NCBI GenBank assembly: GCA_017546085.1
Contig: JAFYXQ010000027.1
Coordinates: forward strand, 1 to 39,568
DNA length: 39,568 nucleotides
Reading direction: 5' to 3'
DNA from: Alphaproteobacteria bacterium
Lineage (GTDB): Bacteria > Pseudomonadota > Alphaproteobacteria > Rs-D84
Below the pieces are notes generated by a model. The model searched no databases and had not been told where the DNA came from. It was given only the letters and a program-made list of their open reading frames with translations. A program made the position numbers and the translations under genes. This document shows, in pieces, positions 1 to 39,568 of the stretch; within the stretch, counting starts at the first letter, position 1, and the number at the start of each line of letters is the position of its first letter.

Positions 1-124
1 CAACGGTTTTTAATAATTGACGCATACTGTCCAAGCCGAATTTAGCAGTATCTGTTTTATATTCATTCAAAGCAGATAAAAATATATTTGCATATTTAGG
101 TGAAACTTTGACTATTTTTAACAT
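1..124 (-). CDS. 5' end of a FolC-like (folylpolyglutamate/dihydrofolate synthase) gene, partial, runs off the window
   Basis: Not in the ORF track (under 60 aa). Minus-strand ATG at 124-122 is preceded by AAGGGA. Translation MLKIVKVSPKYANIFLSALNEYKTDTAKFGLDSMRQLLKTV resembles the N-terminal KFG-L-R/M-LL-LG region of FolC proteins as I recall them. Confidence 0.35.
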   Translation of the reverse strand, partial: MLKIVKVSPKYANIFLSALNEYKTDTAKFGLDSMRQLLKTV

Positions 125-276
125 TTTGTTCCCTTTCTTTATATCAAAATCATTATATCACAAAATTTGTAGAAACAATTCTATTTCTTTCCCAAACCGC
201 AACAAATCATGCACCATATTAGTTCATGGATTGCACAGGGTGGCTTGTTATTGCCTGTTGTATGATTTGGTATTTT

Positions 277-1512
277 TTAGGACAGCGTAACAACACCATC
301 TGCGAATTCGATTGTTGATGGGACGCCAGAATCAGAACGACTGATTATAATCCCATTCGCATCACGCACAATGGCATATCCACGGGATAAAACGCTTTTA
401 TAACTTAACGAATTCAACATTTGCCCCAAATGTTGAACAGCCTGAGTCAGGGACATCATGCGATTTTGCAAAATATTTGGAAAACCTGAAACTAAATCCA
501 TTTTCTGATGCGAGGTTGTAATCTTGGTCATTATAACCAAATTCATCGTTCGTCCCAAATCATCAAGGCGTTGCGCCTGTTCCATGACAAACTGTTTTGG
601 ACTTTTGATATTTATCGATTCCATGCGTTGCTTGGCATTAATTAATCGGGTTGTAAAATTACCAGACAATCTAATCCACATATTGTCTAATTCCTGATGC
701 AGGGACAGTTTTGTTGGGACAACCGCCTCTGCCGCGCCAGTTGGGGTTGGCGCACGATAATCAGCCGCAAAATCAATCAACATCCAATCCGGTTCATGAC
801 CAACACCTGAAATTAACGGTATTTGACTTGCTGCGGCAGCCCGAACAACAATTTCTTCTGAAAATGGCAACAGATCTTCGAGTGAACCGCCGCCACGCGC
901 AACAATAATCACGTCCACGTTTTTCATACGATTAAAATATTCAATTCCGGCTGCAACCTCTGCCGCGGCAGTGGCCCCCTGAACGGTCGCAGGATACAAT
1001 AACACACGCACAGGAAAACGTTCACGCAAACGATTTTGAATATCCTGAAACGCGGCCCCTGTTGGACTGGTAACAACACCAATTGTCTGGGGCAATCGAG
1101 GCAAAGCCTTCTTTCGCGCGGGATCAAATAAACCTTCCGCTGCGAGTTTTTGCTTGCGTTCTTCAAGCATTTTTAGAATCGCACCAATGCCCGCCATTTC
1201 TATTTCGCTGGCAATAATTTGATAATTGCTGCGTGCAGGATATGTTGTAAATTTACCGGTAAGAATAACCTCTAACCCTTCTTCGAGTTTAAATGGGATT
1301 GGGGTCCCGCGCCAAACAATTACTGAAATCGCAGCACCCGCATCCTTAATCGTCATGTAAATATGTCCGGATGTAGCGCGCGTAATTTGGGATAATTCGC
1401 CACGGATTTTTATACGCGGAAATGCCGTTTCAACCACATTTTTCAGCAATGCTGATGCGTCTGTTACACTGAATACAAGGTCGTCTTTTATAAATGGTTG
1501 TGGCTTTTGCAT
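277..1512 (-). CDS. xseA: exodeoxyribonuclease VII large subunit
   Basis: 411-aa ORF. N-terminal OB-fold region (VSALLKNVVETAFPRIKIRGELSQ) and central GVVTSPTGAA...ARGGGSLEDL motifs are typical of XseA. Confidence 0.9.
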   Translation of the reverse strand: MQKPQPFIKDDLVFSVTDASALLKNVVETAFPRIKIRGELSQITRATSGHIYMTIKDAGAAISVIVWRGTPIPFKLEEGLEVILTGKFTTYPARSNYQIIASEIEMAGIGAILKMLEERKQKLAAEGLFDPARKKALPRLPQTIGVVTSPTGAAFQDIQNRLRERFPVRVLLYPATVQGATAAAEVAAGIEYFNRMKNVDVIIVARGGGSLEDLLPFSEEIVVRAAAASQIPLISGVGHEPDWMLIDFAADYRAPTPTGAAEAVVPTKLSLHQELDNMWIRLSGNFTTRLINAKQRMESINIKSPKQFVMEQAQRLDDLGRTMNLVIMTKITTSHQKMDLVSGFPNILQNRMMSLTQAVQHLGQMLNSLSYKSVLSRGYAIVRDANGIIISRSDSGVPSTIEFADGVVTLS

Positions 1513-1561
1513 TTTTTTATGATAAAATTTGTTTATTGTTCTTTAATAACGGAGTTATATT

Positions 1562-2515
1562 ATGAGTAATTTAGATAAATTGCAACAACTAAATACAAAC
1601 ATTCCACGCGAAACATTGGTTGTTGCGACAGATGGCCTTGTAATCAAACGTCCTGTTACAAAAAATAACCACGCCCCGAATAAAGCATGGCTAAAAAAAC
1701 AATATCATGCACAACAGGTTCAAGAATCTTTGCAAAAAACATCTGGAAAATGTTACTTTGTTCCACGGATGCTGGAAATTTCAAGCGAGGAAATGTTTGC
1801 AATTGAACAACGTGTGCCAGGTGCACCAGTTACAGAAAAATTCTTTGCCACATTATCTGATGCAGATAAAAATGTTATTTATATGGGCTTTGCACATTTC
1901 CTGAACGATATTAATCAATCAATGCCCGTATTAAATCAAAGCGACACATTCGACATCCCTGAACAACAAGGCGATATTTCATTTGATAAAATCATAAAAA
2001 AATTAAAAGAACATCTGTCTAGCAAAGAAAGAGACACACTGAAAAAATCAAAGGAATGGTTCGACAAACATGCAATTAATGATGCAAGTGTCGTATTTTG
2101 TCAAGGCGACATGAATGAACATAATATTTTCTATGATTTGAAAACAAAAACTGTATCTTTTATTGATTTCGCAGATGCACGTTATGAAAATGCACGTGAT
2201 ATGTTTCACCGTGATATCGCACGTCTGCTGTGGATTGATATAGATAAATTAATCACATTATATAAAAAATTGCCACGCACACAGCCTGTTATAACTGAAA
2301 CAAATCCAACCGTTGAAAGTATGCGCAGCAAATTATATAACATTAAATGCAACGGGTTAGAGGTGTTAAATGCAAACACTCGAACATTTCAAATACATTT
2401 AAAAATGCTGAAAGATGAAATTGCAAAGTTAGATAAATTTTTTGGTACGATAAAAGCTAATGAAAAATTAAATGCAACAATCAATAAAATCAATGGTTCT
2501 GATTATCAAAAATAA
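1562..2515 (+). CDS. phosphotransferase (APH/choline-kinase-like) family protein
   Basis: 317-aa ORF with a kinase catalytic-loop-like CQGDMNEHNIFYD followed by FIDFADA. This is the Brenner-type xxDxxxxN ... DF arrangement, with Q in place of the usual H. Confidence 0.6.
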   Translation: MSNLDKLQQLNTNIPRETLVVATDGLVIKRPVTKNNHAPNKAWLKKQYHAQQVQESLQKTSGKCYFVPRMLEISSEEMFAIEQRVPGAPVTEKFFATLSDADKNVIYMGFAHFLNDINQSMPVLNQSDTFDIPEQQGDISFDKIIKKLKEHLSSKERDTLKKSKEWFDKHAINDASVVFCQGDMNEHNIFYDLKTKTVSFIDFADARYENARDMFHRDIARLLWIDIDKLITLYKKLPRTQPVITETNPTVESMRSKLYNIKCNGLEVLNANTRTFQIHLKMLKDEIAKLDKFFGTIKANEKLNATINKINGSDYQK

Positions 2516-2519
2516 GCAT

Positions 2520-3641
2520 TTATAATTCTGTCAATGGCCAACGTGGGCGCGGCGCTATCGGTGCATCAACAATATTTCCGATTGCAAAATTTTCAAGTCC
2601 AGCCCACGCAATCATTGCACCGTTATCAGTACATAAATTCATCGGTGGCGCTGCAAAAACCATTTTGTTTTTCTGTGCCATTTTTTCCATAGCAGCACGA
2701 ATTGCAGAATTTTTCGCGACACCACCTGCAACAACCAATGTTTTTGGTGCAACATCACGCACACGTGAATCCCTTAACGCGTTTGATAAACGATTAACAA
2801 TACAATCAACAACCGCCGCCTGAAACGATGCACAGAAATCATTTATGAATTCGTCAGAATAAGGCGCATCAACCCGCCCAAGGAATGTTCGGGCCGCAGT
2901 TTTTATGCCGCTAAATGAAAAATCACAATTTGGTTTATCGCATAATGGACGTGGGAAATCAAACGCGCGCGGATTACCATTTTGCGCATATTTATCAACA
3001 ATTGGACCACCTGGATAGCCCAGCCCTAACATTTTTGCAACCTTATCATAGGCCTCACCCGCGCTATCATCAAGGGTTTGACCAATCATTTCGTATTGCC
3101 CCACACCATGCACTAATAAAATCTGACAATGACCGCCTGATGCCAGCATCAGCAAATATGGAAATTCAACCCCTGATTTTGCAATAGTACCATCTGCCAA
3201 CGTTGCACACAAACGCGGAACCAATGCATGTCCTTCTAAATGATTTACGGCGATTAATGGTTTATTTGTGGCTTGGGCAATACCGGTTGCTGCCATCCAA
3301 CCAACCAAGACCCCACCAATCAACCCAGGGCCCGCAGTTGCCGCCACCACATCAATATCATTAATCGTTTTATTCGCGTTTTTTAATGCTTGGGACACAA
3401 CATCTTCGATTGCCAAGATATGTGCGCGTGCCGCTAATTCCGGAACAACACCACCATATTTTTGATGTTCTGGGATTTGAGAGTAAATGATATGCGATAA
3501 AATATTTCGATCTGAATCAACAATCGCCGCAGATGTTTCATCACACGATGATTCAATTCCCAAACACAACGTAGCATGATCACTATGAACATTACTGTCC
3601 ATAGCGCCCATATCAATATGTAAAATTTTATCGTTGTTCAT
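2520..3641 (-). CDS. tsaD: tRNA N6-adenosine threonylcarbamoyltransferase
   Basis: LGIESSCDETSAAIV, NHLEGH and LASGGH motifs are present. The start is uncertain because there is a roughly 25-aa N-terminal extension before the conserved core. Confidence 0.92.
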   Translation of the reverse strand: MNNDKILHIDMGAMDSNVHSDHATLCLGIESSCDETSAAIVDSDRNILSHIIYSQIPEHQKYGGVVPELAARAHILAIEDVVSQALKNANKTINDIDVVAATAGPGLIGGVLVGWMAATGIAQATNKPLIAVNHLEGHALVPRLCATLADGTIAKSGVEFPYLLMLASGGHCQILLVHGVGQYEMIGQTLDDSAGEAYDKVAKMLGLGYPGGPIVDKYAQNGNPRAFDFPRPLCDKPNCDFSFSGIKTAARTFLGRVDAPYSDEFINDFCASFQAAVVDCIVNRLSNALRDSRVRDVAPKTLVVAGGVAKNSAIRAAMEKMAQKNKMVFAAPPMNLCTDNGAMIAWAGLENFAIGNIVDAPIAPRPRWPLTEL

Positions 3642-3646
3642 ATTAA

Positions 3647-3952
3647 TTAAATATTTTCTTTTAATTTAATACCTGTATGACATAGTGATGCCGCATCACG
3701 TACAGCCATTTCGCCTGATTCTGGCAGGGCAGACATTTTATCAATACATGCAACCAACAATGTAACATCACGATCTGCACCTGTCATAATTTGTGCAGCG
3801 GCAATTCGCCTATCCATAGATGCAGCACGCCAATCCTTTAGAAAACCAGTTTCAAGGGTATTGCTGCGCTGCGCAAAGAAGAATACAATTAATGCCAATA
3901 ATAATACTGCGACACCAACCAACAATTTAAAATACTTCTTTATAAAATTCAT
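3647..3952 (-). CDS. hypothetical membrane-anchored protein
   Basis: 101-aa ORF with one N-terminal TM helix (LLVGVAVLLLALIVFFFA). It sits tightly packed between the 127-aa ORF and tsaD, with 2-nt and 5-nt gaps. Confidence 0.5.
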   Translation of the reverse strand: MNFIKKYFKLLVGVAVLLLALIVFFFAQRSNTLETGFLKDWRAASMDRRIAAAQIMTGADRDVTLLVACIDKMSALPESGEMAVRDAASLCHTGIKLKENI

Positions 3953-3954
3953 GT

Positions 3955-4338
3955 TTATCTTCTCCTACGTTTCCATGCATCTAATTTTTTCATAAATTCT
4001 TCGGAAAATGTGGCAGCATTATCCAACAAATCCTGTTCTGTCATAATCTGATTCTGAATTGAAGAAACCTTGGATTCTACAAAAATCTTGGTCGGTGTTT
4101 CCGTATAATACAAGCCATGATTAGATTGTTCGCAAACAATTTCATCCGCACTGATGCGATAAATATCTGTCCAAATTGCACCACCCATTTTATTCTGAGA
4201 TTTACGCAATTCACGTTCTGCAATCGCTATATTAGGACACATCCAAACACGCGTATCATATGGCCACCATTGTTCACCGCGAAGATATTCATGGTTTTTA
4301 TTCCCCAACATATAAGCTGTCAAATGTTTGAAATGCAT
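3955..4338 (-). CDS. hypothetical protein
   Basis: 127-aa ORF with an ATG preceded by AAGGGA. I recognise no family. Confidence 0.45.
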   Translation of the reverse strand: MHFKHLTAYMLGNKNHEYLRGEQWWPYDTRVWMCPNIAIAERELRKSQNKMGGAIWTDIYRISADEIVCEQSNHGLYYTETPTKIFVESKVSSIQNQIMTEQDLLDNAATFSEEFMKKLDAWKRRRR

Positions 4339-4353
4339 AAATATTCCCTTTTC

Positions 4354-4695
4354 TTATTCGCACCTTACGAGCCAGACATCGTAATCTGGATGCTGTAATG
4401 GATTTTGTCCAGGCTCATTACGTGTCATCCAATTGCTGTAAAACTTACCCTTGTCCTGATCTGAAATTTCAAGAAACGCAAAGTAATCTTCCGCTTGAAA
4501 TGGGTCAGACTGCTTACAATTTCTGACATTGATAAAAATCTTTTCAAATTGTAATTCGTTACCAACAGGAATATTAATTTGCTGTACCTTACCGGCATCC
4601 TTGTCCATAATGCGCAAGACAGCAATATTTCGTTCAATATACGCATCTGCCACGACAGGCAATACGCATAATAAAAGGGCAAATATTTTTTTCAT
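4354..4695 (-). CDS. secreted DUF2155-like protein
   Basis: Start moved to MKKIFALLLCVLPVVADA, a signal peptide. The body (LRIMDKDAGKVQQINIPVGNELQFEKIFINVRNC...YFAFLEI) resembles the alphaproteobacterial DUF2155 family as I recall it. Confidence 0.55.
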   Translation of the reverse strand: MKKIFALLLCVLPVVADAYIERNIAVLRIMDKDAGKVQQINIPVGNELQFEKIFINVRNCKQSDPFQAEDYFAFLEISDQDKGKFYSNWMTRNEPGQNPLQHPDYDVWLVRCE

Positions 4696-4744
4696 ACTAT
4701 TAATGATACCCCCCAAATCCACACATGTCAATTTGCAATGTAAA

Positions 4745-4770
4745 ATAAAAAATCCCCCAAAATGGGGGAT
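4745..4770 (-). terminator. intrinsic terminator downstream of rnj
   Basis: Stem ATCCCCC / GGGGGAT with a 5-nt loop, followed on the minus strand by a T-run. Confidence 0.7.
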
Positions 4771-4773
4771 AGA

Positions 4774-6585
4774 TTATTTCTGAATAAAATGCACGCGGTA
4801 TTGCGGTTTTTTATCCGCACCAAGGGATGCACGAACAACCTTGTTTGATGCAGTTTGCACCGCACGAACAAGATTATTTTTATCCTTACGTTCTGCCTTG
4901 GTCAAACCATCGATTGCGCGCGTGATTTCAATCTGAATCTGACGCTTCATAAAACCGGTTTCATCAGTTTCAAAGATACCGGCACTGGAAACTTCTGGGG
5001 TCCCCTTCAGAAAACCACGTTTATCAATCGGCAGAGTTACAAATACCGCGCCATTGGTCGCAATTTTCTTGCGGTTTTTATAAACCTGATCGTTGGCACT
5101 GCGTTCTGTTTCACCTTCCATAACAACGTATGAAGTTTCTATGGTTTCTGCAATATATGGTTCATTGCCATCTGATAAAGCAAGCATTTCACCATTATGG
5201 ATTACCATCATATGTTTTGCACCACCACGTTCCATCGCCATTTTACCGTTTAACATTTCGTTAATATAATCGCCATGCATTGGAACCGACACCTGAGGAT
5301 GAACCATATCATAAAATTTTTCTAATTCTGGACGGCCCGCATGTCCACTGGCATGAACGTTATCTGTATCAAAGATAGTATGCGTTTTAATACCCATACG
5401 TGCCAATTTGTTATACAGGTATGAAACGTCCTGTTCGCGCCCCGGGATAATAATCGCGCTAAAAACAACTGTGTCTGTTGGTTGCAGTTTCATTTCCTTG
5501 ACCTGACCATGACACAGGCGGGTCAACATCGCAAACTTTTCACCCTGGGAACCTGTCAAAAATATAGCCTGTTTTTCAGCCGGCAAATCCTTGATTTCAC
5601 TGTGCAGATACACGTCATCCTTGTTCAAATAGCTAAATTTAATCCCCATTTCACGAAATTCCGGCAGACCAACATATGGCACAGGATTTGGATTACTACG
5701 TTCCTTAATCGCGGCAACGCGACCAGATGCACGTGCAGCCTCTGCAAACATTTTGATACGCGCCAAACTGCGTGAATATCCAGTTACAATTACACGACCC
5801 GGGGCATTTTTCATAATTTCCGTTAATGTATCACGAACCTGCGTTTCTGTAACCTGCTTCGTTTGACGTGAAGAATTTGTTGAATCACACATACATGCCA
5901 ACAATTTCGGATCAGAACCAATTTCACGCAGACGTGCGAAGTCTGTTGGTGCCTCTACCGGAATGTCGTCATTAAATGTCCAGTCGCCAGTATGCAAGAT
6001 TTTACCGGCATCTGTTTTAATAATTAACATTTGCGCTTCGGGAACAGAATGGGTTACATGGAATGTTTCAATTGTAAAAGGATCAAGTTCCACAGTTGCA
6101 CCATTATGGTCAAATTCAACAATGTCTGTGGTTGGGTTGAAATCCATTTCAATACCCGCAAATGTACGACGTAAAATTTCCGCAGGGAAACGGGTACAAT
6201 AAATTGGTTTTCTAAATTTTGGCCAAACATATTTTAATGCACCAATATGGTCTTCGTGCCCATGTGTTACGATAAAACCAACGACATCCTTCTTGCGCTT
6301 TTCAAGCCAGGTTGTATCACAATACTGAACGTCCCCTGCCCCAATTTCTTCGTCAAGGAACCCCATACCACAATCAACAATTAAGTATTTACCGCGGAAC
6401 TTGTAAACATACATATTCTGACCAATATGTTCCAAGCCACCCAATGCCATAAAATACATTTTATCATCATTGGCATCGATTTCATGTTTATTCATCCCCT
6501 TAATCGCGCTTGGGGTTTTCGGCGTAGCACCCTTTTTTAATGGCGCTGATTTTTTTTCTTTTGTTTTTTCTTTTACTTTTACCAT
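4774..6585 (-). CDS. rnj: ribonuclease J
   Basis: 603-aa ORF with the metallo-beta-lactamase HxHxDH motif (THGHEDHIG), a beta-CASP-like body and a Lys-rich N-terminal extension. Confidence 0.9.
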   Translation of the reverse strand: MVKVKEKTKEKKSAPLKKGATPKTPSAIKGMNKHEIDANDDKMYFMALGGLEHIGQNMYVYKFRGKYLIVDCGMGFLDEEIGAGDVQYCDTTWLEKRKKDVVGFIVTHGHEDHIGALKYVWPKFRKPIYCTRFPAEILRRTFAGIEMDFNPTTDIVEFDHNGATVELDPFTIETFHVTHSVPEAQMLIIKTDAGKILHTGDWTFNDDIPVEAPTDFARLREIGSDPKLLACMCDSTNSSRQTKQVTETQVRDTLTEIMKNAPGRVIVTGYSRSLARIKMFAEAARASGRVAAIKERSNPNPVPYVGLPEFREMGIKFSYLNKDDVYLHSEIKDLPAEKQAIFLTGSQGEKFAMLTRLCHGQVKEMKLQPTDTVVFSAIIIPGREQDVSYLYNKLARMGIKTHTIFDTDNVHASGHAGRPELEKFYDMVHPQVSVPMHGDYINEMLNGKMAMERGGAKHMMVIHNGEMLALSDGNEPYIAETIETSYVVMEGETERSANDQVYKNRKKIATNGAVFVTLPIDKRGFLKGTPEVSSAGIFETDETGFMKRQIQIEITRAIDGLTKAERKDKNNLVRAVQTASNKVVRASLGADKKPQYRVHFIQK

Positions 6586-6820
6586 TTATTAACCTTTGTT
6601 TATGTTTAACATTGCATAACCACCCAATTCATTACCAATAAGTTTTTTTGCCTATACGTAGTGAATCTGTGGTTATGCGTTCATATCCCATGATATTTAT
6701 TTATTCCAATAAAAACACAGGAATTATTTCATGCAGATGTATTGTTATCTGCATCCCCTACATGATAAATTCCTACATATTGTAGTACAAATTTGTCTAA
6801 AATCAAGCCAATAAATGAAA

Positions 6821-6847
6821 TTCGCCCATTCAACACAAATGGGCGAA
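6821..6847 (-). terminator. intrinsic terminator at the distal end of the phage-like block
   Basis: Stem TTCGCCCA / TGGGCGAA with an 11-nt loop, directly after the stop at 6852. It is followed on the minus strand by T-rich sequence. Confidence 0.6.
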
Positions 6848-6851
6848 TGAT

Positions 6852-7109
6852 TTATTTTATTACCGCACCCTTGATTAAATTCAGGTCTTCTTTGATATCA
6901 TCAATTTTTATCTGAATTTGACCAATGCCCGTTTCAAGTATTGTTGTGCGGTTTTCGAGTGATGATACACGTGCATTTACACGTTCAAGTTCTGATACTG
7001 AAAAATCTTGGCGGGCAACCCAATAAATTAGCCCGCCAATAAAAGCAATCAAAAACCAACTGTCGCGCAAAAAGTCAATAAAAGATATTGCACCATTACT
7101 TCCCACCAT
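6852..7109 (-). CDS. phage-block membrane protein (one TM helix plus coiled coil)
   Basis: The ORF-track start at 7136 is a TTG. The internal ATG at 7109 has a G-rich SD (GGGGGG). Features are a TM helix WFLIAFIGGLIYWV followed by a heptad-like C-terminus. Confidence 0.5.
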   Translation of the reverse strand: MVGSNGAISFIDFLRDSWFLIAFIGGLIYWVARQDFSVSELERVNARVSSLENRTTILETGIGQIQIKIDDIKEDLNLIKGAVIK

Positions 7110-7308
7110 AATCAGCCCCCCGTCCACGCGATACAAGGGATTCTATTTGATGAATAAGGGAACGCTGACCTTCGACAAAGCGAAGTTGCGAATCCGACAC
7201 ATCCGGTCCCAGCGCACGTTCAATCGTTATTTGGCGCAAATGTTCCAATACGCGTTTGCCTGACGCAGTTCCAAATGTGCGAGCATACGACTGTTCGATA
7301 TCTATCAT
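7096..7308 (-). CDS. small phage-block protein, function unknown
   Basis: 70-aa ORF whose start overlaps the portal stop in an ATGA arrangement. Confidence 0.5.
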   Translation of the reverse strand: MIDIEQSYARTFGTASGKRVLEHLRQITIERALGPDVSDSQLRFVEGQRSLIHQIESLVSRGRGADYGGK

Positions 7309-8540
7309 AACTGCCCCCCAAGAACTGATTCAATCGCCGTCATTTGCGCAATTGGGGCGATATATTTTAATTCTGCATCACCATTTAATTTTATTGGTAA
7401 AATTAATCCACGCGATGACAAAATTTGTAGCCCCCTGTCGCATAGTGGCCTGATAAATTCATGCAGCAAACGCCCATATGTTGCACCCAAGATTCGCATC
7501 ATATCTGAATTTCGCGCCATGATTTCCGTTGCTGTCATTTCTTTTTCTGACAATAATCCTAGTCTGTCTGCAAGCATCGTATGGCGTATGCGTTCGCGTA
7601 AATCCTTTAAAATAATTTGCGACACATCAAAATTTGAACCGCTTTGCAATGGTGTCAGACCAGTTGAACCGACCGCCTTAGGTATAATGGCACCTGGGGT
7701 CAGATTTATGTTATTTAGATTTATAACACCATCATCATCTGCCTGCCAAATGCCTGATACTGCGATAGTCGCGTTTTTCAAAACCAATTCTACAACCTTG
7801 TTCGCGGTTTTTATATCTGGCATTGCACGTAATACAGGACCGCGACCGTACAATTCACCACTGATTACTGACCAGCGAAAGATTATATACGGATTCGTTT
7901 CAAATGAGCCTGTGGATACAATATTATTTTCAATATCACCACCGACATCCAACCAAGCTGTAAATTCTGTACCAACCAAGGACTGAACTAACTTTAATTG
8001 TGTTTCCGGATCGCGTTTTATCATATCACGCAAATTTGCAGGAGGTGTCCATGTTGGGTATCGCGATATCACCTCATTGGCAGACATAGATGTGGTGTGA
8101 AATACTGCATTTGGTAAAATCGCAATGTCAGACATTGGAATCGCCGTAAATGTAAATGCCGACGATGAACCTATTGGGGATTGCCCCATAAATAAGCACG
8201 CAGTCCCCAATGTTACCAAATCCATATAGCACTGATGTATCGTGGTATAAAAATTAGAATCATTTAGATTTGAACGCAATACAGATGTAGCATAATCTGC
8301 ATTTTGGGCAAAATCGCTTTCGCCAACCAACTGAATCCATAATGATTCTGGCGGGGTTAACAAAGTATAAATAGATGCCGCCAAATTGTCTGCCGCATCC
8401 GATGCAGTCGCGTCAAACAATGTTGCTGCTTCATCATCAGCAGTTGGCATTGTATAACGACGCGCATCATCCCAACGACGTAACCATGGTTCGCGTTTAT
8501 CCAAGGCCTGTTTATACAAAGAATATAAGTTTTGTTTCAT
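7305..8540 (-). CDS. portal (head-to-tail connector) protein, T7 gp8-like
   Basis: N-terminus SLYKQALDKREPWLRRWDDARRYTMP parallels T7 gp8 SVYERLKNDRAPYETRAQNCAQYTIP. The internal GELYGRGPV parallels gp8 GESYGRSYI. An AAGGAG SD is present. Confidence 0.8.
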   Translation of the reverse strand: MKQNLYSLYKQALDKREPWLRRWDDARRYTMPTADDEAATLFDATASDAADNLAASIYTLLTPPESLWIQLVGESDFAQNADYATSVLRSNLNDSNFYTTIHQCYMDLVTLGTACLFMGQSPIGSSSAFTFTAIPMSDIAILPNAVFHTTSMSANEVISRYPTWTPPANLRDMIKRDPETQLKLVQSLVGTEFTAWLDVGGDIENNIVSTGSFETNPYIIFRWSVISGELYGRGPVLRAMPDIKTANKVVELVLKNATIAVSGIWQADDDGVINLNNINLTPGAIIPKAVGSTGLTPLQSGSNFDVSQIILKDLRERIRHTMLADRLGLLSEKEMTATEIMARNSDMMRILGATYGRLLHEFIRPLCDRGLQILSSRGLILPIKLNGDAELKYIAPIAQMTAIESVLGGQL

Positions 8541-8584
8541 GATAAAAAAACTCCTTTTTTTAGGTTATGAGTGTTCTTTGCTTA

Positions 8585-9448
8585 TTAAATTTTGAAATTT
8601 GTGTTTGCTGAAAATGTCTTTATCGTTCCCCCAACTGGGCGCACAGGTATCGGGGGCTGTGCAATCGCGCCTGCCACAGCATCAAGTCCATCATCATGCA
8701 TACCATTGCCCAATGGGGACCAACCCAACATTTCTGACATTAATGGGGTTTGTGTTACGCGCGCATGTGCGTACAGGCGCCCTGTGGACAAAACCGGTTC
8801 AATTGCGTCTAAGATTCGATCTGATTTTGCACGATTGTTTGAAACCCGATTTACATAGATATTCATTCCGCTGCGCGATGCACAATCACGCATAATTTCG
8901 GGTATTCCGCCGCCAATTCCATTTGTTTCAATTGTTATTCGACACAGTCCATATTTTCGCATGAATTCAAGAACCATATCACACTGTTTTGACAATGGGA
9001 ATTGTTCTTCGTCTGACACAGTTAGATACAAGATATTATGTATAAAAACTGTGCGCGACCTGTCATCACGATACAATAAAACACAGGCACTGCCATCGCG
9101 TCCCCTGCGTCCAGTTGACGGATCCCAATACAAAACAGAACCTGAAATCTGATACGTTCCGATTTTTGCATTGCGCGCATCAAATTCCATATCATAAAAA
9201 TGAATTCCGCCAGGGTCTAAACGCGCACGATCCGGCGGCATGAAATCGAGCATCATTTGCGCAGAAAAATGTCGCAGTCCAACAATTTCACGCATTTGTT
9301 CAATCTTGTCTATTGGGAACAATTCCGGCCACACAGGATTTCCATCACTGTCAACTATCGGAATTCGTAATATTTTATACCCCCGTAAAAAAGGAATTGA
9401 AAAAGCATTTTTTTCATATAACATTGAACCAAAGAAGGAATTAGACAT
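8585..9448 (-). CDS. terminase large subunit, C-terminal (nuclease) half of a split gene
   Basis: VWPELFP...FSAQMMLDFMP linker, YWDPSTGRRGRDGSACVLL, ITIETNGIGGG and HDDGLDAVAG fit a TerL RNase-H-like nuclease domain. The start is placed at the ATG at 9448, which has a GGGGG SD. The ORF-track start at 9523 is a TTG lying antisense to dnaB. Confidence 0.72.
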   Translation of the reverse strand: MSNSFFGSMLYEKNAFSIPFLRGYKILRIPIVDSDGNPVWPELFPIDKIEQMREIVGLRHFSAQMMLDFMPPDRARLDPGGIHFYDMEFDARNAKIGTYQISGSVLYWDPSTGRRGRDGSACVLLYRDDRSRTVFIHNILYLTVSDEEQFPLSKQCDMVLEFMRKYGLCRITIETNGIGGGIPEIMRDCASRSGMNIYVNRVSNNRAKSDRILDAIEPVLSTGRLYAHARVTQTPLMSEMLGWSPLGNGMHDDGLDAVAGAIAQPPIPVRPVGGTIKTFSANTNFKI

Positions 9449-11012
9449 GGATTTTACCCCCAAAACTTTGCCAACTAATTTAGAAGCAGAACAAGCCGTA
9501 CTGGCCGCGGTTTTAATGAACAACCGTGCACTAGAACGCGTATCAGAATTCCTGAAATATGAACATTTTTCACATCCTGCACATCAAGAAATATACAAGT
9601 TAGCGGAAAAACAATTCGCAGCAGGGATTCCTTTTGATATTATTACGGCGAAAAACTACCTTGACCAACAGGGGGTCTTAGAATCCGTTGGCGGGGTGGA
9701 TTATTTGACCCAATTGTCTGGCGCGGGCGCAACCGTTGTTAACGTGGAACAATACGGACGCATCATCTATGAACATGCGTTACGTCGCCAATTGATTAAT
9801 TTAGGTCAAGATATTATGGACAAGGCATTTATCGAAGACCTTGATACGCCTGTTACACGCCAAATTGAATTAGCAGAATCTAAATTATTTGATATGGCAA
9901 CATCAGGTGCATCTGAACGTGAAATTACATCCATTTCAACTGCGTTACAAAGCGCACTGGCCGAAGCAGAAATCGCATACAAGGCAGATGGACAATTGTC
10001 TGGTCTGACCACGGGACTTAACGCGCTCGATAAATCAATAAGTGGTTTGCACCATTCTGACTTGATTATTATCGCAGGTCGTCCTGCGATGGGAAAAACG
10101 ACATTGGCTATGAATATGGCATTTAACGCCGCAAATGCAATTGCGTATGGGCGCGCAAATAAAAATTACAAGGGCGCCGTCGTATTTTTCAGTCTTGAAA
10201 TGTCCGCATCACAATTGGCGGCACGTGTGCTGTCTTCGCAATCAAAAATTCCTGCATCAGCAATGCGTGAAGGGACATTGACTGATGAAGATTTCCTGAA
10301 AATGTCCCAATATTCTGCTGCAATCGGCAAGGTACCTTTGTTCATAGATGATACACCTGGTATGTCAGTACCGATGATGCGAACACGTGCACGCAGATTG
10401 GCGCGCAAACATGGTGGAATCGCGCTAATTGTAATTGACTACCTGCAATTGATGACAGCCCCAGGTGGCAAACGCAGCGACAACCGCGTTCAGGAAATTT
10501 CTGAAATAACACGCGGTCTTAAAATGCTGGCCAAGGAATTAGATGTTCCTGTTATTGCACTGTCCCAGCTATCCCGAAGTGTAGAAGCGCGCGATGATAA
10601 ACGTCCACAGTTGGCAGACCTGCGTGAATCAGGGTCTATTGAGCAGGACGCGGACATCGTTATGTTTACATATCGTGAAGAGTACTATCTGCAAAACCGC
10701 GACCCATCAGAAAGATTATCAAATACAACAAACAATACAATGGTTGAATCGTGGCAAAAACGCCTTGAAAAAGCACGCGGCAAGGCTGATATCATTATCG
10801 GAAAAAACCGACATGGACGCCCAGAAACGGTTCGTACCGCTTTCTTTGGTGATTACAGTTTATTTGATAATTTGGACGAATTCCAATCGCGTGGCGATGA
10901 TGAATTTGCGCAACCCGCCCAAACAATTTCTGCAAGTTCATTGACACCAGATCCAGATTCTATGCCAACGGCGATTGATCCAAATGAAATTCCTGATGAT
11001 ATGCCGTTGTAA
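9447..11012 (+). CDS. dnaB: replicative DNA helicase DnaB
   Basis: Start moved to MDFTPKTLPTNLEAEQAVLAAVL (GAAGGA SD). Walker A GRPAMGKTT, Walker B LIVIDYLQLM, SQLSR and ADIVMF are present. There is an acidic C-terminal tail of about 45 aa. Confidence 0.93.
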   Translation: MDFTPKTLPTNLEAEQAVLAAVLMNNRALERVSEFLKYEHFSHPAHQEIYKLAEKQFAAGIPFDIITAKNYLDQQGVLESVGGVDYLTQLSGAGATVVNVEQYGRIIYEHALRRQLINLGQDIMDKAFIEDLDTPVTRQIELAESKLFDMATSGASEREITSISTALQSALAEAEIAYKADGQLSGLTTGLNALDKSISGLHHSDLIIIAGRPAMGKTTLAMNMAFNAANAIAYGRANKNYKGAVVFFSLEMSASQLAARVLSSQSKIPASAMREGTLTDEDFLKMSQYSAAIGKVPLFIDDTPGMSVPMMRTRARRLARKHGGIALIVIDYLQLMTAPGGKRSDNRVQEISEITRGLKMLAKELDVPVIALSQLSRSVEARDDKRPQLADLRESGSIEQDADIVMFTYREEYYLQNRDPSERLSNTTNNTMVESWQKRLEKARGKADIIIGKNRHGRPETVRTAFFGDYSLFDNLDEFQSRGDDEFAQPAQTISASSLTPDPDSMPTAIDPNEIPDDMPL

Positions 11013-11026
11013 AAAATAATTATTTT

Positions 11027-11067
11027 ACTTGCGCAAGTCCTAAAAATTGACTATTATTTTGTCAAGT
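11027..11067 (+). promoter_or_regulatory. candidate operator/promoter region upstream of the double-HTH gene
   Basis: Perfect 12-bp palindrome ACTTGCGCAAGT (11027-11038). An inverted TTGAC/GTCAA pair lies at 11047-11065, and a further CAAGT half-site at 11063-11067. Confidence 0.3.
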
Positions 11068-11089
11068 AATAGTTTTTAGGAGTTTTGCT

Positions 11090-12097
11090 ATGGCCCAAGA
11101 AGAAATTATATTTCCAAATAATATTCGCAACATTCGTTTGGCAAGCGGCATGAAAATGACAGAATTGGCACGAAAAAGTGGCCTGTCCCTGTCTGCTGTT
11201 TCAAAAATCGAAAAAGGTGTACGTCGCCTGAACCAAAAGCAGTTGTTGAATGTTTGCAATATCTTAGGATGCAAATTATCTGATATTTTCATCAAGGAAT
11301 CTGATGAGGTTGCAGACAAATGGCAAAACGAAATCAAACGTCGTATGAATGATAACGAAAATAATGGACTGAAAATTTTTGGTAGTGGGCTGCGCAAAAT
11401 TCGTCAATTATCTGGAAAAACAATTGCACGCGCCGCCAAGGATGCAGGTATGACATTATCTGTTTATCATAAAATCGAGGTTGGCCAACGTGAAATCTAT
11501 CAGAATGAAATTGAACCGTTGGCAAAATCTTTTGCAATGGGCGCAGAACAAATGTTTGATAAAATTGCTGATTTATACAAATCTGGCGAATTGAACAAAC
11601 ACATCAATAAGGTTAAAGAACGTGTTAAATCTGTTCTTATTCCTGGCAGTCCTGTATCTGGCATTGATATGCAGGGCAGTTTGTATGGCGCAAAATTGTA
11701 TGATAGCGCACGTAAAAAGTTAGTTCCTGTGTTTGGTACACCATCTGGGAAATCAATTGCATTCAAAAAATCTGACAAGACAATGATTGTTGCGCCTGGC
11801 GAACTCGAAGGACGCAAGGGTGTTTATGCCATTATTCCAAATACAAAAAGATTAGGTGGAATCATTCCTGAAAAATCGTATGTTTTTGCAGATGCTACAA
11901 AAACCGCCCAAGTTGGCGATTTGGCAGTATGTATCGATACTGACTTTGATTCATTGGATACAGAAACCACTGTTTCTGCACAAATTGTCAGCGTACGTAA
12001 AGATGCCAAGGGAAAGATTTTTGGACATGTTTTATCCCCAGAAGAAAAAATTGTTGGAAAAACCATGCACCGTATCGTTATGATTATCATGGAATAA
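11090..12097 (+). CDS. XRE-family regulator with two HTH domains and a degenerate S24/LexA-like C-terminal domain
   Basis: Two Cro/C1-type HTH units are present (IRNIRLASGMKMTELARKSGLSLSAVSKIEKG and LRKIRQLSGKTIARAAKDAGMTLSVYHKIEVG). The C-terminus has a GD-hydrophobic beta pattern like the S24 fold, but GII replaces the catalytic Ser motif. An AGGAG SD is present. Confidence 0.7.
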   Translation: MAQEEIIFPNNIRNIRLASGMKMTELARKSGLSLSAVSKIEKGVRRLNQKQLLNVCNILGCKLSDIFIKESDEVADKWQNEIKRRMNDNENNGLKIFGSGLRKIRQLSGKTIARAAKDAGMTLSVYHKIEVGQREIYQNEIEPLAKSFAMGAEQMFDKIADLYKSGELNKHINKVKERVKSVLIPGSPVSGIDMQGSLYGAKLYDSARKKLVPVFGTPSGKSIAFKKSDKTMIVAPGELEGRKGVYAIIPNTKRLGGIIPEKSYVFADATKTAQVGDLAVCIDTDFDSLDTETTVSAQIVSVRKDAKGKIFGHVLSPEEKIVGKTMHRIVMIIME

Positions 12098-12125
12098 TCT
12101 ATAACCATAACAGGAGAGAGACACC

Positions 12126-12764
12126 ATGAAGGCAAAAATTCGCACAAACGCATCAAAGCTGCTAAATCTATATCGTCAGGCGCACGTTATTGTTGGTGGT
12201 TGGTCCGCAGTTAACCCTATCTTCGTTAATGAAACAACAGATGAAATTATTCAGGAATTGCAAAATATGCCAACGGGTAATTTGTTGATTCAGCATATCC
12301 AGAATCTGCGCAATGGCATAACCCCAATGAATACGATTAATCGCGAATTGTTACCATATGGCGGTATGATGGCGGACGAGGTTTTATCAATTTCACTAAC
12401 TAATGCGCAATGGCGTGAAATCGAAGATGCGGTTAATGAATTTACACCCGATGAATATGGTTTAAATCATTTTTTGTCCCTTGATATTGTAAAGCGTTTT
12501 GGTGCGGAATGGCCCACTGCGTTACGTGCAATATTATCTGAAAAACCATACCTGAAAGAAAAATGGGATACTGTAATCCAAACATATAATGCATATCGGC
12601 TGTGGAATACTGCACGTGATATTATCGCTGCACCAATTTCTGAACGCGTGCGCGCACAGGTTCAGGTTGATATGCCAGAATACGAAACATATCTGCCAAT
12701 GTTTGGCGACGCGGGTACAGATTTGCTTGAAAAACTGCGTACATTTATCAGTTCCATGAATTAG
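12126..12764 (+). CDS. hypothetical protein
   Basis: 212-aa ORF with a GGAGAG SD. It converges on the TerL N-half stop with a 2-nt gap. I recognise no family. Confidence 0.55.
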   Translation: MKAKIRTNASKLLNLYRQAHVIVGGWSAVNPIFVNETTDEIIQELQNMPTGNLLIQHIQNLRNGITPMNTINRELLPYGGMMADEVLSISLTNAQWREIEDAVNEFTPDEYGLNHFLSLDIVKRFGAEWPTALRAILSEKPYLKEKWDTVIQTYNAYRLWNTARDIIAAPISERVRAQVQVDMPEYETYLPMFGDAGTDLLEKLRTFISSMN

Positions 12765-12766
12765 TA

Positions 12767-13363
12767 CTATTCTGTTCGATATATTGTATCGTGCGTATGT
12801 GGTGTTCCGATGTATATCATCGAACCTGATGGCGATAAGATAAAATCAAGCTCGCGCAGTCTTTCGCGTAAATCTTCACGTTTCTGTACCGTGTTTGATG
12901 TGTTTGGAACCTCGACATCGTCGCATATTATTAGGTCTGCACGCATACCTGTTATATTTCCATGAATTCCCTGACAGATAACAGAAGGCTCACGAATCCC
13001 AATTGGCCGATTAATCGTTATGCGACCCGCAGACCATTCTTTCTTGTTCGCTGGAATCAATTCTGTACACCATGGATGATTTTCCAATATATGCCGAATA
13101 TGCGAAACCATGCGTGTCGACAAACCATTTTCCGCAGACAATATTAAAATTCGCGTCTGTGGGTATAAATACAAAACACATGTGGCAAATATACCTACAA
13201 CCGTGGATTTACCAGAATGCCGAAATGCCATTAACAATCCACGGCGCGGCGATTCTTCAAAGACACTCACCAAAAATTCCATTATTCGACGGTGATGCGC
13301 TGGGGTCGCAAAACCTAAAACACGATTCCATTCATCTAAAAAACTAACAAATTCCGCAATCAT
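12767..13363 (-). CDS. terminase large subunit, N-terminal (ATPase) half of a split gene
   Basis: Walker A FRHSGKST, Walker B DLIICDDVE and IYIGTP are present. The ORF stops right after the ATPase core (…HDTIYRTE*). Confidence 0.8.
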   Translation of the reverse strand: MIAEFVSFLDEWNRVLGFATPAHHRRIMEFLVSVFEESPRRGLLMAFRHSGKSTVVGIFATCVLYLYPQTRILILSAENGLSTRMVSHIRHILENHPWCTELIPANKKEWSAGRITINRPIGIREPSVICQGIHGNITGMRADLIICDDVEVPNTSNTVQKREDLRERLRELDFILSPSGSMIYIGTPHTHDTIYRTE

Positions 13364-13704
13364 GCCAGTTCATCGATTCTTGATAGCAAAGACCTTAATA
13401 GGTTTGTTTTTTTAGCCTTGGCCGTTTTTAATTTGTTTAAATTTGTAATATGTTTTTCTTCGTATGGCGCTGCGGTTTCTGACTTAAGACGCTTTAAAAC
13501 CGCACCTTCGCTGATACCAGTCGCCGACATTCCTGATGCGCCAAATTTTGCACGTTGGGTCGCAAGTGCTTTTTTAACGAGATTTGTTTTTTCTTTTTTA
13601 TCTGATGCCATTTGCATCAAGATTTCTTTGCGTTGTGATTTTGCCGTTTTTTTATCATCTTTGTAATCTAGCAAGTCTGTTACGTCAGATACAATTTGCC
13701 CCAT
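13360..13704 (-). CDS. Lys-rich small protein (possible small terminase or internal protein, by position only)
   Basis: 114-aa ORF whose stop overlaps the TerL-N start (ATGA). I recognise no motif. Confidence 0.5.
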   Translation of the reverse strand: MGQIVSDVTDLLDYKDDKKTAKSQRKEILMQMASDKKEKTNLVKKALATQRAKFGASGMSATGISEGAVLKRLKSETAAPYEEKHITNLNKLKTAKAKKTNLLRSLLSRIDELA

Positions 13705-13738
13705 TTTAAATCCTTTTTATTTTATGTGTTGTTTTTTG

Positions 13739-15454
13739 TTAAATGCTATAACTGCCATAAATTGTTACGGATATAACCGTTATTGGATACGGTTCTGAAC
13801 CATGTATCACCCAAATTGGTTTCATAAAATCGCCGCTTGTTCCAAATAAATTGATAGACACATCGCCACTGAAACCTGTGCAATCTGATGTGTATATTTC
13901 ATTTGGCAACGATACACGATGATTATTTATGAAGACCGATTTGGTATCAATTACACGCGCAGTTAATTTTCGTACCCTGAATTTTTGTGCGTTATGTTTT
14001 GAAAAACGCAATGGTAAACCAGATGCACAAAACGAAATATTCATATTTCCGCAATCATACATTTCATTGACATCAAAATATTCCAATAAAAAATTATCGC
14101 CACGCGCAATCACAGCATAGGTTTTATTATCGCATGTACATACTGATAAAAATCTGCCATTTGTTTTATAGGTGCCCCATGCTGATATTCCCAATGTTGA
14201 ATTACGATTCAAGACCGCCATTTCACCATCCGAACGCACAATATACAAACGCCTTTGCGATGCGTTATAAGTCATATCTGTCGGTTCATGCAGCAAATGC
14301 TTGGACAATGCACACAAATCGTTTGCGTTATATTTCCCCCCTATTTCATCAAGGCTTAACTCACGAACGTCATGCCCATTCCCTGATATAAATATTGTTG
14401 TATTTTCTATTTTTTGTGGTGGTAAATAATGTGATGGATACGAACCGACTGATGTATGTTGCATAATATTAACAGACGACGGGGTTAGTGGACTATTTGA
14501 TATTACCCATTCCCCAACATTTGTCAGGATCTGCAGGTTATCACTGCTGACAATTGTACAAATTTGCTGACGCTGCTTTGATAGCAGGGTTATAAATATT
14601 GCTTCGTTGTCAAGGCCTGTACCGACATTAAAATTATCATGCACCCCAACATGAGACATCCATATTCCCGATGGCCAATCGCGCGAACCGCCAAATATCA
14701 ATCTATCCTGATGAAATGTGATACTGCATGGCCAACCACGACGATTGCTGAACGCAGATTCAGACCAATCGGATATCGCATTTGATGGCGCAGTATATGA
14801 ACCATTCGTATATGCAACAACCTGGGTTGGGCTGATATATTCTGTTATCAACCACTGACGTTCAAGAAAATATAAACGTCCCAAGACATTATCGGATGTC
14901 CAAAAATTCTTATTCGTGGTTAATGTTGCATAATTATTGCCGGTATTATTTGCAGATACAGTGATGGTAATATCAGATGCGTCATCAAATTTTAAAAATG
15001 GTATATTCACAGACATATATGAATCATTGCGCAAGAACGCAAAATCAGACATTTTAAAAATATCATCATCCTTGCTTAGAACTTGGGGCATATGATCGGG
15101 ATGAACAAATATCATCGTGCCAAATCGTTGGGCGTATTGCAATAATGATAAATCCTGATACGACCACGGTGTAATCAAATCTTGATATCGCGTATCGTTA
15201 TGATATATATACATATGGTAATCTGTCATAACGATTAAATATTCTTCATCGTCTGATATAGAAAAGGAAATTAGACGCGCCGCACCACGCAATGTCGCAA
15301 TACTTTTTAAACCCGCACGACGTGATAAACCGCCACCAGATAGAACATCCATATTTTCTAATTTTGACAACCCATTTATATTATCACGTGCAAAAAATTC
15401 GGGCGAAACTTCGCCATCAGAAAATAAATTCTGCGTTTTTATAAATTCTGTCAT
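13739..15454 (-). CDS. tail tubular protein B / nozzle, T7 gp12-like
   Basis: N-terminus SDGEVSPEFFARDNINGLSKLENMDVLSGGGLSRRAGL parallels T7 gp12 KGGISQQPDILRYPDQGSRQVNGWSSETEGLQKRPPL. The internal FHQDRLIFGGS parallels gp12 FFRNRLGFLSG. At 571 aa it is shorter than gp12. Confidence 0.6.
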   Translation of the reverse strand: MTEFIKTQNLFSDGEVSPEFFARDNINGLSKLENMDVLSGGGLSRRAGLKSIATLRGAARLISFSISDDEEYLIVMTDYHMYIYHNDTRYQDLITPWSYQDLSLLQYAQRFGTMIFVHPDHMPQVLSKDDDIFKMSDFAFLRNDSYMSVNIPFLKFDDASDITITVSANNTGNNYATLTTNKNFWTSDNVLGRLYFLERQWLITEYISPTQVVAYTNGSYTAPSNAISDWSESAFSNRRGWPCSITFHQDRLIFGGSRDWPSGIWMSHVGVHDNFNVGTGLDNEAIFITLLSKQRQQICTIVSSDNLQILTNVGEWVISNSPLTPSSVNIMQHTSVGSYPSHYLPPQKIENTTIFISGNGHDVRELSLDEIGGKYNANDLCALSKHLLHEPTDMTYNASQRRLYIVRSDGEMAVLNRNSTLGISAWGTYKTNGRFLSVCTCDNKTYAVIARGDNFLLEYFDVNEMYDCGNMNISFCASGLPLRFSKHNAQKFRVRKLTARVIDTKSVFINNHRVSLPNEIYTSDCTGFSGDVSINLFGTSGDFMKPIWVIHGSEPYPITVISVTIYGSYSI

Positions 15455-15481
15455 AAAAAATCCCCTATGGTTTGCACAAAT

Positions 15482-16000
15482 TTAATAACGAACGTTTAAT
15501 AATGAAAAATTAGATATAGATTCAGAAGTACATGATGTGCTGTCTATAAATTTTGCAGACTGTAATTCTGTTTCATACAATGCAACCAACATTCTGTATA
15601 TTGAACTATCACCAATTAGCGGCATACAAAATTCCATTGCGAGACGGGTCGCCGCCAAGGAAACAAAATAACTAGGGAAGTATTCGGGCGACGTCCGCAC
15701 AAGCGCAGCTATCGTTGTTTTATCGCCTATGGCAGATATTTTATTTCCTAATATTTTACCCCTGCTTTTTATTATTCGTAAAACATTTGATGGAATAATA
15801 AAATCACCATCTGTGTTTTTTATTAATTCCATATCACATGTTGCAAAGCGCCATGGATACGATGAAATTAATGTATCAATTACAACATCAAATAATGTGC
15901 GCGATAATTTTGCAGACGCACTATCATCTGAAAAGGACTGAATTGGGGATTCCCCAAGTTTTAATAACGCCATAGAACATAAGTCTATTTTTGTAACCAT
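15482..16000 (-). CDS. tail tubular protein A / adaptor, T7 gp11-like
   Basis: IDLCSMALLKLGESPIQSFSDDSASAKLSRTLFDVVIDTLISSYPWRF parallels T7 gp11 [45 protein letters not shown]. An AGGGGG SD is present. Confidence 0.65.
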   Translation of the reverse strand: MVTKIDLCSMALLKLGESPIQSFSDDSASAKLSRTLFDVVIDTLISSYPWRFATCDMELIKNTDGDFIIPSNVLRIIKSRGKILGNKISAIGDKTTIAALVRTSPEYFPSYFVSLAATRLAMEFCMPLIGDSSIYRMLVALYETELQSAKFIDSTSCTSESISNFSLLNVRY

Positions 16001-16031
16001 AAAATTCCCCCTATTATCTTTTAATCAAATC

Positions 16032-16060
16032 AAGGTCGGCGATATCACCGACCTTTTTTT
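16032..16060. terminator. hairpin between the capsid-proximal genes and the tube genes
   Basis: Stem AAGGTCGG / CCGACCTT with an 8-nt loop. The plus strand has T7 downstream, so on the minus strand an A-run precedes the stem. This is a bidirectional-type hairpin. Confidence 0.45.
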
Positions 16061-16078
16061 AAACAAATATAAATAAAA

Positions 16079-16309
16079 TTATGACAACGCAATCGTTGTT
16101 ACATTCAAATCTGTAACGTTGATTTTTTTGATAGCTGTATTATCTGAACCATTGATAATTATAATATCACCAATGTTCATCAACGTTTTAACACTGTTAA
16201 AATAACCGTTGGCGGAAATTGTCGCCAATGTTTCAGGCGCGCTATAATGCCACAATGTAAATCCGTTTGCATACGCAATTACAGATAAATTTTTATTCTG
16301 AAATGCCAT
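16079..16309 (-). CDS. small protein downstream of the capsid gene (decoration or head-completion candidate)
   Basis: Start moved to MAFQNKN (AAGGAAA SD), giving 76 aa. Function is unknown. Confidence 0.5.
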   Translation of the reverse strand: MAFQNKNLSVIAYANGFTLWHYSAPETLATISANGYFNSVKTLMNIGDIIIINGSDNTAIKKINVTDLNVTTIALS

Positions 16310-16338
16310 GTTATTTTCCTTTTGGTAAAATTGTGAAA

Positions 16339-17166
16339 CTATGCAATATCGCCATCCGAACACTTAATGCGAACAATACCATCGCCGTCAATTAAAACAG
16401 CCCCTTGGGACATACTGTTGCTGATAAAGTGCGCCGCACGTTCCCCATGCCAAGAAATATCCGTTTTAACTTCCTGACCACAGGCATGACCAATACTTGT
16501 CGCATGATAAATAAAACAATCGCGATTTGTTTCGCTGACCGGCAGACCGTTATACAACACCCAATTGATACCCAACCATTTGCGATTTTCAAAACCATTT
16601 AACAACGGTGTATTGGACCCAACATAATCAGCAGAAACAAATTCATCCATTGACAATAATTCATTCCACTGATGCACACCAACAACTGCAAAACGACGAC
16701 CATCGTCTGGAACGTCATTTGTGTTCAAGATTTCAACTGCTGATAAAATCAATTCTTTGGTCAGACCTGTTGAATAATCACCAACAGATGCAGTTGTGGT
16801 GTTCATCGCTTCAACAATTAATTCATCCGTCTTGCGTCCCAATGCATATGCACCAGCAGATGCAACAACACGACGTTCGTCGATGTTTGTTTTTAATTCA
16901 TCCATGCTGTCAACCCAATCGCCAGCATAGTAATCTTGTAATAAACATTCAACCGGTTCATGATTTAAATTCATCACAGGAACAATCCCATGACGCGATT
17001 TTGTGCTGGCAATGCCACGACCAACCTTTTGAAAGGTTGTAGATGCACCGACAACACCTGATTTACTGCGTATTGTGCCACGCAATTTTGTGCCCATTTG
17101 CTGATACGCCAAATGAACATCTGCTTCGAATTGTTTTACGAAGACATTATCTATGGAAACAGACAT
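16339..17166 (-). CDS. major capsid protein (HK97-fold, T7 gp10-like N-terminus)
   Basis: Start moved to MSVSIDNVFVKQF (AAGGGA SD). FVKQFEADVHLAYQQ...GASTTFQKVGRG parallels T7 gp10 FLKVFGGEVLTAF...GKSAQFPVLGRT. It lies after a scaffold-like gene. Confidence 0.78.
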   Translation of the reverse strand: MSVSIDNVFVKQFEADVHLAYQQMGTKLRGTIRSKSGVVGASTTFQKVGRGIASTKSRHGIVPVMNLNHEPVECLLQDYYAGDWVDSMDELKTNIDERRVVASAGAYALGRKTDELIVEAMNTTTASVGDYSTGLTKELILSAVEILNTNDVPDDGRRFAVVGVHQWNELLSMDEFVSADYVGSNTPLLNGFENRKWLGINWVLYNGLPVSETNRDCFIYHATSIGHACGQEVKTDISWHGERAAHFISNSMSQGAVLIDGDGIVRIKCSDGDIA

Positions 17167-17353
17167 AAAAAAATCCCTTGTGTTAAAATTAAAAGACCGA
17201 CACATCTGTATCGGTGTTCTGATTTTGTATTTTGGTTATGCAAATAATGCGCCAGAAAAACAAAAGGTTATTTGGGTCCGTAACTTAATACAGATTATCC
17301 GATAAAAAAATATCAGTCAGACTGTGCACATTTAATCTGACTGATAAATTTCT

Positions 17354-17380
17354 AAAAAAATCCCCCGCTGATGCGGGGGA
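17354..17380 (-). terminator. intrinsic terminator after the Lys/Ala-rich gene
   Basis: Stem TCCCCCGC / GCGGGGGA with a 4-nt loop, followed on the minus strand by T7. Confidence 0.7.
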
Positions 17381-17387
17381 AATTATT

Positions 17388-17753
17388 TTATTTTTTCTTG
17401 CAAACTTTTTTTGCAACTGGTTTTTTTACTGCCACTTTTTTTACAGCAACTTTTTTTGCAGCTGGTTTTACAGCTACTTTTTTAACTGTTGCTTTCTTTG
17501 CAACTGGTTTCGCAGCAACTTTCTTAACTGCTACTTTCTTTGCAGGTGCTTTCTTTGCAACTGGTTTCGCAGCAACTTTTTTAACTGCTACTTTCTTCGC
17601 AGGTGCTTTCTTTGCAACTGGTTTCGCAGCAACTTTTTTAACTGCTGCTTTCTTCGCAGGTGCTTTTTTTGCAACTGGTTTCGCAGCAACTTTCTTTTCA
17701 GCAGCCTTTGCAGCAGCTTTCTTCGCGGCAGATTTTCTAAACAAGAATGCCAT
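17388..17753 (-). CDS. Lys/Ala-rich histone-H1-like basic protein
   Basis: Start moved to MAFLFRKSAAKK (AAAGGAGAG SD). The protein is almost entirely the repeat KKAPAKKVAVKKVAAKPVA. Confidence 0.7.
   Translation of the reverse strand: MAFLFRKSAAKKAAAKAAEKKVAAKPVAKKAPAKKAAVKKVAAKPVAKKAPAKKVAVKKVAAKPVAKKAPAKKVAVKKVAAKPVAKKATVKKVAVKPAAKKVAVKKVAVKKPVAKKVCKKK
17500..17700. repeat. 57-bp tandem repeat, about 3.5 copies, inside the Lys/Ala-rich gene
   Basis: The unit gcaactggtttcgcagcaactttcttaactgctactttctttgcaggtgctttcttt repeats at 17500, 17557 and 17614 with few substitutions, and a partial copy follows. Confidence 0.85.
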
Positions 17754-17859
17754 TCTTTCTCTCCTTTCACTAATTTTTGGATAGAACAAATCCGTTTTGT
17801 TCTTGATTTACATTTTATACTAAATACAAAAATTAGTAAAGCGGAAAGTACATATTTTT

Positions 17860-18519
17860 TTATTTTGAATATAATTTTTTAAATCCGTTTTCTATTTTTC
17901 TAATATATTCTGCATCGCCATCACGCCAATATTTTGGATCGCGCATCATACGACGCAAATCAGAATCAGATAAATTTTCAGACGATGACGAATCTGTTTT
18001 TACATCAGGTTCCATCGACAGCATCATTTTATAAACGCTTTGAATTCCTTGGGGTGTAGCACACAACGCTTCAAATGCATCACATGGTAAAAAACGTTCA
18101 CCAAATAAATTTATTGCATGCAATGCGTCGTTCATTTTTTCTGTTCCACCAAAAAAATTTTTTAATTCATTTATTGCACTACTTTCATTTTGCACAGAAA
18201 ATAAATCTGATATTACAGGCGATAAAAATTCATTTACGACATCATAAATTTTTTCCACTTGATTTTTTGTTAGACCAATTTCTAAAAATTTTTGTCGTAA
18301 ATTTTCATCATCATACATTTCATTCGTCGGATATTCTGATGCTTTTTCAGGAACGCCAATTGCACGTTTGAATTTGTTTCGTGTATCTTCATCCGAATCT
18401 GAATTTGGAATCGTTACCATTGAACCAATTTTCTTTTCCAGTTCTGTATAAGATTTTATCAAGGCATCCGAATTTAATGAGCCATCAGAATTTAAAAATT
18501 TTTCCGGAATATTATTCAT
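17860..18519 (-). CDS. capsid scaffolding/assembly protein, T7 gp9-like
   Basis: Start moved to MNNIPEKF (AAGGA SD). The C-terminus LRRMMRDPKYWRDGDAEYIRKIENGFKKLY parallels T7 gp9 MIKAMSDPRYRTDANYRRQVEQKVIDSNF. Confidence 0.7.
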   Translation of the reverse strand: MNNIPEKFLNSDGSLNSDALIKSYTELEKKIGSMVTIPNSDSDEDTRNKFKRAIGVPEKASEYPTNEMYDDENLRQKFLEIGLTKNQVEKIYDVVNEFLSPVISDLFSVQNESSAINELKNFFGGTEKMNDALHAINLFGERFLPCDAFEALCATPQGIQSVYKMMLSMEPDVKTDSSSSENLSDSDLRRMMRDPKYWRDGDAEYIRKIENGFKKLYSK

Positions 18520-18709
18520 CTTTTTGTCCTTTGTTTTCGTTTGATTTACGTAAAAAATAAATTCCACCAAGTGTAAAAATTGATTGCAACATTATAAATA
18601 TATCTGTATCGCCAACTAAATATGCGGCAATCGCAGATATGATTCCAGTCGCGGAAATTATATATGTACGGTGGCCAGATAAAAATCCACCCTTGATTAT
18701 TGTTTTCAT
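18512..18709 (-). CDS. holin-like small membrane protein
   Basis: 65 aa with two predicted TM helices and a charged C-terminus. It lies between the endolysin and scaffold genes and overlaps the scaffold start by 8 nt. Confidence 0.5.
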   Translation of the reverse strand: MKTIIKGGFLSGHRTYIISATGIISAIAAYLVGDTDIFIMLQSIFTLGGIYFLRKSNENKGQKDE

Positions 18710-18719
18710 AAACACACCG

Positions 18720-19130
18720 TTATAAATAAAATAAGAAACCATCTATGTCAGCAATATAACCACGCGACAATGCCCATTGCGGTATTATATCCGCAGAATG
18801 AAATCTGGTTGCGCCAAAACATCTGTCAGCCAAACCATTTGCCAACATGCGCCGCGCTGTGCGCAGACACATTTCAAAGCCCCTATTATTCGCAGCAACA
18901 AATATGCGTTCGTGGTGTTCTGATTTTTCATCTAATACATCAAATATATTTTTATCACGAATTATGTCCGATATTGTGAGCCCTGTTTTTTCAGATATAT
19001 TTTTTATCATCGATGTCATCGCTTCGACCAATGATAATGATGATGCACCTGTTTGTGCATATACAGTACGCGCAACCTGATACGACAATGTTGCGGACGT
19101 GTCTGCGTTTTTAATTAATGTTAAATGCAT
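18720..19130 (-). CDS. cell-wall hydrolase, SleB/Hydrolase_2-like (endolysin)
   Basis: Start moved to MHLTLIKNAD. ARTVYAQTGASS...AMTSMIKNI...GATRFHSADIIPQWA...DGFLFY fits the SleB-type pattern (ARTiyaEa ... gAt.fh ... P.Wa ... h.Fy). Confidence 0.72.
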   Translation of the reverse strand: MHLTLIKNADTSATLSYQVARTVYAQTGASSLSLVEAMTSMIKNISEKTGLTISDIIRDKNIFDVLDEKSEHHERIFVAANNRGFEMCLRTARRMLANGLADRCFGATRFHSADIIPQWALSRGYIADIDGFLFYL

Positions 19131-19148
19131 TTGTTGTTGCCCTTGGAT

Positions 19149-19207
19149 AAAAAAATCCATGCAAAAAAATTGCATGGAAAATAAAAAAACCACAACAGAT
19201 GTTGTGG
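19149..19207 (-). terminator. two tandem intrinsic terminators between birA and the endolysin start
   Basis: Hairpin 1 is CCACAAC-atct-GTTGTGG plus T7 (19183-19207). Hairpin 2 is TCCATGCA-loop-TGCATGGA plus T7 (19149-19178). Only about 18 nt separate the second T-run from the endolysin ATG. Confidence 0.6.
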
Positions 19208-19234
19208 GCATAATCTTCGCTGTTTACGTATTGT

Positions 19235-19263
19235 ATATTAACATAAATCAATATAAAAGTCAA
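19235..19263 (-). promoter_or_regulatory. sigma70-like promoter candidate upstream of the tandem terminators
   Basis: On the minus strand: TTGACT, a 17-nt spacer, then TAATAT. AT-rich background means chance occurrence cannot be excluded. Confidence 0.4.
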
Positions 19264-19286
19264 GCGAATATTTTTTATATTACTAT

Positions 19287-19967
19287 TTAAATTTGAACTT
19301 CATCACCATAAACCAGTAAATATCGTGTGTCGCGACGTAATACCAATGCACCATTTTCATTTATTCCAACCATTGTCGCAGGCGCACCCTGATATCGAAC
19401 AGATGTATTCATACCGGCCGCCAATTCTGTCCAGCGATCACGAACATTTCTAAAATCCGCATTCCGCCATTTATCCATATTCTTAATTAAACGGTTAAAT
19501 AATCTGTTTATTGGTGTTTGTGAATAAATATCCATCTTTGTCGTCTCGTACTTTGATACAGTTGGATTAGAATTTACATTTATACCAATTCCAACAATAA
19601 CAAATGGCCCTGCATAATCGATTAAAATGCCGGCAATCTTTTTCCCATCAACAAAGATATCATTTGGCCACTTTATTGTTGGATGAATTCCAAACGATGC
19701 GATTGTTTCTGCAACCGCAACCGCAACAGAATAAGACAAACGCGCATCACGTTCAGGACAATCATAAATAAAACTGACGTACAAATTCCCATGATGTGAT
19801 ATCCACTGACGACGAAAACGTCCACGACCCGCAGACTGAGCCGCCGCCAATATGGCCGTTTTATCAGCACCGCGACCATGCATGATTAATTCATGCGCAT
19901 AATCCTGAGTGCTGGGGATTTTATCAAAAGATATCACCCTATAATTCGCCAATTGAATACACCCCAT
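19287..19967 (-). CDS. birA: biotin--[acetyl-CoA-carboxylase] ligase (class I, no DNA-binding domain)
   Basis: GRGRFRRQWISHHGNLYVS (the GRGRxGRxW motif), KWPNDI and GIGINV are present. Confidence 0.88.
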   Translation of the reverse strand: MGCIQLANYRVISFDKIPSTQDYAHELIMHGRGADKTAILAAAQSAGRGRFRRQWISHHGNLYVSFIYDCPERDARLSYSVAVAVAETIASFGIHPTIKWPNDIFVDGKKIAGILIDYAGPFVIVGIGINVNSNPTVSKYETTKMDIYSQTPINRLFNRLIKNMDKWRNADFRNVRDRWTELAAGMNTSVRYQGAPATMVGINENGALVLRRDTRYLLVYGDEVQI

Positions 19968-20358
19968 TTATGTTTCTTATAAAATTATTGCCATACGTGC
20001 GACGCAACTGATAAATCGCAGTATCAATCGCGTGCGTTGATGTATTTGGCGCATAACCAAGCGCAGCCTTCAATTCCGAACCGGACAAGCCACCTGTTTT
20101 GTATAAAATTGTTAATAGGTGCGATTTTATCTGCGATAGATGTACAGGCCTGCCAAATATTTTCTGTAAAATTTCGGTATTATCCATCGCACGGATAATT
20201 ATTTCTTTTAATTCAAGTGGTGTAATTTTATTTTTTATATTCAATTCTTCAAATATTAAATCTGTTTTTGTGGGGGCGATTAATACATCCGCGTTCAATT
20301 CCTGCAAAATTTGCCGCCATATTGTATCAGAAGAATAAATACGAACGCCTGTTAACAT
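19939..20358 (-). CDS. OmpR/PhoB-type winged-helix protein without a recognisable receiver domain
   Basis: The C-terminus ALGYAPNTSTHAIDTAIYQLRRTYGNNFIRNINGVYSIG fits the Trans_reg_C pattern (vDvhI..LRkK ... G.GY). It overlaps the birA start by 29 nt in another frame. Confidence 0.55.
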   Translation of the reverse strand: MLTGVRIYSSDTIWRQILQELNADVLIAPTKTDLIFEELNIKNKITPLELKEIIIRAMDNTEILQKIFGRPVHLSQIKSHLLTILYKTGGLSGSELKAALGYAPNTSTHAIDTAIYQLRRTYGNNFIRNINGVYSIGEL

Positions 20359-20394
20359 GCGTTAATTCTAAAACATGATTTTAAAATTGTCCAA

Positions 20395-20427
20395 TAAAAA
20401 AAACCACAACACAATGGCATTGTGGTT
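20395..20427 (-). terminator. intrinsic terminator after the 80-aa HTH gene
   Basis: Stem AACCACA / TGTGGTT, followed on the minus strand by a T-run of at least 7. Confidence 0.6.
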
Positions 20428-20459
20428 TTGGGGTGTCGAAAGTCCTGAAAAAAAAGTCA

Positions 20460-20702
20460 TTATCGTTCAGGTTCAGGAACGTCAATAAACTTTGTAAAAT
20501 CCTCGATTTTAGCGCCAGTGGACGACAAAATCTTGGAAATACTATTGGTTGATGGCCATCTGGGTTGCCCCTCTTTGGACCAACGTTTGCTTTTGTTAAA
20601 TGTCGTTGGATCCAATCCGCTGCACTTTGCCAAGCCAGAACAAGACATTCCATGTTCTGTGGCAAAGCGTTCGATGGCACGCCATACATCGTCGTGTGTC
20701 AT
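20460..20702 (-). CDS. HTH protein resembling the N-terminal domain of alphaproteobacterial S24-type phage repressors (stand-alone)
   Basis: MTHDDVWRAIERFATEHGMSCSGLAKCSGLDPTTFNKSKRWSKEGQPRWPSTNSISKIL matches the N-terminal pattern of LexA-like repressors as I recall it. No peptidase domain is present. There is a strong AAGGGAG SD. Confidence 0.7.
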   Translation of the reverse strand: MTHDDVWRAIERFATEHGMSCSGLAKCSGLDPTTFNKSKRWSKEGQPRWPSTNSISKILSSTGAKIEDFTKFIDVPEPER

Positions 20703-20860
20703 TTTTTCTCCCTTCGGTTACAAAAAACTAGATTTATTTTTTCACCTAGCACACGTCGATAATATGCAAAAAATCCCCTAAAAACAATAAGTAGCATTTC
20801 CTAGGCTTTTATCCCAAAAGCACTTTTTAAAATATACTAAAAATTTTTTTGACAAAACAC

Positions 20861-20889
20861 TTGACAAATCGTTGTTTATGTATTACATT
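20861..20889 (+). promoter_or_regulatory. promoter candidate for the GC-rich RNA
   Basis: TTGACA (20861-20866), a 17-nt spacer, then TACATT (20884-20889). A second TTGACA lies at 20849. Confidence 0.45.
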
Positions 20890-20895
20890 ACGATT

Positions 20896-21086
20896 CGTCA
20901 GAGGGGACAAAACCCGATGACCAGATGCGAAAGCATCTGTGGGGACCAGAGGTTCAGACTCCCTCCTACATTCTCTCTCCTCTGGACTCTGGGCCCCAGA
21001 AACAAGTTTAGAGTGTCCAATTTCTTTTTCTCCTTTCCTTCCTTTCGGGACACTCGGAAATACCGCCGGCAACGGCGGTATTTTTT
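20896..21086 (+). ncRNA. candidate structured sRNA (about 190 nt) with CU-rich loops
   Basis: A GC-rich island in AT-rich DNA. Hairpins: CAGATGC-GAAA-GCATCTG (20922-20939); CCAGAGG/CCTCTGG (20946-20985) with a 26-nt CU-rich loop; GAGTGTCC/GGACACTC (21011-21055) with a 29-nt pyrimidine loop. The terminator is TACCGCCG-GCAA-CGGCGGTA plus T6 (21061-21086). The four overlapping ORFs here lie in different frames and strands and look spurious. Confidence 0.5.
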
Positions 21087-21095
21087 ACAAAAAAC

Positions 21096-21124
21096 TTGAC
21101 AAAGCACAAAAACGGCCATAATAT
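21096..21124 (+). promoter_or_regulatory. promoter candidate immediately upstream of the PHP gene (implies a near-leaderless mRNA)
   Basis: TTGACA (21096-21101), a 17-nt spacer, then TAATAT (21119-21124). The ATG is at 21134 and has no SD. Confidence 0.45.
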
Positions 21125-21133
21125 TAAGCCGCT

Positions 21134-21979
21134 ATGAAAAAACAAAAATTTACTTTACATACACATACGCGCGGATTTGACGGTCGTTCAACCCCAGCAC
21201 AGATGATTAAACAGGCAAAGTCGCTTGGGTTTGAAGCGATTGGTTTCTCGAACCACTTTATTATACACCCTGAAATTTATTTTACGAATTTCTATCCGGT
21301 GGCACTGGCACGTGGCTACGACAGGATTTATAATTATAATTTCCGCGAAGCAATTAATAAATTTGTTCCGCATTATTCAAAACTGGAACATATTGCTGGT
21401 TTGGAAAAAGACATAAAAATACTACGTGGGTTGGAAGTTGATTTCTTTCCAAGCGCCGAATGGGAAAAGGATTTTAAGCGCGCAATAAAAATATTGCAAC
21501 CAGACTATGTTATTGGGGCGGTACACTTTGTTGAATACAAGGGGCAGTTGCGTAACGTACACGATATCGCACGGGCAGAAACAAAAGACCAAAACGTAAT
21601 GTTAAAAAAATATTGGGAAAAATTGGGCGATGCCGCAGAATCGGGTTTATTTACATGGTTGGCACACCCAGACTTACCAAAAAAATTAAATTTGGGTATG
21701 AATTATATCGATTGGCACCCATATGAAATGACTGCTAAGAATAAAATAAAAGCGTCCCAAACACCAATTGAATTTAATACATCGTTAAAGGACAACCGTA
21801 TGACAACCGTCAATGCGCATCGTTCTGATATTCCATTGCTGATTTCAGATGATGCACATAGCGCAAATCAAATTGGTCGTGATTTTGATTTAGCACGCAA
21901 CGAAATCGAAAAAGCAAATCTTACAAAAAATCTGCTATCACTGGAAAAAATACTTGAAATTGCGGATAAAAGAAGATAA
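21134..21979 (+). CDS. PHP-family phosphoesterase (histidinol-phosphatase HisJ-like)
   Basis: N-terminal LHTHT, then GFSNH, EVD, HF, AHPD and SDDAH metal-ligand-like motifs in PHP order. Confidence 0.72.
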   Translation: MKKQKFTLHTHTRGFDGRSTPAQMIKQAKSLGFEAIGFSNHFIIHPEIYFTNFYPVALARGYDRIYNYNFREAINKFVPHYSKLEHIAGLEKDIKILRGLEVDFFPSAEWEKDFKRAIKILQPDYVIGAVHFVEYKGQLRNVHDIARAETKDQNVMLKKYWEKLGDAAESGLFTWLAHPDLPKKLNLGMNYIDWHPYEMTAKNKIKASQTPIEFNTSLKDNRMTTVNAHRSDIPLLISDDAHSANQIGRDFDLARNEIEKANLTKNLLSLEKILEIADKRR

Positions 21980-22097
21980 ACTAAGCCCGCTGGGTAATCA
22001 GAACTGATTAAGTAATGGTGCATTTTGGTCCCATTATCGATAAGGATTCTGTTCATATCCGGCACCGAAAAACCAAAAAAACATAAGGAAAACAAAA

Positions 22098-22730
22098 ATG
22101 GCAAGAGCTGGTGCAAAGCGTAGCACACGCAAGTTGAAAATCGGACGTTCATTGGGCGTCAACCTGTGGGGTCAGGCAAAATCCCCATTTAACAAACGTA
22201 AATATAAACCTGGTCAGCATGGTCCAACATCACGCGGTGGCAATTCATCTGATTATGCAAAACAGATGCGTGCAAAGCAGACACTGAAGGGATATTATGG
22301 CAACGTTGGTGAAAAGAAATTCCGCGCATATTATTTAGAAGCAGATAATATGAAGGGCGACACACCTGAAAACTTAATCGGTTTATTGGAACGCCGTTTG
22401 GATGCAGTTGTATATCGTGCAAAATTGGCACCAACTGTATTTTCATCACGTCAGTTAATCAGCCATGGTCATATTTATGTAAATGGCAAACGTGTTAAAA
22501 TTGCATCTTATCGTGTTAATCCAGGCGATGTTATCACAGTCAGTGAAAAAGCAAAACAAATGCCATTGGTTGTATTGGCACTGGAATCTGCAGAACGCAA
22601 CTTTGCAGACTATGTTTCTGTTGACAGCGCAAACTTCACAGCAACATTCGTTCGCGTTCCTGCATTCGAAGATGTTCCGTACCCTGTTCAGATGTTCCCT
22701 GAATTGGTCGTCGAATTCTATTCCCGTTAA
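22098..22730 (+). CDS. rpsD: 30S ribosomal protein S4
   Basis: KLKIGRSLGVNLWG ... LERRLDAVVYR ... ARQLISHGHIYVNGKRV (S4 domain). Confidence 0.95.
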   Translation: MARAGAKRSTRKLKIGRSLGVNLWGQAKSPFNKRKYKPGQHGPTSRGGNSSDYAKQMRAKQTLKGYYGNVGEKKFRAYYLEADNMKGDTPENLIGLLERRLDAVVYRAKLAPTVFSSRQLISHGHIYVNGKRVKIASYRVNPGDVITVSEKAKQMPLVVLALESAERNFADYVSVDSANFTATFVRVPAFEDVPYPVQMFPELVVEFYSR

Positions 22731-22754
22731 TAGACGGAAAGTGGAAGATAAAAA

Positions 22755-22777
22755 ATCCTGCAACCGCAGGATTTTTT
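22755..22777 (+). terminator. intrinsic terminator after rpsD
   Basis: ATCCTGC-aacc-GCAGGAT followed by T5. Confidence 0.75.
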
Positions 22778-22801
22778 ATTTATTTTTTATTCATCTTTGT
22801 T

Positions 22802-23629
22802 TTATTCATCCAGCGCCAAAATAAACACACCCAATTCATTTGCACGTTTTATAACCGCAGGTTTGTTCACAACAAAACATGTTTTTGTATTCACAACAAT
22901 CCCACGCAAATGCGCCGCATGTACCGCATTGACCGTATCAACACCAATCGCAGGTATATCGATACGCAAATCCTGACCCGGTTTTGTCATTTTTGCAAAA
23001 ACACCGCTGGATTTACGTTTCTTGGCGCGCATTTCAACAACACGTTCCAGCATACGAGCGGTACCTTCTGCGGCTTCGACTGCGATAACCTGACCATCGA
23101 CGACAACTGATGCGCCAATATCTGCAGCACCGATTGTATGCGAAACCTCAATCGCGCGTTCGATATTTTTCATATCTGACTTCGATGGTTTTGCGCGTGT
23201 TTGAACACCAGATTTTTCAAACGCCAATTCAGGCGCCAAATCTTGGGCCGCAACAATTTCAAAACCCTGCCCCTCTAAAACCTTATTTAATGCGACCGCC
23301 ATGGAATCATACCCCCGTTGATGTTTCATTATTTTTAACAATGTACGAAACGTCCAAAAATCCGGACGTAAATCAGATAAATTTGGATGCCCCAACGCGC
23401 CAACGAATGTCATTTTTCGTATTCCACGACGCTTAAATTCACGTATTGCGCGGCCACCACCCCCAAGACGAACAACCATATCCGGCGATAGACGCGAATC
23501 ATAAAAATTTTTGAGACCAACAACAAACACATCCCAACCAGCAGCACGCAATGCATCACGTGTAAAAAACGGCAAATCCAATGCGCCTGCAACCAATGCA
23601 ATTTTATTATCTGATTTTTTTCTTGTCAT
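22802..23629 (-). CDS. lpxI: UDP-2,3-diacylglucosamine pyrophosphatase LpxI (DUF1009)
   Basis: IALVAGALDLPF at the N-terminus and KPGQDLRIDIPAIGVDTV near the C-terminus, as in LpxI. Confidence 0.82.
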   Translation of the reverse strand: MTRKKSDNKIALVAGALDLPFFTRDALRAAGWDVFVVGLKNFYDSRLSPDMVVRLGGGGRAIREFKRRGIRKMTFVGALGHPNLSDLRPDFWTFRTLLKIMKHQRGYDSMAVALNKVLEGQGFEIVAAQDLAPELAFEKSGVQTRAKPSKSDMKNIERAIEVSHTIGAADIGASVVVDGQVIAVEAAEGTARMLERVVEMRAKKRKSSGVFAKMTKPGQDLRIDIPAIGVDTVNAVHAAHLRGIVVNTKTCFVVNKPAVIKRANELGVFILALDE

Positions 23630-23713
23630 GCGTTATATGGTACGAATAAATCGGACTGGAATCAAGTCTGATTTTATGATAACATTTTATTAAATTAATA
23701 ATAGGTTAATAAA

Positions 23714-24478
23714 ATGAAAAGACTATCTTATGTTGCAATAACAATTGCAACAATTAGCGCCGCGGATGCGTCGTACGATGCAAAAAGGTTAAAAAACGAA
23801 ATTTCAAGTGGGCTTGATATTTTAACGGCTGAAATTGTTTACGACAAAATTGAAGAACCTGCCCCGGGCGAATTGGGCAAGGAAGTATATCAGATCGCGG
23901 GCGCCGTACAATCTGATGATGTAAAAATGTTTATTCCAACATCAATGTATGTACGTATGGGTGCAGGCCTGAATTTAGGATTTGCGACCGACAAGGCACA
24001 ATTTAACAACGAAGAATTTGAAAGTTCTGGCAGTTGGACCACACAGATTGGTTTGGGTTGGAATTTGTCTTCGTATGTTAGAACCGAAATAGACTTTCAA
24101 AATTCAACATTTAAATTTTCTGACCTTGAAGGAATGCAGGCGACATATAATACAATTGGCGGAATGCTGTATTTCGATTTTGCACGCAGATACGTTCAAA
24201 ATGGCGATATAACAAAACGCAGAACATTTGTTCCTTTTATGGGTATTGGCGCAGGACTTGGCGCATACGAATTCCAAGGGATCGATGGGGCCGACGGTGC
24301 TGTTATCGCTGCACCACGTGCAACCTTGGGTTTTAATGTTTCAATAAATGATTTAATCGGAATTGATATCGCATATCAATATCAGATGATGATTGGCAAT
24401 GGTTTTGGATGGGGCGCAAATAACGGTGGTGTTGATAATATTAGTAATATAATGGCATCAATTCGCGCAAACTTCTAA
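23714..24478 (+). CDS. outer-membrane beta-barrel protein
   Basis: Signal peptide ...ATISAADA, alternating beta-strand pattern, and C-terminal aromatic residue (…IRANF). Confidence 0.7.
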   Translation: MKRLSYVAITIATISAADASYDAKRLKNEISSGLDILTAEIVYDKIEEPAPGELGKEVYQIAGAVQSDDVKMFIPTSMYVRMGAGLNLGFATDKAQFNNEEFESSGSWTTQIGLGWNLSSYVRTEIDFQNSTFKFSDLEGMQATYNTIGGMLYFDFARRYVQNGDITKRRTFVPFMGIGAGLGAYEFQGIDGADGAVIAAPRATLGFNVSINDLIGIDIAYQYQMMIGNGFGWGANNGGVDNISNIMASIRANF

Positions 24479-24502
24479 GACAAAAAAACTGGGGGAATTA
24501 TT

Positions 24503-25144
24503 ATGAAATTTAAGTATATGTTGATAGCAATATCCATGATTCCAATGGCTGCAAATGCCGCGATTCCATATCGTACTGAACAAGTAAAAATGCCAACAAC
24601 ACAAAATGATGACGAAGCCTTTGCGAGCATGCACCGCTTCTATATCGGCGGGGCATATAATTTCGCAATGTGGAACAGTTACACCAATGACAAAGGATTA
24701 AGTATAACGGGTAAAAATTCTTATAATTTTGAAGGCTATGCGGGCATTCGCGTGTACGACACATTCAGAATCGAAGCAAACTATATCCGCACAAATGCAG
24801 AATATAACAAATTAACACTGACTGGCGACACTGTATTCTTGAACGCAATTTGGGATGCACGTATTGACAGCATGTACAGACTGTTTCGCAGTCAATATTT
24901 TATCCCATACGTTGGAATGGGTGCAGGATTATCTTGGAACAGTGCTGATAACGGTGTAAAAATAGGCACGAAGATTTCACCTGTCGTTGCAGCAATGGCC
25001 GGCATCGGAATTGAATTCAATGAAATTTTCGCACTCGATTTCGGTTACAGATATTTTTACATGTTTAACCCAGAAGTTGATTTGATATCTAATCTAAATC
25101 CGACATCACACCAATTCCGTGCGGGCGCACGTATCAGTTTCTGA
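24503..25144 (+). CDS. outer-membrane beta-barrel protein (paralog-like neighbour)
   Basis: Signal peptide ...PMAANA. It shares GMGAGL/GIGAGL and YRYF-type strands with its neighbour. The C-terminus is …GARISF. Confidence 0.7.
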   Translation: MKFKYMLIAISMIPMAANAAIPYRTEQVKMPTTQNDDEAFASMHRFYIGGAYNFAMWNSYTNDKGLSITGKNSYNFEGYAGIRVYDTFRIEANYIRTNAEYNKLTLTGDTVFLNAIWDARIDSMYRLFRSQYFIPYVGMGAGLSWNSADNGVKIGTKISPVVAAMAGIGIEFNEIFALDFGYRYFYMFNPEVDLISNLNPTSHQFRAGARISF

Positions 25145-26079
25145 TGAATAACACAAAAAGATGTCCGTTTATTGAAAAATGCGGCGGCTGTAAATTTGAT
25201 TTTACGGCCGCAGATTATCACGATAAAAAATTATCAGAAATAAAGAACATACCAACAACAGATATGCCGATTTGGTTAACATACGGTAACCGCAGGCGTG
25301 CAGATTTCTGCTTCACAGACAATCAATTTGGATTTTATGAACGCGGAACAAAAAACATAATACCGATTGACAGCTGTCCAAACCTGCTGCCTGATATAAA
25401 CGATATACTGCCATATGTATCGAAATTACCATGGATTGGTGCAGGATCGTGCCTGATAACAAAATGCGAAAACGGTATAGATATTGCAATATCATCGTCC
25501 GTACCATATTTTACACCCGAATTTCGTGATGCAGCACAAAAGATTCCCGCCATTCGTATTTCATGGAATGATAAAATCATAAAACAAACAACGGTACCAA
25601 TTATAAAATTTGAAGACAAAGAAATCGAGTACCCCGTTGCAGCATTCTTGCAACCCAGTGTTACAGGTGCAGACACATTACGTAACATGGTCAAGGAACA
25701 TACGAATAGCGCCACAAAAATTGCGGACCTATTTTGCGGATTAGGCAACTTTACGTTTGTTACAAACGCAGACGGATTTGATGTAGTCGGAACCGGCACA
25801 AAACGTGATTTGTTCAAAAATCCACTAACCACTGGCATGTTGAAACAATACGACTGTGTAATTATGGATCCACCACGTGCCGGCGCGTTCGAACAATGCA
25901 AAACCCTTATAAAAAGCGACGTCCAACGAATTATTTACGTATCCTGTAACCCGAACACATTTTTACGAGATAAGAAGTTACTGAATAACGGTGGATATAA
26001 AACAACAAAAATTATACCCATCGATCAATTTGTTGGCAGCGCACATTGGGAAATATTTGCAATTTTTGATAAAGAATAA
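25144..26079 (+). CDS. SAM-dependent RNA (uracil-5-)-methyltransferase, TrmA/RlmD family, without a TRAM domain
   Basis: N-terminal Cys cluster CPFIEKCGGCKF, plus DLFCGLGNF, MDPPRAG and YVSCNP. The start overlaps the preceding stop (TGATG). Confidence 0.8.
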   Translation: MNNTKRCPFIEKCGGCKFDFTAADYHDKKLSEIKNIPTTDMPIWLTYGNRRRADFCFTDNQFGFYERGTKNIIPIDSCPNLLPDINDILPYVSKLPWIGAGSCLITKCENGIDIAISSSVPYFTPEFRDAAQKIPAIRISWNDKIIKQTTVPIIKFEDKEIEYPVAAFLQPSVTGADTLRNMVKEHTNSATKIADLFCGLGNFTFVTNADGFDVVGTGTKRDLFKNPLTTGMLKQYDCVIMDPPRAGAFEQCKTLIKSDVQRIIYVSCNPNTFLRDKKLLNNGGYKTTKIIPIDQFVGSAHWEIFAIFDKE

Positions 26080-26332
26080 CTTCTAACTTGAAAACCTAAT
26101 CTTTTTATGTTATGTTTATGCATGAAAAGACTTTGGTTCCCCAATATAGGGGCGGGCTGTTAAGGATGACAAGTCGGGGCGTTTTATAAACGTCTGAATG
26201 TACATTGCGAACTGATTTATCGCGATGAACCAATCAAAACAAAAAAAATTAAGCTACTAAAAAGTGTGCAAGGTGTAACACGTATGTTTTTACGTATCAT
26301 GCACTTGCTTTGATTGCAAAGGGGGAATTTGT

Positions 26333-26941
26333 ATGAAATATAAAAAAATCTTTCCGTACGTACTATCAATTGCGATAATGCTGCCGATTACAAATATTGG
26401 GGAATCAACAGAAGAAAAACAAAATTTTAAAGTCAAAGTAAAAAACAAACCGATATTGCCAAAAATAATCGAATCTTATCCACATGGAAACGATGTTGTA
26501 TATGTCTATGATAATGGCGCTGAATATAAACGTAGTGGCGGCACGCGTGCCTGGCGAAACTTTAACCCAGGCAACATCCGTTATTCACAGTTGGCGCGCG
26601 AAAGTGGCGCCATCGGCAAGGCCGGCGGTTTCGCAGTATTTCCAGATGAAAAAATTGGAATTCAGGCATTAAAAAACCTGCTGATGTCCGATGCGTATAA
26701 AAATCTTACCATCGAAGCAGCAATCAATAAATATGCACCACCACACGAAAATGATACAGAACATTATAAAAGATACATAAAGTCAAATACCGAAATTAAA
26801 TCAGGCACAAAAATTTCACAATTAAATGCTGAACAAATGGCTGATTTAATAAAGTTTATAACAATAATAGAAGGCTGGAATAGCGGGACAGAAAAGATTA
26901 TCACGTATGCGGATACGTTAAAAAATGTAAAGGTATTATAA
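26333..26941 (+). CDS. secreted hypothetical protein with an NPGNIR motif
   Basis: Signal-like N-terminus and a GGGGGA-type SD. The motif WRNFNPGNIRY...GFAVFPDEKIGIQAL...YAPPHEND belongs to no family I can name confidently. Confidence 0.55.
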   Translation: MKYKKIFPYVLSIAIMLPITNIGESTEEKQNFKVKVKNKPILPKIIESYPHGNDVVYVYDNGAEYKRSGGTRAWRNFNPGNIRYSQLARESGAIGKAGGFAVFPDEKIGIQALKNLLMSDAYKNLTIEAAINKYAPPHENDTEHYKRYIKSNTEIKSGTKISQLNAEQMADLIKFITIIEGWNSGTEKIITYADTLKNVKVL

Positions 26942-26950
26942 TCAATAAAA

Positions 26951-26974
26951 AAAACGCCGACCGGCGTTTTTTTT
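26951..26974. terminator. bidirectional intrinsic terminator (shared by the 26333 gene and zapA)
   Basis: AAAACGCC-gacc-GGCGTTTT with A- and T-runs on either side. Confidence 0.75.
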
Positions 26975-27251
26975 ATTGCGATATTTTATGCTTTATTTCA
27001 CGAATCCGAGCCAATATTTCACGCAAATCAGCATCTGTTGCGGCGACAGGTGCCTTGTTATTAACCTCATCCGCGAGGACGATACACAACGTTGCCAACA
27101 AGGAAGTTTCCGGCAGAGGGCCAATTTTATCCAATATTTCACGCGCACGCGCATCAACCATGCGCCCCAATTCAATCAAACGCGATTCCTGACCGTCTTC
27201 GCAGCCCATAGGATAGTTTTTATTTACAATCGGTATTGAAACAACGCTCAT
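26973..27251 (-). CDS. zapA: cell division protein ZapA
   Basis: IPIVNKNYPMGCEDGQESRLIELGRMVDARAREI...LLATLCIVLADE fits the ZapA pattern. Confidence 0.78.
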   Translation of the reverse strand: MSVVSIPIVNKNYPMGCEDGQESRLIELGRMVDARAREILDKIGPLPETSLLATLCIVLADEVNNKAPVAATDADLREILARIREIKHKISQ

Positions 27252-27460
27252 TTCTTTAAACTTTCCAGTATAGATATTGATTTATCAATCATTTCTGTGG
27301 CACGTGCATTCTTATCGCGCAATGAACGTACCTGCTCGGTCAAGATGGCAACTTCTAAATCTGTTTGCTTGCCAGCATGTATCGCTGTACCACGAAGACG
27401 GGCGGCAGCATCCTCTAATGATGCCAATTCTTGAAAAATTTGTTGTTTTATATCTGCCAT
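27248..27460 (-). CDS. coiled-coil protein upstream of zapA (DUF4164/ZapB-like)
   Basis: 70-aa heptad-rich ORF. Its stop overlaps the zapA start (ATGA). This position is typical in alphaproteobacteria. Confidence 0.6.
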   Translation of the reverse strand: MADIKQQIFQELASLEDAAARLRGTAIHAGKQTDLEVAILTEQVRSLRDKNARATEMIDKSISILESLKK

Positions 27461-27505
27461 GTATGCATATTAAGATATTTTTTATATGCGTTCAACCCCA
27501 AAATG

Positions 27506-27514
27506 TGATATAAT
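27506..27514 (+). promoter_or_regulatory. extended -10 promoter element
   Basis: TGaTATAAT, about 30 nt upstream of the ATG at 27544. Confidence 0.4.
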
Positions 27515-27543
27515 GGTCGCATGTATTGTGGGGGATAGATTAT

Positions 27544-28533
27544 ATGAAAACAAAAATCATTTATATTTCAGGCAACGAAATCTTTGAAATGGCGGAAATC
27601 CGCGCTGCTTTTGATGAAGTGCGCAGTGCACTGGGACTGGATAAGGATACGATTTTATTTGGTGTGCCCGTTGATAATGACAATGCACTGTCAAATGTAG
27701 ATTCTATCAAAGAAACAAAAACAATCACATCCGTACAGACAATCGATTCAGAACCTGTTGAATTTATTGAAGAAACAGAGCAAGTCGCCGAAATTACCAC
27801 AACTGAACACGAACCAGAAATTATAAATGAAGTGTCCGAATCGAATAATCCTGAATTCATTGAAGAAGAAACAGAAGCAGCAGCCCCACAACAAGAACAA
27901 TCTGAAAAAGTTATCCCAATTCTATCCGTACTGGCAAGCAAGACAATCGAACCAGATCCAGTCAACGAAGATATGACAGACGATATAGAACCTAAAAAAA
28001 CTGAAACCGAAGAAACGTTTTTTTCAGAACCAGAAATTGTTACAGATATCAATATAACATCTGAAATTTCTGCGCCGGTTATTAATGACAATCAGGTTGA
28101 AATCGAAAAAACAACGATTGTAAATATGATTGAAGAACCTGCCCCTGTCGCGCAGCAAGAAAAAACAATCGAAGAATTGCTTGAAAGCATGAAACCATTA
28201 CGAGAAGATATTGCTGCAGAAGAAAATATGATATCAGATGATGCCCCCATATCTGATGAAGATAATTTTCTGGATGCGGAAACGGATGCGACACTCGAAC
28301 AGCTGGCGTCCGAATTCGCACAAAACGAAGATAAAATTATTATACCCGAAAAAAGTCAGCCACAGGGAAAAATTGGCAAATTAAAAAATATTCTTCCGTT
28401 TAAAAAGGCAAAGCGCGATGACAACAGCCTGATGGGTGATTTGTTTGGCTGGGCTGGAATCGCAGCAAACGATGACGATTTTGCAATACCAGGATTCTTT
28501 GCAAATGCAGGTCAAAAAAAACAGGGTGCATAA
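27544..28533 (+). CDS. highly acidic low-complexity protein
   Basis: Start moved from the TTG at 27526 to the ATG at 27544 (GGGGGA SD). It has a roughly 50-aa folded-looking N-terminus, a long E/D/T/I-rich region, and a basic-then-hydrophobic C-terminus (KIGKLKNILPFKKAKR...LFGWAGIAANDDDFAIPGFF). Confidence 0.6.
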   Translation: MKTKIIYISGNEIFEMAEIRAAFDEVRSALGLDKDTILFGVPVDNDNALSNVDSIKETKTITSVQTIDSEPVEFIEETEQVAEITTTEHEPEIINEVSESNNPEFIEEETEAAAPQQEQSEKVIPILSVLASKTIEPDPVNEDMTDDIEPKKTETEETFFSEPEIVTDINITSEISAPVINDNQVEIEKTTIVNMIEEPAPVAQQEKTIEELLESMKPLREDIAAEENMISDDAPISDEDNFLDAETDATLEQLASEFAQNEDKIIIPEKSQPQGKIGKLKNILPFKKAKRDDNSLMGDLFGWAGIAANDDDFAIPGFFANAGQKKQGA

Positions 28534-28539
28534 TAAATT

Positions 28540-29004
28540 ATGGACACAGGATCAATTCTTAGATTACTAAAAAATTCTGGGTTTCATAATCTGAAAGTTG
28601 ACTCTCAATTCGTTTACATGGAAGATCCTTCTTGCATTCTGCGCGGATTCGAGGATTTTGTAGGCTACGCATGGATTTTTGTTACAATTATAACAGGAAT
28701 ACTGTTGGTCGGATGGGCAATCGCACTTATTCGCGGTGCAAAAATTTCTGATTTGGGCGAAAATATAAAATACCTTGTACTAATGTTTGGGGTGTTATCA
28801 TTGGCATACCCAATAATGAACGTCATATTTGGTTCTGATATGTTTGCTAGTGGATGCAAAACAATTTCTGTACCTATTGAAGAAGTTAATGAGCTGCTTG
28901 AACAGCGCAAGAAAGAATTTGATAAATATAACGAATTTGAAGAATTTGAGATTATTGATATTATTGATTCTGGCGTAACAATACCCACAGAAGAATTAAT
29001 GTAA
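28540..29004 (+). CDS. hypothetical membrane protein
   Basis: 154 aa with two TM helices (YAWIFVTIITGILLVGWAIALI and YLVLMFGVLSLAYPIMNVIF). Confidence 0.55.
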   Translation: MDTGSILRLLKNSGFHNLKVDSQFVYMEDPSCILRGFEDFVGYAWIFVTIITGILLVGWAIALIRGAKISDLGENIKYLVLMFGVLSLAYPIMNVIFGSDMFASGCKTISVPIEEVNELLEQRKKEFDKYNEFEEFEIIDIIDSGVTIPTEELM

Positions 29005-29010
29005 ATTTTA

Positions 29011-29712
29011 CTATTTCTCGAAAGATGACATTAACCATAAATTTGATTCCGCAAGCGAGAATATATTCCCACTTCTAGTTACGAGCAAATGGTCAATTAA
29101 TCTTATACCTATTGAATTCAACGCATAATGTAACACAGTGGTTACCGCAGTATCAGCTTCTGAAAAGGAATTTTCAGAACAAGGGTGATTATGTACCAAT
29201 AAAACTGCGGATGCGTTTAAATTCAATGCACGTGAACAAATTTCACGCACATAAATCGATGTTTCATCGACAGTACCACGAGAATGAACTTCGTCTGATA
29301 TAAGACGCATGTCGCTGCCCAGGTATAAAACATGCGATTCTTCGACTGTTTTTCCCATCGCCAATCTGCGACAATATTCACGCATAAATTTTTCATCTGA
29401 TAAATACGTTTCTGATTTTGTACGTTCGGAATATGAAATCAAATCAAGACTGTGAAATAATTTTAATAGAATTGCTGTATTACGACCAACGCCATCTATT
29501 TTGACCAGTTCTTCAAACGGTGCATGTAAAACAAAATAAATACCACCATAATGTTCAATCAATTTTCGTGCCAAAACACGAACGTCGCAACGCGGGATAG
29601 AATATGTTAACAACAATTCCAACTGTTCGCATTCCGTCAATTTGTCCGATAAAAATTTTTCTTTTAATCGTTCACGATGACCAGTATGAAACAGCAAGTC
29701 TGTTTTTGACAT
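29011..29712 (-). CDS. radC: RadC-family JAB-domain protein
   Basis: The N-terminus GHRERLKEKF, a helix-hairpin-helix region and the JAMM-like HNHPCSENSFSEAD are present. Confidence 0.88.
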   Translation of the reverse strand: MSKTDLLFHTGHRERLKEKFLSDKLTECEQLELLLTYSIPRCDVRVLARKLIEHYGGIYFVLHAPFEELVKIDGVGRNTAILLKLFHSLDLISYSERTKSETYLSDEKFMREYCRRLAMGKTVEESHVLYLGSDMRLISDEVHSRGTVDETSIYVREICSRALNLNASAVLLVHNHPCSENSFSEADTAVTTVLHYALNSIGIRLIDHLLVTRSGNIFSLAESNLWLMSSFEK

Positions 29713-30479
29713 TATTCACGAACCATCTTTTCTGTAAATATAACCGCACCATCTTCGGTGATGCCGATTGTATGTTCCCACTGAGCAGATAAACCACCAT
29801 CTACTGTACGCGCTGTCCAACCGTCTGCATCAATTTTACATTCTGCAGATCCAGTATTAATCATTGGTTCAATTGTAAAAACCAAACCTGGAACCATCTT
29901 TACCTTGTCCCAGCGTTTATCATAAAAATGGTAGATTTGTGGATCATCATGCATAACCTTGCCGATACCATGTCCAACAAAATCACGCGATATTGAAAAG
30001 CCATGCGGTTTTACAACCGCTTCTATAGTTTTTCCAATTTCTGATAGCGGAACACCAGGGGCACAAATTGAAATCGCTGCATTTAGCGCATCTTGACACA
30101 CCTGAACCAACTTACGCGCCTGTGGGGACACTTTGCCAATCATAAACATACGCGACGCGTCGCCGTGAAACCCCTTGAATTCGGCCGTTAAATCAACATT
30201 TACGATATCGCCATCTTTTAAAACAACATCATCGCTGGGGATTCCATGTACAATAACATCATTTACAGATGTGCAGATATTTTTTGGATATCCCTGATAA
30301 CCCAAATCGGATGAACGGGCGCCGTTTTCTTTTAAAAACATAGCAACCATTCTGTCTATTTCACCAGTCGATATTCCCGCCTTAATATGCGGTGATATAA
30401 AATCAAAACAACGCGCAACAATGTCGCCAACCGCACGTAAACGTTTAAAATCCTTGGGTGCATATACAGATGATATCAT
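29712..30479 (-). CDS. map: type I methionine aminopeptidase
   Basis: The metal-ligand context DIVNVD, GFHGD, VGHGIG, TIEP and WEHT is present. Confidence 0.95.
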   Translation of the reverse strand: MISSVYAPKDFKRLRAVGDIVARCFDFISPHIKAGISTGEIDRMVAMFLKENGARSSDLGYQGYPKNICTSVNDVIVHGIPSDDVVLKDGDIVNVDLTAEFKGFHGDASRMFMIGKVSPQARKLVQVCQDALNAAISICAPGVPLSEIGKTIEAVVKPHGFSISRDFVGHGIGKVMHDDPQIYHFYDKRWDKVKMVPGLVFTIEPMINTGSAECKIDADGWTARTVDGGLSAQWEHTIGITEDGAVIFTEKMVRE

Positions 30480-30481
30480 TT

Positions 30482-31471
30482 TTAATTCCTTCGTTTTATC
30501 GCCAATCGTGCGGCACGTGCCGATAATTTTAATGCAAAATCACGCACTAAAACCTCACCCGGCATGCCAGTAGTTCGCAATTGACGTTCAAGTTCATTTA
30601 GACGTATTAAAACCGATGTTATTTCTGATTCAGACCATATTTTTATTGCAGTCTTAAATTTTTCTTCAACCTTCCAAAACAAACGCGGTAACTGACCATT
30701 CACAACCGCAGTTTGCAATTTCTTGAAATGAGAATCTAATACGCGGATTAACATATTTGGTTCCTTGTTATCATATAACAACCTATCCAACGCCATCATC
30801 GTTTGTGGAATATGTCCTGCTGTTAACGAATATATAAAATCATCCATGTCCGCCGCACCCGTATCAGGCAAACATTTTTCAACATCTGTTAATTCAACGA
30901 TACGCTTATCATCAACATATAAGGCAATCTTTTTTAGGAACCCGCGTGTAATTCCCCTATCCCCACCAAGATGCGATGTCATATACGCCATTGCATCTGG
31001 GGTTATTTGCTGAATTCCAGCAGACGCAGATAATTCGTTTCTTATTAATGTTGCCAACGTTCGGGCATCGTCTGTATAACACGCTAATGCGGCCATATCA
31101 TCTGCGCCTTCGAACAAGGAACGCAATCCTCCGCCCGCACGCAAATCACCCGATGTAACAATAACCGTTGCACACAATCCAGAATGCGATACCAATTCTG
31201 CAATAATTTTGGCACAAGAATCGCCCGCATTTGAAATCATTACCATTTTACGACCACCAAACATTGATGGCATACAAGCCTCTGCAAAAAGAGCATCTTG
31301 CTTTTCACGCAAATCATCGGAATCCAGCGCAAATAAATTATCTTTTTCAATCCCCAGTTTTTCAATTGCCAAATCACAATATTCATCAACCTGACCCGCA
31401 TCAGGGCCATATATCAAAACTGCACGAATTTTCTCAATACCGGATTTAAAATCGGAATCACGCCACTTCAT
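30482..31471 (-). CDS. holA: DNA polymerase III delta subunit
   Basis: 329 aa with IRAVLIYGPDAG at the N-terminus. It sits immediately downstream of lptE, the conserved lptE-holA arrangement. Confidence 0.82.
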   Translation of the reverse strand: MKWRDSDFKSGIEKIRAVLIYGPDAGQVDEYCDLAIEKLGIEKDNLFALDSDDLREKQDALFAEACMPSMFGGRKMVMISNAGDSCAKIIAELVSHSGLCATVIVTSGDLRAGGGLRSLFEGADDMAALACYTDDARTLATLIRNELSASAGIQQITPDAMAYMTSHLGGDRGITRGFLKKIALYVDDKRIVELTDVEKCLPDTGAADMDDFIYSLTAGHIPQTMMALDRLLYDNKEPNMLIRVLDSHFKKLQTAVVNGQLPRLFWKVEEKFKTAIKIWSESEITSVLIRLNELERQLRTTGMPGEVLVRDFALKLSARAARLAIKRRN

Positions 31472-31950
31472 TACTTATCACTTCCCGCTGTGGAATATTT
31501 ATGCGTTTCAGCAATTGCACGCGCGCTTATCTTTTCTGCCAAAACGCGTATCGTGTTTTGAACCGCATTATTATATGATGCATTCGACGCAACCAGATAA
31601 CGCACAAAGGTATATGATTCAGACGCCGTTTCTGTACCTGTTGCGATATCTTTGCCATTTACACTTAATCGGTATGTTGCTGACAATGATACTTCCTGCC
31701 ATGATGCATCACCAGTTTGTTCCAACGCCTTGTACTGAGTAACCGGATTGTTTAGCATAACGGTTAGTGTATATTTTGCATTCTGTTCACGTTGGCCACC
31801 AAATTTTGCCCATAATACATTACGTAAATCAATTCCATTTATGCCACTGATTGGCGCAACGTAAATATCAGTATCTGTGCCTGAAAACATCGGTGTAAAA
31901 CCACAGCCAAATATACACAAAGAAATTACGATTAATAAAATTTTTTTCAT
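31471..31950 (-). CDS. lptE: LPS-assembly lipoprotein LptE
   Basis: Start moved to MKKILLIVISLCIFGCGF, which contains a lipobox. Its stop overlaps the holA start. Confidence 0.68.
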   Translation of the reverse strand: MKKILLIVISLCIFGCGFTPMFSGTDTDIYVAPISGINGIDLRNVLWAKFGGQREQNAKYTLTVMLNNPVTQYKALEQTGDASWQEVSLSATYRLSVNGKDIATGTETASESYTFVRYLVASNASYNNAVQNTIRVLAEKISARAIAETHKYSTAGSDK

Positions 31951-32016
31951 TTTTTCTGTTTTCCTGTTGCAATTTATTTCTATATTACCTAGACTTTTTA
32001 TAAATCGCAAGGGGGA

Positions 32017-33258
32017 ATGATGAATATTTTTATCATGATTTTAGTTTTCTTGTTTATGGCGGGCTATTACATGCTTGGTACCCCCAATCAAAAAATAGAA
32101 CAACACGATACAGAATATGCAATTACGCAGTCTGATTTACGTGCAGTTGCACAATGCGCTGCGACTGCACATAATATGCAAATTAATGGCGCAGTATTTG
32201 AAGATATATGTATCGAACAAAACAACGTTATCAGTCAATTTATTTGCCTTGATAAACGATTACGTGTTACCCCATGCGAGGTGGCAAAGAATAAAAAACC
32301 ACAATATAGCTATATAATCACTGCAACTGCACCAATTGACGATTCTGAACACAATAAAATGATGGAGATTATGGAAAATTATTATTCAGAATCTGGTACG
32401 TTTGGCATATTCCAAGACGGCACAATTATGTCCGGGGGAACCACAACAAAACGAATTGTCCCAGCAGAATTGATTAAACAATTAGAACTGCAAAATGGTC
32501 AGCTGGTATATCTGACACAATATGATTTACCAGATACGAGCACAGAATACAATACAACGCCCGTACCTGATATAATTTGCCCCACAGGCACAGCAAAAGC
32601 ATATCGTTTTGGACGTTGGCAATGTATTGGTATCAACATCAAAACAGATTGTGGTGGCGATATGATTTGGGATTCAGATATTTCAGAATGCGTTCCTGAT
32701 GAATCAAGAAAACCACTATGCGCAGATACACAGACCGCTGTTATGGTTGATGATGTTTGGGAATGTATTAACCCATTCCCTGAAAAGGCATGCCCTACAG
32801 ATATGATCGCGCGATTGAATTATAATATACTTGAATGGGAATGTGTTGTCGATCCAAACAAAACCAAGGATTCAAAAAAATGCAATACAGTTATTAGCGA
32901 TGCCATTTATGGCGTCTTAGGAACAACATTGCGTGTACCGCAATCATCGTGCACAAATTGTGAACGATTGGTTACAGATATGGAAACGTGTGTTTCATAT
33001 TGCGTACCAGATGCAACCAAGGTTAATTCACCTGAATGCTATCCAGGGAATGTGCGTGAATGCAGCGGTTCAAATCGCGCATTCTATTTTGGATTTCCAA
33101 ATCGCAATTATATCGCAAACATCAAAGATTTTGCGGATGTTACGATACCGCTCGATAAATTACATTCACAAAACAGAAAATTTAACTGCCTTGATTGTGG
33201 CGACGGCGAGATAAATGACGCGTTATCCAAACCGCCTTTTGTCGCCGTATGTAAATAA
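32017..33258 (+). CDS. membrane-anchored Cys-rich hypothetical protein
   Basis: N-terminal TM helix IFIMILVFLFMAGYYML. The C-terminal half is rich in Cys and has the motif C-x(11-14)-W-[QE]-C-[IV] repeated three times. Confidence 0.6.
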   Translation: MMNIFIMILVFLFMAGYYMLGTPNQKIEQHDTEYAITQSDLRAVAQCAATAHNMQINGAVFEDICIEQNNVISQFICLDKRLRVTPCEVAKNKKPQYSYIITATAPIDDSEHNKMMEIMENYYSESGTFGIFQDGTIMSGGTTTKRIVPAELIKQLELQNGQLVYLTQYDLPDTSTEYNTTPVPDIICPTGTAKAYRFGRWQCIGINIKTDCGGDMIWDSDISECVPDESRKPLCADTQTAVMVDDVWECINPFPEKACPTDMIARLNYNILEWECVVDPNKTKDSKKCNTVISDAIYGVLGTTLRVPQSSCTNCERLVTDMETCVSYCVPDATKVNSPECYPGNVRECSGSNRAFYFGFPNRNYIANIKDFADVTIPLDKLHSQNRKFNCLDCGDGEINDALSKPPFVAVCK

Positions 33259-33282
33259 AAAAAGCCCGAACGGGCTTTTTTT
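33258..33282. terminator. bidirectional intrinsic terminator
   Basis: AAAAAGCCC-gaac-GGGCTTTTTTT. Confidence 0.75.
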
Positions 33283-33532
33283 ATCGCTGACGTTGAATTT
33301 CATATAACATATTTAATCTATCATATGTATCGCGTGTTAATTTACGCAAGGCAATTAAATCCCTGTTCATATCACCAATACAGCGGCCTGCCTGACCGTA
33401 TATTTTACGATTAGAATGATTTTCAGCCATATAAACTTCACAATAGCGCATACGGCGTACCAAATCATCCATCTTTTGATTGTATTCACGCAAAGCTTCT
33501 TCTAAAAATTTTATCTGTTGTTCCAGTGTCAT
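33281..33532 (-). CDS. hypothetical coiled-coil protein
   Basis: 83-aa ORF. I recognise no family. Confidence 0.45.
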   Translation of the reverse strand: MTLEQQIKFLEEALREYNQKMDDLVRRMRYCEVYMAENHSNRKIYGQAGRCIGDMNRDLIALRKLTRDTYDRLNMLYEIQRQR

Positions 33533-33654
33533 TATATATTTTCCATGTTATTTTACACCAATAATAACACACAAAAACATTTTGTCAATATAAAATTATA
33601 AATATATGGGGGACCTTGCCCCCATATTCACATCAAATATAAATCCAACAGGAT

Positions 33655-35241
33655 TTATTCTGCGCGGTTATATGCCCCCTTGTCCAGTAAATCACGGACA
33701 GCAAAATGCTTAACCTTTTTAGCGGATGTTGTTGGTAATTCTTCTTCGGTAATTGCAAAATGGCGAACCCATTTATATTGCGCAATCGCTAGGTTTGATT
33801 TTTTCAACAACATTGTAACACGGGCAACTGTGGTACCCGGCTTTACCTGAAAAACCGCAAAAGGTACTGTTTTATCCTTAATCACGTATTCAAAAACAGC
33901 TGCGTTTAAGATTTCATCATTTTGCATATATAAATCTTCGAGTTCATCTGGATATACATTTTTACCGCTATCCAAAACAATTACTTGTTTTTGACGCCCC
34001 TTGACAGTCAGACGGCCAAATTTATCCAAACATCCCAAATCGCCTGTTTTAAACCAGCCACCTTCGAATGCATCTGCATTCGCTTCGTCATTTCCGATAT
34101 ATCCAGGCATAACCATATTGCCACGAACCCAAATCTCGCCAACACCATGTTTATCAGGGTTGTGAATCTGTAAATCGTTACCCATTAATGGCCCCGCATA
34201 ATACATCGAACCATTTGCCCTGCGAAATGCAAAGTTAAAGTTTGCCGGCCCGCATGTTTCGGTCAACCCGTAGCAATCACCAACAACAAAACCCATATTT
34301 TCATAGAATTTGCGTATCGATGTTTTCAGGGTTGCACCCGCAGAAACCAAAACCTTGGTATTACCACCAAACGCATCATGCACAGGTTTTGTAACCTTGT
34401 CCACCAATTTACCCAACCCAATGGAACGCAATATTTTTCGCATTGATACAATTATACGCATCAATGTCCAAACATGTTTATCCCTTGCACTATCTACGAT
34501 TTTCTTATGGAACACTTCCCAAATACGTGGAACCGCAGGAATAACTTCTGGTTTATACTGTTTAAAATCCTTGATAAATTCTTGGGGCTTTAATATTGGT
34601 TGTAATAATAGTTTCCCCTGCAAAGCAACGGGTACAATTATGTTAATTACAACACCGTATATATGATATAATGGCAAGAATCCATAAAATGTATAGCCTG
34701 GTAAAATTACATCCTTGTAAAACTGGGCACCGTCCGATAATGAAATCAGATTATTATGTGTTAATCCCACAACCTTTGGATTACCAGTTGAACCAGATGT
34801 AAATGATAATTGCGCAATATCGGAACGATCTGTATCCGCCATGACAAATTCATTTTCGTCCGTGTCATCAATGTTTTCAATATCAAACATTTCGCATGGC
34901 GCATCAGAAATAAACAAATCTTTCTGTGCCAGCAATAATTTACAATCCGTCCGTGTCATCATGTTTATATGTTCAGATGTTTGCAAACCTGTATCCAACA
35001 TTAACACGCGCGCGCCCTGTGATGCCGCAGCAAAATATGTGCGAACAAAATCAGGTGTGTTTCCTGATAAAATACCGACAGTGTCCCCCTTCTTGATACC
35101 AAAACGTTTCGCGAGTAAAACAGCACGTTGTTTTACCTTCTTTAATAATTCTGCATAGTTTTCGTTCTGACGTACAAAGAAAATACTGTCCTTGTTCCGG
35201 GAACATACATCTTGCAGCATTTCATAGATGTTTTTTATCAT
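33655..35241 (-). CDS. AMP-dependent acyl-CoA synthetase (long-chain fatty-acid--CoA ligase-like)
   Basis: The AMP-binding motif FTSGSTGNPKVV is present, along with YGLTE and GWFKTGDLG...GRLTVKGRQK. Start placed at MIKNIYEML, but the longer track ORF (35316) is possible. Confidence 0.85.
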   Translation of the reverse strand: MIKNIYEMLQDVCSRNKDSIFFVRQNENYAELLKKVKQRAVLLAKRFGIKKGDTVGILSGNTPDFVRTYFAAASQGARVLMLDTGLQTSEHINMMTRTDCKLLLAQKDLFISDAPCEMFDIENIDDTDENEFVMADTDRSDIAQLSFTSGSTGNPKVVGLTHNNLISLSDGAQFYKDVILPGYTFYGFLPLYHIYGVVINIIVPVALQGKLLLQPILKPQEFIKDFKQYKPEVIPAVPRIWEVFHKKIVDSARDKHVWTLMRIIVSMRKILRSIGLGKLVDKVTKPVHDAFGGNTKVLVSAGATLKTSIRKFYENMGFVVGDCYGLTETCGPANFNFAFRRANGSMYYAGPLMGNDLQIHNPDKHGVGEIWVRGNMVMPGYIGNDEANADAFEGGWFKTGDLGCLDKFGRLTVKGRQKQVIVLDSGKNVYPDELEDLYMQNDEILNAAVFEYVIKDKTVPFAVFQVKPGTTVARVTMLLKKSNLAIAQYKWVRHFAITEEELPTTSAKKVKHFAVRDLLDKGAYNRAE

Positions 35242-35360
35242 AATTATACTCTTAATTAAAATTAAAGTACCCTGCCCCACCATGGGACAGATATATTGAA
35301 TATATACATATTTCATAGGAAAAACAACCTAATAATAACCAGCTGCACGATTCGTGCGAC

Positions 35361-35408
35361 AAACAATATATAGTTAATGATTCGCATATTTGTTACTATA
35401 TTTTGTAA
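35361..35408. promoter_or_regulatory. distal pair of NrdR-box-like sites
   Basis: aaacaatatatagtta (35361-35376) scores 13/16 and ttactatattttgtaa (35393-35408) scores 11/16 against the recalled NrdR consensus acaCwAtATaTwGtgt. The starts are 32 bp apart. Confidence 0.45.
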
Positions 35409-35590
35409 AAATGTCCACAAAACGAATCATAAAAAGACATAAAATAATATGTTTTTTGACACAAATCCTATATTCGTGTTGATTTACCGATTCTGTTTTT
35501 TCGCTGTAACGTGCAGAAAATCCGTCTTTTCAAAAGTAAAGCAAAAAATAAAAAAAAATGTGTTTTTTATTTGTTGATAGTATTCTTACA

Positions 35591-35639
35591 AAACTATATA
35601 TTGTTATCGAAACAAATAAAAAACCACTATATGTTGTGT
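35591..35639. promoter_or_regulatory. proximal pair of NrdR-box-like sites upstream of nrdD
   Basis: aaactatatattgtta (35591-35606) scores 13/16 and ccactatatgttgtgt (35624-35639) scores 14/16 against the recalled NrdR consensus. The starts are 33 bp apart, and the pair ends 27 nt before the nrdD ATG. Confidence 0.6.
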
Positions 35640-35665
35640 TTTCAGAATAAAGTTGAGGTACAAAA

Positions 35666-37708
35666 ATGTCAGAAACACAAAATGAAATCAAAATTCAAAT
35701 CACACCAACACTTACAACGCGTTTGGTCGCGGTACAAAAACGCAGTGGTGAAACAGTGCCTTTTGATTCGAAAAAGATTTTTGAAGCGATAAAAAAGGCA
35801 GTTGCTGTTACAACTGAAATTTCAGATGTAGAGGTTGTAAAAATCACCCAAGATGTTTTAAAAAGACTCGATGATAAATATGCAGACAAAACACCAACTG
35901 TTGAAAATATTCAGGATACTGTTATTCAGGCCTTGATGGATGCGCGTGCATATAAAACAGCAGAATCATATATTATATATCGTCAAAAACGCACTGAAAT
36001 TCGCGAATCTATGGTCGATGCAGTTGATATTATAGAAGGATACGTAGGTGGTTCAAATTGGCGTGTTAAAGAAAATGCAAATGTCGGTTATTCCATCGGT
36101 GGACTGATTTTGCGTACCAGCGAACGCGTTACCGCGGAATACTGGCTTAACCTGTATCCGCGCGCGGTTGCTGAGGCACATAAAACAGCCGCTGTTCATA
36201 TCCATGATTTAGGTTGGTTAACCGGATATTGCGCAGGTTGGTCATTGCGCGAATTGTTGTACGAAGGTTTTAATGGTGTCCCAGGGTATCTACAATGCGA
36301 ACCGGCAAAACATATGGCAACCGCTGTTTCACATATGGTGAACTTCTTGGGGACACTGCAAAATGAATTTGCAGGCGCACAGGCATTTTCATCCGTTGAT
36401 ACGTATCTGGCACCATATGTCAGAATCGATAATATGTCATATGCAGATGTAAAAAATGCAATGCAAACATTAATCTTTAACTGTGCGGTGCCATGTCGTT
36501 GGGGGACACAGACACCATTTATTAATTTCACATTCGACTGGACATGCCCAGAAGATTTGAAGAATCAACATCCTTTTATTGGCAAGAAACCCGTGGATTT
36601 CACATATGGGGATTTACAGCCTGAAATGGATTTAATTAACCGTGCCTTCTTGGACGTCATGACAGAAGGTGATGCACTGGGGCGCCCATTTACATTCCCA
36701 ATTCCAACATATAATATTACACCTGATTTCCCATGGGATCACCCAAATGTAAAGCCATTGTTTGATTTGGCAGCAAAATATGGTATTCCAAACTTCCAGA
36801 ATTTCCTGAATTCTGATTTGAATCCGACAGATGTTCGTTCAATGTGCTGCCGTTTGCGCTTAGATGTTCGTGAATTGCTGAAACGTGGGGGCGGATTATT
36901 TGGTTCTGCCGAAAAAACAGGTTCAATCGGTGTTTATACAATTAATTTGGCACGCTTGGGATATATACACCGCGGTAACCGTGAAGGACTATTTACAGAA
37001 TTGAAACGTTTACTTGATTTGGGACGCGATTGTTTGGAAATCAAACGTGATATCATTTCCAAGAACATGGAACGTGGCTTGTATCCATTTACAAAACGTT
37101 ATCTTGGTGATTGGAGCCATCATTTCTCGACCATTGGGGTAAATGGCGCAAATGAAATGGTTCGAAATTTCACAGGCGACCGTGAAAATATTGCAACACC
37201 AATGGGTAAAAAGTTGGTCTTGGATGTGATGGACTTTATCCGCGACAATTTGGCAAATTATCAAGAACAAACTGGCAATCTATACAATTTGGAAGCCACA
37301 CCAGCAGAGGGGTGTTCGTATCGTTTTGCAAAAACAGATAAGAAAAATTTCCCAGATATTATTACTGCTGGAACACCTGATGCGCCATATTACACAAATT
37401 CGACACAGTTACCAGTAAGCTTTACCGACGATCCATTTGTTGCACTTGAACATCAAGAAGAATTACAGCGCAAATATACCGGCGGAACAATGTTACATCT
37501 GTATTTGGGTGAACCTGTGTCCAGTGGTGATGCGGCACAGAAAATCGTACGTACGATTTTTGAAAATTACAAGGTGCCATACATGACATTAACCCCGACT
37601 TTTTCCATCTGTCCAAAACATGGATATTTGCCGGGCAAACATGAATTCTGTCCAAAATGCGACGCTGAACATGCTGCAAATCAAGACAACAAACAAGACA
37701 ATGCATAA
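35666..37708 (+). CDS. nrdD: anaerobic ribonucleoside-triphosphate reductase (class III), large polypeptide lacking the glycyl-radical segment
   Basis: N-terminal ATP-cone (VQKRSGETVPFDSKKIFEAIKKA), an NrdD core, and a C-terminal Zn-ribbon-like CPKH-x11-CPKC. The ORF stops before any RxxG[YF] radical motif. Confidence 0.9.
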   Translation: MSETQNEIKIQITPTLTTRLVAVQKRSGETVPFDSKKIFEAIKKAVAVTTEISDVEVVKITQDVLKRLDDKYADKTPTVENIQDTVIQALMDARAYKTAESYIIYRQKRTEIRESMVDAVDIIEGYVGGSNWRVKENANVGYSIGGLILRTSERVTAEYWLNLYPRAVAEAHKTAAVHIHDLGWLTGYCAGWSLRELLYEGFNGVPGYLQCEPAKHMATAVSHMVNFLGTLQNEFAGAQAFSSVDTYLAPYVRIDNMSYADVKNAMQTLIFNCAVPCRWGTQTPFINFTFDWTCPEDLKNQHPFIGKKPVDFTYGDLQPEMDLINRAFLDVMTEGDALGRPFTFPIPTYNITPDFPWDHPNVKPLFDLAAKYGIPNFQNFLNSDLNPTDVRSMCCRLRLDVRELLKRGGGLFGSAEKTGSIGVYTINLARLGYIHRGNREGLFTELKRLLDLGRDCLEIKRDIISKNMERGLYPFTKRYLGDWSHHFSTIGVNGANEMVRNFTGDRENIATPMGKKLVLDVMDFIRDNLANYQEQTGNLYNLEATPAEGCSYRFAKTDKKNFPDIITAGTPDAPYYTNSTQLPVSFTDDPFVALEHQEELQRKYTGGTMLHLYLGEPVSSGDAAQKIVRTIFENYKVPYMTLTPTFSICPKHGYLPGKHEFCPKCDAEHAANQDNKQDNA

Positions 37709-37743
37709 CAAATCAGAAATAAAACGAAAGGGAGGAATTAATT

Positions 37744-37926
37744 ATGATGAATAATGCACAAAGAACACCATGCGAAATTTTTTCACGTTCAATGGGATTT
37801 ATCAGACCAGTATCTAACTTTAACGTTGGAAAATATTCTGAATTTTGTGAACGTAAAACATTTACAGAATCAAACTGCATTTCCACCGGTCAAAGACATT
37901 CTGATTTGTTAAAGAAAGCAGCGTAA
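37744..37926 (+). CDS. stand-alone glycyl-radical segment of class III RNR
   Basis: 60-aa ORF with a strong GGGAGG SD. EIFSRSMGFIRPVSNFNVGKYSEFCERK aligns with the canonical NrdD C-terminus RRVCGYLGSP...FNAGKQEEVKRR. Confidence 0.68.
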   Translation: MMNNAQRTPCEIFSRSMGFIRPVSNFNVGKYSEFCERKTFTESNCISTGQRHSDLLKKAA

Positions 37927-37930
37927 TAAA

Positions 37931-38635
37931 ATGCGTGAGATTCAAATTGGGGGATTAGTTTCGTTTACCACAATTGACTATCCAGGAAAATTGGCTGCGG
38001 TTTTATTCTTGGTTGGTTGTCCGTTGCGGTGCACGTATTGTTCTAATCCCCATTTATTATCCCCAGGGGACGGAGAATATGATCCTGAACGCATAATTGA
38101 ATGGTTACAGGAACGTATTGGCAAACTCGAAGCGGTTGTTTTTTCTGGGGGCGAGGCATTAATGCAATCAGATGCCACAATTAATTATATGAAACGCGTA
38201 CGTGATTTAGGGTTTAAAATTGGACTGCACACCAACGGATTTTACCCCGAAATATTACAACGGGCATCTGAATATATTGACTGGATAGGGCTTGATTTCA
38301 AAGCCACGTCTGATAAATACCCTGATTTAACAGGACAAAATATCGCATATAACAATATGATACGCAGTTTGGACATTTGGCGCGCCACACAAAAACCCTA
38401 CGAAGTTCGCGTTACATGTGATCCACGATACGTGGACAAAGACGGCATAATGAAAATTGCGAATATATTGGCTGAAAAACATGTGCAAAATATCGCGATT
38501 CAGAAATACGTTCCGCACTTTGAATCCGATGACAATAAAACAACCGAAGCAATGCGTAATGAAATCTTTGCAGATACGCAATTACGCAACAAAATAGATT
38601 CAATGTTTTCTTCTGTTATATGGCGGGAAAATTAA
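37931..38635 (+). CDS. nrdG: anaerobic ribonucleotide reductase activating protein (radical SAM)
   Basis: CPLRCTYCSNP (the CxxxCxxC motif) and the glycine-rich VVFSGGEA are present. It lies directly after the nrdD parts. Confidence 0.9.
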   Translation: MREIQIGGLVSFTTIDYPGKLAAVLFLVGCPLRCTYCSNPHLLSPGDGEYDPERIIEWLQERIGKLEAVVFSGGEALMQSDATINYMKRVRDLGFKIGLHTNGFYPEILQRASEYIDWIGLDFKATSDKYPDLTGQNIAYNNMIRSLDIWRATQKPYEVRVTCDPRYVDKDGIMKIANILAEKHVQNIAIQKYVPHFESDDNKTTEAMRNEIFADTQLRNKIDSMFSSVIWREN

Positions 38636-38640
38636 ATAAA

Positions 38641-38675
38641 AACGCAGAAAAATAAAAATCTGCGTTATTTTTTTT
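38641..38675 (+). terminator. intrinsic terminator after nrdG
   Basis: AACGCAGA-loop-TCTGCGTT followed by a T-run. Confidence 0.7.
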
Positions 38676-38693
38676 AAAATCTAAAAAAAACAC

Positions 38694-38720
38694 TTGCATT
38701 TATTCCCGCGACAGTATAAT
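38694..38720 (+). promoter_or_regulatory. promoter candidate for tRNA-Asp
   Basis: Perfect TATAAT at 38715-38720, with TTGCAT at 38694-38699. The 15-nt spacer is short. Confidence 0.4.
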
Positions 38721-38734
38721 ATTAACAACGCTTT

Positions 38735-38811
38735 GGGGTTGTAGCTCAGCTGGTTAGAGCGTCTGCCTGTCACGCAGAAGGTCGCGGGTTCGAGCCCCGT
38801 CAATCCCGCCA
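38735..38811 (+). tRNA. tRNA-Asp (anticodon GTC), CCA encoded
   Basis: 77 nt. Acceptor GGGGTTG/CAATCCC, D-arm GCTCAGCTGGTTAGAGC, anticodon loop CT-GTC-AC, T-arm GCGGGTTCGAGCCCCGT, and 3' GCCA. Confidence 0.95.
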
Positions 38812-38818
38812 GTATTTA

Positions 38819-38842
38819 CACCGTCGTTAGACGGTGTTTTTT
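38819..38842 (+). terminator. intrinsic terminator after tRNA-Asp
   Basis: CACCGTC-gtta-GACGGTG plus T6. Confidence 0.75.
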
Positions 38843-38843
38843 A

Positions 38844-38870
38844 TAAAAAAAACGCATCAAATGATGCGTT
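38844..38870 (-). terminator. intrinsic terminator after the minus-strand OMP gene
   Basis: AACGCATC-loop-GATGCGTT, followed on the minus strand by T7. Confidence 0.7.
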
Positions 38871-38893
38871 TGTAAAAAACTGCTATATTGCCC

Positions 38894-39568
38894 TTAGAAT
38901 TTATAGCCAAGCCCAAGAGACATCCCGAGCGAAGAAGCCTTTATCTCAACATCCGTATCGTCTATCTCTGTCTTTGGTAAAAACGCGTATTCTAATACAG
39001 CATAAGAAAAGAAATGCTCAGAAATATTAAAATTGACCCCTGCGCCTAAATTAAACATAGCCGAAGAAAACTCTGTAGTACCTTCTTCTACATTTAGATA
39101 GCCTATTCCCAAACGAAAGAATGGCGATACGAACTTATTCTTATTAAGGAAGGTATCCAAAGTAAGACCATACGCACCAATACTATAGTCGGTGTCAGAG
39201 TCTCCGAATCCTCCGGCATCCGTATCCGTAGAATGATGTATCGCATTAAACCCAAGGCGCAAACTGTTGCCTATGTCAAAACCAAATAACAAAGATATAT
39301 TATTCAATATATTATTATTGAAATTTAGTTCGGTTTCTTCTATTGAAAAATCGTCAACGCTTATTTTTGATGTTGTATATGAAAATAATGCCGTTTCCAT
39401 CCCTATAAAAAAATCTACATTCATTTCTGTTTTGGGAACATATATTGTATTATTAAATTCTAATTCCGTTAAATCCTTCGATACAACGATAGTAGATGTT
39501 TTATTATCTGATGATTTTTTTGTTTCTGTTTCTGCAAACGCATTAGTTGAAATGCTTGCGCACAATCC
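38894..39568 (-). CDS. outer-membrane beta-barrel protein (5' end beyond the window)
   Basis: The ORF is open to the window edge. The end of a signal peptide is visible (...SISTNAFA), with a beta-strand pattern and the C-terminus …GLGYKF. Confidence 0.7.
   Translation of the reverse strand, partial: GLCASISTNAFAETETKKSSDNKTSTIVVSKDLTELEFNNTIYVPKTEMNVDFFIGMETALFSYTTSKISVDDFSIEETELNFNNNILNNISLLFGFDIGNSLRLGFNAIHHSTDTDAGGFGDSDTDYSIGAYGLTLDTFLNKNKFVSPFFRLGIGYLNVEEGTTEFSSAMFNLGAGVNFNISEHFFSYAVLEYAFLPKTEIDDTDVEIKASSLGMSLGLGYKF

Follow-up and report, generated by a model that had tools for sequence, protein, structure and literature searches.

Gene transfer agents (GTAs) with known genes derive, roughly as an earlier note on the locus analyzed here had assumed, from long-tailed phages. 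RcGTA of Rhodobacter capsulatus originates from a long-tailed HK97-type siphovirus, including tail tube and tape measure. Desulfovibrio Dd1 GTA particles have been described with a very short tail and a podovirus-like shape; to our knowledge, no genes have been established for them, so their homology to the present locus is not comparable. BaGTA of Bartonella, a two-phage chimera, extends over about 79 kb and needs 29 genes (PMC9662315); it is under processive antitermination (bioRxiv 10.1101/2024.11.20.624540), an established control of GTA clusters (PMC11150451; bioRxiv 10.1101/2024.11.20.624540). In CcGTA of Caulobacter crescentus, the terminators are bypassed by the antiterminator GafZ (PMC11150451, PMC11841831). 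Also, GTAs are typically devoid of a DNA-binding small terminase (PMC11841831).

Here, we analyzed a window of 39,568 nucleotides (contig JAFYXQ010000027.1) from Candidatus Enterousia, a gut alphaproteobacterium of the order Rs-D84 with a genome below 1 Mb. T7-type proteins are encoded by minus-strand ORFs spanning 6852–19211, and the remainder of the window consists of housekeeping genes. This block looks like a new kind of GTA, and its sequence makes a podovirus-derived GTA-like viriform the most likely assignment. Ca. Enterousia and its relatives carrying the block are uncultured.

Virion, lysis and control elements

The T7-like block proposed by the earlier note proved to be real, as profile and structure-database searches back the scaffold (gp9), capsid, gp11, gp12, terminase and portal assignments (Table 1). 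The portal matches the T7 portal structures 6R21 and 3J4A (dN/dS 0.04–0.08), the adaptor the PDB connector/adaptor chains 8ck1_E and 8i4m_G, and the nozzle the 'Tail Nozzle' 8ck1_A (5.5e-30), while the capsid is 85–92% identical in relatives (dN/dS 0.05–0.08). A counterpart of the small protein starting with MAFQNK sits at the corresponding position in pelagiphage Hodr and MT838907, and the Bbp19-like gene comes after the portal in related phages too. The Lys/Ala-rich gene and the short overlaps noticed before (ATGA at 7305/7308 and 13360/13363; 8 nt at 18512/18519) were confirmed. The Lys/Ala-rich gene holds internal 42/57-nt repeats and occupies the equivalent place in L010, but the Acetobacteraceae relatives lack it; it is an insertion specific to the Rs-D84 form.

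Table 1. Features of the block and its borders, ordered by position in the window.
Feature	Position	Strand	Evidence
Strong bidirectional terminator, block end	6820..6848	-	
Small protein, N-terminal membrane helix and coiled coil	6852..7136	-	direct sequence reading
Bbp19-like small phage protein	7096..7308	-	PF25181, 1.4e-14
T7-type portal	7305..8540	-	PF12236, 8.5e-80
Large terminase, C-terminal half	8585..9448	-	PF22530, 2.8e-6; phrog_38 466-702
dnaB, host-type replicative helicase	9447..11012	+	NF006606, TIGR00665
XRE-family regulator, two HTH domains	11090..12097	+	HTH_3, two stretches, 1.8e-18
orf212, all-helical protein	12126..12764	+	AF2 model, pLDDT 80
Large terminase, N-terminal ATPase half	12767..13363	-	phrog_38 272-459, 5e-41
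gp14-like small internal virion protein (tentative)	13360..13704	-	PF24072, 0.0014, below cut-off
gp12-type nozzle, shortened to 571 aa	13739..15454	-	phrog_376, 6e-84
gp11-type adaptor	15482..16000	-	phrog_394 'tail protein', 7e-27
Small conserved virion-module protein, true start MAFQNK	16079..16363	-	phrog_18004, 1e-12
Major capsid protein	16339..17166	-	PF19821, 2e-69; phrog_3437, 6e-71
Structured capsid leader	17196..17380	-	three hairpin elements
Lys/Ala-rich histone H1/Hc2-like protein	17388..17789	-	weak HC2 and H1-like matches, below cut-off
T7 gp9-type scaffold (capsid assembly protein)	17860..18519	-	PF05396, 1.9e-9, above curated cut-off
Holin-like small membrane protein, two hydrophobic segments	18512..18742	-	direct sequence reading
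SleB/Hydrolase_2-related lysin, 136 aa, true start MHLTL	18720..19130	-	profile-profile comparison
Two tandem intrinsic terminators, leader between promoter and first gene	19156..19207	-	
Sigma-70 promoter TTGACT, 17 nt, TGnTAATAT, upstream of block	19235..19263	-	
orf80, Cro/CI-type HTH protein, 80 aa	20460..20702	-	HTH identity to S24 repressor

As noticed earlier, integrase, polymerase, primase, large internal-core genes and flanking repeats were found nowhere in the window, and its sole tRNA lies 19 kb from the block. The absence of internal-core proteins had been stated too broadly: it holds for the large gp15/gp16-type core/ejection proteins, while the gene upstream of the terminase tentatively encodes a gp14-like internal virion protein, since it matches a 146-aa protein of L096 (6e-6), which itself matches phrog_418 'internal virion protein' (4e-8). 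Neither an att site, an adjacent tRNA nor an own replication (origin) module was found for the block, nor was a small terminase recognized in it. A receptor-binding fibre is present as a 180-aa stub in some relatives, lost repeatedly among them, and absent here. By predicted gene content, the block is shown to retain everything for a procapsid (portal, scaffold, capsid) along with a packaging enzyme for DNA, adaptor and nozzle as a short tail, a single small internal protein and the lysis genes, and to have lost replication, integration, large ejection proteins, tail fibre and a recognizable small terminase.

For the lysin, read as a SleB-type endolysin before, no direct Pfam or PDB match was obtained; the relationship stands by profile-profile comparison with a Pfam-annotated Hydrolase_2 domain in an 818-aa protein of a relative (hhalign, 98% probability, 6e-14). 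Its activity is uncertain because the conserved Glu of the family, present in relatives, is replaced by Gln in this lineage. The holin-like protein, which probably starts with MKTII, is 67–88% identical in relatives and had no family match. The coiled-coil protein at the opposite end of the block, conserved in relatives and with only faint matches, all XhlA-type, could act in lysis as an accessory or spanin-like protein.

The -35 element, the extended -10 element and a downstream box (CATAAACAGC in six relatives, CGTAAACAGC here) are near-invariant in 7 genomes. Both hairpins of the following leader carry T-tracts in 7/7 genomes and are predicted by RNAalifold, with compensatory changes in 5/15 pairs. 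A strong promoter that is conserved together with two covarying terminators behind it suggests antitermination as the mode of control. The capsid leader comprises a strong terminator (17361–17380), an invariant palindrome ATCAGTCAGA...TCTGACTGAT with T-tract (17313–17344) and a third hairpin (17196–17215); an Rfam search with it gave nothing above threshold. Beyond the region delimited by the earlier note (6852–19263), orf80 shares 55% identity (3e-31) with the N-terminal HTH of an S24 LexA/CI-like repressor flanking an Acetobacteraceae relative. With 86–99% identity among Enterousia genomes and dN/dS of 0.01–0.06, it probably represents the element's ancestral repressor, truncated by loss of the S24 domain.

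The split terminase and the embedded dnaB

The block had been described as an uninterrupted minus-strand run in T7 order except for the portal. This overlooked three plus-strand genes, i.e., dnaB, an XRE regulator and orf212 (9447–12764, ~3.3 kb), which separate the large terminase into an ATPase half (12767–13363) and a nuclease half (8585–9448); also, the description of the order was incomplete, as the nearest phages and elements have portal-Bbp19-scaffold-capsid. Both terminase ORFs match successive stretches of one profile (phrog_38 positions 272–459 and 466–702). The ATPase half matches T7 gp19 (4BIJ, 3.5e-24) and keeps Walker A, Walker B and GTP motif (dN/dS 0.03–0.07), and the C-terminal half contains the remaining ATPase region and the T7-type RNase H-like nuclease with the motifs WDP, ETNG and DDGLDA. 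The split point is in a variable linker, leaving the catalytic motifs of both halves intact. The nuclease half is 271–288 aa long in at least 120 clusters (90% identity), and no intact terminase was seen above 50% identity. The split is an old one and is tolerated. One further nuclease-half sequence of 402 aa represents an internal duplication.

DnaB scored 617 bits with NF006606 (cut-off 540) and 505 with TIGR00665 (cut-off 385), and its dN/dS is 0.04–0.07; the phage_DnaB model scored under its cut-off. A link to the phage origin of mitochondrial enzymes, raised in the earlier note, finds no support, as T7-type RNA polymerase, DNA polymerase and primase-helicase are absent and DnaB is of the ordinary bacterial type. 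The head-to-head genes of dnaB and the nuclease half overlap with their ATG codons within CATG; promoter and ribosome-binding site of dnaB lie in the first codons of the nuclease half, and the nuclease half and portal have no room for an own promoter outside the dnaB coding sequence. The XRE regulator, 79–84% identical in relatives, has a C-terminal domain without assignment. The stop codon of orf212 is 2 nt from that of the terminase N half; its family is confined to this clade, without a family match for the protein or a fold match of its AF2 model in PDB or BFVD.

Conservation, selection and competing explanations

Across many species-level genomes, the block keeps its order and its position next to the BirA gene. 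Identical order and terminase split were found in 7 species-representative genomes, two further metagenome lineages and 11 IMG/VR contigs (GC 0.34–0.51), and the split block is present in every relative whose region was readable. Sequences related to the block occur in virome and IMG/VR collections.

Every block gene shows saturated dS (>1) and dN/dS of 0.02–0.29, and purifying selection on all retained genes is as strong as on housekeeping genes. Capsid and portal show slower evolution than DnaB and BirA, with mean protein distances of 0.146 and 0.179 versus 0.20 and 0.26, respectively; nozzle and adaptor evolve fastest, the nozzle leading with a mean pairwise distance of 0.42. Block genes and DnaB are correlated in their distances (r = 0.84–0.91), as are capsid and scaffold with BirA (r = 0.95–0.96). 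The idea of a domesticated particle locus is supported by this conservation and co-divergence with the host. A recent or decaying prophage does not fit, because the split block is conserved, dS saturated and dN/dS low, and integrase, att site, polymerase and replication module are missing; loci of about two dozen relatives contained no frameshifts.

With some reserve, we regard as probable that a T7/BPP-1-type short-tailed phage remnant was domesticated, fixed in the chromosome and inherited vertically in Enterousia/Rs-D84, acting by a GTA-like mechanism. In a subpopulation, a putative antiterminator would let RNA polymerase from the strong promoter pass the leader and internal terminators. 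Procapsids would assemble, and the two terminase pieces would re-associate to a working ATPase-nuclease, which without specificity subunit would perform headful packaging of host DNA as in known GTAs. Cell lysis would then free particles able to deliver DNA to related cells. Absence of the fibre here and of gp15/gp16-type ejection proteins counts against gene transfer. Also, a T7-size head has a capacity far exceeding the 12-kb locus, and a head unable to hold the element's own genes, as is usual for GTAs, can therefore not be claimed here.

A domesticated locus with another role is rather unlikely, although purifying selection shows a function and not its kind. Defective PBSX-like killer particles, programmed altruistic lysis with DNA release, exclusion of related phages or use of the capsid as a container would agree with an eroding adsorption and ejection apparatus (fibre stub lost repeatedly, gp15/16 absent) and with fastest evolution in nozzle and adaptor, as expected of parts facing another cell or phage. 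However, conservation is among the highest in portal, both terminase halves and their catalytic motifs, and therefore DNA packaging appears to be still selected; full lysis cassette and nozzle are retained as well.

We consider it very unlikely that the block is a horizontally spreading satellite or defective phage borrowing fibre, ejection proteins, small terminase and replication from a helper. Missing virion functions and the related sequences in virome and IMG/VR collections would suit it, but integrase, att site and a replication origin module are missing from the element, which contains an essential host-type dnaB and is fixed in its position next to BirA with saturated dS and host co-divergence; IMG/VR matches at 72% capsid identity or more are the same chromosomal block, dnaB included. 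Scarcely credible is a functionless cryptic prophage remnant kept only through the embedded dnaB, which is largely refuted by the dN/dS and protein-distance results. An embedded essential gene would shield the region from large deletions, and loss of certain parts such as the fibre stub is in progress; yet embedding explains neither why every structural gene is constrained at the codon level nor why the capsid is more conserved than DnaB, genomes below 1 Mb shed useless DNA (PMC12306168), and the two dozen or so loci of relatives are free of frameshifts.

Comparison with known systems

RcGTA-like GTAs, including CcGTA, are likewise chromosomal, vertically inherited phage-structural clusters of ~12–15 kb without replication and integration genes and without a DNA-specific small terminase. 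Terminators interrupt the cluster in both cases, and lysis would release particles also from the Enterousia block. In contrast to RcGTA, the block has no long-tail genes, and its portal, scaffold, adaptor, nozzle and terminase are of T7 type. It also contains the lysis genes within the cluster, carries a split terminase, and revealed no gafA/gafYZ-type activator. BaGTA is likewise a domesticated phage element of host-associated alphaproteobacteria and is physically coupled to replication through its run-off replication module, whereas the Enterousia element is a single compact block in which the replication gene is a cellular dnaB and no phage replication origin.

The nearest phage relatives are Pelagibacter phage Hodr (OQ414635) and the faecal virome fragment MT838907, of the temperate T7-like/pelagiphage-type podoviruses, with capsid identities of 42% and 64% and portal identities of 30% and 41%, respectively. 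Both share the order portal-Bbp19-scaffold-capsid-small ORF-adaptor-nozzle, whereas in the Enterousia block portal and Bbp19 follow the terminase and lysis genes come first. In its 34-kb genome, Hodr carries genes for large internal proteins (783 and 1247 aa) and for a different type of terminase, as well as early genes.

An uncharacterized 13-kb podovirus-like element of Acetobacteraceae (Roseomonas, Teichococcus, Siccirubricoccus and others) is a syntenic relative without integrase, located at the same chromosomal locus in two genera. Its capsid is homologous (55–58%), as are portal, scaffold, adaptor, nozzle, gp14-like protein, terminase, SleB lysin and repressor HTH. It differs in lacking dnaB and the histone-like insert and in having an intact terminase (480 aa) preceded by a small ORF, a full tailspike (760 aa), a full S24 repressor and the ancestral gene order.

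Gene content of the minus-strand block

By ORF listing and translation, a 12.4-kb block was delimited at 6852-19211; its genes lie on the minus strand, in order of falling coordinates from 19130. It holds a structural set of the Autographiviridae type, with T7-type portal, scaffold, adaptor gp11, nozzle gp12 and terminase gp19 all being present. The earlier note had described a minus-strand T7-type block, and these genes are indeed there, but the opposite-strand stretch 9447-12764 and the splitting of the terminase had been overlooked. The translational overlaps it cited are correct, and its gp9, gp11 and gp12 assignments are backed by PF05396, by phrog_394 together with PDB adaptors, and by phrog_376 together with 8ck1, respectively.

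Features of the block and of its insert, with window positions and the basis of each assignment
Feature	Position	Strand	Basis
Lysin, 136 aa	18720-19130	-	SleB-related, profile-profile comparison
Holin-like, two membrane helices	18512-18742	-	sequence
T7 gp9-type scaffold	17860-18519	-	PF05396, 1.9e-9
Lys/Ala-rich histone-like protein	17388-17789	-	weak HC2 matches
Major capsid protein	16339-17166	-	PF19821, 2e-69
Small ORF	16079-16363	-	phrog_18004
gp11-type adaptor	15482-16000	-	phrog_394, 7e-27; PDB adaptors
gp12-type nozzle	13739-15454	-	phrog_376, 6e-84; PDB 8ck1 'Tail Nozzle', 5.5e-30
gp14-like protein, 114 aa	13360-13704	-	weak match
Terminase ATPase half, 198 aa	12767-13363	-	phrog_38; T7 gp19
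Insert: dnaB, 335-aa XRE regulator with two HTH domains, 212-aa ORF (orf212)	9447-12764	+	
Terminase nuclease half	8585-9448	-	PF22530; phrog_38
T7-type portal	7305-8540	-	PF12236, 8.5e-80; T7 portal structures
Bbp19-like protein	7096-7308	-	PF25181
Membrane and coiled-coil protein	6852-7136	-	sequence

For the lysin, the link to SleB was obtained by profile-profile comparison alone, and there was no direct match in Pfam, nor in the PDB by sequence or profile. At residue 26, the window and six close relatives carry Gln where SleB-type hydrolases have a conserved Glu, which we take to be the catalytic residue. Glu is still found at this position in a more distant Rs-D84 locus (L021), in an Acetobacteraceae element (L096) and in the relative L014. 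Large core proteins were not found within the window, gp14-gp16 being represented by the weak gp14-like protein alone. A T7-type fibre anchor was detected in sister genomes only (PF03906, 28.4 bits at a cut-off of 25.2); in some Rs-D84 genomes the tailspike is cut down to a 180-aa N-terminal stub with nothing but the anchor domain. The stub is missing from the window and six other loci, while a seventh (L002) has a 64-aa remnant. This pattern looks like a stepwise loss of the receptor-binding protein. The comparison covered 5508-6056 in L010 and the gap between the gp14-like and terminase genes in L001, L003, L006, L007, L016 and L018.

The Lys/Ala-rich, histone H1/Hc2-like gene contains internal 42/57-nt repeats; a strong terminator and a promoter-like site of its own accompany it. 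Its place between scaffold and capsid genes is kept in the Rs-D84 relatives, and the gene is missing from the Acetobacteraceae element. At the same junction, L014 (555-2628; GC 0.60, intact terminase) carries two opposite-strand genes, one of them for a 608-aa metallo-beta-lactamase/ODP-type protein.

The split terminase and the nested dnaB gene

The large terminase is divided in two by the dnaB/XRE/orf212 insert. Its halves cover successive stretches of a single profile (phrog_38 272-459 and 466-702), and the joined halves match T7 gp19 (4BIJ) at 3.5e-24, the matched region being the N-terminal (ATPase) half. The cut lies in a variable linker between a GTPH..IY and a PFL.GY motif; Walker A, Walker B and GTP motifs are retained, as are the acidic nuclease motifs WDP, ETNG and DDGLDA. 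At 90% identity, the nuclease half forms at least 120 clusters of 271-288 aa, none of them intact terminases, which were encountered only at <=50% identity. One copy (database protein P0001) reaches 402 aa, as about 120 residues within it are exactly duplicated in tandem, probably an assembly artefact.

Rejoining of the halves via an intein or trans-splicing was rejected: Alignment with intact terminases extends to the final residues of the N half and begins at about residue 20 of the C half, which leaves no space for intein fragments. Programmed excision of the insert, as in skin or nifD elements, is unlikely, since the junctions carry no direct repeats, a recombinase is missing, and dnaB would be removed as well. 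This natural split, conserved across deep divergence, offers a natural test of how the ATPase and nuclease parts of a packaging motor could operate as two independent polypeptides.

The inserted DnaB passes the curated cut-offs of two bacterial equivalog models, NF006606 and TIGR00665, and stays below the one set for phage_DnaB. By these scores, the reading as a phage replication gene was rejected, and the protein classifies as an ordinary bacterial replicative helicase. For orf212, searches in Pfam, PHROGs and NCBIfam and Foldseek comparison of its AF2 model with PDB and BFVD returned nothing; the modelled fold is all-helical. Only 2 nt separate the stop codon of the ATPase half from that of orf212, and no terminator is present between them.

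At the other junction, two start codons overlap inside CATG, that of dnaB at 9447 and, on the minus strand, that of the nuclease half at 9448. The dnaB promoter (TTGAAA, 16 nt, TAACAT) and ribosome-binding site fall within the opening codons of the nuclease half. The stretch from the first ATG of this half to the next Met is coding, because the indels seen there in eight genomes are of 3 and 18 nt. Positions 9397-9449, spanning dnaB promoter, RBS and start codon, are near-invariant in eight genomes including synonymous positions, while elsewhere invariance is limited to about 7-12% of synonymous third positions. Synonymous-site conservation within dnaB, as a sign of a promoter for the nuclease half, gave a weak signal. 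An essential replication gene nested head-to-head in a virus-derived gene, with its promoter in the codons of the latter, represents an unusual overlap of regulatory and coding sequence.

Regulation, selection and inheritance

Upstream of the lysin gene, a strong extended -10 promoter is followed in every genome by a conserved downstream box (CATAAACAGC in six relatives, CGTAAACAGC in the window) and two intrinsic terminators, the stems of which drift in sequence with pairing kept (compensatory pairs 5/15). Upstream of the capsid gene there are another terminator, a palindrome and a third hairpin. The palindrome at 17313-17344 is perfect (ATCAGTCAGA...TCTGACTGAT) and followed by a T-tract; unlike the neighbouring terminators, its stem is invariant across genomes, and the palindrome may be a site recognised by a protein or an RNA instead of a plain terminator. 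Rfam holds no family for the leaders. The arrangement of promoter and terminators fits an operon that would be opened by processive antitermination, as demonstrated in CcGTA and BaGTA (PMC11150451; bioRxiv 10.1101/2024.11.20.624540).

Two small ORFs lie in the flank of the block. Homology connects the product of orf80 (20460-20702) with the HTH domain of the S24 repressor in the related Acetobacteraceae element, and this product is probably the element's truncated repressor; the C-terminal domain of the XRE regulator showed no significant similarity to the S24 repressor. The ORF orf139 (19939-20358) overlaps the birA start and stays beside the block in Rs-D84 relatives. It had no family match, and the C-terminal sequence resembles a DNA-binding domain of the winged-helix type.

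At saturated synonymous sites (dS >1), dN/dS ranged from 0.02 to 0.29 across all block genes, with 0.05-0.08 for the capsid, 0.04-0.08 for the portal, 0.03-0.07 for the ATPase half and 0.09-0.13 for the nuclease half; the host protein BirA gave 0.06-0.16 for comparison. Capsid and portal evolve more slowly than DnaB and BirA, whereas nozzle and adaptor are the fastest. The block ORFs are intact in all relatives, and the locus displays the purifying selection expected of GTAs and viriforms.

A scan of a genome collection found the block in seven species-representative genomes of Candidatus Enterousia, which belongs to the uncultured order Rs-D84 with genomes mostly <1 Mb (PMC12306168). Gene order, split terminase with insert, and the BirA/orf139/orf80 flank are identical in the genome loci reaching them, and the flank on the far side of the block varies. 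IMG/VR yielded 11 further copies with a GC of 0.34-0.51. L026, the most divergent copy, shares the split and dnaB, has another second gene and lacks the XRE gene and orf212; at this locus (4731-11317), the gap holds dnaB and a gene for an 834-aa secreted-looking protein. In L026, also, the nuclease half is followed by a type IV pilin-like gene in place of the portal gene. Distances of block and host genes correlated with r = 0.84-0.96 (capsid, portal, nozzle and terminase versus DnaB, r = 0.84-0.91; capsid and scaffold versus BirA, r = 0.95-0.96) in all pairs but nozzle versus BirA (r = 0.66). Together with the fixed order and BirA flank, these correlations identify a chromosomal, vertically inherited structural cluster, as is characteristic of GTAs and viriforms.

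Nature of the locus and comparison with known systems

Within the 39.6-kb window, there are no integrase, att repeats, adjacent tRNA, primase or phage origin genes and no polymerase, including single-subunit phage RNA polymerase and T7-type DNA polymerase; a primase-helicase is also missing, and the host-type dnaB is the sole replication gene. The remaining genes are housekeeping genes (XseA, TsaD, RNase J, BirA, RpsD, LpxI, RadC, Map, ZapA, NrdDG). Self-replication, excision or preferential self-transfer, which are foreign to GTAs and viriforms, thus have no basis in this window. The genes for anaerobic ribonucleotide reductase NrdD and its activase (35666-38811) adjoin tRNA-Asp, the only tRNA of the window, and fit a strictly anaerobic gut lifestyle.

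An ordinary prophage, recent or cryptic, would bring an integrase, att junctions, a patchy distribution or frameshift decay, and all of these are missing. A phage satellite of the PICI or capsid-forming PICI type would have an integrase and its own replication initiator and depend on helper tails; the locus has no integrase or replication initiator and possesses its own adaptor and nozzle. The structural genes match those of a T7-like phage in the sense of Autographiviridae, while polymerases, large core proteins and the fibre gp17 are lacking. The earlier note had named four outcomes that would speak against its reading, namely absence from close relatives with clean att junctions, frameshifted blocks in relatives, lack of profile support for gp9, gp11 and gp12, and the missing T7 genes lying just outside the window; all four checks favour a domesticated element. 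There is good support for the locus being domesticated and functional, and fairly probably it encodes a GTA-like particle of podovirus origin, with the terminase in two pieces. Its conserved packaging genes lead us to infer that it would make DNA-filled particles. A small terminase could not be recognised in the window and the motifs of the large one are intact, which indirectly supports random packaging of host DNA. The missing fibre and gp15/16 and the Gln in the lysin raise doubt about DNA delivery and gene transfer.

A much more specific proposal, which we regard as quite unlikely in its entirety, is a T7/BPP-1-type GTA with two-piece terminase, distributed throughout Rs-D84 and unsplit in Acetobacteraceae, with an antitermination-proof transcript running antisense through dnaB. 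This late transcript would start at the conserved promoter and cross orf212, the XRE gene and dnaB in antisense to reach nuclease half and portal. Commitment to particle production would then simultaneously shut off the replicative helicase, a built-in switch to terminal differentiation, and the terminase would act as a two-piece enzyme in a working GTA of independent podovirus origin.

To our knowledge, all GTAs with known genes derive from long-tailed phages. A podovirus-derived GTA, if true, would be a further independent domestication and would mean that short-tailed virions can also be converted into host tools. The host is unusual, too: Retention of about 9 kb of virus genes by uncultured gut bacteria with genomes <1 Mb implies a real benefit, a candidate being recombination that offsets the decay of small, isolated genomes. 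In the literature on Enterousia, Rs-D84 and podovirus or T7-like GTAs, of which coverage was incomplete, no prior description of the element was found.

Among phages, the closest relatives are MT838907, a fragment from a human faecal virome with 64% capsid identity, and Pelagibacter phage Hodr, with 42%; the two share the order portal-Bbp19-scaffold-capsid-small ORF-adaptor-nozzle. In Pseudoroseomonas and Siccirubricoccus, a 13-kb relative is found at one and the same chromosomal locus, between lysyl-tRNA synthetase/LPG synthase and DUF952 (L096, 5570-19230, and L097, from two Acetobacteraceae genera), and no integrase is present in either. It comprises genes for S24 repressor, portal, scaffold, capsid, adaptor, nozzle, gp14-like protein, a small ORF and SleB lysin, and many Acetobacteraceae genera share its capsid at 75-100% identity. 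The Siccirubricoccus element shows apparent frameshifts; they reflect assembly quality and not decay, because a flanking host gene has them too. This element may serve as a culturable model for the same family, giving laboratory access through the Roseomonas group. In contrast to the split terminase and the stubbed or absent tailspike in Rs-D84, it has an intact 480-aa terminase and a 760-aa pectate-lyase-like tailspike.

Identity with the Bartonella BaGTA, suggested by a GC content of roughly 39%, was rejected, as the organism is Ca. Enterousia and the architecture of BaGTA differs. Members of the RcGTA-like or BaGTA-like families would carry a homologous siphovirus-type head-tail module with prohead protease, tail tube and tape measure; in Pfam and PHROG searches with all ORFs, the tail parts of the locus were exclusively of podovirus type.

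Follow-up and report, generated by a model that had tools for sequence, protein, structure and literature searches.

A probable two-polypeptide large terminase interrupted by a dnaB operon in a domesticated, gene transfer agent-like phage cluster of gut Alphaproteobacteria

A T7-type large terminase (TerL) is encoded in two pieces, with a dnaB operon lying between them on the opposite strand, in the 39,568-nt stretch of DNA analysed here (GCA_017546085.1 JAFYXQ010000027.1:1-39568; hereafter the window). The window comes from the chromosome of a gut alphaproteobacterium of Candidatus Enterousia type (order Rs-D84). Comparative evidence strongly supports a two-polypeptide terminase that would be a working enzyme rather than a broken gene, because strong selection has maintained the layout across hundreds of species of gut bacteria. 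Our preferred and reasonably probable interpretation is that this two-piece TerL belongs to a vertically inherited, domesticated T7/BPP-1-type cluster resembling gene transfer agents (GTAs), its halves being interrupted by the dnaB operon. The features of the interrupted region are as follows.

8585..9448, (-): TerL-C, 287 aa from the in-frame ATG at 9448; the ORF is open to 9523
First ~16 aa of TerL-C, (-): N-terminal tail without counterpart in intact TerLs
9233-9400, (-): ATPase lid/linker segment of TerL-C, ~aa 17-72
~aa 83-287 of TerL-C, (-): RNase H-like nuclease
9387..9439, (+): dnaB promoter-like element and ribosome-binding site, within TerL-C codons ~4-21
9446..9461, both strands: interlocked translation starts (CATG overlap and GGGGG run)
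9447..11012, (+): dnaB, replicative DNA helicase of the housekeeping alphaproteobacterial type, first gene of the cassette
11090..12097, (+): double-HTH regulator, 335 aa, two HTH_3 (Cro/C1-type) domains and an uncharacterised C-terminal domain
12126..12764, (+): orf212, 212 aa, all-helical, clade-restricted, function unknown
12767..13363, (-): TerL-N, 198 aa, N-terminal portion of a T7-type large terminase

The coordinates and minus-strand orientation assigned to the two terminase ORFs in an earlier note were confirmed, and so were the three plus-strand genes placed between them (by coordinates and domain matches). TerL-N carries the ATPase motifs listed in that note, namely Walker A (GKST), Walker B with the catalytic Glu (DDVE) and the C-motif, which is the conserved GTP of IYIGTP. 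Its stop codon does follow soon after the core, 9 residues past the C-motif strand. These three motifs are invariant in 82 loci, as are residues R48, K52, D148, D149, E151, G186 and T187. TerL-C matches PF22530 and has the conserved acidic residues of an RNase H-like nuclease; D109, D118, E174, D252, D253 and D256 do not vary across 71 loci. The names "ATPase" and "nuclease" first given to the halves held only in part: they are two pieces of TerL, but TerL-C also includes ~60 residues of ATPase lid/linker that precede the nuclease in intact TerLs, comprising the strand YKILRIPIV, the WPE motif and helices with the invariant Q of SQMML. Alignment thus places the break after the C-motif and ahead of the lid/linker, not at the boundary between ATPase and nuclease domains.

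Both halves match the NCBIfam family termin_lrg_T7. On NF033889, a model that expects one chain (cut-off 150 bits), TerL-N alone scored 227 bits and TerL-C alone 102 bits. The PHROG_38 TerL profile was matched at positions 272-459 by the N-half (E 5e-41) and at 466-702 by the C-half (E 8.5e-35), leaving ~6 positions uncovered between the two, and TerL-N aligns with residues 18-215 of T7/PhiV-1 gp19. Aligning the halves to intact TerLs of 481-509 aa, a check proposed earlier, put the break in a length-variable loop between TIY and PFLxGF. The junction has lost neither an essential segment nor a conserved residue, and the combined length is 198 + 287 = 485 aa. The closest intact relatives are only ~50% identical. 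An AlphaFold2 model of an artificial TerL-N/TerL-C fusion reached a pLDDT of 92.9 and a pTM of 0.86, with low confidence only at residues ~199-220, and it matched the TerL structures of PhiV-1/T7, T4, Sf6, HK97 and D6E; since its input was a fusion, this model cannot show assembly of the separate chains. Between them, TerL-N and TerL-C contain all parts of a T7-type large terminase.

At least 569 matching stretches were found in species-representative genomes of Candidatus Enterousia and other gut Alphaproteobacteria of the order Rs-D84. A search for the same split in related genomes, also suggested in the earlier note, recovered it in every one of the ~74 species-level relatives covering both halves, in the order TerL-N, then orf212, HTH regulator and dnaB on the opposite strand, then TerL-C and portal. 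Synteny was the same in essentially all of 80 loci compared and in three further ones (L001-L003). The single polypeptide expected of a T7-type TerL is replaced by ORFs 3.3 kb apart in all relatives. As to the two conditions that the note had envisaged together, no relative has an intact terL at the locus, and the two halves show strong purifying rather than relaxed selection. The ORFs are intact in 82/82 (TerL-N) and ~68/69 (TerL-C) species-level loci, with an omega of 0.079 for TerL-N and of 0.130 for TerL-C, against 0.132 for LipB, 0.051 for DnaB, 0.063 for portal and 0.066 for capsid. The other cassette genes gave 0.074 (double-HTH regulator) and 0.20 (orf212), and values over capsid, portal, tail tube, scaffold and terminase ranged from 0.06 to 0.21. 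Synonymous differences, at a proportion of ~0.72, are saturated. TerL-C is the faster-evolving half (51-80% identity vs 76-89% for TerL-N); with identities of 51-89%, the alignments are not dominated by near-identical strains. By these comparisons, the split layout is evidently not a recent insertion.

The intervening cassette is steady in length, at 3.3-3.4 kb across 74 loci. The dnaB product contains both Pfam domains, DnaB and DnaB_C, and scored 616.8 bits on the NF006606 equivalog (cut-off 540) and 505 bits on TIGR00665 (cut-off 385), vs 404 bits on the phage_DnaB model, under its cut-off of 499. By these profile scores it is classed as a housekeeping-type replicative helicase. We infer that it is the only dnaB of the genome, because the host genome is smaller than 1 Mb; host genomes measure 0.75-1.0 Mb (PMC12306168). 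The double-HTH regulator gene is present in all loci. For orf212, profile searches gave no family match, all 1072 homologues are annotated "hypothetical", and the AlphaFold2 model (pLDDT 78) gave no match in Foldseek. The cassette is the cell's housekeeping-type dnaB operon, tightly interlocked with TerL-C, and not a recently inserted mobile element.

This interlock is visible at the start codons. The CATG at 9446-9449 is common to the ATG of dnaB (9447-9449, +) and that of TerL-C (9448-9446, -), and CCCCC at 9457-9461 forms a GGGGG Shine-Dalgarno-like run for TerL-C, 8 bases upstream of its ATG and within dnaB codons 4-5; both features had been pointed out in the earlier note and are borne out by the sequence. 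A GGGG(T) 8 nt upstream of the ATG is kept in 59-73 loci. The TerL-C start Met is present in every locus with the region, including one (L017) where the CATG overlap is broken: the palindrome is gone, yet the ATG is retained one codon away. TerL-C would be translated from the ATG at 9448. On the other strand, dnaB has a promoter-like element, AAAAAAGGnnTTGAAAAAGCATTTTTTTCATATA, with TTGAAA at 9397-9402 and a consensus promoter match at 9397-9424, and a predicted ribosome-binding site, GAAGGA, at 9434-9439. The promoter-like motif is conserved in 73 loci, and normalised synonymous-site entropy is 0.04-0.25 in TerL-C codons 1-28 vs ~0.72 elsewhere. These observations show a dual-coding constraint, the predicted dnaB promoter and ribosome-binding site being embedded in the opening ~25 TerL-C codons. 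At this 5' end the constraint is partly due to the dnaB promoter and not to the protein, and the interlock of promoter, ribosome-binding site and start codons accounts in part for the frozen gene arrangement. No promoter was identified for TerL-C, portal and Bbp19, and the first 240 nt of dnaB hold nothing clearly conserved on their strand.

The terminase pieces lie in a cluster of 12.4 kb (6852-19211), with host genes on both flanks, which further comprises the following features.

6820-6848: terminator-like hairpin closing the cluster
6852-7136, (-): 94-aa membrane/coiled-coil ORF, downstream of TerL-C
7096-7308, (-): Bbp19-like protein, downstream of TerL-C
7305-8540, (-): portal, downstream of TerL-C
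13360-13704, (-): gp14-like protein, upstream of TerL-N, as are all features below
13739-15454, (-): tail tubular B
15482-16000, (-): tail tubular A
16079-16363, (-): orf94b
16339-17205, (-): major capsid protein
17388-17789, (-): Lys-rich orf133
17860-18570, (-): T7-type scaffold
18512-18742, (-): 76-aa two-TM holin-like ORF
18720-19211, (-): Hydrolase_2-like orf163

A lysis pair forms part of the gene set of 6852-19211, in which no integrase, polymerase or other phage replication gene was found and no small terminase was recognised. A short tail-fibre gene, present in 60/78 loci, is absent from the window and from 16 relatives. In pairwise comparisons, the distances for terminase, portal and capsid track those for LipB and DnaB (Spearman 0.42-0.80). 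Because the cluster sits between host genes and co-diverges with host genes, it is a domesticated, GTA-like element, and its status as a candidate GTA follows from its being a phage module lacking integrase, polymerase and other replication genes. Positions 6852-19211 thus carry a vertically inherited, domesticated T7/BPP-1-type phage module that may form a GTA-like particle. Under one of the explanations in the earlier note, loss of its terminase would have immobilised the element; the immobility stands, but its cause would be that the cluster is domesticated and phage-derived, not that the terminase is dead.

In the proposed enzyme, TerL-N would supply the P-loop core (Walker A, Walker B with the catalytic Glu, C-motif) and TerL-C the next beta-strand, the ATPase lid/linker helices and the RNase H-like nuclease. 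The break falls in a surface loop whose length differs among intact relatives. Non-covalent reassembly of the two chains would give the normal TerL fold. The reassembled chains may then be active, with particles produced and DNA packaged. Of the two explanations offered in the earlier note, this second one, a two-polypeptide enzyme, is the one that comparison strongly supports, with the break refined to the loop ahead of the lid/linker.

The first explanation, that the cassette inactivated the terminase and left two decaying pseudogene fragments of a dead prophage, now seems extremely improbable. A gene cut by 3.3 kb of opposite-strand DNA is usually a pseudogene, and decay is indeed seen in some relatives: the C-motif is deleted and a frameshift present in L099, and L025 has lost its tail genes and portal and has a truncated TerL-C. 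However, the ORFs remain intact across species despite saturated synonymous sites, omega is ~0.1 for both halves, the catalytic residues are invariant and the junction is complete, while no relative carries an intact gene at the locus. It is hardly more probable that the halves are joined before use, whether because producer cells excise or invert the cassette, as happens with the skin element of sigK, or through RNA trans-splicing or a split intein. Joining would fit the collinearity and shared orientation of the halves, and loss of dnaB would be harmless to GTA producer cells, which lyse. Nevertheless, an element excised in the skin/sigK manner was rejected, since domain searches found no site-specific recombinase gene or domain in or beside the cassette and its borders carry only chance-level repeats of 12-13 nt. 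A split intein or trans-splicing was likewise rejected: TerL-C begins MSNSFF.. or MSD.., with no HN + C/S/T junction, TerL-N is followed by no intein N-fragment, and 8400-13500 gave no intron or other RNA family match. Moreover, the TerL-N tails after TIYRT vary from 1 to 20 aa, TerL-N has its own conserved stop, and TerL-C has its own start and ribosome-binding site.

An alternative that we consider unlikely, though less so than the preceding two, is that the ORFs are kept for reasons other than packaging, TerL-C for the dnaB promoter and TerL-N because dnaB-operon transcription would have to end inside it, or that one or both have been exapted as a stand-alone ATPase or nuclease. Such a role would fit the nucleotide-level constraint that the dnaB promoter puts on the first ~25 TerL-C codons. 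It would also fit the convergent stop codons of orf212 and TerL-N, only 2 nt apart, between which a terminator has no space, and the degraded locus L025, where TerL-N and the first ~100 TerL-C codons persist. Against it, purifying selection spans the full length of both halves and not just the cassette-proximal parts, synonymous sites beyond the TerL-C 5' end are as free as in other genes, and the catalytic residues of both ATPase and nuclease are all invariant. In addition, the genes for portal, capsid, scaffold and tail tube have been kept alongside the terminase by selection just as strong, which fits with a working packaging machine.

A bolder extension of the two-polypeptide reading, which we regard as doubtful, is that the dnaB operon nested antisense in terL acts as a commitment switch, and that the two-piece terminase is the hallmark of an unrecognised ancient family of alphaproteobacterial T7-like GTAs. 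TerL-C and portal, having no recognisable promoter, would be expressed only by read-through from TerL-N. Running over the full length of the cassette, in antisense to dnaB, the HTH gene and orf212, this read-through would collide with and silence the replicative helicase operon. If so, finishing the packaging motor would be tied to a halt in replication within a lysing, particle-releasing subpopulation.

Among known systems, the T7-type large terminase (gp19; NCBIfam NF033889; PDB 4BIJ, 8DGC) resembles the present one in family, motifs, fold (fusion model) and gene neighbourhood (tail tube, gp14-like protein, portal). In isolated phages, the terminase was one ORF in all 138 genomes with a full-length TerL match (at most 28% identity), whereas here there are two ORFs 3.3 kb apart. 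With GTAs and viriforms (RcGTA-like, BaGTA, VSH-1 and the podovirus-like FpGTA of Faecalibacterium) the cluster shares a head-tail-lysis organisation that lacks genes for replication and integration, a set place in the chromosome, divergence in step with the host and purifying selection; it differs in its split terminase and in having dnaB within the cluster. A tie to replication is a further shared point, since BaGTA is associated with a phage-derived origin (PMC9662315). Descriptions of the recognised alphaproteobacterial GTAs do not call them T7-like or podovirus-like, unlike this T7/BPP-1-like cluster.

Split genes with two functional polypeptides are found in phages, examples being T4 topoisomerase genes 39 and 60 and the NrdA of Aeromonas phage Aeh1, which is split by the homing-endonuclease gene mobE. 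There too a one-chain enzyme is made as two reassembling chains with the break in a permissive loop; the present case differs in lacking a homing endonuclease, in having as its intervening DNA an essential host operon of 3.3 kb that runs the opposite way, and in its conservation over hundreds of species. A split by a homing endonuclease was rejected, the cassette proteins being DnaB, the HTH regulator and an all-helical protein, with no HNH, GIY-YIG or LAGLIDADG gene. Phage terminase genes with introns or inteins and the two-exon pUL15 of herpesviruses are likewise interrupted, and splicing restores one polypeptide; here no signature of an intron or intein was found, and both halves begin and end with start and stop codons of their own. 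Other alphaproteobacterial lineages (L097, L088/L089) also have a TerL broken in this loop, after TIY, but as adjacent intact ORFs without a cassette, translationally coupled by stop-AA-ATG or a ATGGGTGA overlap with a Shine-Dalgarno sequence. Their N-half is only 39-45% identical to that of the window, and a neighbour-joining tree did not resolve a single from a separate origin of the two arrangements. These adjacent two-ORF TerLs appear to be an independent precedent for a split at this loop, and in L097 the pair lies within a similar T7-like cluster beside host genes.

The T7-type large terminase is encoded on the minus strand as two open reading frames, an N-terminal half (TerL-N) and a C-terminal half (TerL-C). 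Between them, on the plus strand, lies a cassette composed of dnaB, a double helix-turn-helix (HTH) regulator and a 212-aa ORF (orf212). The coordinates, strands and motifs given for both halves in the earlier note are all present in the sequence, as are the three intervening ORFs.

Features of the split terminase and of the cassette
8585-9523, minus strand: ORF of TerL-C; in-frame ATG at 9448, giving 287 aa; motifs VWPELFP...FSAQMML, YWDPS and HDDGLDA
9447-11012, plus strand: dnaB, between the TerL halves
11090-12097, plus strand: double-HTH protein, 335 aa, two Cro/C1-type HTH domains
12126-12764, plus strand: orf212, 212 aa, clade-restricted, all-helical
12767-13363, minus strand: TerL-N, 198 aa; motifs GKST, ICDDVE and IYIGTP

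Only 2 nt separate the stop codon of orf212 from that of TerL-N. The start codons of dnaB and TerL-C overlap divergently within the CATG at 9446-9449, and a GGGGG run (CCCCC at 9457-9461) is found 8 bases upstream of the TerL-C ATG, both as previously described. In profile searches, TerL-N matched positions 272-459 of PHROG_38 (E 5e-41) and TerL-C matched positions 466-702 (E 8.5e-35). Since the two ORFs cover adjoining stretches of one TerL profile, both match NCBIfam termin_lrg_T7, and TerL-N can be aligned to residues 18-215 of T7/PhiV-1 gp19, their match to a single terminase is far beyond chance.

The nearest intact relatives of the split TerL have lengths of 481-509 aa and share about 50% identity with it. 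Aligned with these proteins, TerL-N ends at ...IGTPHTHDTIYRTE (C-terminal peptide ..TIYRTE), and the homology of TerL-C, whose predicted N-terminal peptide is MSNSFFGSMLYEK, restarts at ...FSIPFLRGYKILRIPIV. In intact TerLs, the alignment displays a hydrophilic loop of variable length (6-17 residues) between TIY and PFLxGF. Which residues are missing at the junction had been left as a question; the alignment places the break in this variable loop, with no conserved residue lost (198 + 287 = 485 aa).

An artificial TerL-N/TerL-C fusion was modelled with AlphaFold2, using an alignment of 49 intact homologues. The model (pLDDT 92.9, pTM 0.86) showed low confidence only around the junction, at residues ~199-220, and structure matching revealed its resemblance to the PhiV-1/T7, T4, Sf6, HK97 and D6E terminases. 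Past the junction, the fusion runs through a beta-strand (fused residues 223-227), the invariant WPE motif and two helices (244-262), where the invariant Gln of SQMML is located, and then enters the nuclease with its first strands; the first catalytic Asp of the nuclease is fused residue 307. The break sits past the C-motif strand of the P-loop core, ahead of the lid/linker segment. Assignment of fused residues 215-270 to the ATPase module rests on the motif order in intact TerLs and on what is known of solved TerL structures. Thus, the initial description of the fragments as ATPase and nuclease halves holds for the motifs, both sets being present, but not for the position of the break: the lid/linker is past the junction, which is therefore not the ATPase/nuclease boundary.

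A homologue search with TerL-N gave 890 matches, the best 120 of which were all 198-220 aa long and 78-99% identical; these 120 lie on contigs of at most 857 kb that belong to gut Alphaproteobacteria and Candidatus Enterousia MAGs. A scan of species-representative genomes detected at least 569 matching stretches. The same split, which the earlier note had proposed to look for in related genomes, was found in 80 fetched loci plus three more, with an identical gene order wherever the contig extends: LipB, hydrolase, scaffold, capsid, orf94b, tubA, tubB, gp14-like, (fibre) and TerL-N, then orf212, HTH and DnaB on the other strand, followed by TerL-C, portal, Bbp19 and orf94. The cassette measured 3.3-3.4 kb in 74/74 spanning loci. 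In these relatives, TerL-N always stops 1-20 residues past TIYRT, and the position that overlaps the dnaB start is always a Met in TerL-C. In one locus (L017) the CATG palindrome is broken, yet an ATG is still present one codon away. Judging from these loci, the TerL split is not a recent accident. One MAG (JAZTWT01) carried the TerL-N region on two contigs (L014 and L024, 82% and 80% identity), which probably reflects two strains binned together, not a duplication.

The same loop is also broken in other alphaproteobacterial lineages. A similar cluster on a 121 kb contig with 57% GC (L097) encodes TerL in two neighbouring ORFs (224 and 326 aa); the first ends in ...TIYYERGLPPPIKAEA and a stop codon, followed by two bases and ATG. 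On a 1.47 Mb contig (L088/L089), the ORFs of a related TerL pair overlap as ATGGGTGA, with a GGAGGA Shine-Dalgarno sequence ahead. These two-ORF TerLs are translationally coupled, with nothing between the ORFs. In the closest outgroup cluster (L098), whose capsid is 67.5% identical to that of the window, TerL-N stops at the equivalent point, ...TIYKV, and is followed on the same strand by a GH108 lysozyme and small ORFs (L098:8001-11785); no TerL-C turned up in what remains of the contig. The interval separating the halves may be an insertion hotspot for genes. Relatives L084 and L086 have an intact TerL. The loop between TIY and PFLxGF is thus a tolerated break point, and the gap can then take in other genes. 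Because a break is tolerated without the cassette and the gap can accept genes, this suggests that the split came first and the cassette later. A neighbour-joining tree of the N-half region was star-like and did not decide on a common origin of the splits, and a metagenome scan with P0151 for adjacent-split relatives gave matches at 27-29% identity only. Three other short N-half-like proteins were set aside: L090 and L091, both on tiny contigs, are each cut short by one in-frame stop and are uninformative, and L099, where TerL is decayed, is a degraded copy. As for genomic context, the TerL pair of L097 (L097:8001-9658) belongs to a T7-like cluster that adjoins FtsY, with portal and scaffold 3 kb off on the opposite strand, and the pair in L088 and L089:10001-11480 stands alone among host genes.

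The DnaB of the cassette scored above the cut-offs of two housekeeping equivalogs (NF006606, 616.8 bits, cut-off 540; TIGR00665, 505, cut-off 385) and under that of the phage_DnaB model. It is the most conserved protein at the locus (77-92% identity). Since the host genomes are only 0.75-1.0 Mb (PMC12306168), a second dnaB elsewhere in the genome is unlikely. Homologues of orf212 are confined to this clade; it had no Pfam, PHROG, NCBIfam or PADLOC match, and its all-helical AlphaFold2 model had no Foldseek match in the PDB. PADLOC, searched for a defence system, returned generic HTH matches only.

Normalised synonymous-site entropy is about 0.70-0.75 across these genes, and drops to 0.04-0.25 at TerL-C codons 1-28. 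There, the dnaB-sense strand carries the motif AAAAAAGGCGTTGAAAAAGCAtttTTTTcATATAC, conserved in 73 loci (9387-9420 in the window, TTGAAA at 9397-9402), and the dnaB Shine-Dalgarno sequence lies past it, at 9434-9439. Taken together, these three features place the predicted dnaB promoter and leader inside TerL-C, and the predicted TerL-C ribosome-binding site falls inside dnaB codons 4-5. This gene interlocking would be unusual: the promoter of an essential replication operon would lie within a coding sequence of phage origin, TerL-C, whose ribosome-binding site would be carried by the first codons of dnaB. In L025, the sole degraded locus of this set, deletions have removed the 3' part of the capsid gene together with tubA, tubB, gp14-like and portal, and TerL-C is truncated at about 100 aa (L025:9600-14400), with TerL-N, orf212, HTH and dnaB intact, which fits an essential cassette and promoter and dispensable particle genes. 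Inside dnaB, no conserved motif for a TerL-C promoter was found (synonymous conservation dips weakly at codons 26-42), nor was a conserved promoter on the strand of TerL-C, portal and Bbp19. Read-through from TerL-N would cross the essential operon in antisense. Because of these two points, a more speculative reading is a 'commitment switch', in which completion of the terminase would be coupled to dnaB silencing.

Selection was estimated as omega by the pairwise Nei-Gojobori method on codon alignments of 40-82 loci per gene, for pairs with dS 0.1-1.2.

Omega of the TerL halves and of neighbouring genes
TerL-N: 0.079
TerL-C: 0.130
LipB (housekeeping neighbour): 0.132
DnaB: 0.051
Portal: 0.063
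Capsid: 0.066
HTH regulator: 0.074
orf212: 0.20

Over all pairs, the proportion of synonymous differences was about 0.72, that is, saturated, and that of non-synonymous differences was 0.14 for TerL-N and 0.25 for TerL-C. Residues invariant across intact and split TerLs were 100% kept in 82 (N-half) and 71 (C-half) loci, including R48, K52, D148, D149, E151, G186 and T187 in TerL-N and D109, D118, E174, N176, K208, D252, D253 and D256 in TerL-C. By these measures the two halves are not pseudogenes. Indeed, pseudogenisation of both, and with it the earlier suggestion of a terminase inactivated by insertion, is contradicted by the intact ORFs, also in relatives, by omega values of about 0.1 and by the invariant catalytic residues.

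The halves might instead be kept for regulatory or exapted reasons. This would account for the 5' constraint on TerL-C and for the L025 remnant, but leaves the full-length protein-level selection unaccounted for. Joining of the halves by excision, splicing or an intein finds no recombinase, repeats, intron or intein signature to act through: a repeat search for excision or inversion sites over 8400-13500 gave chance matches of 12-13 nt only, Rfam returned no introns or RNA elements at the gathering threshold (whole window) or at E<=1 (8400-13500), and inspection of the junction sequences in about 70 loci revealed no inteins. The best reading is a two-polypeptide terminase, whose translation, assembly and activity, like the particles themselves, we infer from comparative sequence analysis of uncultured organisms. 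Together, TerL-N and TerL-C would restore the usual terminase fold, and the two-chain enzyme would work within an element resembling a gene transfer agent (GTA), its gene interlocked with the host dnaB operon.

The split terminase belongs to a compact phage-derived gene set at 6852-19211, flanked by host chromosome with XseA, TsaD and RNase J on one side and LipB, rpsD, LpxI, outer-membrane proteins, RadC, Map and NrdDG on the other.

Features of the phage-derived cluster
18512-19211, minus strand: Hydrolase_2-like protein (orf163) and 76-aa two-TM ORF, candidate lysis pair
Within 6852-19211: T7-type scaffold
Within 6852-19211: capsid protein, 288 aa, PF19821
Within 6852-19211: tail tubular A, tail tubular B and gp14-like protein
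Within 6852-19211: split terminase, portal and Bbp19-like protein

Heading the cluster, orf163 shows homology to the Hydrolase_2 cell-wall hydrolases of relatives and is directly followed by the 76-aa ORF with its two predicted transmembrane helices; the two are a candidate endolysin-holin pair. The cluster has no integrase, polymerase or other gene for phage replication, and pairwise distances of terminase, portal and capsid track those of LipB and DnaB (Spearman 0.42-0.80). With these properties and its host flanks, the cluster bears the mark of a domesticated, vertically inherited particle cluster and is a candidate GTA. Recognised alphaproteobacterial GTAs are of other types than this T7-like cluster; Faecalibacterium FpGTA was named the first podovirus-like GTA-like element by a 2026 paper. 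The TerLs of isolated phages are distant (28% identity or less) and all intact.

Among known molecular motors, large terminases are the strongest. To our knowledge, every characterised tailed phage has the ATPase core, lid and nuclease on one chain. Among characterised terminases of tailed phages and GTAs, we are aware of none that consists of two separately encoded chains, nor of any with a cellular operon between its halves, and a limited literature search found no mention of a phage or GTA in Enterousia/Rs-D84 papers. A two-chain terminase would therefore be new as far as is known, also from the Enterousia/Rs-D84 and GTA literature. Kept by selection across hundreds of species, the split amounts to a natural fragment-complementation experiment, and a cut between the P-loop core and the lid/linker could show how the lid and the nuclease are linked to force generation. 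It further suggests that uncultured gut Alphaproteobacteria with reduced genomes harbour a large, so far undescribed group of domesticated T7-like particle clusters; these clusters could mediate gene exchange in animal guts.

Some variation was observed around the conserved genes. A 182-aa gene lies between gp14-like and TerL-N in 60/78 related loci (e.g. L001:9496-10044), and the first 100 residues of its product correspond to a T7 gp17-type tail-fibre N-terminal domain (phrog_1640, E 5.8e-16). The window (gp14-like/TerL-N junction, 13360-13365) and 16 other loci cleanly lack this gene, and no copy was found elsewhere in the window; particles without it may be fibre-less or have their fibre encoded elsewhere. 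In L001 (20314-20630) and L002 (17637-18113), a 158-aa protein with an Mtd_N domain (Mtd is the major tropism determinant of Bordetella phage BPP-1) is encoded a few kb past the portal end, with variable LemA/LRR genes in between; the window holds nothing comparable. In the region 17361-17789, between scaffold and capsid, the window has a Lys-rich 133-aa ORF with a weak HC2 histone-like match, followed by a strong bidirectional hairpin terminator (17361-17380); the protein sequence is not kept in most relatives. Finally, in Rhodospirillales-type relatives (L099:1361-2199 and 11217-13055; L086:555-2381), the Hydrolase_2 gene adjoins a PF11351 GTA_holin_3TM gene, and the capsid gene is immediately preceded by a metallo-beta-lactamase/ODP gene on the opposite strand, another cellular-type gene within the structural operon.
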